Counted from the stretch's first letter, positions 1 to 64,000 are shown. The stretch: 64,000 bases of DNA from Macrostomum lignano (GCA_002269645.1 NIVC01000003.1:248001-312000); one strand, 5' to 3'. Numbers and translations are program-made. Notes: a model not told the origin generated them from the sequence alone.

Positions 1-389
1 GACCCGAACCCGCCCAGTGCCTCAGCCCAGCACTGGGACTGTCTTAGCAACAGAGTAATAAAAAAGCACTCGCAGATGCATCGCAGTAAAGCCGAGAGCC
101 AGACAGAAAGGTGCGTGAAGGTGAGAGAAGTGTCCGGGTGGAGTGAGCGGGAGACGCAGATGGCGCAGCCCTGATCCGCCGCTGCCACATGGCGAGTGAC
201 GTCAGGCGAATGGAAGCTGGGCAGATTCTTCAGTAATTGACTTTCCGCTAATGCAATAAATACACCTAAAACCCTGTCCGGGCGGGCGCAATTGTGCTGT
301 ACCACCAAAGGAGCTGTAAAATTGCTACTTGCCGCTTGCGTTATATCCTTTGTTGTTTAATTAAATCTTTGACCTCTACTCTCTGTTCA

Positions 390-1118
390 CTGCTGTCACT
401 CCAAACCCTTCACTGTCACTCTAAACCCTTCTCTGTCACTCCATATACTTTAATGTCACTCCAAACCCTTCACTGTCACTCTAAACCCTTCACTGTCACT
501 CTAAACCCTTCACTGTCACTCAAACCCTTCACTGTCACTCTAAACCCTTCACTGTCACTTTAAACCCTTCACTGTCACTCTAAACCCTTCACTGTCATTC
601 CAAACCCTTCACTGGCCCTCCAAACCCTTCACTGTCACTCTAAACCCTTCACTGTCACTCTAAATCCTTCACTGTCACTCTAAACCCTTCACTGTCACTC
701 TAAACCCTTTAATGTCACTCCAACCCTTCACTGGCCCTCCAAACCCTTCACTGTCACTCTAAACCCTTCACTGTCACTCTAAACCCTTCACTGTCACTCC
801 AAACCCTTCACTGTCACTCCAACCCCTTCAATGTAACTCCAAACCCTTTACTGTCACTCTAAACCCTTCACTGTCACTCCAAACCCTTCACTGTCACTCC
901 AAACCCTTCACTGTCACTCCAACCTCTTCAATGTAACTCCAAACCCTTTACTGTCACTCTAAACCCTTCACTGTCACTCCAAACCCTTCACTGTCACTCC
1001 AAACCCTTCACTGTCACTCCAAACCCTTCACTGTCACTCTAAACCCTTCACTGTCACTCCAAACCCTTCACTGTCACTCCAAACCCTTCACAATCACCCC
1101 AAACCCTTCACTGTCACT
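390..1118. repeat. 20-bp minisatellite (CTCTAAACCCTTCACTGTCA)n filling an EAAT intron
   Basis: Direct tandem periodicity of 20 nt, about 36 copies, ending at the donor site near 1121. Confidence 0.95.
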
Positions 1119-1121
1119 CAC

Positions 1122-4100
1122 AGCAGCCAGTCCACAGCCAGGATGAGCGAGATGTCGTCAGTCGGCAGGCCCACGGCGGAGAGCACCAGGATCATGGTCA
1201 CCAGGCCGGCGCTGGGGACGCTGGCGGCTCCGATGGCGGCCAGGGTGGCGGTGAAGCTGCAGTGGTTCGGGCGGATGGTCTATCAGTGAAAGGCGACAGG
1301 AGGCCCACAGCGGGAGCAGCAAGCGGAATTCCTTGCAGTACATTTCTCACCTGACAACGATGATCTGCGTGAAGCTCAGCTGGAAAGCGTTGACCTGGGA
1401 GATGAAGATGCTGGCCACGGCCTCGTACAGGGCAGTGCCGTCCATGTTGATGGTGGCCCCGATGGGCAGCACGAAGCGAGTGACGCGCTTGTCGATGCCG
1501 TTATTCTCCTCCAGACAGCGGAAGGTGATGGGCAGCGTGGCGGCGGACGAGGCGGTGCCCAGCGCGGTGATCCAGGCCTGGAAGATGCCGCGGAAGAACG
1601 TGACAGGATTGCGCCGGGTCAGCAGGAAGAACGAGATGGCCAGCGTGCCGCAGGAGTGGATGATGAGGCCCAGAATCACGGTGAGCATGTACAGGCCAAG
1701 GCTCTGCGCGGTGCTCGTCAGGTCCTTGATCAGCAGGATCTTGCTCACGATCAGGAAGAAGATACCGATGGGGGAATACCTGCAGATGGACATGGGCTGG
1801 CTTTGAGCTGGTTCAATGGGGCAGATCGGCAGACTCAAGCTTTGCCGCTTCAACTTAGTTTCTACGTGAAGTCACGATCGCCTGATCTGCTCGGATTAGT
1901 GGACTTGGCTGTCTGAGCTAGCAATCATATCATAAGTTGAGATTGCTGAAAAATGGTTGAGTGCTCACTTACCACATGATGACCTTGACCATGCGCATCA
2001 CGATCTCGTTCATGATGTTGAAGAACTGCACCATCAGCACGGCCTGGTCGCCCATCTGGCCGATAATGAGCCCGAAAAAGATGGAGAACGAAACCAGGCC
2101 TGGAGGGAGCGGTTCGAAAGTTCGGAGTTGCTAAATGCCCCAAAGATACGGATAGGGTGGGAGTGTGAAAGCGAGCAGGAAACTCGCTTTAGCTGCCTCA
2201 ATTAGCAACCAGGGGGCGTGAAAATGGCTGAGTGCTCAGTGTGAATATGTCAAGTCTTTGTGTACAGCCGAAGGCCCAAGCCAGGCTCACCCAGCACATT
2301 GGTAGACCAGAGCATCGTGAGCTGGCTGCTCTCCTCCATGCTCCACAGCGTTTCATTGGTTGTCTCGTTGACATACGAAACATTTTTGTCCACCGTCTCC
2401 GTTGCCGTCTGCCGGAAGCAGGCCTCGATGAGGTTCTCCGGGAACATGTTTCTGCGTAGTTTTTATTGGGGACGTTGGATCGTAAAATGCTTTAAGAAAT
2501 AGTAAATTCGCTCATCCACCATCACGCATTTTCGTGTCGTAAACAAATATTAATAAACTGCTCAGGAGCGGAGGCCCATTGGAAGCCCTTTCCATAGGGA
2601 ATTGAATTGCAGCTTCGCAGACATCTGAGAGGTGAGGCCCGACAATGCATCAAGTGAAAAAGGGGAGAGCAATTCATGAAGCAAAGCATCGCCCAAGTGG
2701 GTCTGAAGAGGCGCGAGGCGATTACTAAAATTCCTTCTCCTACTCCTTCATCTTTCATCTAGATATTGGTCCTTGAGAGATGAGCCCAGAGACCGGTTGG
2801 TGGCAAGAAACGGAGGGACGGATTCGAAGTGCCGCTGAAGCCCCGGAGGCGTGGCCAGAAGGCAATTTCAGAATCTCCCGAACCTCTCTCCTGAAATCAC
2901 CTCCCCACCACCAGGCGCACTTCTTGTCCCCGATAAACCTCCAGGGAGGATATCAACTTTCCGGGGGCTCCGGACCAAAAAGATGAAGGCTTCATCCGTC
3001 CAGCCCCTTCTCTCTCTCAGGCGTGCGGTTTTACAGCGAGCTCCGGGTAGTCGCGGGCGCTCAGGCGGTGCAAGCCCCCCCCCCCTAAGCCGGGACACCG
3101 TCAGGTTCCGGCGGCCTACAACGTGGGACAGCAGCTATGCGCTCCGCAGGTTTTTTCAAATAAGGCTGCGTGTCGCACCCTCAGCATCGTGGAAAATTTA
3201 ATCTCCCCCTGCGACCAGCCTTGTACGCGTGCTATGCGCGAACAGGGACAATTGCGAGAGCTTGACCGAACTTAAATGAATGTTTTCCCACGGGATTTCT
3301 GTTTCTGGCCAAGCTGCGTGCCCCCACCCCAGCCCCCGGCAGGCCCGAGGACTGTCGCTGGCGTGACCCCGTTGGGGGGACAAGTCATTCAGTGCCTTCC
3401 ATCCTTCGCGCACCTCCGTTGCGTGCCTGCTGTGCTCTGCGCGAAGCTGCAAGGTGGAAGAAACCGCAGCCTATGCTGGCTCTGCACCTTGCTTAGCTTC
3501 AGAGAGCCAAGACGCATTACTGCAGAGAAATTACCCAGGTCCCTGGCAAAAAACTGCTCAGACCCAGCTCAGTTAGCGCTAACTCCTAGAGTCAGGCCAA
3601 GAAACCAATGTACCCTACCTGAACAGGTCCAGGAACGAATCCAAGGTGCTCGGCATCCGCCTGGCTGTTATCTTTTCTCCGGTGCCCTTGCGTTTGATCT
3701 CCGGATCGCCCGGGTGGATGATAACGACCAGAATGATGCCGAGGATCACAGCTGCGATGGTGGTGGAGAAGTAGTACAGCAGAGCGCAGGAGCCCATCTT
3801 GCCCGATGACTTGGCGTCCAGGCTGGAGAGACCTGGGGATTGCAGTTCCGGGATTTGCATGCAAGCTTGCGTTCCAAGCTGGAATTGCCCCGCAGGAGCT
3901 AAAAAAACTGATTTTTATTTTCAGGCCGTTCACCTGGAGATTCCAGCTCTAAAAAACTCCAACTACTTTGTCGCGCAATTGATATGCAAAGAAAATCCTC
4001 CAGCTTCATTGCCCTGACATTTACCGTTAAGAAAAAGAAGCTCAAAGGAGTCTGGAAGAGCTCTGTCCCATTCCTCTCTTGCTGCGAGATCCCTACTCAC

Positions 4101-5663
4101 TTATTCCCTTGGTTTTTCCCACCGGCCTGCTGGACAAGGCTAAAATCCTCATCGCCCTTCTCATGAGTAGAGAGCTACCCCAGGAGGGAGAGGCTGAGTG
4201 AAGAAGGGATATCGTTAATATTTGACGATAGGAAACTACTCAAAGCTGGCAACGGATTCCGCAAAACGAGCGACCTGGGAGAAGAGAAGAAATTGCGATA
4301 AGGACCGGGTCAGTTGCTTTTAATGAACTGGAAAAGCAAGCCGAGGTGCTTAGGGCTGCGGGCTGATTCAGGTAGAGTAGTAAGCAGGGGATAAGTGCAG
4401 ATTAGGTTGCCATTTCATAATTTGGTTTGTACCCGATAAAATAGACATCGTCCCCTACAACACTCTGAAATCATCAGGTGTCTGTCCCCTACAACACTGC
4501 AATCATCAGGTGTCTGTCCCCTACAACACTCTGAAATCATCAGGTGTCCATCCATTATTGGATGTCTATCACCGACACAACCCAAGAACTTGCGGTGTCA
4601 GAGTGGTAGTTTCTAGTGGTCCTTGAACCTATTCCGGTTGGGCTGCCAGCCGTGTCAGGTGTCACTCACGACTACCCCCCCTGCCCCTGGTTCCTGCCTG
4701 CGAAACTTTGGCGACCCCAGAGACACTCGTAAAAATTCGGCCACACCAACCAGAAATAAGCGATGACACGATTAGCGGAATGATGAGCATCTTGAGCATG
4801 TTCATGAGCAGCTCTCCTGGGAAGCCGACGATCATGATGGCCCGCTCTCCTGGACTGGCCAGCCGGGTGGTCAGGCCCACCACAATGCCCAGGACCACAG
4901 CCAGCACCGTCAGCGTCACCAGCAGATTCTCTGGCTCCATCATGGACTTGCGGGTCGTCTGCAGCCGGTGCCGGGCCCGCTGGCCGAGGGTCGCGTTGCT
5001 GGGCAAGCCGCCGCCGCCGCTCTCGATGCCGCTGCCGCCGGCGCCGCTCGGATCGACTGTGCGGCCGCCGTCCTCGATGAGCATCGGCTCCTTCGCGGCG
5101 TTGTTGCCTTCGTTATTGCCCTCCTCGCTGCGGGTCGGGGGGTTGGGAGAAGGCAGTCAGCTTTTAATCCTCTCTCCCACCCTGTAACCAGTCAGAATAA
5201 ATCAACGGTTACAAAGACTCGCAAAGACGTACGCTTAATTACAAAGACCGTTTGCTGCCTACTGATATTAGTATAGGGGAATAAATAAATAATGTGCAAC
5301 TGCACTAAGTCAAAAACTACAAAACTGCAGACTGCAGAGAGAAGGAGCTCAGTGTTGTTGATTCCCTCACAGTCTGCAGACTGCAGAGAGAAGGAGCTCA
5401 GTGTTGTTGATTCCCTCACAGTCTGCAGACTGCAGAGAGAAGGAGCTCAGTGTTGTTGATTCCCTCACAGTCTGCAGACTGCAGAGAGAAGGAGCTCAGT
5501 GCTGTTGACTCCCTCACAGTCTGCAGACTGCAGAGAGAAGGAGCTTCGTGTGGGTGGGTAATACGCAAAAATTGCCTCAACAAAAAATACCCGAAGATAC
5601 TCACTTGGGACTAGGATTAGACTTCTTAAACTTGCTCTTTATTACGTCCAGAGGGTTAGACAT
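1122..5663 (-). CDS. SLC1/EAAT excitatory amino acid (glutamate) transporter, 3' end beyond left edge
   Basis: Exons (-) 5605-5663, 4751-5127, 3619-3832, 2291-2451, 1973-2099, 1351-1779, 1122-1256, all GT-AG and phase-consistent. Motifs: [84 protein letters not shown]. The DRxRT exon is not in the window. Confidence 0.95.
4452..4548. repeat. 33-bp tandem repeat, about 3 copies
   Basis: CCCTACAACACTCTGAAATCATCAGGTGTCTGT repeated. Confidence 0.8.
5324..5546. repeat. 49-bp tandem repeat, about 4.5 copies, in EAAT intron 1
   Basis: GAAGGAGCTCAGTGTTGTTGATTCCCTCACAGTCTGCAGACTGCAGAGA period; contains the palindrome CAGTCTGCAGACTG. Confidence 0.9.
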
Positions 5664-6914
5664 GGCTGGCTGAGGTTTCCTGTCCTGCTATACAGCTAGA
5701 TTAATTCAGTTCTACCGGGAAATAATTTCAGTGCCAAAAATGCGAGGCGCTTTTGATTTGCTTTTTTGGCTTTTGGACGACTAACAAAACAACTTTCTTC
5801 ACTTTGCTTGCGCCAGCAATCTGAGGGTTCCACGATATTCTATTCTAGGGGTGGTATGCGGGTGAAGGCTCGCAACTTTATAGCGCCAAAGCCTTCATAG
5901 GACAGGAGGAAGAAGGGAGAGAGACGAGCTGGAGACCAACCACCCAATAAACCGGAGTGCCAGGTCCGAGCGAACCCTGGAGATCGAGGCTGTCATTGGC
6001 GGGAAAGAGGGGAACAGAGGGGACAGTCTGCATGGCGGGAGACCACTGAGAGAGAATTGAAAAAATAGGGATCTAATCTCTGAACTGAGGACTGTTGACT
6101 GTTGACTGCAAGGATGACACATCACATCCTTGAATGTGTATACCGGCTTAGACTTTGGTTCCAAGTTTAGAAGTCCATATGTTAAAAATAATTTTGTGAA
6201 CTTTGTTGGCTACCAAGAGCTATAATAGCGGCCGCCAATGATGATATGAGCAATTATATCCTTGCACAATTCTATCATTACAGGACTGTGTTGATGCAGG
6301 CTACAGCTCACAATAGTATCTATGCTATTATAAGGTTAGAATCTAGAATCTAGTATCTATAAAAAAAGAGTTCTAGAATTTTGGCCAAAATCTAGATCTG
6401 GATCTACAGTGCCTAAATAGATCGATGAATTTCAACTGGTTAAACCCGAGAGAGCCCTAATTGCAATTCTAGGTCACTTTGTTTTCCAGTTCTGTCTGTT
6501 TGTACTTTCTTATTTCTGTTCCTAGCAATCTCTAAGGTCTTTGTCTTCTTTTGTCAAGCTTTTTTTTAAACTCGAAAAACCTGTCTGGGTCGGCCCCGGC
6601 TGAAGACTTTAGGCAGTTGGTCTTTGTTTGTGCTCCAGCACGTGAACCGGGAGTCCTACAGAACACAGCTTTAACAGCTGTTAAAGTTCAGTGGGGTCTT
6701 GGCAAATAGAATTCTCCGTGGAACACGGAGACACCAGAGTAGTAAAATCTGAGGTAACAAAGCCAGAATTGAAGATATTCAAGTCTATTGAAGCTCGCAT
6801 TCTACCCACAACGCTTTGGTTGGACTCAGTTTGAAGAGTTTTTTATTGCTTAGCGCTTAGCTCGTATTTTTGAGAGGATAATTTGTGGGATCAGGTGACA
6901 CTCAGAGACTGGGG

Positions 6915-7478
6915 GTCATACTTAGGCCGGGAGGGTGACACTCAGGGACCCACTCGGGGACGGGAGGAGGACACTCAGGGGGAGGGTGACACTCAGGGAC
7001 GGGAGGAGGACACTCAGAGAGGGGAGGGGGACACTCAGGGAGGGGAGGGTGACACTCGGGGACGGGAGGGTGACACTCGGGGACGGGAGGGTGACACTCG
7101 GGGACGACAGGGTGACACTCGGGGACGGGAGGGTGACACTCGGGGACGGGAGGGTGACACTCGGGGACGGGAGGGTGACACTCGGGGACGACAGGGTGAC
7201 ACTCGGGGACGACAGGGTGACACTCGGGGACGACAGGGTGACACTCGGGGACGGGAGGGTGACACTCGGGGACGGGAGGGTGACACTCGGGGACGGGAGG
7301 GTGACACTCGGGGACGGGAGGGTGACACTCGGGGACTGGAGGGTGACACTCGGGGACGGGAGGGTGACACTCGGGGACGGGAGGGTGACACTCGGGGACG
7401 GGAGGGTGACACTCGGGGACTGGAGGGTGACACTCGGGGACGGGAGGGTGACACTCGGGGACGGAAAGGTGACACTCA
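6915..7478. repeat. 21-bp minisatellite (GACACTCGGGGACGGGAGGGT)n
   Basis: Clear 21-nt period; explains the four overlapping repetitive ORFs. Confidence 0.95.
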
Positions 7479-8168
7479 GTGATGGGAGGTTCGTGCTCAG
7501 AGGAAAGAGATTTTTGAGAGTCGAAACTAATTTTCCCACATTTCTACTGCCGAGTAGTCTGATTTGAATGAGAGGGGGCCAGTCTAGCCAACCACACTGC
7601 AACTGTTGCGATTTTGAGCTGTTTTGCAGCCCTCAAATTTAACTAATAAGGTGAAATCGGGCAGACCAGAGGGTCAGATCAGATCAGAGGGTAAAGATTC
7701 TGTTTAGACTGGGGAAGCGGACTCTTGATCCCATTGTGCCCCGCAGCTGCTGCAGGCCGCAGGCAGGACGGGATCAAAATACTCCGCTGGCCACGTGCTG
7801 ATTACAGGCCCAGCAGCGCAGACACGGCCATCAAAGCAGCGCTTTTGTCTGAAATTCTGCTTTTATTCAGACACGAACTTCACGAAGTCAGCAGGTTTCA
7901 CATTAGTCTGTGGGCAGCCTTTCAAACTCGGCTAAACTTACCTGTCACAGCTGAGACGCCGGTTTGACAGCAGCATTTCTTGCTTTATCAGCACTCTTCT
8001 TGTGTGCGAACCGCTGCTGGCTTGAGAAGTGAGTCTGATCTGCTTTGATCCTGAGTACTGAGCTTTTTGCGATGGTAAAATTTCAATAGTGAACTATATG
8101 CCGCTGGATCGCGGGCTGTGAGGGCGAAGCAGTAGGGAGCCTCGCCATTGGCCCTCGCAATCTACATG

Positions 8169-8260
<92 letters not shown>
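8169..8260. repeat. (TATC)n microsatellite
   Basis: About 23 perfect copies. Confidence 0.97.
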
Positions 8261-8263
<3 letters not shown>

Positions 8264-8494
8264 TTTTCTTGGAGCTTCTTTTTTCATAAAGCAATTTTTC
8301 CAGTAGAGCACCCTGCAAGCATTTATCGAATTCAACGTCATATCAAGAGAATAAACTGTTTGTGGTTCCACATGCACTGTTAGAGAGTCGATTTTTTGCA
8401 AAAATGTTTAACACAGAATGCAGTGTATCTGAGAGCTGTGCATTCAAGGACAGCTAGAAGCTACAGCCACACTCATTTAAGGGCCACAGACTCT

Positions 8495-8833
8495 CATTTA
8501 AGCGCCTCAGACACTCAGTAAAGCGCCGCAGACACTCAAGCGCTTCAGACACTCAGTTAAGAGCAGCGGACACTCAAGCGCCGCAGACACTCACTTAAGC
8601 GCCGCAGACACTCACTTAAGCGCCGCAGACACTCACTTAAGCGCCGCAGACACTCAATTAAGCGCCTCAGACACTCAGTTAAGCGCCGCAGACACTCAAT
8701 TAAGCGCCTCAGACACTCAGTTAAGCGCCGCAGACACTCAATTAAGCGCCTCAGACACTCAATTAAGCGCCTCAGACACTCAATTAAGCGCCTCAGACAA
8801 TCAATTAAGCGCCGCAGACAATCAATTAAGCGC
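8495..8833. repeat. 21-bp minisatellite (AAGCGCCGCAGACACTCAATT)n
   Basis: 21-nt period. Confidence 0.92.
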
Positions 8834-9807
8834 AATTAAGATCAATAAGATCAATTAAGCTTGTTGTACCCTTGGGGGCGATGCCTCTGCTGCCAACTAG
8901 ACCGTCAGGACCACTGGACACTCTGAGGGATCACCCGAATGGACCACCTGAACGGACCACCCGAATGGTTGCAGACTTCCAGTAATACTCAAAGGCCCTT
9001 TGCAGCTCAACAGAATGCCTAAACTGTGTAGGGCTCTGGTGAAATGTGAGCACGAAAAAAGCACAATTCGGACTTGTTGACCCTCTGGTCATCCACAAGC
9101 GGACAGCCGCAACAAGTGGGTCTCCACCCGGAGATGAGAGCGCCTACTCAGTCGCGCTAATAATGAATGCCTGGTTTTTTGGTCACGCCATCCTCGAGTC
9201 CCTGAGAGGCAGGTGCTCAAGCTCCCAGTTGCACCTTGTTAGCTGTGCTGAACCAGGCCTTTGGTAGGCAGTGAAATTAATCACTGGGCTGGGTCAGGCG
9301 CTTTTAATCTGAGCCCACGCAAGACCAGGGGAACGGGTGATAAATTGGGATTCACTGACACTAAAGTGAATGATGGAGTTTGCACACGGAGAATAAAATA
9401 CAGTAAAATCAGGGATAGAAACTAATCGTAATTGTCAAATATAGCATTTTTCAAGCCAATTGAGCCTAGGAGCAAGCAATTTAATCCTTAGTGGGAAAAT
9501 CAAGCTATTGAAGACTTGCTTTTCATCGTCTATGGCCCGAAGGGGGGTCTGTGGAGCAACCAATTTGAGAATTCGGGCGTGCAATTAATCCTTTCCATAG
9601 TTGTGCAAGCCTTAAACCATAGAACCATAGAAGCCACACTGGGAAACGGAGGAGAATGTATACATCTTTTGAAGCCAATCGAGAGGAAATAATATAGTCT
9701 ATGGCCAAGCCTGATTTGGTTAACGCATGGACAGCCAAGAGGATAAAATGCCCATAGTAATAATAGGATAGAATGCAGATTAATTAATTTATGGTACAAA
9801 TGGGGGG

Positions 9808-9870
9808 GGGCCATAGCCTAGCGGTCCAGCGCGACATTCTGATGTGCCAGCGGCCCAGGCTCGATTCCAA
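9808..9870 (+). mobile_element. tRNA-derived SINE head / tRNA-like pseudogene
   Basis: Pol III A-box-like TAGCCTAGCGG (9814-9824) and B-box-like GGCTCGATTCC (9858-9868) at tRNA-like spacing; no intact cloverleaf. Confidence 0.45.
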
Positions 9871-10267
9871 GTGCAGTCACATCAAACTTGGCTTGGCTCT
9901 GCTCGGGGCAATAACCGCCACTGATTGCCGACCCCCAAAGCATAGTGAGGTGTACATGCCAACTAATTTAACAAAATGCTCGAATTAACACAACTCTATT
10001 GGTCGACCTTGACGTTTGTGTGTTGGTTCTTTATTCAGTTTTCTGATGTTATTAGAAACGGCTTCTATTGTTGGACATGTATTCAAGTTCCGTTGTCAGG
10101 CGAACACGAACGTGATTAATAATTCTCAAATTATTCAACAGAAAAGTTTTCCTACTTTGCGAAAAAATTCAATTAAAAGTTCGATTAAAGTACACTGTTC
10201 AATAATAGTTTAGAGGTCCGGCAGTAAAGTGCTGACTAGCCGGAATTCCTATCCTGCAAATACAACT

Positions 10268-10752
10268 GAGTGGGCGCCATTTCAGATGAGTGGGCGCCAT
10301 TTCAGTTATGTGAGCGCCATTTCAGATGAGTGGGCGCCATTTCAGTTATGTGAGCGCCATTTCAGATGAGTGGGCGCCATTTCAGCTGAGTGGACGCCAT
10401 TTCAGCTGAGTGGAGGCCATTTCAGCTGAGTTGGCGCCAGTTCAATTATGTGGGTGCCGTTTCAGATGAGTGGAGGCCATTTCAGCTGAGTTGGCGCCAG
10501 TTCAATTATGTGGGTGCCGTTTCAGATGAGTGGAGGCCATTTCAGCTGAGTTGGCGCCAGTTCAATTATGTGGGTGCCGTTTCAGATGAGTGGAGGCCAT
10601 TTCAGCTGAGTTGGCGCCAGTTCAATTATGTGGGTGCCATTTCAGATGAGTGGAGGCCATTTCAGCTGAGTTGGCGCCAGTTCAATTATGTGGGTGCCAT
10701 TTCAGATGAGTGGGTGCCATTTCAGCTGAGTTGGCGCCAGTTCAGCTGAGTG
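10268..10752. repeat. 20-bp minisatellite with 60-bp higher-order unit
   Basis: GAGTGGGCGCCATTTCAGAT-type monomers; identical 60-nt blocks at 10441, 10501 and 10561. Confidence 0.92.
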
Positions 10753-11142
10753 CGCAATACCCGTTGGACGTTACACTCATAAATCCTGAGAGTTTCGTTG
10801 CGATGGCATTTCATGAACGCAATTTTTTGTAGGCTATTTACTATTTTGCCAACAGAAAATGCACAAAAAGCGTTTTATACTACCCTAAGTAGCCATCTGA
10901 AAATTTGCAAACTTGAGGGGAATTTACCCACAGATATTCTACTCCAGTTAATTTTGAAAAAATTGAAAGAATAAAGAATTGGTAAACATATATCTATGGT
11001 TAAAAGCACTCAGTGCAGAGTAAGCTTAAATTTAAAGAAGGTTTTGCGTGTAGTCAGGAAAGTGGATTACAAATTATTAAAATCAATTTTCTAAATTATT
11101 AAAACTTGTTAATTGGAATTTCTCACCCAGCCAGCCGCAGCC

Positions 11143-13522
11143 ATGGCCTTCTTTACTCCGGAGATGCGGCGCCTGCAGGACGAGTACATGGAGACCATGA
11201 AAACCAGGGACGAGATGCGCGACATGCTTGTCACGTCTAGCCGGGAGCACGCAGTCAACGGCTTCTCCCAGGACCTAGAGCAGTTCACCAAGACGGTGGA
11301 GCTGGCCTACTCCATGGTGAACCAGATCGACCTGAGTAACGCTGACGAGAGCGACCTGCTCAAAACTATCCAAGAGGTCAACAGGGGCATTCACTACGCC
11401 AACACCACGCTGCGCTCCATTCACGCCAAGTTCAACGAGATGCAGAACGCAGTCTGCCACCAGCAGCTGCTCGACGTCAAGAAGGAGAAGGCGCTGCCGA
11501 ACCTCAGCCCGTCCGACTATGTGGTGCTCAGGGATCTCATCGTGACCCTGCACACCGAGTTCGACTCTGTGGACTCGGTTTACCTGTCTGTGAGTCTGAT
11601 TAAGGTGCTCTGTTGTGGGGACTCGGTGTGTCACTCCAAAACCCTCCCATGCAGACTTGGAAGACAATCCTGCTGCTGAAGTGCCTCGGCTACAGGGAGC
11701 CCAGCCAGCGTCTGATGGAGCTCATCGAGGATCGCATCAGCCGCAGCGCCGCGCGAAAAAGCGACAGCCGTCGGGTGCCGCTGCTCCGGCTGCTGCACTT
11801 TCTGAACCTCAACCGGCCGCGCTACGACCGCCACTTCGACTGCCTGCAGGAGGCCAAGTCTGTGAGCTGGGGCGGGTGAGGGCAGGTGGCAGACAGTCTG
11901 TGAGCTGGGGCGGGTGAGGGCAGATGGCAGACAGTCTGTGAGCTGGGGCGGGTGAGGGCAGATGGCAGACAGTCTGTGAGCTGGGGCGGGTGAGGGCAGA
12001 TGGCAGACAGTCTGTGAGCTGGGGCGGGTGAGGGCAGGTGGCAGACAGTCTGTGAGCTGGGGCGGGTGAGGGCAGATGGCAGACAGTCTGTGAGCTGGGG
12101 CGGGTGAGGGCAGATGGCAGACAGTCTGTGAGCTGGGGCGGGTGAGGGCAGATGGCAGACAGTCTGTGAGCTGGGGCGGGTGAGGGCAGATGGCAGACAG
12201 TCTGTGAGCTGGGGCGGGTGAGGGCAGATGGCAGACAGTCTGTGAGCTGGGGCGGGTGAGGGCAGATGGCAGACAGTCTGTGAGCTGGGGCGGGTGAGGG
12301 CAGATGGCAGACAGTCTGTGAGCTGGGGCGGGTGAGGGCAGATGGCAGACAGTCTGTGAGCTGGGGCGGGTGAGGGCAGATGGCAGACAGTCTGTGAGCT
12401 GGGGCGGGTGAGGGCAGATGGCAGACAGTCTGTGAGCTGGGGCGGGTGAGGGCAGATGGCAGACAGTCTGTGAGCTGGGGCGGGTGAGGGCAGATGGCAG
12501 ACAGTCTGTGAGCTGGGGCGGGTGAGGGCAGATGGCAGACAGTCTGTGAGCTGGGGCGGGTGAGGGCAGATGGCAGGCAGTCTGTGAGCTGGGGCGGGTG
12601 AGGGCAGATGGCAGACAGTCTGTGAGCTGGGGCGGGTGAGGGCAGATGGCAGACAGTCTGTGAGCTGGGGCGGGTGAGGGCAGATGGCAGACAGTCTGTG
12701 AGCTGGGGCGGGTGAGGGCAGATGGCAGACAGTCTGTGAGCTGGGGCGGGTGAGGGCAGGTGGCAGACAGTCTGTGAGCTGGGGCGGGTGAGGGCAGATG
12801 GCAGACAGTCTGTGAGCTGGGGCGGGTGAGGGCAGATGGCAGACAGTCTGTGAGCTGGGGCGGGTGAGGGCAGATGGCAGACAGTCTGTGAGCTGGGGCG
12901 GGTGAGGGCAGATGGCAGACAGTCTGTGAGCTGGGGCGGGTGAGGGCAGATGGCAGACAGTCTGTGAGCTGGGGCGGGTGAGGGCAGATGGCAGACAGTC
13001 TGTGAGCTGGGGCGGGTGAGGGCAGATGGCAGACAGTCAGACAGTCAGGACCAATACTTTTATATCAAACTCAACTCTGATCAGCACTGCTCGGTGATTG
13101 ATGACGCCGTGAGGCTGAGCATGGCCCGCAAGCTGCTGGCCCAGTACGTCCCGGACATGCCGGCCCAGGTATCCGAAGCGCTGACCCGGCGGCATGACTA
13201 CAACAACACGTCTAGACTGAGCTTCCTGCAGTTCGCCCTGATGGTGGGGCCGCTGATCGAGCAGGTGCCGCAGCCGGAGCTGGACCAGGCCGAGGAAGAG
13301 GAGGCGACAGTCGAGATCGGTGGCAGCGGCGGCACTGGTGCCGGCGGCCCTGGCGGAAGCGACGAAACCGAGGGAGGTGAGGAGAGCGCGGATGGGGAAG
13401 AAGATGAAGAGCAGCAGCAGCAGCAGCGCAGGAACTCCGCGGTGGACGAGGAGGAGGAGCCGCTGACCCCAGAGGGCGGCGAGGAGGGGGAGGAGTCCGA
13501 GGAGGAGCAGCCGGCACTGTGA
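11143..13522 (+). CDS. Uncharacterised ~375-aa protein: N-terminal coiled-coil-like region, degenerate EF-hand-like motif, acidic tail
   Basis: Exons 11143-11589, 11655-11861, 13049-13522, all phase 0 GT-AG, with strong GC3 bias. DYNNTSRLSFLQF resembles an EF-hand loop; E/D-rich C-terminus. Confidence 0.75.
11858..13037. repeat. 38-bp minisatellite, about 31 near-identical copies, making up almost all of intron 2
   Basis: AGTCTGTGAGCTGGGGCGGGTGAGGGCAGATGGCAGAC period. Confidence 0.97.
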
Positions 13523-13994
13523 AGACGGCGATGAGCGAGGTGCATGAGCTGGTGGCGGGAATAAGATTTAACTTTATAGATACGACTCGGGAATAGGGAA
13601 AAACATTTGTCAGTCAACACAGCGTAAAAAAACACGTGCCGCACTGGTTTATTCAGGCCCGGGATGATTTCCTCTCAACAATCGCTAATCCTCCAATCCC
13701 TTTGAGCTGCAATAAAACCGCAAATTCGTGTTTTTTAAGTAGCAAGTAAATCACCAACAATTGTTTCCATGTATCAAGATAAACCCAGCGCTTTTTTCCA
13801 TTTATTATTACTATCAGTAGCGTTTTCAGTGGCTGGAAAACTAAGTTCAAGACAGACAGACGCCTAGGAAAGATTGAAAAATTGATGCAACCGGCCTCCA
13901 GCAAAATGTGCACGAAATGAGAGGGTAGCATCTCAATTTAACTGTCCATGACTTGAGCAACCGGCCTTTATAACAGCTTCTGAGACACTCTGAC

Positions 13995-14520
13995 ACACAT
14001 CTGTGACACGATGACACACCACCGCAGCCTCTATGACTCCCTGACACATCACCGCAGCCTCTGTGACTCCCTGACACACCACCACAGCCTCTGTGACTCC
14101 TGACACATCACCGCAGCCTCTGCATGTGACACGATGACACACCACCGCAGCCTCTGTGACTCCCTGACACACCACCGCAGCCTCTGGGACTCCCTGACAC
14201 ACCACCGCAGCCTCTGTGACTCCCTGACACACCACCACAGCCTCTGTGACTCCCTGACACATCACCGCAGCCTCTGCATGTGACACGATGACACACCACC
14301 GCAGCCTCTGTGACTCCCTGACACACCACCGCAGCCTCTGTGACTCCCTGACACACCACCGCAGCCTCTGTGACTCCCTGACACACCACCGCAGCTTCTG
14401 TGACTCCCTGACACACCACCGCAGCTTCTGTGACTCCCTGACACACCACCGCAGCCTCTGTGACTCCCTGACACACCACCGCAGCCTCTGTGACTCCCTG
14501 ACACACCACCGCAGCCTGTG
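13995..14520. repeat. 30-bp minisatellite
   Basis: TGACTCCCTGACACACCACCGCAGCCTCTG period. Confidence 0.93.
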
Positions 14521-14687
14521 ACACTGACGCTGGCGCTGCCGCTGACAAATTTTCCCATCCCTCAAACTAAAGAGGTTAGTCAATCAATGATAAGCAATGT
14601 GAACTTGATTCACCGTCCTCGAACGGCCAAAGAGGTGACAAAATCTGTTTATTTATAATAATTTCTTGCTTCACAAAAGGCAGTTAA

Positions 14688-16675
14688 TCAAACTTTGAGC
14701 AGCATTCGGATGTACTTTAGCGTGACGTTGCCGCTGAGCGACCTGGAGTCCAGGTACTCCCACCGGATGCCAGACTCGTTGCGCACGTTGGTTTCGAAGA
14801 AGAGGCCGTTTGGGTTGCACTTGCCGCAGCGATTGAACCACCAGCCGCCTGAGCCACCCCTGATCAGGGAGCAGGAGTGGTCCCAGCGGTCATTGTCGCG
14901 GTCCATCGTGGAGAAGGCCCGGCCGCGGCTCTCGGCCAGAGCGTCTCGCTCCACCGAGGACTTGGCCTTGTTGAAGGCCGAGTAGGTCATCGAGTAAGCG
15001 GGCGCCGACCCGACCTTGAAGTTGGTGTACTCAGCGTGGAACAGGTCCTGGTCGAAGGTGGAGCTCCGGTGCCGGATCAGCTCCACCCGGAGGATGCGGT
15101 TGGTCTTCGTCAGCAAGTGCAGCAGCTTGAGGCCTGGGGACAGCCATCGATTTGGAGGTCTGAATCCCGACTGACTGAGGCTCACCCAAGACCCTGAATC
15201 CCGACTGCCTGAGGCTCACCCAAGACCCTGAATCCCGACTGCCTGAGGCTCACCCAAGACACTGAATCCCGACTGACTGAGGCTCACCCAAGACCCTGAA
15301 TCCCGACTGACTGAGGCTCACCCCAGACCCTGAATCCCAACTGACTGAGGCTCACCCAAGACCCTGAATCCCAACTGACTGAGGCTCACCCCAGACCCTG
15401 AATCCCGACTGACTGAGGCTCACCCCAGACCCTGAATCCCAACTGACTGAGGCTCACCCAAGACCCTGAATCCCAACTGACTGAGGCTTAACCAAGACCC
15501 TGAATCCCGACTGACTGAGCCTCAACTCACCCATCCAATAGTCGTCGCGGGGATCCCCAAAGCCGGTTTCATAGTCGGCGAAGGGCCGCTGGAAGCTCAC
15601 TCTCCCGCTGGACCGCTGCTGGACCAGGAAGTACAACTGGCCGTCCACCTCCACCACCTTGGTGTGGTTTTCCGCTGCCGGTTCGGGCGCCGCCACACCG
15701 GACCCCAGCAGCTGGCCGCCCTGCAACGGCCGCAGCAGCTCATTCTGGCAGGCGAACGGGCCGGCCGCGACCAGACGGACAGAATTGCTGAGCATTGAGT
15801 ACTCCTGTGAGCTCAGCGACAGCCTCAGCCTTTCGAAATAAATGCTGGGCTGCTTGGCGATGCCTTGGCTGGAAGTGATCGAAGCATGCAGCTGTTTTTA
15901 AGCGGCAGACATTCCAAGCAATGAGTTTGGCAATAACCCATTGCACAGTGCACTGACGTCATGGACATTCTATTGTACATTGTGTCCCTTTGGTATGCGA
16001 ACCTCTGATTCAACTGGTTTATTTTAACGCCTCTCCGGAATTTTAATTCTGTCGCATTTCAGTTTTCAGAAAGCAGTTTTTTATCCCCGGTAAGACCAAC
16101 CTCATGTCGCGGCAGTGGCTCTCCGAAGTGCAGTAGGACCTCAGCAGCAGGTAGGTGCGGCCGCCAGCAACGCCGAGCCTCTTCTCCAGTTCGGCTTCCA
16201 CTGCAGCGCTGTCAGTTGACAGCTGGAATTGGATCGCGCCAATGTTCATGAAGTTGACGGATGTCGGGAACAGATCGTGCAGCCGCCGCTTGGCCTTGTC
16301 AGCGAACGCCGGGTCGGCCAGCAGGACGGGAATGCGCAGGAAGTGGCGCGACCTGGCGTAGTCGAAGCCCGGACAGAGCAGCTGCTCCATGCCCGGCCGC
16401 CAGCACAGCAGCGGCTCCAGCAGGAAGCTGGCCTTGCTCAGCTGGGTCTTGTGCACCGCCGCCTGGCAGCCGTCAATCTCCAGGACTCTCAGAGCCTCTC
16501 TGTGCACCGAGCTGTTCACCGAGGCTGACACAATCGATATTTCCTGGCTGATTGAAATCGAGCTCACGGAGCTGTTGACTCCTGCGGCTGTGAGCTGCGG
16601 CTGAGAGCAGAGCGCAACCAGCAGCAGCGTGTAGCAGACTGTCAGCACCGAGAAGCCCCTAAATCTTGAAGGCAT
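14688..16675 (-). CDS. Secreted fibrinogen-related (FReD) protein with an uncharacterised N-terminal domain
   Basis: Signal-peptide-like start at 16675. Exons ~16101-16675, ~15531-16004 (needs a small intron or frameshift to join frames) and 14688-15133. FReD motifs VQQRSSGRVSFQRPFADYETGFGD, YWMGL, FSTMDRDND, GGWWFNRC, CNPNG, GIRW. The FReD part is secure; linkage to the upstream exon is inferred. Confidence 0.8.
15165..15520. repeat. 34-bp minisatellite in FReD intron
   Basis: CTGAATCCCGACTGACTGAGGCTCACCCAAGACC, about 10 copies. Confidence 0.95.
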
Positions 16676-17280
16676 GCTTAACTTGGCTGCTCTGCTTGTG
16701 AAGTTTTAAGCTGACTGAGCTGATGAAAAATGTTTTGCAATCCGCCCCTGGTGCACCGCATTTATAGCGTTCGAATTTTAGCAGACATCGCAAACGGAAA
16801 TCAAAATTTCCTTAACTGGCGGTGATTGAATTCTGTTTATGCAAGATTCAAATTACGCCAGCAGGCTGTGCTTTTACGCCCAAAATTGCACTGCAATATA
16901 CATAGTTTGCTATCTTACCTGTACCTGTATCTACCGTCTATATGTGAAAGTGTGTGACTCATTCGCGAGTCAGTCAAATTTGGTGGAACGCGCGCTGTTG
17001 CATCAAGATTTGGAAATCATATCAGTTAAATCTGCATGTGCAGCAAAATGTAGAATAATTGCAAAATAAGGTCAGTTTCAAGCATGAAATTTTTCTATAT
17101 TCCCCTCCATTAGAAGCATAAACTTCTCATGCTGATCCCCCGTTCTAATTTTCAATAAATAAATAATTCGCTATCTCTGTATTCTTTAGGATTAACATTT
17201 ATATTTTTATATTATGAGGGCGAATTTAAATAGCATAGGCTATGGCTATAGTATCTGACTTTGCTTGACTTTGCCGCCAG

Positions 17281-17575
17281 GGGCATCGACCAGCGGATGC
17301 AGTGAGGAGGCGGAGGAGACCGCCCATCCCCTGGTGTAGCGACCAATGACTTCCATCGAATTAAGTCCCGTCGTCTCGCCTGCAGCGCGGTCCTCCTCAC
17401 CGGTGATGGGGAAGAACTCAGCTCGTCCGGGCAAGCAGCGGTCAAGGACAGCTAAAGCATATACTCAAGTAGTCCTTGGAGCGGTATGCTCTCTAGTCTG
17501 CAAACGTCGGGGTTTGGCCCCGAGTGAATCTGGCCCTGATGAAAGACCAGGCAGCTCAGTGGCAGACTGAGTGCT
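17281..17575 (+). promoter_or_regulatory. GC-rich, potentially structured putative 5' leader upstream of SAMDC, with uORFs
   Basis: Several complementary segments visible by eye; ATGTAG at 17581, ATG at 17600 and a donor-like CAG/GT at 17624. Confidence 0.35.
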
Positions 17576-18194
17576 TATACATGTAGCGTTTTAACTGCTA
17601 TGAGCGATGGGCAACGCTCCTCAGGTACTCGTACGTGACATTGAAGGAAACGGTGGTATTTAACTGATTACTTTGAACAAATTATTATATTTGCTTATTT
17701 TCATGCTCAAATCTATAGAACTAGATATCTATCTATCTATCTATGTATCTATCTAGCTGTACACACACTGGATCATGTACATTGAGAGATCGAATAGTAA
17801 TTTGTTCTTTTGTTGCCACAAGTCTTGGTTTGGCCCTATTATCTTTATACCGTAAGTATGTAAATTCTTACAAATTCATTTTCATAACTTAATTGATAAA
17901 TGTCTACAAATTTTGATTTTTATCTTACTAATAGTTAATATACAGTTCTTCCTACATGTGTCGTCAAACACGCTGTTTTGCTGGCTTGTATACAAGAGAA
18001 GGGATCAAAACTTGTATACAGATCATTATTTAGTAAAATGAAGCATTTTTGCCGAATATATGGCAGGTTGTCAATGTTTTTATGTTCAACTTGTTTAAAT
18101 GATTTGCAAACTGTTTTTAAATATAGTAAAAATCTAAGAACGCGAAAATTAAGTATCGTGGCATATTACGTGCTGCGTGCTGCGTACTAAGCTA

Positions 18195-20466
18195 ATGGTA
18201 CGTTTTCAAGAAGATTTCGCAAGCTCCCCTTCGTCTTCGGAGATGGGATCAATTGTAGATCCAATTGTCGATAAGCCTTTTGAGGGAGCTGAAAAGCTGT
18301 TGGAGATTTCCTTCCAAAGGCCTCGTCGGCACATTGCTAAATTTCGGAATGGAAGCTATGCAGCGAATAGAATGAAGCTTGTCGAGAATGACTCTGAGCC
18401 AGAGATAAACTTACTGCGCCTTCGCAGGTAATTTTCATACCATGATTAATTGCACACAAACAAGTAAATGAAAAACGGTAGACTAGCCCTAAAAGGAATT
18501 CAAAATTACAAAAGTTTCATATCATAGTTCTTTAATTTTATTAGCTCAAAATGATTAGATGCTATATAAAGCAAAAAAATGGTATAAAACAGATTTTAAG
18601 GAGTAAGTTTAGTTGGTGTTATTATAATTAGGATTTCAAGCAATCAGTTTCTAGTTCTCATATCTTTTATTCTAATTAAAAACTGTGTTGCAATTTCTAC
18701 CAGGGGCCTAATTTTATCAGTTAAGAGACTTATTAAATTACTAAAAAAAATTTAAACTTCTATGCAAACATACATGTGCAACCTAGGGATTCACCCGGCC
18801 GTTTCTATTGGCAACACACGCATGTAAGTCGCTATTGGCTGAGAGCAGTCACGTGACTACTATTCTGTCCAATAGCAACTTACATGTGTGTGTTGCCAAT
18901 AGAAATGGCTGGGTGAATCCCTAGGTTGCGCCCAAGCATGTATGCAAATAAAATATTTTTGTCTTCACTTATGAAAATTATCATTGATTTTTTGCCTTTT
19001 CTTATTGTAGGCTTAGCTAGCTATGCCTATAGCTATCAATAAGTATTTTAGTAGCAGCTTTTCACTTTAGAAGTTTAGTAAGTAATATTTTCTCTTAGAA
19101 ATTTGTAGTTTCTGTTTAGTTTAACAATGAATACTAAATGGGTTCAATGGAAAGATTGATGCATTTTAATGGATAAATGATAAATTATCAACTAAGTAAA
19201 TAGTGCTATAAATTAATAAAGCAAAAATAAATAGCTCGAGTTATACTTTTAAGTGCTAGTATGCAGCCAGCTAAAATAATTGTATTGTGTAGCTGCTCAA
19301 GTTATAAGTCTATTGCATTGGCCCTATATTGGCCATAATAATTGACAATTGATTGAATCTACCTATTCAATTGATCATCAGAGACTATATTAGAGAAAAT
19401 ATGAAGTTATAAAATTTTATGTCTATTTATGTAGTAAATAGTAGCTTTCTAAGAAAATAATTAACTGCACAAAAGTAAAACATCACCATAATTTTTTCTC
19501 ATAATAAGGCTATTGTATTATAAGTATATTTAGGTCTATAATGTAAATATTTGTCATCATTAAATGATTTGATTTAAAATGCTATTCAGTAGCATTATTT
19601 TCTTTGAAATTTATAAAAACTATCTTTTTAATAGTAAGTATAAAACTTATCAATAAATATGAGGTTATATCTAAATTACTTTTTTCCTCCTTTTTTCATC
19701 TTATTAGCATTGACATTGTATAAAAATCTAATTTTATTTCATTAAATGAAAAAAAACATGAATGATAATATTGATTAGCTAACTTTGTATTTTATTTATT
19801 TTAATTGAATTGAGCCAATATAATAGGTAGTTTCATTATTCTATTAATCTTAAAAAATTGGTTAAAAAACCAATAAATATTTTAATAGGCCTTCAGGAAT
19901 AACAAAGATGTTTAAAGATATAATTAACTTGGTTTAATTTAACAAAGCTAATCATAGTTATAATTTTTATGTTTTTAACTTGTGATTTAGATGATTAAGG
20001 TAATAATTACAATAGAAAAAAATATTTTTGAGTAAATTTGCAAGTATATTATCTCTATTGAAATGTATTCTTTTATTGTTCTAGACAACCTATGTAATTA
20101 TACAACTGGGTTTCTTTTTTAGAGATGATGTTGAGAAGATTCTGGACAAGGTGAACTGCAGCATCTTGAATGAATGTCGCTCAGATCAAGTCACTGCTTA
20201 CCTGCTCAGGTAAGTCCGGTTTTTGGTTTAAATTTACTTTAAACTTTTTACTTGAATATTCATTTATTGTCTGCATCAATCTGTCTTTCACAGCGAGAGC
20301 AGCCTGTTCATCTTTGAGGACAGAATGATTGTGAAGACCTGCGGCCAGACCAACCTGCTGAATGCTATCGAGGATTTCATTGGACTGGGAAAGAGCGTCG
20401 GGTTTGATTCTGTGGCTGTGAGTTGCCTGATTGCTCCACCTGTTTGTTATGTGCCTAGATCTATCA

Positions 20467-20514
<48 letters not shown>

Positions 20515-23459
20515 CCCCCGACACAGGAGGTGTTCTATTCGAGGCCGAAGTTTCTGAATCCGGACGAGCAGCCGTTCAGGCACCAGAAGTTCAAGCGCGA
20601 GACGGAGACTCTGCTGAACTATTTCGACAAGGGCCTGGCTAGGGTGCTGGGCAGCACTAACTCGGACTGCTACCATCTGTTCTGCTTCTCCCGCAACAGG
20701 AGCCCTCGCCGGTCCAACTGCACTGTTGAGGTGAGCCCTGAGGCCCTCTTAGTACCTCTGCTCTGACAGCTCCCGATCGCCAGAATAATCAGCTTTTCTT
20801 CCCCTTTACCTTCCCCCCATTCCCGCCTGCAGGTGATCATGAACTCGCTGGACAATGACAAGCGGATGCTGTTCTTCAAGGAAGGCGACAGGACCGCCTC
20901 GGACGTCACCAAGGTGAGCATCGAGCATGCGCCAGTTTATTAACTGAGCTCTGAATTGGCTCAGGCTGTTGCTGCACTTGTCAAATCTGATACTCTCCCT
21001 CCCGCAGTCTGCCGGCATCGCGGATTTGTTCACCAACTCTAGCGTGATGATCGATGACTACCTGTTCGAGCCCTGCGGCTACTCGGTGAATGGCATTATC
21101 GACCAGGTTAGTTGCTTAGTGGCGCTTCTGCCGTGTCTCTGTTGTATCGCAAATATTAATTGGTTATTGATAATTAATGCAAATTGTTTGCACCTGCTGT
21201 AAGTAATTTCTGGAGAATGCAAGTTGTTTTTTAATCTGTTTTTTGCATGCAGTGTGTATGGCTGTGTATGATTTCGCGTGATGACTCACGCAATGGGGAT
21301 TTGTTCATCAATCGATACAATGGATGACTCAAAAGTAAAGACCCGATACATTGGCATGATTAGTACAGTGTGAAATAGTATAGACTGGTTGGTTTGGCGT
21401 CAGCTCATCAAATTCATTCTTGCTAGTGTGCGGATCTGCAGCGGTCTATCAGGCCGGCAGTAATATAATAATTATATTTATTTATTACACCTGCCCCAGT
21501 TGGATCAGATGTGCAACCGACAGCTCAGCCGCAGCTATTACGCGGCACGTCTGAAGGCGGCGTACGGCTGTTCAGTCCAGGGACTTGGGGGGAGGGGGGT
21601 CGCCACACACAGCCTCAATTACCCCAGCTAATGCTGGTACCGATTTTTACAGCTGGGTGAGCTGAAGCAATGCAGAGTTAAGTGTCTTGCTCAAGGACAA
21701 AAATTGTTCCGAGTGGGTCTTTCAGTCGTGAGTTCGACGCCCCTCGCTTCCTCCCTAGACTTTGCCTTTCGCTAACCAGCCAGGTTAATTTGGCGCAGTT
21801 GTGTAATTCAGGCCAATTATCGGGCAACTGCGGTCACCGCGTCTGCGACCTTTGCTCGGCCTGCAACAAGAGGCGGCTCGTTTCGTGAAGCTGTGACGTC
21901 ATTCGGTGTAATCTGTGCGGGCATTTGCTGCAGAAACTCGGCTGTGCTTCACCGAGTGCGTCAGCAATTTTGATAAAACCTGAATGTCTGCCGCGGGAAG
22001 ACGTGGATTGAAATCTCGATACTCCGCCAGATAAAACAGATTATTCTGGCTTGTCAGAGAATTTTACCGCTTGTGCAAATTTCCATGACAATGGGCGCCT
22101 GGGCACCTGCAACTATGGGAGGCTGTTGTCACAGCCAGTGCCGCTAAAGTTCACAGAAACTACAGGGGCCCTGTCACAATTGCAGCAGACCAGACCCGAT
22201 TCACAAAATAGTTTTGCCAATGGTTGGTCATAATTGGTCTTCAAATTGGTCATCGCCAACCAGAGATGGTCATTGCCAGCTACAAGCAAATGCTTTGCAT
22301 TTCAGAAGCGCTACTTCACTGTCCACGTGACCCCGGAGAAGTGCGCCTCCTACGCCAGCTTCGAGACTGACCACTGCGAGAACGCGGCCGAACTGGTCGG
22401 CAAGGTGGTGGCCATCTTCCAGCCGAGTCGCTTCATCGTTACCGTCATTAGCGACGAGGTGAGGATGGCGGCCTGGGGAAGCCGGGCTGACGGGATCTGT
22501 ACAGTTTTGTCTAAGACCATGGACACCGAGTCATTCAGGCTGACATTAGACAGATACTGAGGCATTGATACAAACACAATCACATTAAAAACTCAGACGC
22601 TGAGACACAGACATTGAAAACTGAGACAGTCATTAAAAACTGAGAAACAAAGACAAAAAACTGACACACAAAGACACTAAGACAGTAAAAACTGAGACAC
22701 TAAGACATTAAAAACTGAGACACTAAGTCATACAAAACTGAGATACTGAGACATAAAGACTGAGACACTGAGACATAAAGACTGAGACACTGAGACATAA
22801 AGACTGAGACACTGAGACATAAAGACTGAGACACTAAGTCATAAAAAAACTGAGACACTAAGTCATAAAAAACTGAGACACTAAGACATAAAACAACTGA
22901 GATACTGAGACACTAAGTCATACAAAACTGAGCCACTAAGACAAAAAACGGAGACACTAAGACACTAAGTCATAAAAACTGAGCCACTAAGACAAAAAAC
23001 TGAGACACTAAGTCATAAAAACTGAGCCACTAAGACAAAAAAACGGATACACTAAGACACTAAGTCATAAAAACTGAGCCACTAAGACAAAAAACGGAGA
23101 CACTAAGACATAAAAAACTGAGACACTAAGACAGTCATACTTAGTCTGACGCCATTAAAGTCCAACCAAGGCTCCCTGTGCCCCCCGCACTGCAGAGCAG
23201 CCACGCGGACGTGCACGGCCAGCTGCGCAGCGCCGACCTCGTGGCCGGCTACGAGCGCTGCGAGTTCCAGTTCGCCATGTTCTGCCACCAGACCGCCACC
23301 TTTGCCCGCTTCGAGAGCCGCCGGCTTGCCGGACCTCCGCCAGACGATGGCGCCGCCTTCGTCGCTGCTGCCGTCTTGGAGACCGACGCCAGCGCTGGCG
23401 ACCCGTGCGAGCCGGATCCTCGCGACGTCTGGTGCCAGGGCGAGGGCCCGTACTTTTAG
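18195..23459 (+). CDS. AMD1: S-adenosylmethionine decarboxylase proenzyme (~414 aa)
   Basis: Exons 18195-18427, 20123-20209, 20294-20417, 20527-20730, 20833-20913, 21008-21106, 22306-22458, 23196-23459, phase-consistent. FEGAEKLLEI, AYLLSE/SSLF (pyruvoyl cleavage site), KTCG, FEPCGYSVN, TVHVTPE, YASFETD. Confidence 0.96.
18769..18944. mobile_element. Palindromic MITE with CATACATG(T)GCAAC termini in SAMDC intron 1
   Basis: About 60-bp inverted repeats; flanking TATGCAAA duplicated (8 bp, overlapping the right terminus); same terminal motif as the element at 36849. Confidence 0.8.
20459..20513. repeat. (CTAT)n microsatellite
   Basis: Direct inspection. Confidence 0.95.
21630..21705 (-). mobile_element. 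CORE-domain-like SINE remnant in SAMDC intron
   Basis: Minus strand TTGTCCTTGAGCAAGACACTTAAC...CAGCTGTAAAAATCGGTACC resembles the CORE-SINE consensus CCTTGGGCAAGTCACTTAAC...CTGTAAAATGGG (recalled, not searched). Confidence 0.5.
22590..23130. repeat. Degenerate ~21-23-bp minisatellite (AAAACTGAGACACTAAGACAT-like)
   Basis: Fills most of the last SAMDC intron. Confidence 0.88.
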
Positions 23460-24227
23460 GGACTCGGGGGTGGAGCGGCTGGGATTCTAATCCCCTCCGC
23501 CCCACCCCTATGCGTATCGCGCCGGGCGGCCGCCACCAAGCCGCCCAGTTGCCGCCGCTGCTGCATCCGCTGCGGCCAGCCTCCCCGCCGTCAGCTCGTG
23601 TCCGCCGCCGCCTCCCCCTCCCCCGGCCCGACCGCAGCCGCCAGCCCAGTGTTTCTGTGGGTGTCGACCCGCACCAGACGGAAGCACTGGGCAAGGGCGG
23701 TCTGGCACACCAAATGCTGTTGCTAATCTGCTTTATAGTTGCCTAGCCCGTAGCTTCTTAGACTCTGTCGTATTTTATAGTTTTATCAAAATATTTATAA
23801 GTCATTTTCACTAGCCTAATTTTTTCTCACGCTTTGTTATCTCGTATTTGTTGTTGTCGTCTGCGCAGCGGCACGATTTTCAGTGGTTATCCAGTTGCTA
23901 TGCGAAGCTTCTGCACGCTATTTCGACGGCAACATGGACCTGCAGTTTTTTGTTTGTTTGACCACTAGCTCCTGTGCACCTTTTTAATACCTGCCTCTTC
24001 TCAGGCGCTTTTTCATTTTTTGATAGTTAAGTTTTTTTCTGTGTTTTGAGCGTCTTTCTGTTGGTTGTTTTTTGACGGAGTTGCCATCGAAATTGTTCTG
24101 CTTTATTTTTGGTTTGCTTGCGAGTTCGACTTTTTGATCGGTGAGATGCCCTTGCCAGTTGGATTGCTTATCACCTTTTGTAGAAATGCTTTCTTTTTTG
24201 TATCGCATCAGTTGTTTCTCAGTGGAT

Positions 24228-24912
24228 CAGTGGAACCCATCAGTGGAACCCACAGTCTGGTACAATCGGAACCCACAATCTGGTACAGACGGAACCCACA
24301 GTCTGGTCAAAGCGGAACCCACAGTCTGGTCAAAGCGGAACCCACAGTCTGGTACAAGCGGAACCCACAGTCTGGTACAATCGGAACCCACAGTCTGGTA
24401 CAGACGGAACCCACAGTCTGGTACAAGCGGAACCCACAATCTGGTACAGACGGAACCCACAGTCTGGTCAAAGCGGAACCCACAGTCTGGTACAAGCGGA
24501 ACCCATAGTCTGGTACAATCGGAACCCACAGTCTGTACAAGCGGAACCTACAGTCTGGTACAAGCGGAACCCACAGTCTGGTACAAGTGGAACCTACAGT
24601 CTGGTACAAGCGGAACCCACAGTCTGTACAAGCGGAACCTACAGTCTGGTACAAGCGGAACCCACAGTCTGTACAAGCGGAACCTACAGTCTGGTACAAG
24701 CGGAACCCACAGTCTGGTACAAGTGGAACCTACAGTCTGGTACAAGCGGAACCCACAGTCTGTACAAGCGGAACCTACAGTCTGGTACAAGCGGAACCCA
24801 CAGTCTGGTACAAGTGGAACCTACAGTCTGGTACAAGCGGAACCCACAGTCTGTACAAGCGGAACCCACAGTCTGGTACAAGCGGAACCCACAGTCTGGT
24901 ACAAGCGGAACC
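24228..24912. repeat. 23/21-bp minisatellite (GTACAAGCGGAACCCACAGTCTG)n
   Basis: Clear period. Confidence 0.94.
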
Positions 24913-25704
24913 CTTATCTTTTCGAAATAAGTCTGGTTCTATCCTGTACAGATGGGAAATGAATCGAAGGCAAACAGAGTTCCCTGCGTGATACAAAAAA
25001 GAAAGCAGGCGTTTGAACAGCGTATCCCATTTTTTATCATATTTTCTGAAGCAGTCAGATAGAAAATATTTTTCTCTTTAACTGCCACATTGGAGCTGAG
25101 AAGCCGTGGAATTTGATTCGTGCCACTGTCGGGAACTATGCCAGAAGTTTCTGAAGATCTGCATCTTTGATAATAGCGAACTTGGCACAGTTCCAGGGCT
25201 TCTCGCTCGCGAAGAATTCGAGTAGCAAATGATCTATTCCTTAAATTAATTATTTAACCGAGAACACTCGATTTAACAACTAGCGAGTTTTATTGTTGAT
25301 TTTGCACAAGCCGCGAGTCCCTGGGCAGCCCGGGGGCTTCTGCTGGGCTCTGCTGCTTCCTCTGCCGTGTTCACTTTTTCTCCGCGATAGACTAGAATTT
25401 TCGCATCGTTTTATTCTGTTTTATTGGCAACGAATACATCAATATTAAACTGCTTTGCCCTCCCGCGGCCGGCGAAAGGCACGAGTTGATGAAGCGGCGG
25501 TTGCAGTTCCATATAATTCATTACCGCTTCGAGTTCTTTGTTCATTTATTAATCAGCTTTGCTTACAAAAGAGAAGTAGGTGTTAGTTAGTCATTCTAAA
25601 GCCTTTCCTACCAATTTTAATCGGAATCGGCACTCGAATTCCACTGAGACTTGAGAACTGCCTTATCCAGCTTTGAAGGTGAGCATTCTCCTGGCCAATT
25701 TATA

Positions 25705-26020
25705 AACCCAAAATCGCCCCCAGATAAACCCAGAATCGCCCCAGCTAAACCCAGAATCGCCCCAAGCCACGTCCAGAATCGCCCCAGCTAAGCCCAGAAT
25801 CGCCCCAAGCCAAGTCCAGAATCGCCCCAGCTAAGCCCAGAATCGCCCCCAGCCAAACCCAGAATCGCCCCAAGCCAAACCCAGAATCTCCTCAAGCTAA
25901 GCCCAGAATCGCCCCCAGCCAAACCCAAAATCTCCCCAACCTGAGTCCAGAATCGCCCCCAGCCAAGTCCAGAATCGCCCCCAGCCAAACCCAGAGTCGC
26001 CCCCAGCCAAACCCGAAACC
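25705..26020. repeat. ~21-bp minisatellite immediately 5' of the hydrolase ATG
   Basis: CCCAGAATCGCCCCCAGCTAAA-like units. Confidence 0.9.
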
Positions 26021-26032
26021 GCCCCCGCAGCC

Positions 26033-27518
26033 ATGTCTGCCTGCGCCCGCTGGCTGGGCACTGTCCTGATCGCAGCGGTCGCCCTGTTGCTGGGGCTGCT
26101 GCTCAACGTGCCGGAGCCGCCCGAGCGGCCATCGGCCAACCTCGCCAACCTGTCGCCGGCGCTGCAGCAGTGGCACGCGGCCGGCCGCATCCTGGAGGTG
26201 CTCCCGGGCTACCGGGTGTTCACCCTGACCGCCGACCGGCCCAACTGGTCCGGCGACCCCAACGCCGCCGAGGCCAGGCAGCTGTGCCTCATCCACGGCT
26301 TCCCTTCGTCCAGCTTCGACTATCGCAAAGCGCTGCCCCGGCTGCTGGCCGGCTTCCACCGGGTGGTGATGTTCGACCACGTTGGCTTCGGCTTCTCCGG
26401 CCAGCTGCCGGCAAACTACTCCTACTCCATCCAGGACCACGCCGATGTCACGCTGGCCGTGTGGAAGGCGCTCGGTGTGCGGCGGTGAGGCTTGCGCACT
26501 TGAATCAGGGGCGTCATGCCAATGCTTTTCAAAAAATCAATAATTTTGCTTCAGGGCGACAAAATATAGCGCTCGCGGCACCAAAATGAGTGCCTGGGGC
26601 GCTAAAATGAGTGCCTGGGGCGCTAAAATGAGTGCCTGCGGCGCTAAAATGAGTGCCTGTGGCGCCAAAATGAGTGCCTGCGGCGCTAAAATGAGTGCCT
26701 GCGGCGCCAAAATGAGTGCCTGCGGCGCCAAAATGAGTACCTGTGTGCTAAAATGAGTGCCTGCGATGCTAAAATGAGTGCCTGCGGCGCCAAAATGAGT
26801 GCCTGGGGCGCTCACGAGCCTTGACTCGAATGTTGATTTCATACAGCATTCCACCGACACCAACTCTTCTGGCAGGTGCCACGCGGTCGCGCACGACATG
26901 GGCGACTCCGTGCTAGCGGAGCTGCTGACGCGGCACTCGCGCGGCCTCCTACCCGACCGGTTCCAGCACGGCTTCTTCCAGTCGGTGACGTTCACCAACG
27001 GCGGCATGATCATCGGCCTGGCCAGTCTGCGCCTCAGCCAGCGCATCCTCCGCCTGCCGCTGCTCGGCCCGGCGCTGGCCTGGCTCGGCGCCAGCGGCCT
27101 GCAGCCCCCCGGCTTCGTCAATCAGCAGCTCCGCTCCATCTGGGGCCCCGGCGCCGACGAGGCCCAGCGAAACGCCGACATCGCCGACCTGCTGGACCTG
27201 AACCGGGAGTTCGGCGCCGCCTGGAACCTGCACCGGAGTATCCGGTACCTGGACGACCGCTTCCTGTTCGAGCAGCGCTGGCTGGACTCGCTCGGCTCTC
27301 TGCGCCTGCCCTGCCGCCTGCTCTGGGGCGACTCTGACGCGGTCAGCCCGCAGGCGATTCCCCGGACCCTGCACTCGCGCTACCTGCCGCAGTGCCGGCT
27401 GCACTTCCTGACTGGCGTGGGCCACTTCCTCATGATGGAGGCGCCCATTAGCTGGGCCGATTTTCTTATCAGCGTTGCCAAGGAGACTGAGGAGGGCGGA
27501 GGAGGGGCGAAGGTTTAA
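26033..27518 (+). CDS. MEST: MEST-like alpha/beta hydrolase (epoxide hydrolase family, ~364 aa)
   Basis: Exons 26033-26484 and 26876-27518 (phase 2). N-terminal hydrophobic anchor, LIHGFPSSSFDY, FDHVGFGFS, AHDMGDSV (Asp nucleophile), LLWGDSD, VGHFLMME. Confidence 0.88.
26572..26810. repeat. 21-bp minisatellite in hydrolase intron
   Basis: GCTAAAATGAGTGCCTGCGGC period. Confidence 0.92.
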
Positions 27519-27559
27519 AACTGCCCGAGCTGGGGCTGCGGAGCTTCTGAGCGAAAGCT

Positions 27560-30500
27560 TCTTCTTCTTCTTCTTCTACCCGGCTCGCCGTTAGCACTGC
27601 GGTGCTAAAAAAGGCGGGGGCCAGCGCCCCATGCTGCGAAGGAGAGCGAATAAGCGACCGTGTTGGTCCTCCAGCGGGTCGTCGCTGCCGAACAAACGGA
27701 GTCGGGCGGCGTCCCCGCGGGGACAGTGGTAGATGAGATGTTCGACAGTATCAAGGGCGCCGCAGTCGGGGCAGGCGTCGGCGTCTTGGAGCCCGATGCG
27801 AGCGCGGGTGGCGGCGCAGAGCGTGCTGACGCCGGCACGAAGCTGGTTCGTAGCAACGAGCTCCGCCCTGTTGCGGCCTGGCCCGGTCAGGTGGAGAGGG
27901 GGCCCGAGGGCCTGGGTATCCAGGGAGCGACGGTCACGGCGGATGGCGGCACGCGCGGTTTGAAGGCTGATGCGGGCCGTGTCTTGTGGGAGCGTGGCGG
28001 CTTCGGCGGCGGCGGTGTCAGCTGCGTCATTGCCGGTAATGCCCGCGTGGCCTGGTACCCAAATGAAGGTGACGGGGGCGGTGCTGTTGACCAGGAGGTG
28101 CCAGCAGGCGTCGCCGATGGCGTTGGCTTGCCCCAGAGGGCCACTTTCGAGGGCCATCAGGGCGCTGAGGCTGTCGGTGGCGACCGCGACCGAGCGGGGA
28201 GGTATGGGTTGGTCCGTGAGGAGATATTCCAGCGCTGCATGGATGCCAACCAACTCAGCCTGAAAACTGCTGCAGAGGCTGCCGGCCGGCCTGCGGATAA
28301 CGGTGGTGGTGTCGCCAGCGTGGATCACAGCCGCTCCGCCGCCGTTTTCGGTTCCGCCGGCGGCCGACCCGTCGGTCCAGGCGATGGCGTCGAAATCGGC
28401 GACTCTGGCGAGACTGGCGGCCGCGGCTTCAGCCCTGGCTGCCGCGGGGGCGGAGCGGTGGACGCGGGTCGCGGCGAGGTCGAAGGTCGTGGGGCCACCG
28501 TCGCGGAGTCTCCAGGGGGTGGGCCTGGGCGGGCTTTCCCGGCCGAGACGCTGCAGGGTGGCGAAAATGGGCAGCTCGGCGGCGGCGCGGCGCCAGCACC
28601 CTCGGAACTCGCGAGAGCGGTCGAGGTCGCGGCGGTTGTCCGGGGCCTCGCCTCCCGCTGGGGCCGGGTCGAAACTTCGGTTCTTTAGCCGCGGTCTAGT
28701 TGCTCTCATGGCCGTGGTAAAGGCCGGGCAGTCTGGCGGCAGCCTGGCAATGCGCTCGAAGAGGGAAGCAGCGCGCTCGATGGCGACGTTGCCTACCGGT
28801 GGCAGGTTCGCTAGACGAAGGGTCAGATGATTGGGGGTGGTACTGCAGCATCCAGTGATGAGGCGCGCGCAGATGGTTTGCTGTTGTTCGATGGTGCGCC
28901 TGGTGCTTGGCGCCGCGCCAGTGAGCCAAATGGCACTACCGTAGTCAGCGCAGGCGCGGATAGTAGCGAGGTAGATGGTCCGCAGGACGCCGAAGCTGGC
29001 GCCGGTGCTTCGGTGGGCAATGGCGGCCAGGGCTCTACGGCGTTGGGCCATGCGGCGGCGGACCTCTTGGCCATGCTGGCTGAAGTTGAGTTGGCAGTCA
29101 AGGGTCACGCCCAGCAGTCTGGGGTGGAGATTGAAAGCGAGTTCGTGGCCGTCGATAGTGAGCGGGAGGCGGAGTTTACCGTTGCACTCAGCTGGGCAGA
29201 GGGTGAAGGTACCGTACTCGCACTTCTCCCAGCTGAGAAGCACTTTCCAGGTCTTACACCATTCTACCACGGCGTCAATGGCAGGCTGAAGGATGGCAGT
29301 GCATCCCCGGAGTTGTTGATGGGTGGCTAAGAGGCTGCTGTCGTCCGCATAGAGGTTTATGCCGCAGCTGGGGCTAGCGCGCAAGACCGCGGCGGGTAAG
29401 TCGTTGATATAAAGCAGCCAGAGGAGCGGGGCGATGACGCTGCCCTGCGGTAGCCCGTCCGAGAAGATGCGCTCGCGGCTGTAGCTGGAGCTCCAGCGGA
29501 CGGTGGCGCGTCTGTCACGGAGAAATCTGAAAATCCACAGCGTGAAACGCGCTGGGACTCCCGCGTTACGCAGTTTGACGCACAAGGCTCGGAGCCAGAC
29601 CCGGTTATACGCGCGTTTGAAGTCCAGCAGAACAAGGGCCGAGCGGTGAGCGGGGCTGGCTTCGAGGCCATCGAAGATCGATTGGCAGACGTGGGCCAGC
29701 ACCTCCTCCGTGCTCCGGCCAGAGCGGAAGCCGGCTTGTTCGGGGGTGAGCTGGTGGTGCTGCTCGAGCCAGGCACTGAGGCGCTGTTGGATAAGCCGCT
29801 CCGCTGTCTTGGCAATGCAGCTGGTTAGCGCGATAGGGCGATACGATGTTGGGTTGCTCGGGTCCTTGCCCTTCTTGGGGATCGGGACGATCGTAGCGCG
29901 GCGCCACCCGGCGGGGATGGGGTCGCCGCGCCAGGTGCAGTTAATCAGGTCGAGCAGGCGGGCTTCGGTGTCCGGTGGTAGTCGCTTAATCATCTCATTG
30001 GCGATGCCGTCCGGGCCAGCGCTCTTTCCTGCTTTAAGCCGTCTGATGGCCGCGCGCAGCTCAGGCAGGGAGAAGTCGCGTTCCGCGTCGCTGGGTGGAG
30101 TCCGGCGGCAGCTGCGCAGGTAGTTGTTAGCCTCGGAGCGAACGTAGCACTCGTTGGCGGCCGGCTCGAGCCTGGACTCGCTGGCGTAAATCCCGGCGAA
30201 CAGATCGGCTTTCTCGCGATCAGTGACTGCCGTGTGGGTGCTCCCTCGTTCCGAGGTGTGTTGGATGGTAGCACTCGTGCGAGGCGGGGCGGCGTCACCG
30301 CGGAGTCTCTGGGCGAGGCGGAAAAGATCCGAGCCGATGTGGAGCCGCTCGCAAGTGCTTTCCCAGTGCTCTCGCTTGGCAGTGGCGATAGACTTGCGCA
30401 GCATGGCGCGGGCTCCATTGTACTCGGTAATGTTGGCGATCGACGGGTTAGCCTCCGTTTGTCTCCGGGCGGCGCGGGAGTCCTCCAAGGCGCTGTCACA

Positions 30501-30795
30501 GTTTTCATTCCAGAAGGACTTCGCCTGGCCTTTTCGGGCTCCTCTGGGTATGGCTGCCGTCGCGGCTTGGAGGATGTCATGGCAGAGATTCTTGTACGCC
30601 TGAGTGGTGCTGATGGGTTCCGAGCAGGCTTGGGCGTCCACGACACTTGGAGTACCTGTGAGGACCTCGGCTCCGACCACCTGCCCATAAGATTCTCGCT
30701 CCGTGATGCTGCGCGCCCCCTCCCTGCGCCAAAACGCACCGCCTGGACCTTCAAAAAAGCCGACTGGCCAATCTTCCGCAGCTCCCTGCGCACCG
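27560..30795 (-). mobile_element. 5'-truncated I-group non-LTR retrotransposon (LINE) with inverted 5' segment
   Basis: 12-bp TSD TGAGCGAAAGCT at 27548-27559 and 30796-30807; (GAA)n 3' tail; RT-RNase H ORF; end of the APE domain lies on the opposite strand at ~30642-30795. Confidence 0.95.
27591..30641 (-). CDS. LINE ORF2 (linker, reverse transcriptase, RNase H, C-terminal CCHC knuckle), endonuclease truncated
   Basis: Stop-free ~1015 aa. SAGPDGI, YRPIALTS, QAGFR, GLPQGSVIAPLLW, LYADD, WTDGS, AELVGI, TDSLSAL, WVPGHAGITGNDAAD, CPDC..DTVEHLIYHC. Confidence 0.95.
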   Translation of the reverse strand: MDAQACSEPISTTQAYKNLCHDILQAATAAIPRGARKGQAKSFWNENCDSALEDSRAARRQTEANPSIANITEYNGARAMLRKSIATAKREHWESTCERLHIGSDLFRLAQRLRGDAAPPRTSATIQHTSERGSTHTAVTDREKADLFAGIYASESRLEPAANECYVRSEANNYLRSCRRTPPSDAERDFSLPELRAAIRRLKAGKSAGPDGIANEMIKRLPPDTEARLLDLINCTWRGDPIPAGWRRATIVPIPKKGKDPSNPTSYRPIALTSCIAKTAERLIQQRLSAWLEQHHQLTPEQAGFRSGRSTEEVLAHVCQSIFDGLEASPAHRSALVLLDFKRAYNRVWLRALCVKLRNAGVPARFTLWIFRFLRDRRATVRWSSSYSRERIFSDGLPQGSVIAPLLWLLYINDLPAAVLRASPSCGINLYADDSSLLATHQQLRGCTAILQPAIDAVVEWCKTWKVLLSWEKCEYGTFTLCPAECNGKLRLPLTIDGHELAFNLHPRLLGVTLDCQLNFSQHGQEVRRRMAQRRRALAAIAHRSTGASFGVLRTIYLATIRACADYGSAIWLTGAAPSTRRTIEQQQTICARLITGCCSTTPNHLTLRLANLPPVGNVAIERAASLFERIARLPPDCPAFTTAMRATRPRLKNRSFDPAPAGGEAPDNRRDLDRSREFRGCWRRAAAELPIFATLQRLGRESPPRPTPWRLRDGGPTTFDLAATRVHRSAPAAARAEAAAASLARVADFDAIAWTDGSAAGGTENGGGAAVIHAGDTTTVIRRPAGSLCSSFQAELVGIHAALEYLLTDQPIPPRSVAVATDSLSALMALESGPLGQANAIGDACWHLLVNSTAPVTFIWVPGHAGITGNDAADTAAAEAATLPQDTARISLQTARAAIRRDRRSLDTQALGPPLHLTGPGRNRAELVATNQLRAGVSTLCAATRARIGLQDADACPDCGALDTVEHLIYHCPRGDAARLRLFGSDDPLEDQHGRLFALLRSMGRWPPPFLAPQC

Positions 30796-30867
30796 TGAGC
30801 GAAAGCTGCTGCAGTTGCTGGCCGGTTCAGACGTTTATAATCTGCTCGGCTGAATTCCCTTTCTAAC

Positions 30868-31125
30868 CGAGTCAGTGTGGGGATTATCGAGTTAGTTTGG
30901 GATTATCGAGTCAGTTTGGGGATTATCGAGTCGGTGTGGGGGATTATCGAGTCAGTCTTGGGGATTATCGAGAATCGAGTCAGTGTGGGGGATTATCGAG
31001 TCAAGTCTGGGGGATTATCGAGTCAGTCTTGGGGATTATCGAGAATCGAGTCAGTGTGGGGGATTATCGAGAATCGAGTCAGTGTGGGGGATTATCGAGT
31101 CAGTCTGGGGGAATTATCGAGTCAG
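30868..31125. repeat. ~21-bp minisatellite (GATTATCGAGTCAGTGTGGGG-like)
   Basis: Direct inspection. Confidence 0.9.
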
Positions 31126-31899
31126 TTTGCGAATTAGTCTCTCCTGAGCGAGTCATTGTGAGCTTAACGACAAATGAGCAACTTTCTGATTGAGCTTACA
31201 GCAAAAATCGAAACTGAAGTTATTCGCCAGCAAATCTATCAGACATTCTGTAGCATCCAATCATTTATTTTGACTCCGTGGATAATTTTTCTGAATGTTA
31301 ACCATGTCAATGAATTACGGTTTTTACTTTCTCCAATCGCAATCCGCCTGATTTGGTGCGCCTGATTAATTTTCCAAGTTGATTAGCTTAATAAAAATAT
31401 GCACATGCTTTGTACCTTGATTTAGTTAATTATGTTAAACACCTGTGCATACGGTTCAGCGGCACTGGCCTTCAACTGTCTGCTTTCACTTACAGAGCTG
31501 CTCACAGGCACGAGGCCTGGTACCAGCGCATGGAAATTTCCATTTTGGCATGCGCCGGCTTGCGTTTGCGGTGCATGCGTGCACTTTTAACTGGCCTAGT
31601 TTGCCTATCTGCCCTTCATGCGGTATGCCCGCCAGCCCCCTGTCTGGCACTGCAGTAACTGCTAACTGCAACTGTTAGCCTTAGCTATTTGGCTTGGGCG
31701 GGGTAATGCATTTTTACTGCTAGGTTTAGTTGACCAAGCCTATAAAGATTGCCGTGTACTTTCCATTTGGGAGGCTCCGGTTTCCCCCCAGAGTGTTTTG
31801 TGTACTTCGTTAGCAAGTACAACTAATGCCTATGTTAATCCTTTAGCCACACTGACTGATCTACCATGCCACTCAAAAAGGCTATATAAAGCTCCATAC

Positions 31900-32150
31900 C
31901 ACTCCCCTGACCCCTGCTATCACCCTGACTCCTGCTATCACCCTGACTCCCCTGCTCTCGCCCTGACCCCTGCTATCACCCTGACCCCTGCTATCACCCT
32001 GACTCCCCTGCTCTCGCCCTGACCCCTGCTATCACCCTGACTCCTGCTATCACCCTGACTCCCCTGCTCTCGCCCTGACTCCCCTGCTCTCGCCCTAACC
32101 CCTGCTATCACCCCGACTCCCCTGCTCTCGCCCTGACTCCCTGCTATCGC
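31900..32150. repeat. 18-20-bp C-rich minisatellite
   Basis: CCCTGACTCCCCTGCTCTCG and CCCTGACCCCTGCTATCA variants. Confidence 0.88.
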
Positions 32151-33514
32151 TCGAACTTTCCTACTCTCGCCTCGCTCTGACTCCCTCTCGTACTTCTTTA
32201 CTAATCATAAAAATTAAAGGTCGTGTTTTCAATCTCCATTCCATCCTTTGCGTCTCGCTTTTGAGCATCGATTCCACAAAAATCATGCAAACATGAGCGT
32301 ATATCTCGCTATCGAAATCACCTGATGCGTATACAAGTCACGTCGTACTTTCACATTCACCCCATTCGATCGGTTTCCTGTCATGTTTTCGTTCGATGAC
32401 AGCTTCAGAACAACCGAGAGCTTCTTTAATTAGAATGCCCCACTCAGGTTGCGGTGAGAGATCGATTTGCAAGGTTCAATGAGATCAGCACAGAGGGTTC
32501 TGGGGCCTGCGCTGCCCTCTCCAGTCCATTGATTATCATATGCATCTTTTAGTATTTGTTTAGTCACAAGGACTGGTGACGTCAATGGAAGCTGTTGGAG
32601 TACTGGGGAGCTGGTGGAGTAAATGGGGAGCCGAGGATTCTACAACTTGCATTGTGATGACCAGTGCTTGTGCCCTCTAACCCAAAGAGGGCAAACGCCA
32701 CTTTTCGCGCACCATACCTCTGCCGAAGGTATTGTAATATCTGTCTCAGCAAGACAAGACCGCCTGTTCAAGTACAGTAGATATGGAAATCACCACCTTA
32801 TCAGCTAAGACAGACTGTACTTTTTAAATGAATGTTTCAACAGGACAGCCGAGTTAAACCACCCAAGCGCTCGCCTGATCTTTGCAAAGGCTTGTTTTTA
32901 CAAGAGCAGAATTGGTCCGTACCGCACCAATCCGTACGCACTGCGCTACATTCGTACTCGTATTAAAATTTCGCATTTAAAACTTTGCGCGCTTTACCGA
33001 ACAAGTTCATGTACGCTTATTCGTTAGCTGTATTAAAAAACTTTCAATTCTGTTCACGTAGCAGTCCCCCATTTTTTGAGGTAATTAATAAGGCAAAAAC
33101 TCGAACGCCCCATTGTGCTACTGATAGTAGAGCAGTAGAAGAGAGCAAGAAATACATTGAATAAATCACCACTGCATGATGGCTAGCTGTCAGTTTTAAT
33201 AAAGTTTGCTGAGAACGAGGAGCACACAAGGAACTGCCTACAGAGCCTACACGGATAAAGTTGCAGAAAAATTGGTTAATAAGCTGCTAAATTTAGATAA
33301 TTGCTACGTAAGGCTTGGAAAACAAGTAATTCCTACGGGCAAGTTGCACTACAAGCACACCGAGAAAAAACAGGAAACATAAAACGAGTTACAACCAGCG
33401 CTGATTGCAAATGCACAACTGCTGCTAACTGTAACCCCATAAATACACGCGCATCGTTTAAACTAAAGAGAGAAACACGACTCAAAATGACACCACATTA
33501 CCATTAGCTCGTAG

Positions 33515-33660
33515 TCCATGGACGAGTCAAAACGGGTTGAGTTATCAAATTGGCAGTCCATGGACCAGTTCAATGGGTTGGGCTTATCAAATTGGCAGTC
33601 CATGGACCAGTCCAATAGGCTGGGCTTATCAAGTTGGCAGTCCATGGACCATAGGCTGGG
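33515..33660. repeat. 42-bp tandem repeat, about 3.5 copies, just 3' of the LMF2 stop
   Basis: TTATCAAATTGGCAGTCCATGGACCAG... period. Confidence 0.85.
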
Positions 33661-33671
33661 CCTATGGGATC

Positions 33672-36600
33672 TCAGCCTGCAAGGACGGCCCGGGAAGCCA
33701 TCCGAACGCAGGCCGCGGTCACCGCTGCGGACACCACCGCCCAAAAGCCGTCTGGCTGGCCGATCGCCGCTCTGATGGTCGTCGCCAGTCGAGCAGCGGC
33801 AGCGGCAACCGCGGAGCTCGCCGACGGCCCGCCAGTCGGCTTCGGTGGCGGCGGTGGATTCTTAGAGATGCCCTGCGATTCGGCGAAGCGAGCCATGGTG
33901 GCCAGGTTCACCGGCTGAAGGTATTCAGCCTGCAGCTCCCGCCGCCACCAGCGGCCTCGCCGGCTGTCGGGGTCGCCCCGCCTGGTGAACCGGTAGATGT
34001 ACAGCTGGCCACGGATGTACCGAGGTGGCGACGACCCGGCAAACGGATTTTCATCAAGCAGGGCCAGGACGCTGGGCTCGTTGCTTAGCAACCGGTGAAC
34101 AAGGTGCAGCAGCCAGGGATTCTGCTGGTAGCTGCCGAGAGCGGCGAACCACATCTGCCAGTCCAGGCGGGGCTGGTGCGGCGCCACCAGGCTGGGGGCT
34201 CGGCTGAGGTTGCCCGGCTTGTGCGGGAAGCCGAACTCCAGCCACGGCCCCTCCGCGCTGTGCGAGCCCTCCAGCACCAGCTCGGGCCGGCCGCCCACGC
34301 CCGTCATGCTGCGGGATCGGGGATTGATGGGGACTGTGGGAGCTCTGATAGCGACTGTGGGAGCTCTGATGGCGACTGTGGGAGCTCTGATGGGAACTGT
34401 CAGAGATCTGATGGGGACTGTGGGAGCTCTGATGGGGACTGTGGGAGCTCTGATGGGAACTGTGGGAGCTCTGATGGGGACTGTGGGAGCTCTGATGGGG
34501 ACTGTGGGAGCTCTGATGGGGACTGTGGGAGCTCTGATGGGGACTGTGGGAGCTCTGATGGGGACTGTGGGAGCTCTGATGGGGACTGTGGGAGCTCTGA
34601 TGGGGACTGAGGGAGATCTGATGGGGGGACTGAGGGAGATCTGATGGGGGACTGTGGGAGATCTGATGGGGACTGTGGGAGCTCTGATGGGGACTGTGGG
34701 AGCTCTGATGGGGACTGTGGGAGATCTGATGGCGACTGTGGGAGATCTGATGGCGACTGTGGGAGATCTGATGGAGACAGTGGGAGATCTGATGTGGGGA
34801 CTGTGGGAGATTTGATGGGGACTGTGGGAGATTTGATGGCGACTGAGGAAGATCTGATGGGGGGTAAGTGGGAGATCTGGTGGGGACTGTGGAAGATCTG
34901 ATGGGGACTGTGGGAGATCTGATGGGGACTGTGGGAGATCTGATGGGGACTGTGGGAGATCTGATGGGGACTGTGGGAGATCTGATGGAGACAGTGTGAG
35001 ATCTGATGGGGACTGAGGGAGATCTGATGGGGGACTGTGGGAGATCTGGGAGGCAAGCAAAAATCCGAGCTCACCGCCTGAAAAGTCCGTAGCTGTTGAC
35101 AATCTCCAGGCCGCTGGTTCGGCCATAGACGCTGCGCACCGCATACGGCAGCTGAGCTTGCAGAGCCTCGTCGGTGGCCGCGTGGGGCACCAGGCTGGCT
35201 GTGAACACGAAGGCAACGAAAGCTGACAGCAGCATTGCCTGCAGCAGGCCGAGCAGCCTGCCGAGAACGCCTCGGCAGTGCAGAGCAGCGCTGTGGGGAG
35301 GCCCATTTGCCCTGTCTTCATAGAGCTCGGGCAGAAACCCCACACCCCAACCCATTCCCAGATAGAAACCCCACACTCCAACCATCCCCAGATAGAAACC
35401 CCACACCCCAACCCATCCCCAGATAGAAACCCCACACCCCAACCCATCCCCAGATAGCAACCCACACTCCAACCCATCCCCAGATAGAAACTGACACTCC
35501 AACCCATCCCTAGATAGAAACTGACACTTCAACCCATCCCTAGATAGAAACCTCACACTCCAACCCATCCCTAGATAGAAACCCCACACCCCAACCCATC
35601 CCCAGATAGCAACCCACACTCCAACCCATCCCCAGATAGAAACTGACACTCCAACCCATCCCTAGATAGAAACTGACACTCCAACCCATCCCTAGATAGA
35701 AACCTCACACTCCAACCCATCCCTAGATAGAAACCCCACACTCCAACCCATCCCTAGATAGAAACCCCACACTCCTACCCATCCCCAGATAGAAACCCCA
35801 CACCCCAACCCATCCCCAGATAGCAACGCCACACTCCAACCCATCCCCAGATAGCAACCCACACTCCAACCCATCCCTAGATAGAAACTGACACTCCAAC
35901 CCATCCCTAGGTAGAAACCTCACACTCCAACCCATCCCCAGATAGAAACCCCACACCCCAACCCATCCCCAGATAGAAACCCCACACCCCAACCCATGTC
36001 CAGACACAAACCCCACACCCCAACCCATCTCCAGATAGAAACCCCACACTCCAACCCATACCCAGACACAAACCCCACTCCCCAACCCATCTCCAGACAG
36101 AAACCCCACACTCCAACCCATACCCAGACAGGAACTCACCGGACAACAGCCGCCAGCACCTCGTAGACAAGCCAGGCCAGCCCCACATACACAGACAGCA
36201 CCAGGCCGCTGCGGTTGAACTTCACCAGATCGTTCATGCTGAAGGCTGGTAGAATTTTGCAGCGGAGAATTTTCGAATATAAAAAACTAACTTGAAAGGT
36301 TCAAATTCTTTTTATACACTATTTAAGCGCTCACCAACTTTACTGTTGACGCGAAATCCGGGCCCCACAGACAGGTTGAACAGGCGCACGGTCAGATAGA
36401 AGAGCCCCACAAACAGAGTGGCTGAGATGCCCCACTCCAGCAGCTTCAGTCCTGCGTGGGATGCAGTTGCTGGGAAATGAGTTCCTGATGGGAATCAAGG
36501 CTGTGCGGTGAGAAAACCACAAACCAGTCACTCACCCGCGGCTCGCCTGGGCCCTTTTCTAGTCGAGAAATCGTCATCGTGAAGCAGCGACAGACACAGA

Positions 36601-39600
36601 CAGATGGTGAGCAAGTTGAAGAAATTATAGTTGCCGGACACTATGATGGAGCATTGCAGGAGCAGCTGAAAAATTGGTACAGTGATATACTAATAGTGTG
36701 TAAATATGTAATAGTGTCTAGGTCTGGGGTGGCGGCTCAGCAACTGAGGGTCTGGGTGGGGGGGGGGGGCAGTGGCGGTGGCCCAGCAACCGAGAGTCTG
36801 GAAGGAGTGGCTGTGGCCCAGCAACTGAGGATCTGGGAGGAGTGGCAGCATACATGAGCAACCTCCGAAATTTGGTCGGCCATGCGACTTAGTTTCAACA
36901 AAAATGCGACGTAGTTTTTGGCCAAAAATGCGACTTACATGTAAAAAAACCCTAAAGCAAAATTAACGCAACTTTGGGTAAACGGCAGGAGTAACTATGA
37001 CTGTCCTATTAAGCCAAAATGCCTCGTCAGCTACTTAGTACTACTACTTGGTTATTTTTTCAGGTGGGCATTTTTGCGACTTCCTTGGTTGGCCGCCAGA
37101 TCGGTCGGCCGGATCGGCCGACTCGGCCGACTGTTGCGCATGTATGAGTGGCAGTGGCCCACAACTGAGGATCTGGGGGGAGTGGCAGTGGCCCACAACT
37201 GAGGATCTGGGGGGAGTGGCAGTGGCCCATAACTGAGGATCTGGGGGAGGGGTGGCGGTAGCCCAGCAACTGAGGATCTAGCCCAGTTTATAACTATTAT
37301 AGATACACCTAGCAAGTTAACCTCAGCCTCTCACCTGCGAGAAGAAGCAGAACTTCCTAACCGCCCGGACGGGCACAAAGAACAGAAACGGCACAGCAAT
37401 TTCGATAACGAAGGTGGCCACAACGCACAGAGCCTGGAACCAGGGCGGCAGCTGGTGGGAGAACCAGGCCAACGGAGTCGGCAGGCACTGGCGGAGACGG
37501 GGAGATAATCATGGCCTGAGTTCGGGACACAGAGTTTTGCATTCTACGAGCATTTACTGTAAATTTACTCTAACCTCTAAAAACTACTTGCAGTAGGAAC
37601 ATGTGCAGATTATTTGTTATTCCTCGGTATACACAGTATACCCAGCACTGCTTTGGCATTGCCTGTGTCTAAACTGCTTCAGCATTGCCTGTGTCTGAAC
37701 TGCTTTGGCATTGCCAATGTCTAAACTGCTTCAGCATTGCCTGTGTCTAAACTGCTTCAGCATTGCCTGTGTCTAAACTGCTTCAGCATTGCATGTGTCT
37801 AAACTGCTTCAGCATTGCCAATGTCTAAACTGCTTCAGCATTGCCTGTGTCTGAACTGCTTCAGCATTGCCTGTGTCTGAACTGCTTCAGCATTGCCTGT
37901 GTCTAAACTGCTTCAGCATTGCCTGTGTCTGAACTGCTTCAGCATTGCCTGTGTCTAAACTGCTTCAGCATTGCCTATGTCTGAACTGCTTCAGCATTGC
38001 CTGTGTCTAAACTGCTTTGGCATTGCCTGTGTCTGAACTGCTTCAGCATTGCCTGTGTCTGAACTGCTTCAGCATTGCATGTGTCTAAACTGCTTTGGCA
38101 TTGCCTGTGTCTGAACTGCTTCAGCATTGCCTGTGTCTGAACTGCTTCAGCATTGCCTGTGTCTAAACTGCTTCAGCATTGCCTGTGTCTGAACTGCTTT
38201 GGCATTGCCTGTGTCTGAACTGCTTCAGCATTGCCTGTGTCTGAACTGCTTCAGCATTGCCTGTGTCTAAACTGCTTCAGCATTGCCTGTGTCTGAACTG
38301 CTTTGGCATTGCCTGTGTCTGAACTGCTTCAGCATTGCCTGTGTCTGAACTGCTTCAGCATTGCCTGTGTCTAAACTGCTTCAGCATTGCATGTGTCTAA
38401 ACTGCTTCAGCATTGCCTGTGTCTGAACTGCTTCAGCATTGCCTGTGTCTAAACTGCTTTGGCATTGCCTGTGTCTAAACTGCTTCAGCATTGCCAATGT
38501 CTGAACTGCTTCAGCATTGCCTGTGTCTAAACTGCTTCAGCATTGCCTGTGTCTAAACTGCTTCAGCATTCAGCCGACAGCCTGCAGCTCACCTGGGACT
38601 CGTAGTGCCAATCAAGCGCCGTGAGGCCCCACCAGGTGGGACAGCCGCTGGTGAGCTTGACCACACCCGAGGCCAGCATGAGGCGAAACAGCAGCCACTT
38701 GACGGCGAACATGCCCAGGCCGCTGCTGACCCGATCGGAGCCCTCGATGGGCAGGCGGAGGGACAGGCCGATGGCCAGGAAGCCGGCCTCCAGCAGCAGG
38801 ATGTCCCACTGGAACCACATGAACGTCTGGCCGACGCTGAACAGTGACAGGTACAGCAGCCAGAGCAGGGCGTACACTGGCAGGCTGCCGAACCATGGCA
38901 GCGCGCAGGCGGCGAAGGCGAGCAGACAGCCCAGGCTGGCGACCAGTTCAGCCGCCTGAGCGTAGCTGAGGCCCAGCTGGGGGGCCAGGCGCAGCAGAGA
39001 CGGCTGGCCGCTGAACAGCTGCTGCACCGAGTGAACTTCTGCGACAGGACAGTGGCGCATGTGGGATGTTTGACGGGGTTCCGGCTACAAAGACTGTGAT
39101 TGAATATACTATTATACTATTATATATATATACTATTTCCAGAAGTAGCTATAATGACAATTAAACATGATAAGCCAATAGTTTATAACTATGAGAATAA
39201 AAGTTATTCATTAAATACATACCATCATTTGAAATGCTGGCATAGATAGGTAAAATGCCATTGTCTCCATATAATCCTGAAGGGAAAAAGTAAAAAGAAT
39301 ACAGAATATAAATTAAAATTCGTTTAATCATTCTTATAGGTAATATTTAATATAAAACCATTTATGTTACTATTTTCAAAATAAATTACAAATAAAAAAT
39401 TCCATTATAGTAATTAAATAAATCAAAATTGGTTAACCTTTTGTACTAAGCTAAATGATCCAGGTAAACTTATTAACTGTCCATTTTTACGAGTATGTCT
39501 ATCTGAATATCTACTATGAGTAGAAAGACCTACACATTGGTATAAATCTTGCTATATACATAGTATATATCTATAATAGTATACACTAGTGCATTAAGCC

Positions 39601-42600
39601 CCCATGGGGGCATTTGAATTCAAAATCCAAACATTGAAAGCATGAAAATTGTTTTTTTTGAATATTTGACCCTCTTCTAAATCTATTTTTCATTGTTTGA
39701 AATTTTATATATACTCCAGCAACATTGAAAAGTTGCCACTATGGCGCCAGTGAGCAATTTCTCTTGGACTATTCTGAAATAAAATATACAAGAAAACTGA
39801 TTGGGTAGCTTTAATCCATCCAACAAAACCCTCGCACACCACATCCCTCTCACTTCATTCCTCAACTCAAGCCTGCCACGACATTGCAAGTTGCGTCACT
39901 TAGAAAGATGGAGAAGCTTACCTACACTCTAAAAATTGGCAACCACAGACTTTTTGATGTTCCTGAGTATAAGCACACTATGACACCCAGCCCCTGATGG
40001 TGGGCTTTCAAGTAAAAAACTCAAACATTGAAAGCATTAACAACTTTGTTTTTCAAATATTTGACCCACTAACAATTGGTAGAAATTTATATACTGATTT
40101 GCCAAATGAACTTAAATCAATTGGGCCCATTAGCTACTGCCCACCATCTACAACTGCACCACCCAGTGTTGTATTCATAAAATAAGACAAACAAAATCAG
40201 ATCAGTTTAGGGGGTTGATAAATTTTAGGCCAGCTTTTTAACCCCCCATGCACCCACTCTTTTATCAAGGATAATAGAATTCAACCAACCAACCCCACAA
40301 ATTGCAAGCCTGCCACACAAAGGGTCATAAAAATCCTTTTGCTTAATTGTGGTGAGTGTATATCCTACACTGTACATTGGCAAAGGAGAGGCCTAAATGG
40401 TTGAACTGAGCAATTAAATTTAGAAATAGAGTGCCCATTGAAAACATTAGGAAATTAATTTTTCAAATATTTGACCCACTTCCCATTTGAATTTTTCATC
40501 AAAAAAGTTAAGCATAATCCCCAAAAAAATTAGATTTTTTAAAGCAAATTTGAAAAAAATTGGTCAGACAGTTCTTGAAAAAATCAATGACAAACAGACA
40601 GACAGACAGATAAACAGCATAAAATTAGTACATAGATTTATTTACTATTTGACCTTATCAATAAATAGTTCAACATTTTAAGAAAATGAGCCTAATTCAT
40701 AAAAATACAATTATAACTATCATATATGGCATTGCTAAGTTTTATTGCTAAAGGTAATATAAAGTTTGTAGAAATGGACAAACATGGAAAATGTTAGCTT
40801 TTTAAATTCTGCTATGTTGTGTATATACAAACTGTAACAAATTGTTTTTGTGCAAGTGTAATTAGTTAAGCTTATTTTATTTAATTTAGTTGGTTTAGTT
40901 AATAATAACATTATCACTAAAAAGTAATTTTATCTTCTAGCAGACAAACTAATAACAGATAAAAAGTGACTTAACCCCAATTTTAAATATAGTCAATTAA
41001 CTTAAGGCTAAGTTAGAATTTTGGTTTGGGTCTATTTATAAAAATAATGCTTTATAATTACCTAGATTAAGGCTAATTTAAGGAAAATTGGAATTAAATT
41101 CAAATTAAAAAAATTCAAATTGAAAGGCTAAATTAAATCAAGCTAAAATAAGCTATAATTAAGGGGATAATTAGGGACTCCACCTTACAAGCTAAAGTTC
41201 CTAATTATCGCTTTGCTTGTTCTCTAGGTCCAATTTTTGTAAAAAAAAATTGCCAAATCTAGTTTCCTAGTGTCATTGTGAGCAGAATGATATATTATTT
41301 TTATACATAAGTTACTTGTGCTCCACTTTATGAACTTAAGTTGAAAGGCCCTTTGTGCATTTTTGTTAAAATTTCATATCTTTACCTTGTAAAAACATGC
41401 AAATCAGTTTTTATTTAAATAGCTATCAATTTTTACAATTATATATACATGGAAAAGTTAGGACAACCATTGTGCCTATAATTGATAATGTAATTTTTTC
41501 AATTTTGGGAAACGTCGTAACAACAGTTACAGAAATACAGAAATCTTGCATGTTTTTTCCAAAACAGACTTTGTATTGCACGTCTTTGCTATTCCATCTT
41601 TTTAGCGAAATATAGAGGTCAAATCTAAGCAATTTGAAAGCTAAAAAAGTAATAAATAATCGTTTTAAAAACTTGCATGTATAATACTATTAAAAGTAAA
41701 GCATATGGTAAAAAAGTAACTTATTTTATTTGAAACCTAAAAGCTAATAGTGAGAAATTCATAATTAAATATGCATAGGATAGTTGTTTCAGTATGTATT
41801 GGTTTCCCGACAGACATTCAGACAGACATTCAGAAATCGTTCATTAAATGTTTAACAAAATTTTCTATTTATTACGCAAGATACTGTGAATTTATAGAAA
41901 CTTTTACGCATGTCTCTGCTTTAAAAAGACACCTCAGACACACACAAAGACGCTTCACAAGCTGAGATATTCCCTAGCAACTGTTGTTACGACGTTTCCC
42001 AATATACCGAATACTGTATATAGTAGTTTTTTGAGAAGCCGCTACATCGTCCCACTTTGGTCTTTCTGCATGAAATTTGCACAGCTGTTTTACGCATGTC
42101 TCTGCTTTAAAAAGACACCTCAGACACACACAAAGACGCTTCACAAGCTGAGATATTCCCTAGCAACTGTTGTTACGACGTTTCCCAATATACCGAATAC
42201 TGTATATAGTAGTTTTTTGAGAAGCCGCTACATCGTCCCACTTTGGTCTTTCTGCATGAAATTTGCACAGCTGTTTTACGCATGTCTCTGCTTTAAAAAG
42301 ACACCTCAGACACACACAAAGACGCTTCAAAAGCTGAGATATTCCCTAGCAACTGTTGTTACGACGTTTCCCAATATACCGAATACTGTATATAGTAGTT
42401 TTTTGAGAAGCCGCTACATCGTCCCACTTTGGTCTTTCTGCATGAAATTTGCACAGCTGTTTTACGCATGTCTCTGCTTTAAAAAGACACCTCAGACACA
42501 CACAAAGACGCTTCACAAGCTGAGATATTCCCTAGCAACTGTTGTTACGACGTTTCCCAATATACCGAATACTGTATATAGTAGTTTTTTGAGAAGCCGC

Positions 42601-45600
42601 TACATCGTCCCACTTTGGTCTTTCTGCATGAAATTTGCACAGCTGTTTTACGCATGTCTCTGCTTTAAAAAGACACCTCAGACACACACAAAGACGCTTC
42701 ACAAGCTGAGATATTCCCTAGCAACTGTTGTTACGACGTTTTGATGAGGACGCACTTTTTCCCAAATCCCGCGCTGGCACATGGGCTCTAAACTTACTAG
42801 CCTACTGACAGCAGGCTAAGGGCAATTTTATTCTCTTTTATCTTTTATTGGAGTCTTAGACTACTAGCAGTATTATTGAATGATGATGTTGAATAAAGAA
42901 AGGGACAATGCAGTTATCGCGGATCAAGTCTGACGTGATATTTATGGGTTGTTTTATGTTTCGTTGCACGAAATGTTTTGATGCTTATTTTCTGTAGTTT
43001 GATTCTCAGTTGCTGACGGGATTACCCCATCGTCTGAGTCGATAACATTTATTCTGTTCGATTTTACTAATGTGCACTGTTTAGCAAAGTGATCACTTTT
43101 CCGACGTTTGGCGCCTGTCTTTGGCGTTTGCACGTTCTGCAGTTGTTCGGTGGGCGATTTCGCTTACCCTTGTCGGAGTTGTCAATTGCGAATCGGTTTG
43201 AGACTCATTTGCTTCTGCGGTAGGCAGATCAATTTCTTAAAGTGATACCTGATACTCTCCAGTCATAATTTAGTCGCAAACTTTCTTTGCCATTTTGAGA
43301 GTCAGGTCTTACTTTATTCTGGTAGTCGTTCGACAAATTTGCTATCTCGATAAAAGATAAAAGAGAATAAAAATGCCCTTAGCCTGCTGTCAGTAGGCTA
43401 GTAAGTTTAGAGCCCATGTGCCAGTGCGGGATTTGGGAAAAAGTGCGTCCTCATCAAAATGTCGTAAAAACATTTGCTAGGGAATATCTCAGCTTGTGAA
43501 GCGTCTTTGTGTGTGTCTGAGGTGTCTTTTTAAAGCAGAGACATGCGTAAAACAGCTGTGCAAATTTCATGCAGAAAGACCAAAGTGGGACGATGTAGCG
43601 GCTTCTCAAAAAACTACTATATACAGTATTCGGTATATTGGGAAACGTCGTAACAACAGTTGCTAGGGAATATCTCAGCTTGTGAAGCGTCTTTGTGTGT
43701 GTCTGAGGTGTCTTTTTAAAGCAGAGACATGCGTAAAACAGCTGTGCAAATTTCATGCAGAAAGACCAAAGTGGGACGATGTAGCGGCTTCTCAAAAAAC
43801 TACTATATACAGTATTCGGTATATTGGGAAACGTCGTAACAACAGTTGCTAGGGAATATCTCAGCTTGTGAAGCGTCTTTGTGTGTGTCTGAGGTGTCTT
43901 TTTAAAGCAGAGACATGCGTAAAACAGCTGTGCAAATTTCATGCAGAAAGACCAAAGTGGGACGATGTAGCGGCTTCTCAAAAAACTACTATATACAGTA
44001 TTCGGTATATTGGGAAACGTCGTAACAACAGTTGCTAGGGAATATCTCAGCTTGTGAAGCGTCTTTGTGTGTGTCTGAGGTGTCTTTTTAAAGCAGAGAC
44101 ATGCGTAAAACAGCTGTGCAAATTTCATGCAGAAAGACCAAAGTGGGACGATGTAGCGGCTTCTCAAAAAACTACTATATACAGTATTCGGTATATTGGG
44201 AAACGTCGTAACAACAGTTGCTAGGGAATATCTCAGCTTGTGAAGCGTCTTTGTGTGTGTCTGAGGTGTCTTTTTAAAGCAGAGACATGCGTAAAACAGC
44301 TGTGCAAATTTCATGCAGAAAGACCAAAGTGGGACGATGTAGCGGCTTCTCAAAAAACTACTATATACAGTATTCGGTATATTGGGAAACGTCGTAACAA
44401 CAGTTGCTAGGGAATATCTCAGCTTGTGAAGCGTCTTTGTGTGTGTCTGAGGTGTCTTTTTAAAGCAGAGACATGCGTAAAACAGCTGTGCAAATTTCAT
44501 GCAGAAAGACCAAAGTGGGACGATGTAGCGGCTTCTCAAAAAACTACTATATACAGTATTCGGTATATTGGGAAACGTCGTAACAACAGTTGCTAGGGAA
44601 TATCTCAGCTTGTGAAGCGTCTTTGTGTGTGTCTGAGGTGTCTTTTTAAAGCAGAGACATGCGTAAAACAGCTGTGCAAATTTCATGCAGAAAGACCAAA
44701 GTGGGACGATGTAGCGGCTTCTCAAAAAACTACTATATACAGTATTCGGTATATTGGGAAACGTCGTAACAACAGTTGCTAGGGAATATCTCAGCTTGTG
44801 AAGCGTCTTTGTGTGTGTCTGAGGTGTCTTTTTAAAGCAGAGACATGCGTAAAACAGCTGTGCAAATTTCATGCAGAAAGACCAAAGTGGGACGATGTAG
44901 CGGCTTCTCAAAAAACTACTATATACAGTATTCGGTATATTGGGAAACGTCGTAACAACAGTTGCTAGGGAATATCTCAGCTTGTGAAGCGTCTTTGTGT
45001 GTGTCTGAGGTGTCTTTTTAAAGCAGAGACATGCGTAAAACAGCTGTGCAAATTTCATGCAGAAAGACCAAAGTGGGACGATGTAGCGGCTTCTCAAAAA
45101 ACTACTATATACAGTATTCGGTATATTGGGAAACGTCGTAACAACAGTTGCTAGGGAATATCTCAGCTTGTGAAGCGTCTTTGTGTGTGTCTGAGGTGTC
45201 TTTTTAAAGCAGAGACATGCGTAAAACAGCTGTGCAAATTTCATGCAGAAAGACCAAAGTGGGACGATGTAGCGGCTTCTCAAAAAACTACTATATACAG
45301 TATTCGGTATATTGGGAAACGTCGTAACAACAGTTGCTAGGGAATATCTCAGCTTGTGAAGCGTCTTTGTGTGTGTCTGAGGTGTCTTTTTAAAGCAGAG
45401 ACATGCGTAAAACAGCTGTGCAAATTTCATGCAGAAAGACCAAAGTGGGACGATGTAGCGGCTTCTCAAAAAACTACTATATACAGTATTCGGTATATTG
45501 GGAAACGTCGTAACAACAGTTGCTAGGGAATATCTCAGCTTGTGAAGCGTCTTTGTGTGTGTCTGAGGTGTCTTTTTAAAGCAGAGACATGCGTAAAACA

Positions 45601-47931
45601 GCTGTGCAAATTTCATGCAGAAAGACCAAAGTGGGACGATGTAGCGGCTTCTCAAAAAACTACTATATACAGTATTCGGTATATTGGGAAACGTCGTAAC
45701 AACAGTTGCTAGGGAATATCTCAGCTTGTGAAGCGTCTTTGTGTGTGTCTGAGGTGTCTTTTTAAAGCAGAGACATGCGTAAAACAGCTGTGCAAATTTC
45801 ATGCAGAAAGACCAAAGTGGGACGATGTAGCGGCTTCTCAAAAAACTACTATATACAGTATTCGGTATATTGGGAAACGTCGTAACAACAGTTGCTAGGG
45901 AATATCTCAGCTTGTGAAGCGTCTTTGTGTGTGTCTGAGGTGTCTTTTTAAAGCAGAGACATGCGTAAAACAGCTGTGCAAATTTCATGCAGAAAGACCA
46001 AAGTGGGACGATGTAGCGGCTTCTCAAAAAACTACTATATACAGTATTCGGTATATTGGGAAACGTCGTAACAACAGTTGCTAGGGAATATCTCAGCTTG
46101 TGAAGCGTCTTTGTGTGTGTCTGAGGTGTCTTTTTAAAGCAGAGACATGCGTAAAACAGCTGTGCAAATTTCATGCAGAAAGACCAAAGTGGGACGATGT
46201 AGCGGCTTCTCAAAAAACTACTATATACAGTATTCGGTATATTGGGAAACGTCGTAACAACAGTTGCTAGGGAATATCTCAGCTTGTGAAGCGTCTTTGT
46301 GTGTGTCTGAGGTGTCTTTTTAAAGCAGAGACATGCGTAAAACAGCTGTGCAAATTTCATGCAGAAAGACCAAAGTGGGACGATGTAGCGGCTTCTCAAA
46401 AAACTACTATATACAGTATTCGGTATATTGGGAAACGTCGTAACAACAGTTGCTAGGGAATATCTCAGCTTGTGAAGCGTCTTTGTGTGTGTCTGAGGTG
46501 TCTTTTTAAAGCAGAGACATGCGTAAAACAGCTGTGCAAATTTCATGCAGAAAGACCAAAGTGGGACGATGTAGCGGCTTCTCAAAAAACTACTATATAC
46601 AGTATTCGGTATATTGGGAAACGTCGTAACAACAGTTGCTAGGGAATATCTCAGCTTGTGAAGCGTCTTTGTGTGTGTCTGAGGTGTCTTTTTAAAGCAG
46701 AGACATGCGTAAAAGTTTCTATAAATTCACAGTATCTTGCGTAATAAATAGAAAATTTTGTTAAACATTTAATGAACGATTTCTGAATGTCTGTCTGAAT
46801 GTCTGTCGGGAAACCAATACATACTGAAACAACTATCCTATGCATATTTAATTATGAATTTCTCACTATTAGCTTTTAGGTTTCAAATAAAATAAGTTAC
46901 TTTTTTACCATATGCTTTACTTTTAATAGTATTATACATGCAAGTTTTTAAAACGATTATTTATTACTTTTTTAGCTTTCAAATTGCTTAGATTTGACCT
47001 CTATATTTCGCTAAAAAGATGGAATAGCAAAGACGTGCAATACAAAGTCTGTTTTGGAAAAAACATGCAAGATTTCTGTATTTTCTATGTTAACTTTAAT
47101 GGATTAACGCTTATTAACGATTATCAGTTAACTTTCAGTTAACTTAACGAAATTAGGAGTTAAAAAGTTAAGATTTTTTTGTTTTAACGCTAACACTTTT
47201 GCTATTAATGGAAGTTAAGATTTTCATTAATGGTGCCCAACACTGCTATGCTATATGCAATGCAATACTAATAAAAAAAATAAAAATATAGATTTATTGA
47301 ACAAATAACAATAAAAAAATAATTTTAAACTTTGTGCCTTAAATATTTTTCTCAATTGTTAGCAAATAAAAGTATTTAAAATACTTCTTTAATAATTGTC
47401 TTTTCTCAGTGCATCATCCATGTTGCAAATGTGCATACTTTTTAAGATTATTATTCTGTATGAAAAATAAATTCAAGAATAACTAACTCTAGTATACAAA
47501 GTTGAAAACATTTTTAGTCCTGGCATACAAAGGTGGTCCTATACTTTTTCATCCAACTGTACCTGGCATACACTAATACACAATCCAAACTATGGGTTAT
47601 TGGCCATATTAAAAAGTGTATTTCAACTTGTAATAATAGCATAGGATTAGTCTATAGGGCCCTATAACTGAGTTAAAATTAAAACATGTAGCAATAAATA
47701 TACCAATCAAAAAACCTATTAAAACACCTATTATATTATAGTTAATAAAACTATCAACTATATTATACTCCAAGAATCCAAAGCTAAATATTTAGCAAGA
47801 CTACAAGTTCCTACAAGTTAACTTGATTTAACAAACTTACCGGGCAGCTGTACATATATGGAAACAAATGCTATCAAATAAACGAAATTCAAGGCAGAAA
47901 GAAATCGATTAAAAAGCATAACTTGTGACAT
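33672..47931 (-). CDS. LMF2: Lipase maturation factor 2 (~649 aa)
   Basis: Exons (-) 47841-47931, 39223-39276, 38593-39038, 37335-37487, 36536-36665, 36335-36451, 36140-36245, 35075-35290, 33672-34308, all phase-consistent. [107 protein letters not shown]. Confidence 0.95.
34325..35048. repeat. 21-bp minisatellite in LMF2 intron 8
   Basis: CTGATGGGGACTGTGGGAGCT period. Confidence 0.95.
35335..36130. repeat. 30-31-bp minisatellite in LMF2 intron 7
   Basis: CCCCAGATAGAAACCCCACACCCCAACCCAT period. Confidence 0.95.
36849..37146. mobile_element. 298-bp non-autonomous DNA transposon (hAT-like MITE) carrying a 28S rDNA fragment
   Basis: TIR CATACATGAGCAAC / GTTGCGCATGTATG; 8-bp TSD AGTGGCAG (36841-36848, 37147-37154); subterminal ATGCGACT and TCGGCC repeats. 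Confidence 0.85.
36976..37039 (+). other. Degenerate 28S rDNA fragment (H69-H71 region, R2/Pokey/I-PpoI target)
   Basis: GGGTAAACGGCAGGAGTAACTATGACTGTCCTATTAAGCCAAAATGCCTCGTCAGCTACTTAGT versus the conserved 28S GGGTAAACGGCGGGAGTAACTATGACTCTCTTAAGGTAGCCAAATGCCTCGTCATCTAATTAGT. Confidence 0.88.
37645..38570. repeat. 26-bp minisatellite in LMF2 intron 3
   Basis: ACTGCTTCAGCATTGCCTGTGTCT(A/G)A, about 35 copies. Confidence 0.96.
39585..40637 (+). mobile_element. Helentron/DINE-1/Lep1-like non-autonomous element
   Basis: 5' ACTAGT...CCCCCATGGGGG; internally repeated CAAACATTGAAAGCAT...AATATTTGACCC modules; 3' (GACA)n followed by ...ACATAGAT, an architecture typical of HINE-like elements. Confidence 0.4.
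41902..42740 (+). repeat. 186-bp tandem repeat, about 4.5 copies (left arm)
   Basis: Period 186 (42031 to 42217). Confidence 0.97.
43458..46714 (-). repeat. 186-bp tandem repeat, about 17.5 essentially identical copies (right arm, inverted)
   Basis: Reverse complement of the left-arm unit; produces the 62-aa-repeat ORF. Confidence 0.97.
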
Positions 47932-48967
47932 TTTAGTGAAGTAATTAAAGCTGTTTTACTGTCTAGAGGTAAGTAGGGCCTAAAATTATTCAACAATACA
48001 AGGCTGCAAGACTGGGCAAGACAATAGGCTTATTTAAATAATGAAAAAATATAGACGTAGCTAATGTGCAAGACTGATGTTGTAAATTTTAGAGATTGAA
48101 ATTCAGACCAAAATGGATTAATCTAAAAAAACAGGGCCTAGACAGTATACATTAGATAAGATTCAAAACAGATAAATCGATTGAGTTTGATAAGAAAAAT
48201 TTTTGTTTCATAGAAAGCTTTTCGCTGAAATTTCGCCAATATGGGAGGCTCTTCATATTGCTTGTTCTGGTTCTAGAACCAGAACCAATTTGTAAAGTTT
48301 AACTTTTTGTCTCCATAACTAGAGGGATATTAGTGCTTTAATACTTTGATTATTGAATGGCAATAGCCAAGAAGAAAGTGAAAAATTGTGCAAAGTGATG
48401 CTGTTAGGGCACTCGAACATTCAACAAAGTTAAATAGTTATACTGCTTTTTTTCTTGGAAATCCGAACCGATTCTGGTTCTGGAATCGATTGCCGTGAAG
48501 AGGCTCTGGGTTTCATTTAAATAAATATAAAACTAAAACGGCCTCACGGCTACCTTGATTTATCCTAAGCAATTCATTCTCAATGCAAGCAATGTATGTC
48601 GCTTCAGTAGAGTTAAACAGTTGTTTTAGCAGTCCTTGTTCTGGAAATTATTTGATTGCATAGTTCTTGGAAATATCGAATCTGTGAACTTGTGAATATC
48701 ACAACATCATCAGTGATGAGTACAGATTTGGCGATTATGCTTTAAAGTTTTTTTCAGAAATTTTCATTCGGTTTTTATTGATTTATCGCTAGTAGTAAAC
48801 ATATTTTAAACGAAAATAGCAAGAAGAAAAATTATTACTTTAGTCAATTTTCATTTTAATACTATTTATTGAGAAGCTTGACTTAGTCCTAAACAGCCTA
48901 GACTCCTAGCTCCTAATCTTATCTTAAGTAAGTCTTACTGAAGTTACTGACTGCGACTGATTTCATA
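47932..48967. promoter_or_regulatory. Putative bidirectional promoter between LMF2 and the QPRT-like gene
   Basis: Divergent ATGs at 47931 (-) and 48968 (+); 22-bp perfect palindrome at 48264-48285; several TTCnn(n)GAA motifs. Confidence 0.6.
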
Positions 48968-51900
48968 ATGACGCATATTACTTCTCTTAGTGCAATAAAG
49001 AACATTGTAAAACTATGGATTGAGGAGGATAATATTATAAGCAACTCTGATGGAGTTTTTGTTCAATTTGATTCTAATGCAAGCAGACTAAATTTTCACA
49101 ACACTGGAGAAAATGGTCAGACTTGTGAAGATGATACTGAAGTTAATAGTTTTAATGAACACCCTGTATTATGTGCAGTCATTTTTGAAACAAAAGGTAT
49201 GTATATTGCATAGAACCTATAAAAAATTATTGGCATATGTCTATTTAGATTAGATGAAATAGAAACTATTGCCTAGCCTGGGCATTTGATTTAATGAATA
49301 AAAATTTTATACTAATAATGAATATTAGTGCTTAGCTGCTTAAGCCCTATAATTATTAGAAGGCTTTTTTAAGGTCTATAAAAATAAGTGATGTCTAATG
49401 ACAAAGTCTTTATAGGATCTTATTAACTACTGTCTAGGGACTCTAGTTTTTTTCCTTAGTTAATTGGTTTTTCCATTTGGAATAATTGTATTAATCCTAA
49501 AATGTTATTCTTTTTAGCTTGTATTCTTTAATGCCAACCCTTGATTTAACCTAATGGCATTCTTTTGGTTTACAATCACCTTCTATTTTGCCACTTTTGG
49601 TTTATGGTCACCTTATATTTTGATCAATTGCAGCATAAAAATGGCATGTTCAAAACTAAAAACTGAAAAAATATGCAAAGTTGAAAGTGCAGTTTGTTAG
49701 ATGATGCTTATATATTAGCTTTGGTATACAATCATTTAAATATATAATACAAATAGAAATGATTAGGGCCTATGAACTGAAGCTAGGTTAAAATTAATAT
49801 TGTAGGCCTATATAATGGATATACACTTATAGTAAAGGTATATTGCCAGCTTCAGTTTGTAATCATTTCAGTAGAGTGCATATATAGAAATGATTGTAAA
49901 CTGAATGTAAAGGGGTACAAAGATGAGAGGGGATTTCAATGCCCTTGATCTAGAATGAGCAGCAGTTTTCTGCACGTGACTATATTTTTGTATTTGATAT
50001 GCTTTTCTATAGCTAGCTGTGGTTCACAATCATTTCAATAGGCAATATATGTTTAGGTGATTGTAAACTGAAAGTGATATATATATAGGCTGCAAGCTCA
50101 AACTTGCAACTTGACAATTGAAATTATTTGACAGGCTTTACTATAGCCAGCTTTGGTTTGCAATCATTTTAGTAGGCAATATACATGTTGGTGATTGTAA
50201 ACTGAAGGTAAAATATAAGCTATAATAATCTTATCATCTTTTGAAATAAACAGTCAGTTTGCTAGCTTTTTATTTTGTTTCATGTCAATTACAACTGTTT
50301 TTAGTGCTGATTGTCATTGTTTGAGCTGATGATCACTATTTAAGGTAATTGTTAACCAAAAGAATGCCAACTATATTTTTATCTATTTTATATAAAAATA
50401 TAATTTCTATTTAAAAACTTGACTTTAAAAAATTGAGAACTTGAAGTAGGGCATTGATAATATTGTATATATGTTCTATAATTACTTGTTTTTGCATATT
50501 ATGTTTCTTAGAAAATCATATTTCAAAACCGCACTAAAAATAATTTTCTTTGTTTAACTTTTATGACATCCAAAAATATTCTTGCAAAACATTCTTTGTT
50601 ATTGTTATAAACAGTTTATAATTTAGGTATAAATAGACGCTCAGTGCAAGCCAAGAGAGACAACTTGCTGCCAACTATAAAGTAAGCAAGTTGCAAGATA
50701 ATACAATTTGTTCTAAGTATTAAAATTGCTAGTTGCAGTGTTTGAAAGACTTAGTCATTTCCTTTAGAGTATCAGAAATCTGCTAAAAGGTGAGAGTTGC
50801 CTCAGGGCAAGGAAATCGCCCTGAAATTTGCTTCCTTAGCTCTTGTATGCCAATAGACTAACATTGTATACAAAAAATGCCAAGACAACCATAAAATACA
50901 CGCTATAGTTTAGACTTGCAATTCTTTTATTTTTACTAAAAAGTTAAATAAAAATTTGTCTTACATTTTACTGAACTATAAGAAACTATTTTTTTACTTT
51001 TTTGTTTTACTTTTTAATTTCTTAGTAAGTTAAACATAATTTTCAATCTAGTTTTTTTAATTTTTGGGAACTTTTTTTATCAAAAATTAGATATTCCATC
51101 TATGCATGTGGAGATTATGCCAAATTTTAATTTTGTCATTTTTTGTACACCAACAATGTAAACTCATTGTAAGTTTAAAGCTCATTTAAAATAAAAAAAT
51201 CACAAAAAATTAGTTGTAGGCCTAATATTTACCATAAATATATGAATTCTGGCGGTTTCCCCCCAACTGTTTTGGCCATGGAGATTTTGCCCTAGAATAC
51301 TTTTCCCCTTGTGTCTGCTTTGCTTACAAGTTACAAACCAGTTCAGATAGGCATTTGGGTCACAATAGTGATTATTTTTTAATATATAAATAATATATTA
51401 TACTCAAATATTGGTATATTTAGCTTCTCAAAGGTAATTTTTATCAAATTTAGCTGAAAAATATACTTAATAATAATATAAACTCTGCAATACAAGTTAT
51501 TACAATTTGTAATACTGTAAATATAATGTTCAAAAATTTAGTATTGTTCATGTTGGTGTTTTTCTAAAAACACAAAAGTACATCCATATTCCTACAGTTG
51601 TTTATTTTTCTGTATGAGTGTAAGTAAAGCAATTCTCAATGATATAGAGATGTAGTCAATATATGTAAATGTAGATTGCACAGAATAAAATCTGTTAACT
51701 TTCTACAAGCTAACAAATAATGCGTATTGAGATTTCATGGACCTATACTAGTTCGTGACTGAATTGACTTGGTTTTAGTTGTAAGTTTCAAGTTTAAAAA
51801 TAATTTAACTAATAGAGCTATCAATTTTCAAAGCTGTATTTTTCGTTAAACTTAAAGAATCTCTTCTGACACTAATTTGAAGCTTAGCCTTTTGTGTACT

Positions 51901-53164
51901 AAGTCTCTTTTAGTGACTGCTTTGTGATACTTTATGAAGTATTATATAGAAATGTTACTGGCAAAATTTTGACCAAGCTAAAGCACTTAATCTTGCATGC
52001 TATAAAAAACTTCAATTTCAAGATATGATTACCTACGAGACCTCGTATCTTAATCTATCTACCAGCCTTCGCATTACTTGTTGATAGAAATCACTCGGAT
52101 GCTGAATATTTTGGTTAACCAACTCTGCTCGCTCAGGTGTACTCGCTGGCGTCCCATTTGCCGATGCGTTGCTCACCCGTCTGCGCTGCGAAGCCAGCTG
52201 GTCAGTGGCTGAAGGCGCCTACATCTCCTCCGTGCCGCAGCGGGTGGCCACCATCAGCGGCAGCCCAGCCTGCCTGGCCAGGGCCCGCCGGCTGCTGCCA
52301 GCTGTGCTGTCCAGGGCGTCCGGGTTAGCCACCTATGCCAACAGGTGAGACTTCGATGGTCTAGTCAAACTGATCTCCAGAATCCCCCAAACTGAACTCC
52401 AGAAACAGTGTGTTAGTGTTGCCCAATGCTGTCAATTAATGCCATAATCTGCAATATTTTTCCAGGCCAGCGTTGGCGCGTTGATTCTTGCAATCATGCC
52501 ACCATGTTTTTGTGTACTTATTATTGCATAATACTACTGGCAGTAGGCCAGCCAGCAACGAGAAATACGAGTTAGCTGCATGTTTGCCCTTCCCATATCT
52601 CTGCCAGGTTAGTTGAAAAGGCCGCCCTGTGCGACTGGCCCGGCTCCGTCTGCGCCGATTCCGACAGCCGCTGCACGCCCGGCCAGCGCCTGCTGGAGCG
52701 ACACGGCCTCCTTGTTGGCGGGGTCCGACCGTCTGCCTCTTCAACCGCGTCAACTGGCGGCGCTGTCGTGATTGTCGATACAACCGCAGCCGGCGGGGGC
52801 GGCGGCAGCGGCGTTGCGTCCGCACTGGCCGGCGCCAGGCGCTGCGCTGCTCCGTTTGGCCGGGTGGCCGCAGTCTGCGCCGATGAGGCCGAAGCTTTGC
52901 GCGCCTGCCGTCTCGGCGCCGATCTGGTGATGCTGGAGTGCACCAGCGCCGAGGTGAGGCATTGAGGCGCTTGGAGACTGTGTGCTTGTCAGAGATTCTG
53001 TACAGTGTCCTGTGTACGTGAGCCCGTGTACAGTGTCCTGTGTTTGTGTGTCAGCCCCTGTACAGTGTCCTGTGTTTGTGTGTCAGCCCCTGTACAGTGT
53101 CCTGTGTTTGTGTGTCAGCCCCTGAACAGTGTCCTGTGTGTGTGTGTGTATCAGCCCCTGTACA

Positions 53165-53231
<67 letters not shown>

Positions 53232-55440
53232 AGCCCCTGTACAGTGTCCTGTGTGTGTGTGTGTCAGCCCCTGTACAGTGTCCTGTGTGTGTCAGCCCCT
53301 GTACAGTGTCCTGTGTGTCAGCCCCTGTACAGTGTCCTGTGTGTCAGCCCCTGTACAGTGTCCTGTGTGAGTCAGAGCCCCCTGTACAGTGTCCTGTGTG
53401 AGTCAGAGCCCCCTGTACAGTGTCCTGTGTGAGTCAGAGCCCCCTGTACAGTGTCCTGTGTGAGTCAGAGCCCCCTGTACAGTGTCCTGTGTGAGTCAGA
53501 GCCCCCTGTACAGTGTCCTGTGTGAGTCAGAGCCCCTTGTACAGTGTCCTGTGTGAGTCAGAGCCCCCTGTACAGTGTCCTGTGTGAGTCAGAGCCCCCT
53601 GTACAGTGTCCTGTGTGAGTCAGAGCCCCCTGTACAGTGTCCTGTGTGAGTCAGAGCCCCCTGTACAGTGTCCTGTGTGAGTCAGAGCCCCCTGTACAGT
53701 GTCCTGTGTGAGTCAGAGCCCCCTGTACAGTGTCCTGTGTGAGTCAGAGCCCCCTGTACAGTGTCCTGTGTGAGTCAGAGCCCCCTGTACAGTGTCCTGT
53801 GTGAGTCAGAGCCCCCTGTACAGTGTCCTGTGTGAGTCAGAGCCCCCTGTACAGTGTCCTGTGTGAGTCAGAGCCCCCTATACTCCAACGTTCAGCGCCT
53901 CACCCATCATTCAGGTCTGCACCGCCGCCGCACGCGCTGTCAAGGCCGCCCACCCCGGCACGCTGGTCCAGGCCCGGCAGCTCGCCGCCTCTGACCTGGC
54001 CGCCTACTTTACTGCCGACATTGACGTCGTCTGTGTCGACGCCTCGCCGGCGCAGCTGCGGTCCGACTGGCCGGAGGTGGCGCTTCGACCCATCGCCGCT
54101 GGCACGGCCGCTTTCTCCGATGCCGCCGCCACAGCCGCCGTGGCCGCCGCCGCTGTAGCCGCGGCCGCGGCCATGCCGGCCAGAAAACGCAGGCGCTGCG
54201 CCTCGCAGGACTCGAACCCGCCGCGGCCGCCTACGGCACCCGTGCTCGGCTCCACTGCCGCCGCCACCGCCGCTGCCGCAGCCGCCGCGGTTGCCAAGCA
54301 GCCGCGCCTCGATCTGGCGACCTCGGCCACCGGCAGCGCAGGCGTCGGCGGCGGCTCCAGCAATCCGACCACCCCGACGCCGCAGATGGTCAACAGCTGT
54401 CGGGAGCTCGTCCCGGTTTTCAACACCGACCGCAGGAACTCGCAGCAGTCCGAACAGTCCGAGCAGCCGCAACAGCGGCGCCAGCGACGCGAGTCTCCGC
54501 CTCAACCGCCGCTGTCTGCCGCTGCTTCCGCCGCTGCGTCTGCTGCCGTCTCCGCCGCTGTAGCCGCCTCAGCCGCTAGGGCGGCCGCTGCCGTCGCTGG
54601 CGGCGCCGCACGACCAGCCGCTGTCCTATCCGTCCCCTACGGCTTCCTTCGCGTCCCGGTCTCGGGCGTCGCCGGCACGCCCATCCGGATGGTAGCGCCG
54701 CAGAGTCGGGCGGCGGCCGCAGCGGCTGCTGCTGCGGCTGCTGCTGCTGCTGCCTACCGGAACGCGCAGCATCGGCAGCCGATGACGCCAGCCGCCGCGA
54801 TGGCGATGCGATTCGGTTCTGTTGGCTACGGCACATCGGTTTCCGCTGCCCAGCTGCTGATGGGGCCCTGGCTGTGCAAGTGAGTCAGCTGTATTCGTGT
54901 TTGCCCTGTCTCAGATCCCCGTCCCATCTTCAGCTCCTGTCTCAGATCCCCATCCCATCTCCAGCTCCTGTCTCAGATCCCCGTCTTATCTCCAGCTCCT
55001 GTCTCAGATCCCCGTCCCATCTCCAGCTCCTGTCTCAGATCCCCGTCCCATCTTCAGCTCCTGTCTCAGATCCCCGTCCCATCTCCAGCTCCTGTCTCAG
55101 ATCCCCATCCCATCTCCAGCTCCTGTCTCAGATCCCCGTCCCATCTCCAGCTCCTGTCTCAGATCCCCATCCCATCTCCAGCTCCTGTCTCAGATCCCCA
55201 TCCCATCTCCAGCTCCTGTCTCAGATCCCCGTCCCAGCTGCAGCCTTTCTCAGATCCCCGTCCCAGCTGCAGCCTTTCTCAGATCCCGGTCCCATCTCTC
55301 CAGCTTGTCTCAGATCCCAAAAAGCTCACATTACAGCCTCTCCATCATCTTCACCCCGTCGCCCCCACAGAGTGTGCCGCGGTGCCAACATGTACACTAC
55401 AGTGTGCCGGCACTGCAGCCGCAACCGGGGTCTGTACTAG
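48968..55440 (+). CDS. Quinolinate phosphoribosyltransferase (QPRT/NadC)-like protein, probably catalytically dead, with Ala-rich region, NLS and C-terminal RanBP2-type zinc finger (~605 aa)
   Basis: Exons 48968-49196, 52137-52344, 52608-52953, 53915-54879, 55371-55440, phase-consistent. KLWIEED, GVLAGVPFADALL, WSVAEG, SRASG, TPGQRLLERHGLLVGG, GADLVML, VKAAHP, DIDVVC follow the QPRT order; AATAAA at 55489. Confidence 0.82.
49555..50369 (+). repeat. Array of four homologous hairpins enclosed by 28-bp inverted repeats (MITE-like or miRNA-cluster-like)
   Basis: Outer IR 49555-49582 / 50342-50369; hairpins at ~49717-49784, 49851-49905, 50018-50072 and 50151-50207. Confidence 0.7.
52995..53878. 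repeat. Compound intron repeat: CAGCCCCTGTACAGTGTCCTGT variants, (GT)n and a 31-bp minisatellite
   Basis: GTGAGTCAGAGCCCCCTGTACAGTGTCCTGT, about 16 copies from ~53367. Confidence 0.95.
54905..55320. repeat. 31-bp minisatellite in the last QPRT-like intron
   Basis: CTCAGATCCCCGTCCCATCTCCAGCTCCTGT period. Confidence 0.93.
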
Positions 55441-55814
55441 CAATGGACCCCGCGTGACCAGCAAGGGCTGGTGTAAGTTTCTTCAAGCAATAAAATCAGA
55501 TATGAAGGTCACCGCTGTAAGATGTTTTGAGACTGGAGATTTTAAAAACTGCATTTTTTATAAGTCGCTAGGCTCTGTTTGACTATAAATTTTCCTTTCT
55601 CACATTGCAAACCCTACTGCAAGTAGTATTATTATTAATACTGCAAGCAAATAGTTTTCTGTTCTAGTTATACCGAAGTTAATTGTTCTTAACTGATTAT
55701 TTAATTTAATCTCCACTTCTCTGCAAATGACATTGTATTGTATACCTGCTATGCTAAATGACTCGATTTTAAAAGTTTTGAGTGGGCCATGTTCATGGGA
55801 ACTATATGCTTCTT

Positions 55815-56040
55815 GCTCCCTGATCCTTCAGCGGCTGCTGCTACCCCTCCCTGATCCTTCAGCGGCTGCTGCTACCCCCTCCCTGATCCTTCAGCGGCTG
55901 CTGCTACCCCCTCCCTGATCCTTCAGCGGCTGCTGCTACCCCCTCCCTGATACTTCAGCGGCTGCTGCTAACCCCTCCATGATCCTTCAGCGGCTGCTGC
56001 TACCCCCTCCCTGATCCTTCAGCGGCTGCTGCTACCCCTA
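55815..56040. repeat. 32-bp minisatellite, about 7 copies
   Basis: CTCCCTGATCCTTCAGCGGCTGCTGCTACCCC. Confidence 0.92.
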
Positions 56041-56876
56041 CCAGTGCTAAGCCGTGTTTAAAGTTGAACAAATTGGTTCCTGAATAGAAACCCCATCCAC
56101 AGTTTCATCGCTCCAGTTGAAATAGTCAAGCGCGAGTTTTTTTCGTTTAATTTTTTAGTCTAAGTCAGTCGCACCCATGCAATTCGAAGGCACCATTCTA
56201 CTGTGCACTTTGCTCTCACCGTTCAATCTGTGTAAACAATCATGCACGCGTCTCACTACTGGCAGTAGTGCCAGGCGTGCAACAAGCGAACCGCATTCCA
56301 ATTTTAATTACTTATGCCCCAATCTGCACCCCCCTTGCGCTGGCCTAGCAACGCATCTGCAGCCACCTGAGCCGTCATTAGAAGTTTTTTGCAATCGCTT
56401 TTTAGTATCAGTATGCATCCATATCCATGTGCAATGCCTGTCACTAATTATTGTAGCATAGAAAGCTTTGAGTTTGTGAAAAATGTCCTGATTTTATCGT
56501 GCGAAATAACAAATTCGGTGCAAACAAGCATGCCATATTTATATCACTGCGTGTTTGTCTTCTGGTAAAATATATATTTGTACTTTTAGCTCGTCGCGAA
56601 ACCTCTTCACTTTTTTTACTTGTCACTTTTTGTTAGAAAATATACAGCCGATGTGTTTGTTGGCTCTTTGTTCACGGAAATACTCTTTGTTGTGTACTTA
56701 TTTCTATTTTTTCGATAAAAGTCATCATAGGGTCCGTTTATAATTCATGTCGTTAGCCTTCACGTAGTGATTCCCAGTGCCCTATAGTTCGTGATGCGCT
56801 GGTGCAGTTACTGGTGTCTGAGTGTACCAGGTACTTTATCAGGTTTCTGTGCCCGGTGCCATCTCGGGTATCTAAT

Positions 56877-59800
56877 TCAGTCAACGTTGAGCTTGGTGAA
56901 GGTGCCCTGGATACCAGTGGTCGCGTCCGCTGCGCTGTCCTCGGTGCGCAAGTAGTCCTTGGTCGTTGGCAGCCGCTTGGATTCGTCAACCTCCATCTCC
57001 TGCCGCTGAAGGCGCCACTCCCTGTGCATCCGCTCGCTGCCGAAGTTGTTTCTTGTCCATTCCATCAGCTCCTGCAGGGTGCCGTTGCTGCCGCCGAGCT
57101 CCTTGGGTAGCAGACGGTCGGCGTCCTGCTCCCCGATGACTTTCCTGAGCCGGGCGTAGTCCTTGCCGACTTTGTGCAGCTTCTTCTTGAACTTCTCCTT
57201 GAGAAACGGCGCGTTTTTTATCAGGGTGAAGATCACGTCAAAGAACGCCGGCTCGTTCACAAAAATGACAGCTTTAGTGCGATTGGGACTGGCGTCCTGC
57301 CAGTTGCGCATCAGAGAGAAGAAGTTCTTGCGGTTCTCGAAGAAGCTCAGTTGATTTCGATTGGACCGGCTCATGTCAATCAGGACCTTGATGCCGTTGA
57401 TCTGGCTGTACTGGTCCAGCTGCACCGCGTCCACTGACATGTACATGCAGCGGATCAGCTGATCGAACGTCATCTTCTGCTGGTCCCAGTAGCCCATGTT
57501 GGACACGTAGACGCCCTCGCCTTCGCTTGTGTGTCCGAGAAACACGTGGAAAGGATGGCTGAGGTACTCCTGCCGAAGGAAGTGGCGTAGGACTTCTGAG
57601 CCTCTGTTTGCCAGAAAGTTGGCTAAATAGTAATCAGCCTCACCTTAACCTCTGGACTGTCCACAGAAGGGTAGTCAAACCATGACGGCGTGCCCTTGGG
57701 CGACTTGCGGATGGTCAGGTAGTTGTCCAGCAGCATCTGAGCGCGGCTCTGGTCGAACTTGGCCACGCGAAGGAAGCGCAGCAGGAATCGGTCGTCTGCG
57801 GAGCGAAGTGATTCGATGCGGCTTAATCCTCATGTGTGTTGGGCAAGACACAAATTCGCGTAAATTCGAGCAAAGTAAAAAAATCCCATTTTCGGAGCCC
57901 AATAATGACGAAATATTTCGCAAGTTTTCGCACTTCTGGTGGCAATAGTGCTGTTTACTATCTGTAGAATTGACTTTAGACTTTGGTCTTCCGTCTGTTT
58001 TCCTGTCTAGGGCAGGCAATGCTGTTCACATTGCAGTGTCTGGGGTTACCTTTGACCCCGGCGCTTATCTGCTGCTGCAGCCAAGAAAGTGACTATTTGA
58101 GTCTGGGTTGAGGCATATCTCTGAGTCTGTTTACTTTAGTGCTCAAGGCATAATTGAATTTCTCCAGATTATGTAAGTCTCTAAATTTAGTTCTTATATC
58201 TGTTTTCAACCCAGTGTAAAAAGCTTGTTGCTATACGCGACGCCATCCTAAACTGCTGTTTATTTTTCAGCAAATTTCAAATTCGCTCCAATCGCCATGG
58301 TAGCCGATTTTGTTCAACGGGTCACCGCCTATCCGGCCGTGGCCTCCGCCTGGCAGCGGGCCGCCAGCTGCTACGACTGGGCCCTGTCCGCCAGCCCCAG
58401 CGTCCGCTCCGCCGCCGGCTTCACCGAGGGCGGCCTGCGCCGTGCCGCTGCCACCGCGGCGCCGCTGCTGGCGCGCATCGAGCCCGCTGTGGCGCGCCTG
58501 GACCGCCTGGCCTGCGCCCAGCTGCTGGACCGGCTGGAGGCCCGCTGTCCGGCCGTGAAGGAGGCCACTGCCCAGGAGCTGGTCGCCTCGGCGCGCGACG
58601 CTGTCCAGCCGACGCTGATGGCACCGGTGAATAGCGCCGTTGCCAAGGTGACGGGGTGGGGCAGTGGCCGTGCTGTGATGCGGAAAGTTGGCACGTCGCA
58701 GAAGAGAAACCTGCGCTCAATAAGGCCATCGAACTGCACCGAATAGGGCCACCAGGGTTGCTTAGGATGGGGCGCAGAATAGCTCTGTGTGACTCTCGTG
58801 CTGAAGTCCCGGGTTCGATAACGGAAATTGTCCTTGGGGGCTTGCCGTGCTATTCACACCATTGAGGTCCAGCCTCTAAACTGCAGAGTTTGTACATGCC
58901 CGGCGATGAGAACATTTCTGGACTGCAGTACACCCTGTGTGAGCGGGTCGGGCATGACTGCTTGTCTGCTACGTTAGGGTTAGGGGATTCAACAAGAACA
59001 CTGATTCGGGCTAATGCCGCATGAATGCCTGAACTCGTCTTCGCCATATCCGCAAATCCGCAGGCGCAGTCGGCCAAAGCCTACGGCCTGGCCAAGTGCA
59101 GGCGGCTGTCGGAGGACAGCGGCGAGCTGGTGGTGGCCTGGGTTGACCGCTGCGTGGACCACTACCTGCCCGAGGACGGCGAGGCCGGGAAGGAGCGGCG
59201 TCAACAGCAGCAGCAGCAGTCGGAGGCTACTGAAGGCATTCGCCAGAAACTCCGTCGCCGACTGTTGAGCCGCGTCGCCGACTTTGCTGTCCGACTCTCC
59301 GCCGACGATGGCGATGACGAGAATCAGCAACGCGCGGCTGAAGCGGACGGAGTCGCCGCCGTCCAGCTGGCCGCCTTCGCTGCAGCCGCCGCCGCCAAGC
59401 GCCGGGCTCGAGCCGCCTCGTTGGCCGGTGCCGAGTTCGCGGCTGCCCGACTGCCCGACCTGGAGACTCTGCCTGGCGCTGGCCGCGTGGTGGCCTGGCT
59501 GGTGAGCTGGGATGAGCCTGCGACTTGAATTCCCCTCTGGTGTCTTAGATTCCCCTCTGGTGTCTTGGATTCCCATCTGATATCTTGGATTCCCCTCTGG
59601 CGTCTTGGATTCCCCTCTGGTATCTTGGATTCCCCTCTGGTGTCTTAGATTCCCCTCTGGTATCTTGGATTCCCCTCTGGTGTCTTGGATTCCCATCTGA
59701 TATCTTGGATTCCCCTCTGGTGTCTTGGATTCCCCTCTGGTATCTTGGATTCCCCTCTGGTGTCTTGGATTCCCCTCTGATATCTTGGATTCCCCTCTGG

Positions 59801-62705
59801 TGTCTTGGATTCCCCTCTGGTGTCTTGGATTCCCTTCTGGTGTCTTGGATTCCCCTCTGGTGTCTTGGATTCCCCTCTGGTGTCTTGGATTCCCTTCTGG
59901 TGTCTTGGATTCCCCTCTGGTGTCTTGGATTCCCCTCTGGTGTCTTGGATTCCCCTCTTGGTGTCTTGGATTCCCCTCTGGTGTCTTGGATTCTCCTCTG
60001 GTGTCTTGGATTCCCTTCTGGTGTCTTGGATTCCCCTCCTGGTGTCTTGGATTCCCCTCTGATGTCTTGGATTCCCCTCTGGTGTCTTGGATTCCCTTCT
60101 GGTGTCTTGGATTCCCCTCTGGTGTCTTGGATTCCCCTCTGGTGTCTTGGATTCCCTTCTGGTGTCTTGGATTCCCCTCTGGTGTCTTGGATTCCCCTCT
60201 GGTGTCTTGGATTCCCCTCTGGTGTCTTGGATTCCCCTCTGGTGTCTTGGATTCCCCTCTGGTGTCTTGGATTCCCCTCTGGTGTGTTGGATTCCCCTCC
60301 TGGTGTCTTGGATTCCCCTTCTGGTGTCTTGGATTCCCCTCTGGTGTCTTGGATTCTCCTCTGGTGTCTTGGATTCCCTTCTGGTGTCTTGGATTCCCCT
60401 CCTGGTGTCTTGGATTCCCCTCTGGTGTCTTGGATTCCCCTCTGGTGTCTTGGATTCCCCTCTGGTGTCTTGGATTCCCCTCCTGGTGTCTTGGATTCCC
60501 CTCTGGTGTCTTAGATTCCCCTCTGGTGTCTTAGATTCCCCTCTGGTATCTTGGATTCCTCTCTGTGTCTTGGATTCCCCTCCTGGTGTCTTTGATTCCC
60601 CTCTGGTGTCTTGGATTCCCCTCTGGTGTCTTGGATTCCCTTCTGGTGTCTTGGATTCCCCTCTGGTGTCTTGGATTCCCCTCTGGTGTCTTGGATTCCC
60701 TTCTGGTGTCTTGGATTCCCCTCCTGGTGTCTTGGATTCCCCTCTGGTGTCTTGGATTCCCCTCTGGTGTCTTAGATTCCCTTCTGGTGTCTTGGATTCC
60801 CCTCCTGGTGTCTTGGATTCCCCTCTGGTGTCTTGGATTCCCCTCTGGTGTCTTGGATTCCCCTCCTGGTGTCTTGGATTCCCCTCTGGTGTCTACTCTA
60901 CTGGCAGTAGTTAAGCAGCATATTGCGCATCAACTACCCCTTTTCCGCCGCCCCCGCAGTCCTACTACACTCCGGAGCAGTTCCTGGTGGATCCCTTTGA
61001 CCCGGAGAATCGCCGCCTCGCCCTCACCGAAGGCGCCGACTCGGCCGCCGACTCCGAGCCGAGCCAGCGGCACAACGGCGAGTGCAGCAGCTCGGAGCGC
61101 TGAGCCGTTGGCTGCCGACTCTTTGGCTGGACAGATAAACTTGTCATTGTGGCGGTCACGTGGTTTTTACTGTTTTGTTTTATTTTTCAAGCACTAAAAG
61201 CCGTCTTGTTACCCCCCCCCCACCAGCCCGCTTTGACTGCATGCCGCTTCTGATTATCCAGCAACTCAATATTTTGTAATCTCCCATCCTGTCGCTTGTT
61301 TCCCGTTTTCACTCATTTTTCTGCTTTTATTAACATTGTTCCTACTGTAGAAAGTTGCTCGTTTTAATAACTTTTTTCTGCTGTCTGTGAAGAACGAATA
61401 TTTTAGGCCAACTGCAACACTGAGATTAGTTGGGTATAAAATGTGTTTATCCAGGCTTGCAGCTGCACCTCGAAGCTCCCTGCTTCATCCAGCATGTAAT
61501 CCGGTTTTATTTTATCGTCGCGCTATCTGCGGATATTCAGCCTGGTTGATTGGCAACCCAATTTTTATTCCTTTGTTTTGCTGCCCCGATTCGCAAAGTA
61601 ATTCTTGGGCTTGTTTTTGAGTTTTAAACAACAATAATAAATACCAAGTTTTTGTTTCAGAGCTGCTGTATTGCTGTTCTAGCACGCTTGGCTGCGCTCT
61701 GTGCAGCCTCAAATTAGACTGGTCTTTGCGACTTCACTTTGTGCGATAGAGCTTCCCCTATTCTCTTCTAATTCCCCTCTTCCTTTTTCTCCTCTAATTT
61801 CCCTCATCCCCAGATCTCATTTAATTCCCCTCTTCCCCAGGTCTTCTCTAATTCCCCTCTTCCCTAGATCTCCTCTAATTCCCCTCTTCCCCAGATCTCA
61901 TTTAATTCCCCTCTTCCCTAGATCTCCTCTTATTCCCCCCTTCCCTATATCTCCTCTAATTCCCCTCTTCCCCAGATCTCCTCTAATTCCCCTCTTCCCT
62001 AGATCTCCTCTAATTCCCCTCTTCCCCAGATCTCCTCTAATTCCCCTCTTCCCTAGATCTCCTCTAATTCCCCTCTTCCCCAGATCTCCTCTAATTCCCC
62101 TCTTCCCCAGATCTCCTCTAATTCCCCTTTTTCCCAGATCTCCTCTAATTCCCCTCTTTCCTATATCTACTCTAATTCCCCTCTTTCCCAGATCTCATTT
62201 AATTCCCCTCTTTCCTATATCTACTCTAATTCCCCTCTCCCAGATCTCCTCTAATTCCCCTCTTCCCTGGATCTCCTCTAATTCCCCTCTTCCCCAGATC
62301 TCCTCTAATTCCCCTCTTCCCAGATCTCCTCTAATTCCCCTCTTCCCAGATCTCCTCTAATTCCCCTCTTCCCCAGATCTCCTCTAATTCCCCTCTTCCC
62401 CAGATCTCCTCTAATTCCCCTCTTCCCCAGATCTCCTCTAATTCCCCTCTTCCCGAACCGCCGCAGTTGTCCAGCCGTTCCTACAATCCCCCTGTAAGAT
62501 GATTGGCCTGCAGCAGAGCCACAAGCTGTCACTCACCTGTCCGGCACCTGAGGTGCGGCATGCTGCTCAGCCAGCGTCTCAGGCTGGCGATGTGAGCCGG
62601 CAGCTGGCTGGGCTTCTCATTGAGCTCCTTCTCGGCCCGCCTGATAAACTGCGGCTCCACGCCTTCGTAGTCGTAGGGCCGGACGTCTTCAGTGGGGGCC
62701 GCCAT
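56877..62705 (-). CDS. CRAL-TRIO (Sec14/alpha-TTP/clavesin-like) lipid-binding protein (~337 aa)
   Basis: Exons (-) 62537-62705, 57644-57795, 56877-57569, phase-consistent. AEKELNE, LRRWL..MPHL..RTDDRFLLRFLRVAKFD, QINGIKVLIDMS, NRTKAVIFVNEP, LLPKELGG. Confidence 0.92.
58297..61103 (+). CDS. Perilipin (PAT family) lipid-droplet protein, nested in CRAL-TRIO intron 1 (~310 aa)
   Basis: Exons 58297-58647, 59064-59501, 60960-61103 (phase 0). PAT-domain pattern FVQRVTAYPAVASAW...CYDW...PSVRS...APLLARIEPAVARLDRLAC..LDRLE..CP, and VDHYLPE. Confidence 0.8.
59527..60892. repeat. 20-bp minisatellite (TTGGATTCCCCTCTGGTGTC)n in perilipin intron 2
   Basis: About 68 copies. Confidence 0.97.
61775..62455. 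repeat. 27-bp pyrimidine-rich minisatellite
   Basis: TTCCCCTCTTCCCCAGATCTCCTCTAA period. Confidence 0.94.
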
Positions 62706-63009
62706 CGCTGATTTATCTCAGCCGGTCCGGTGTCTGCCTGGCTGCCGTACTTATAATGCACCGATGCAGTGCCGGCTTCGCACTTTCGCTTTTCTGGACA
62801 CTGCTTGTCTGGTTGGCTATTGGCTGCTATGCACTCCACTCGACTCGCTTGGGGTTGGGACTCTGTAGCAGCTCTTCATTATCAGTTTAGCTGCAATTGC
62901 GCATTAAGCTCTGCTGCTATTCTGTGCTAAGCATTCTTCTGCCTTTCGTGCGATTTTTATGGCTGGGTTATCCTGAAGTCACGCAGACTCATGGGTGTTT
63001 GAATCCCCT

Positions 63010-63715
63010 TGGTTAGGTTCTCCAGGTGGGTTAGGGCCTGTGGGGAGATTCTCTAGGTGGGGTAGGGTCTATGGGAGACTCTCCAGGTGGGATAGGGTCT
63101 ATGGGGAGATTCTCCAGGTGGGTTAGGGTCTGTGGGGAGATTCTCTAGGTGGGTAGGGTCTATGGGGAGAGACTCTCTAGGTGGGGTAGAGTCTATGGGG
63201 AGATTCTCCAGATGGGTTACGGTCTGTGGGGAGATTCTCTAGGTGGGGTAGGGTCTATGGGAGACTCTCCAGGTGAGGTAGAGTCTGGGGAGAGACTCTC
63301 CAGGTGGAGTAGAGTCTATGGGGAGATTCTCCAGATGGGTTAGGGTCTGTGGGGAGATTCTCTAGGTGGGGTAGGGTCTATGGGAGACTCTCCAGGTGAG
63401 GTAGAGTAAGGGGAGAGACTCTGCAGGTGGAGTAGAGTCTATGGGGAGATTCTCCAGGTGGGTTAGGATCTGTGGGGAGATTCTCTAGGTGGGGTAGGGT
63501 CTATGGGAGACTCTCCAGGTGGGGTAGGGTCTATGGGGAGACTCTCCAGGTGGGGTAGGGTCTATGGGGAGACTCTCCAGGTGGGGTAGGGTCTATGGGG
63601 AGACTCTCCAGGTGGGGTAGGGTCTATGGGGAGACTCTCCAGGTGGGGTAGGGTCTATGGGGAGACTTTCCAGGTGGGGTAGAGTCTGTGGGGAGATTCT
63701 CTAGGTGGGTTAGGG
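63010..63715. repeat. 31-bp purine-rich minisatellite
   Basis: GGGGAGACTCTCCAGGTGGGGTAGGGTCTAT period. Confidence 0.94.
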
Positions 63716-64000
63716 TCGTCTAAGATGGAATTCTCAAAGTACAAAAGCAAGCGCCGGTAGATCAGATGCGGACCTCTGGCCAGTCAGCCTGTACTAATTG
63801 CCTTTAGTGCATGAGCCCTTGCACAGGTGCATTCGTCCTCAGAGTGCAATAAAAGCGCCAGACGGCGGGACCAGTTTTTCTGCGCAGATTGTTTTGACTA
63901 AGATTTTTTACATTGTTTGATTACTTTTGCGTTCGTCCCGTCTGGAGCACGGGTGCACTCGTTCTTAGGTTTAGACTCTGACCGGCCTGCTTGAGAAAAT

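What the first reader, a model, noticed from the sequence alone, without database searches (positions are those of the whole stretch)
48968..55440. QPRT pseudo-enzyme fused to an Ala-rich IDR, NLS and RanBP2-type zinc finger
Seen: five phase-consistent exons encode the whole QPRT fold in order. Aligning by eye to human QPRT (recalled sequence), most substrate/PRPP residues are replaced: GTRKTTPG becomes DSDSRCTPG (R138 lost), SHR becomes PSA (H160/R161 lost), VKDNH becomes IVDTT (K171 lost), VEVEC becomes VAAVC (E201 lost), LDN becomes LEC (D222 changed) and SGG becomes ARQ. The frame is nonetheless open with strong codon bias. Exon 4 continues in frame into poly-Ala/Gln/Pro tracts and PARKRRRC (classical NLS-like). 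A final spliced exon completes WLCKVCRGANMYTTVCRHC, a W-x-C-x2-C-x3-N-x5-C-x2-C finger close to the RanBP2 consensus (Nx6). Inference: a dead NAD-biosynthesis enzyme repurposed as a nuclear scaffold or metabolite (quinolinate/PRPP/NaMN) sensor with an RNA- or ubiquitin-binding finger. I do not know this architecture from the literature.
Basis: partly seen in the sequence, partly recalled or inferred. Interest (0 to 1): 0.75.

Follow-up and report, generated by a model that had tools for sequence, protein, structure and literature searches.

The report
Dead QPRT enzyme with zinc-finger tail
This is a real five-exon animal gene for a catalytically dead copy of the NAD-synthesis enzyme QPRT joined to a long floppy tail, a nuclear-import-like motif and a terminal zinc finger; the same unstudied design is found across parasitic flatworms, where databases still label it an active enzyme.

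Summary
Five GT..AG exons (48968-49196, 52137-52344, 52608-52953, 53915-54879, 55371-55440) give a 605-aa ORF. Its first ~310 residues are a QPRT fold: human QPRT E=2e-30, and AF2/Foldseek TM 0.85. Ten of 12 residues that are ~98% invariant in canonical QPRTs are replaced.

The architecture is not unique. Trematode and cestode proteins have the same dead QPRT domain, a 170-290-aa low-complexity tail with a K-K/R-x-K/R motif, and a C-terminal CxxC-x9/10-CxxC finger. They come from Calicophoron, Dicrocoelium, Schistosoma japonicum (a cDNA), Mesocestoides, Hymenolepis and Taenia.

- All three QPRT-domain introns sit at the same positions as in the cestode genes.
- The window protein is sister to that clade (bootstrap 100).
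- The domain is under purifying selection in Hymenolepis (dN/dS 0.15).

So this is a conserved pseudoenzyme gene, not a decaying pseudogene.

No Pfam zf-RanBP match exists for the finger in any member; it scores as a generic zinc ribbon. The old pocket residues are less conserved within the family than the rest of the domain, which argues against a quinolinate/PRPP sensor.

The function is untested. My best guess is a nuclear scaffold.

The parts
48968..49196 (+). Exon 1: start codon and N-terminal helix of the QPRT-like domain (aa 1-76), with a ~26-aa lineage-specific insertion. AT-rich (GC 32%, GC3 0.20).
   Evidence: An ATG-initiated ORF ends at a GT donor in phase. SLSAIKNIVKLWIEED aligns with the orthologue N-termini such as SRHSAKNLVCSWLSEE. 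The intron position ETKG|VLAG is shared with cestode genes.
49197..52136 (+). Intron 1 (2940 nt, 29% GC). The sharp AT-to-GC composition switch lies at its 3' end.
52137..52344 (+). Exon 2: QRPTase_N domain (aa 77-145).
   Evidence: Pfam QRPTase_N covers aa 66-138. AF2 pLDDT exceeds 90. The intron position YANR|LVEK is shared with cestodes.
52608..52953 (+). Exon 3: first part of the QRPTase_C barrel (aa 146-261). It carries most of the degenerate active-site positions: R138S, K139R, H160S, R161T, K171V, E201V and D222E.
53915..54879 (+). Exon 4: end of the QPRT barrel (aa 262-~310), then an Ala-rich low-complexity tail (aa ~311-579) and the first Zn knuckle, W-L-C-K.
   Evidence: The frame has 0 stops against 2-6 in the other five frames. 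AF2 pLDDT is below 50 for most of the tail. Tail length is comparable to the orthologues.
54176..54199 (+). PARKRRRC, a basic K-K/R-x-K/R motif (classical monopartite NLS pattern).
   Evidence: Sequence is. A K-K/R-x-K/R motif occurs at a similar place in the tails of P0033, P0044, P0164, P0188 and P0062.
54293..54313 (+). AKQPRLD. This is the positional counterpart of the orthologues' conserved KKxRLD/KRxK motif in the MAFFT alignment.
54880..55370 (+). Intron 4 (491 nt, GTGAGT...CAG), filled by a 31-bp minisatellite. It splits the zinc finger. If retained, the frame stops at once (AAG TGA).
55371..55440 (+). Exon 5: the rest of the finger (VCRGANMYTTVCRHC), 7 further residues and the stop codon.
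   Evidence: all four Cys are invariant in the 7-sequence family alignment.
55489..55494 (+). AATAAA polyadenylation signal, 49 nt after the stop codon.
53234..53883 (.). 31-bp minisatellite (21 copies) filling intron 3.

Best explanation
The locus is an intact, spliced gene for a non-catalytic descendant of quinolinate phosphoribosyltransferase. It is the orthologue, in a metazoan genome that is probably a non-neodermatan flatworm, of an uncharacterised protein family present in trematodes and cestodes.

Shown here:
- The QPRT two-domain fold is kept.
- The quinolinate/PRPP/Mg residues are gone.
- The domain is followed in the same exon by a ~270-aa low-complexity region with a K-K/R-x-K/R basic motif.
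- The protein ends in a CxxC-x9-CxxC zinc-ribbon-like finger.
- This design, and the three domain intron positions, are conserved across the family.
- The dead domain evolves under purifying selection in cestodes.

Inferred, not shown: the protein no longer makes nicotinate mononucleotide. Instead the QPRT fold, which in the enzymes forms dimers and hexamers, would serve as a structural or oligomerisation module. That module would present several disordered arms, each tipped with a small zinc ribbon, inside the nucleus, giving a multivalent adaptor for nucleic acid or protein partners. The retention probably relates to the loss of the kynurenine/de novo NAD pathway in most flatworms, which removed selection on catalysis while another role kept the fold.
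For: - Gene model with four GT..AG introns and a 605-aa ORF; polyA signal.
- QPRT homology: PDB phmmer E=2e-30, Pfam, AF2 pLDDT above 90 in the domain, and Foldseek top hits human QPRT with target TM 0.84-0.86 at E=3.6e-26.
- Catalytic columns read RRKHRKDEDSGG in essentially all canonical homologues but R S R S T V D V E R - Q here.
- The nadC equivalog HMM scores 80 bits against a cut-off of 198.
- Orthologues share the architecture: P0033 Calicophoron, P0044 Dicrocoelium, P0054 S. japonicum cDNA SJCHGC09401, P0164 Mesocestoides and P0188 H. microstoma. In Taenia solium the tail and finger lie downstream of the annotated QPRT-like gene.
- Alignments show conserved N-terminus, domain, basic motif, the MGGP segment and 4 invariant Cys.
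- Three shared intron positions.
- In the NJ tree the window protein is sister to the neodermatan clade with bootstrap 100.
- dN/dS is 0.15 for H. diminuta against H. weldensis.
- Transcript evidence from relatives: the S. japonicum cDNA carries both domain and finger, and a 1.7-kb S. mansoni 'Qprt' clone was recovered in a yeast two-hybrid screen with the Src kinase SmTK3 (PMC2734992).
- The whole kynurenine pathway is reported lost in flatworms except basal Rhabditophora (bioRxiv 10.64898/2026.06.05.730449).
Against: - There is no transcript or protein evidence for this locus itself.
- No close orthologue exists for a dN/dS test on this lineage. The best database identity is 43%, over a partial ~115-residue stretch (P0073); no near-full-length match exceeds about 37%.
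- The window protein is more degenerate than the parasite proteins. It has also lost R161 and E201, and keeps only 27 of 69 canonical-conserved columns against their 31-34. A recent loss of function in this lineage cannot be formally excluded.
- An open frame in 73% GC DNA is only modestly improbable, at 2-4%.
- The finger has a one-residue-shorter loop than the orthologues and is modelled at low confidence.
- Nuclear localisation, oligomerisation, zinc binding and any partner are all untested. The only functional datum in the family is a single two-hybrid clone.
- The tree grouping could be inflated by long-branch attraction.
Confidence: 0.75

Rival explanations
1. It is a decaying QPRT pseudogene. 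The long open frame and the 'finger' would be by-products of very GC-rich, stop-poor sequence.
For: All catalytic residues are lost. Several 90-200-aa ORFs exist in other frames of the same GC-rich region. Simulated sequence of the same composition stays open 2-4% of the time. No expression data exist, and no database protein is near-identical.
Against: Four canonical introns are in phase and the polyA signal is present. The coding frame alone has zero stops. The same domain + tail + basic motif + 4-Cys C-terminus recurs in trematodes and cestodes. Three intron positions are shared. Thirty domain columns are invariant across the family alignment. AF2 models the domain with high confidence. The family is under purifying selection.
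Confidence: 0.07
2. It is a ligand sensor. The dead active site would still bind quinolinate, PRPP, NaMN or a new small molecule and pass that signal to a nuclear output through the tail and finger.
For: The barrel and pocket architecture are retained. The window protein keeps R102, D172 and the TPG motif, and the parasite proteins keep R161 and E201.
Against: The residues kept differ between lineages. Identity at the 12 pocket columns is 0.28 within the family and 0.08 between the window protein and the parasites, both lower than the rest of the domain at 0.46 and 0.30. The loops that carried H160/R161 and K171 are Ser/Thr/Gly-rich and modelled at pLDDT below 60. The SGG phosphate-binding turn is gone.
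Confidence: 0.1
3. It is still an active QPRT, or another phosphoribosyltransferase, using a non-canonical residue set.
For: The fold is intact, and databases name the orthologues 'quinolinate phosphoribosyltransferase [decarboxylating]'.
Against: Ten of 12 positions that are 98% invariant from bacteria to vertebrates are replaced, and replaced differently in each lineage. The nadC equivalog score is 80 against a cut-off of 198. The upstream pathway is reported lost in most flatworms. The database names are automatic.
Confidence: 0.03
4. It is a gene-model artefact. A QPRT-like gene and a separate small zinc-finger or low-complexity gene would lie next to each other, as the Taenia solium annotation has it.
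For: In T. solium the domain and the tail+finger are annotated as two genes. H. diminuta and T. solium models end without the finger.
Against: In the window the end of the QPRT barrel and the whole tail lie in one uninterrupted exon, with no stop and no intervening splice needed. The S. japonicum cDNA-derived protein contains both parts. Four independent annotations (Calicophoron, Dicrocoelium, Mesocestoides, H. microstoma) join them.
Confidence: 0.05

Closest known systems
Quinolinate phosphoribosyltransferase (QPRT / NadC / BNA6; EC 2.4.2.19), e.g. human QPRT (PDB 5AYX, 2JBM, 4KWV)
   Same: It has the same two-domain type II phosphoribosyltransferase fold. Identity to human QPRT is 37% over 226 aligned residues, and Foldseek target TM is 0.85. 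Structural motifs are retained: GVLAG, LSRASG-AT and TPG.
   Different: R138, K139, H160, R161, K171, E201, D222 and S248-G250 are all replaced. It falls well below the nadC equivalog threshold. It carries a ~295-aa C-terminal extension that canonical QPRTs lack.
Uncharacterised flatworm 'QPRT' proteins: S. japonicum SJCHGC09401 (AAW26440.1), Calicophoron daubneyi CAL8092355.1, Dicrocoelium dendriticum CAH8449879.1, Mesocestoides corti VDD74806.1, and the Hymenolepis microstoma 483-aa protein
   Same: Shared features are the dead QPRT domain, a 170-290-aa low-complexity tail with a K-K/R-x-K/R motif, a C-terminal CxxC-x9/10-CxxC finger, three shared intron positions, and a sister-group position in the tree.
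   Different: Identity is only about 21-25% over the full length. The window protein's tail is Ala-rich (32% Ala) rather than Q/N/S/P/G-rich. There is an extra 26-aa insert in exon 1. The finger loop is one residue shorter, is preceded by a Trp, and is split by an intron that Taenia lacks. The window protein has additionally lost R161 and E201, which the parasite proteins keep.
RanBP2/NZF-type zinc fingers (Pfam PF00641; Npl4, TAB2/3, ZRANB2, FUS/EWS/TAF15)
   Same: It is a small 4-Cys, two-knuckle finger with an Asn four residues after the second Cys. The orthologues have exactly the C-x2-C-x3-N-x6-C-x2-C spacing. Like Npl4 and TAB2/3, it sits at the extreme C-terminus. Like the FET proteins, it follows a low-complexity region.
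   Different: No member has a PF00641 hit. The NZF ubiquitin-binding T-F dipeptide is absent and so are the ZRANB2 RNA-contact residues (read from the sequence against my own knowledge of those motifs). The Trp is present only in the window protein. PDB profile hits to NZF are not significant, at E 0.07-0.3.
Ribosomal protein eL40 and generic zinc ribbons (Pfam Zn_Ribbon_1, DZR, DUF7577)
   Same: This is the best sequence-level resemblance for the family finger: CRxCGxxNxxxxxxCRxCR against eL40 CRNCGARNPPDAEKCRRCRS. The orthologue fingers give weak Pfam hits to these families.
   Different: Scores are below the gathering thresholds for all full-length proteins; only the isolated 30-aa P0033 finger peptide edges past the DUF7577 cut-off (29 vs 28 bits). 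The resemblance is to a generic fold class and carries no functional implication.
Degenerate QPRT-like proteins of powdery mildews (Blumeria Bgt-2091, CCU82247.1)
   Same: They are an independent example of QPRT homologues with substituted catalytic columns in an obligate parasite.
   Different: They have no long tail or finger. They form a separate branch in the tree. I did not examine them further.

Membership tests
QPRT / NadC enzyme family (EC 2.4.2.19) | QRPTase_N + QRPTase_C two-domain fold | tested here: met
   Pfam gives 26.8 bits against 27 and 25.1 bits against 23.1, at threshold. PDB phmmer gives E=2e-30. The AF2 model superposes on human QPRT with target TM 0.84-0.86.
QPRT / NadC enzyme family (EC 2.4.2.19) | Quinolinate/PRPP/Mg-binding residues (human R102, R138, K139, H160, R161, K171, D172, E201, D222, S248-G249-G250) | tested here: not met
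   Only R102 and D172 are kept. The others are S, R, S, T, V, V, E, R, gap and Q. The same columns are 98% identical in 21 canonical homologues.
QPRT / NadC enzyme family (EC 2.4.2.19) | Score above the NCBIfam nadC equivalog cut-off (TIGR00078, 198.4 bits) | tested here: not met
   80.1 bits.
QPRT / NadC enzyme family (EC 2.4.2.19) | Catalytic activity (quinolinate + PRPP -> NaMN + CO2 + PPi) | not testable with these tools
   This needs an enzyme assay or complementation.
Flatworm dead-QPRT / disordered tail / zinc-ribbon proteins (uncharacterised; defined here from database members) | QPRT-like domain with degenerate catalytic columns | tested here: met
Flatworm dead-QPRT / disordered tail / zinc-ribbon proteins (uncharacterised; defined here from database members) | 170-290-aa low-complexity C-terminal extension containing a K-K/R-x-K/R motif | tested here: met
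   The tail here is about 270 aa, with RKRR at aa 351. The orthologues carry KKTR, KKLR, KRLK, KRQR and KRAR. P0054 lacks the motif.
Flatworm dead-QPRT / disordered tail / zinc-ribbon proteins (uncharacterised; defined here from database members) | CxxC-x9/10-CxxC within the last ~30 residues | tested here: met
   Four invariant Cys in the alignment of 7 members. The window protein has x9 and the others x10.
Flatworm dead-QPRT / disordered tail / zinc-ribbon proteins (uncharacterised; defined here from database members) | Shared ancestry: intron positions and tree position | tested here: met
   Introns at G|VLAG, YA(N/K)R|L and (E/K)|(V/D) coincide with those of H. diminuta and T. solium. The NJ tree gives bootstrap 100 for window + neodermatan clade, with a long-branch caveat.
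RanBP2-type zinc finger (Pfam PF00641 zf-RanBP) | Match to the family profile | tested here: not met
   No hit at E<=10 for the full protein, the isolated tail, the isolated finger, or five orthologues.
RanBP2-type zinc finger (Pfam PF00641 zf-RanBP) | Pattern W-x-C-x(2,4)-C-x3-N-x6-C-x2-C | tested here: inconclusive
   The window protein has W-x-C-x2-C-x3-N-x5-C-x2-C, one residue short. Most orthologues have N-x6-C but no Trp, and H. microstoma has Tyr in place of Asn. The pattern itself is quoted from my own knowledge of the family.
RanBP2-type zinc finger (Pfam PF00641 zf-RanBP) | Zinc coordination and zinc-ribbon fold | not testable with these tools
   AF2 pLDDT is below 50 for aa 553-605.
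Classical monopartite NLS | K-K/R-x-K/R basic cluster in an exposed region | tested here: met
   R-K-R-R-R at aa 351-355 lies in a region of pLDDT below 50. This is a pattern match only.
Classical monopartite NLS | Importin-dependent nuclear import | not testable with these tools
   This needs localisation experiments.

The most novel reading that the evidence does not exclude
When flatworms dispensed with the kynurenine/de novo NAD pathway (or before, by duplication), the QPRT fold was kept for more than 500 million years (the age is my own estimate) as the oligomeric core of a nuclear protein. Its disordered arms and terminal zinc ribbons would form a multivalent nucleic-acid- or protein-binding assembly. 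That would make it a phylum-wide metabolic-enzyme-to-nuclear-scaffold conversion, mislabelled as an enzyme in every flatworm genome annotation, and possibly linked to Src-kinase signalling in schistosome gonads.
Probability: 0.3. Interest if true: 0.7.

Novelty: new variant of a known kind. Interest (0 to 1): 0.55.

Why it matters
- It corrects an annotation error that runs through flatworm genomes, including those of major human and livestock parasites. These 'QPRT' entries cannot be read as evidence of de novo NAD synthesis, which matters for metabolic reconstructions and drug-target lists.
- It gives a clean, datable case of a core metabolic enzyme kept as a pseudoenzyme after its pathway was lost, with a conserved added module (tail, basic motif, zinc ribbon) that points to a new cellular role.
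- The window gene is the most divergent member found and lies outside the parasite clade. That shows the conversion predates the Neodermata, and it offers a possibly free-living species in which to study the function.

Tried and rejected
- **First homology search, domain only:** it found no flatworm relative, because the word index shares too few 5-mers with this Ala-rich sequence. The family surfaced only in the exhaustive phmmer search.
- **Profile search with the full-length family alignment:** low-complexity words swamped it, giving 2 hits and wasting one capped search. Repeating with the domain-only alignment worked, but returned cestodes only.
- **Identifying the source organism:** this failed. 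Rfam found nothing. Exact look-ups of window ORFs found nothing. Spliced models are not accepted for look-up. There is no near-identical protein in either protein collection. Neighbouring genes show only that it is a metazoan.
- **Finger exon in H. diminuta:** I looked for it in locus L001 and did not find it, either contiguous or as a terminal half. The Taenia locus did contain it.
- **RanBP2 classification:** rejected as a membership claim after three Pfam scans.
- **Metabolite-sensor reading:** rejected as the leading explanation because the pocket is not conserved within the family.
- **Literature searches:** searches for QPRT with pseudoenzyme, flatworm, Schistosoma or Macrostomum found only the two-hybrid mention and the pathway-loss statement.

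Full report
**1. What is in the sequence**

Reading 48500-56000 and assembling the proposed exons gives a clean model on the + strand.
- Exons are 48968-49196, 52137-52344, 52608-52953, 53915-54879 and 55371-55440.
- All four introns start GT and end AG. The last donor is CAA|GTGAGT, and its acceptor follows a pyrimidine tract.
- The phases are consistent, and the CDS is 1818 nt (605 aa plus stop).
- An AATAAA lies at 55489, 49 nt after the stop.

Exon 1 is compositionally unlike the rest: GC 32% and GC3 0.20, against GC 62-73% and GC3 about 0.78. It still belongs to the gene, for three reasons.
- Its N-terminus, SLSAIKNIVKLWIEED, aligns with the N-termini of the relatives found later.
- Its 3' end runs into the conserved G-VLAG motif.
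- The intron sits where the cestode genes have one.

**2. Is it QPRT, and is it dead?**

Homology evidence:
- Pfam finds QRPTase_N (aa 66-138) and QRPTase_C (aa 141-304), both at about threshold.
- phmmer against PDB sequences gives human and pig QPRT at E about 2e-30, covering aa 68-302, with 37% identity.
- An AlphaFold2 model built on a 34-sequence alignment has pLDDT above 90 through most of the domain.
- Foldseek places human QPRT first, at E=3.6e-26 and target-normalised TM 0.84-0.86.

I mapped the alignment onto native human numbering. I then checked the same columns in a MAFFT alignment of more than 100 homologues and in a curated set. The twelve substrate/PRPP/Mg columns read RRKHRKDEDSGG in essentially every canonical QPRT, from bacteria to vertebrates, at 98% pairwise identity. 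Here they read R S R S T V D V E R - Q. Only R102 and D172 survive.

The NCBIfam nadC equivalog model scores 80 bits against a cut-off of 198. The exact register in the lengthened H160/R161 loop is uncertain, but that loop has no His.

**3. The tail and the finger**

The end of the barrel and the tail share one exon, so no splice is needed to join them.
- The coding frame of exon 4 has no stop in 321 codons. The other five frames have 2-6.
- Sequence simulated with the same dinucleotide statistics stays open only 2-4% of the time. This is suggestive rather than conclusive in 73% GC DNA.
- The tail is 32% Ala. AF2 models it as disordered or as low-confidence Ala helices.
- PARKRRRC is at aa 349-356.
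- W-L-C-K at the end of exon 4 joins V-C-R-G-A-N-M-Y-T-T-V-C-R-H-C in exon 5. This makes CxxC-x9-CxxC, 7 residues from the C-terminus.

Pfam gives no zf-RanBP match for the full protein, the tail or the isolated finger, even at E<=10.

**4. Relatives change the picture**

The word-indexed search with the domain found only canonical QPRTs at 33% identity or less. The exhaustive phmmer search of 1.84 billion representatives returned 314 hits. Among the 150 best that are listed, every one matches only the QPRT region and none exceeds 43% identity.

Among the hits, a handful have degenerate catalytic columns and unusual lengths. Their sequences and sources show a family:
- Calicophoron daubneyi, 537 aa
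- Dicrocoelium dendriticum, 512 aa
- Schistosoma japonicum cDNA product SJCHGC09401, 429 aa and N-terminally truncated
- Mesocestoides corti, 577 aa
- Hymenolepis microstoma, 483 aa
- Shorter or mis-terminated models from H. diminuta, H. weldensis, Rodentolepis nana and Taenia solium

Each full-length member has the same parts:
- a dead QPRT domain;
- a 170-290-aa tail rich in Q/N/S/P/G;
- a K-K/R-x-K/R motif a few dozen residues into the tail;
- an MGGP-like segment;
- a C-terminal finger, for example SCRTCGSANPPGMMFCRNCRSQLR.

The four Cys are invariant in a seven-sequence alignment that includes the window protein.

In T. solium the tail and finger lie about 2-4 kb downstream of the annotated QPRT-like gene and are annotated as a separate gene. 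Because the S. japonicum entry derives from a cDNA, it is transcript-level evidence that domain and finger are one message.

UniProt names these proteins 'quinolinate phosphoribosyltransferase [decarboxylating]' automatically.

**5. Orthology and selection**

- tblastn of cestode proteins onto their genomic loci shows introns at G|(I/V)LAG, after YA(K/S)(K/R)(F), and at (K)|(D/E)L. These are the same three places as introns 1-3 of the window gene.
- An NJ tree with 100 bootstraps puts the window protein as sister to the trematode+cestode clade with support 100. The other long branches (Blumeria) stay outside. Long-branch attraction cannot be ruled out, but the shared tail, finger and introns are independent rare characters.
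- For the closely related pair H. diminuta / H. weldensis, 286 codons of the domain give 27 synonymous and 14 non-synonymous differences. dN/dS is 0.15. The dead domain is therefore under purifying selection in cestodes.
- Within the family, the 12 former pocket columns are 28% identical, against 46% for the rest of the domain. Between the window protein and the parasites the figures are 8% and 30%. In canonical QPRTs they are 98% and 48%.

The pocket has been released from constraint rather than retuned to a shared new ligand. This is the main argument against the sensor hypothesis.

**6. The finger's class**

Pfam scans of five orthologues and two isolated fingers give weak hits to DUF7577, Zn_Ribbon_1 and DZR, and never to zf-RanBP. 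A profile of the seven fingers, searched against PDB sequences, finds eL40 zinc ribbons first (E=0.008). Npl4 NZF (0.07) and TAB3 NZF (0.26) follow. None of these is decisive.

The orthologues do have the C-x2-C-x3-N-x6-C-x2-C spacing typical of RanBP2/NZF fingers, which I quote from my own knowledge of that family. The window protein is one residue shorter, but it alone has the upstream Trp.

The fair statement is 'a small C4 zinc ribbon that resembles RanBP2/NZF and eL40 knuckles'. Membership in PF00641 was tested and not met.

**7. Context**

The window is metazoan. Neighbouring ORFs hit LMF1, perilipin, CRAL-TRIO, fibrinogen-C and an SLC1-type transporter.

The species could not be identified, and its proteome is evidently not in the protein collections. 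From the tree, a non-neodermatan flatworm or close relative is the most economical guess. That is an inference.

A 2026 preprint reports loss of the entire kynurenine pathway in flatworms except basal Rhabditophora. This fits relaxed selection on QPRT catalysis.

The only functional mention I found is a 2009 yeast two-hybrid screen. In it, a 1.7-kb S. mansoni 'Qprt' clone (3e-18 to mouse Qprt) bound the unique region of the Src kinase SmTK3. I found no paper describing the family as a pseudoenzyme.

**8. Mechanism**

Shown:
- a conserved, selected, non-catalytic QPRT fold;
- a conserved disordered tail with a basic motif;
- a conserved terminal 4-Cys motif.

Inferred:
- nuclear import through the basic motif;
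- use of the QPRT fold as a dimer/hexamer core, as in the enzymes (established structural knowledge of QPRT, not tested here);
- display of several tail-and-zinc-ribbon arms, giving a multivalent adaptor.

I put about 0.9 on 'real gene, dead enzyme, member of this flatworm family' and about 0.3-0.35 on the nuclear-scaffold mechanism. The combined statement is scored 0.75, because its core is the former.

**9. Verdict**

The architecture is not unique to this locus, but it is unstudied and mis-annotated across a phylum. I rate it a new variant of a known kind (QPRT family), with interest 0.55.

Noticed in passing
window 48968-52344 (boundary near 52100): There is an abrupt composition switch inside the gene. 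Exon 1 and intron 1 are about 29-32% GC (GC3 0.20), and everything from exon 2 onward is 62-73% GC (GC3 about 0.78). The whole window alternates between ~29% and ~65% GC blocks on a scale of a few kb to about 10 kb.
   Followed up: partly
window 53234-53883 and 54905-55318, and about 25 other arrays across the window: Introns 3 and 4 are almost entirely filled by 31-bp minisatellites (21 and 13.5 copies). Similar arrays with 18-38-bp units, typically 10-68 copies, occur throughout the window (33 TRF rows). They create many spurious long ORFs.
   Followed up: no
window 41902-42741 (+) and 43457-46714 (inverted): A 186-bp satellite at 99% identity sits in two arrays of opposite orientation (4.5 and 17.5 copies), just upstream of the gene. 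It produces an artefactual 1043-aa ORF.
   Followed up: no
window 27591-30680 (-): An uninterrupted 1029-aa ORF carries reverse transcriptase and RNase H domains. It is a possibly intact non-LTR-type retrotransposon, lying in the most GC-rich block of the window.
   Followed up: partly
L002 (Taenia solium MIEF01005501.1) 8001-9904 and 11867-13745; L001 (H. diminuta): Public annotations break the orthologue. In T. solium the dead-QPRT domain and the tail+finger are called as two genes. The H. diminuta, R. nana and T. solium protein models end in read-through intron sequence without the finger.
   Followed up: partly
proteins P0117 and P0119 (Blumeria graminis / B. hordei): Powdery-mildew 'QPRT' proteins also have substituted catalytic columns (RREHRKPENTGN and THSKQDQTEQHE). 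This looks like an independent case of QPRT degeneration in an obligate parasite.
   Followed up: no
proteins P0018 (475 aa) and P0023 (527 aa): These are catalytically intact QPRT homologues with large extra regions. P0018 has an N-terminal Cys/His-rich segment, and P0023 has a ~240-aa C-terminal extension. Their source organisms are unknown.
   Followed up: no
window 1300-5200 (-), 14688-15185 (-), 33672-39060 (-), 56877-57545 (-), 58297-58746 (+): Neighbouring exons hit an SLC1-type Na+:dicarboxylate/amino-acid symporter, fibrinogen-C, lipase maturation factor (LMF1 and LMF1_C), CRAL-TRIO and perilipin. There is no synteny with the cestode loci, where the orthologue follows an srGAP-like gene and Rpb6.
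   Followed up: partly
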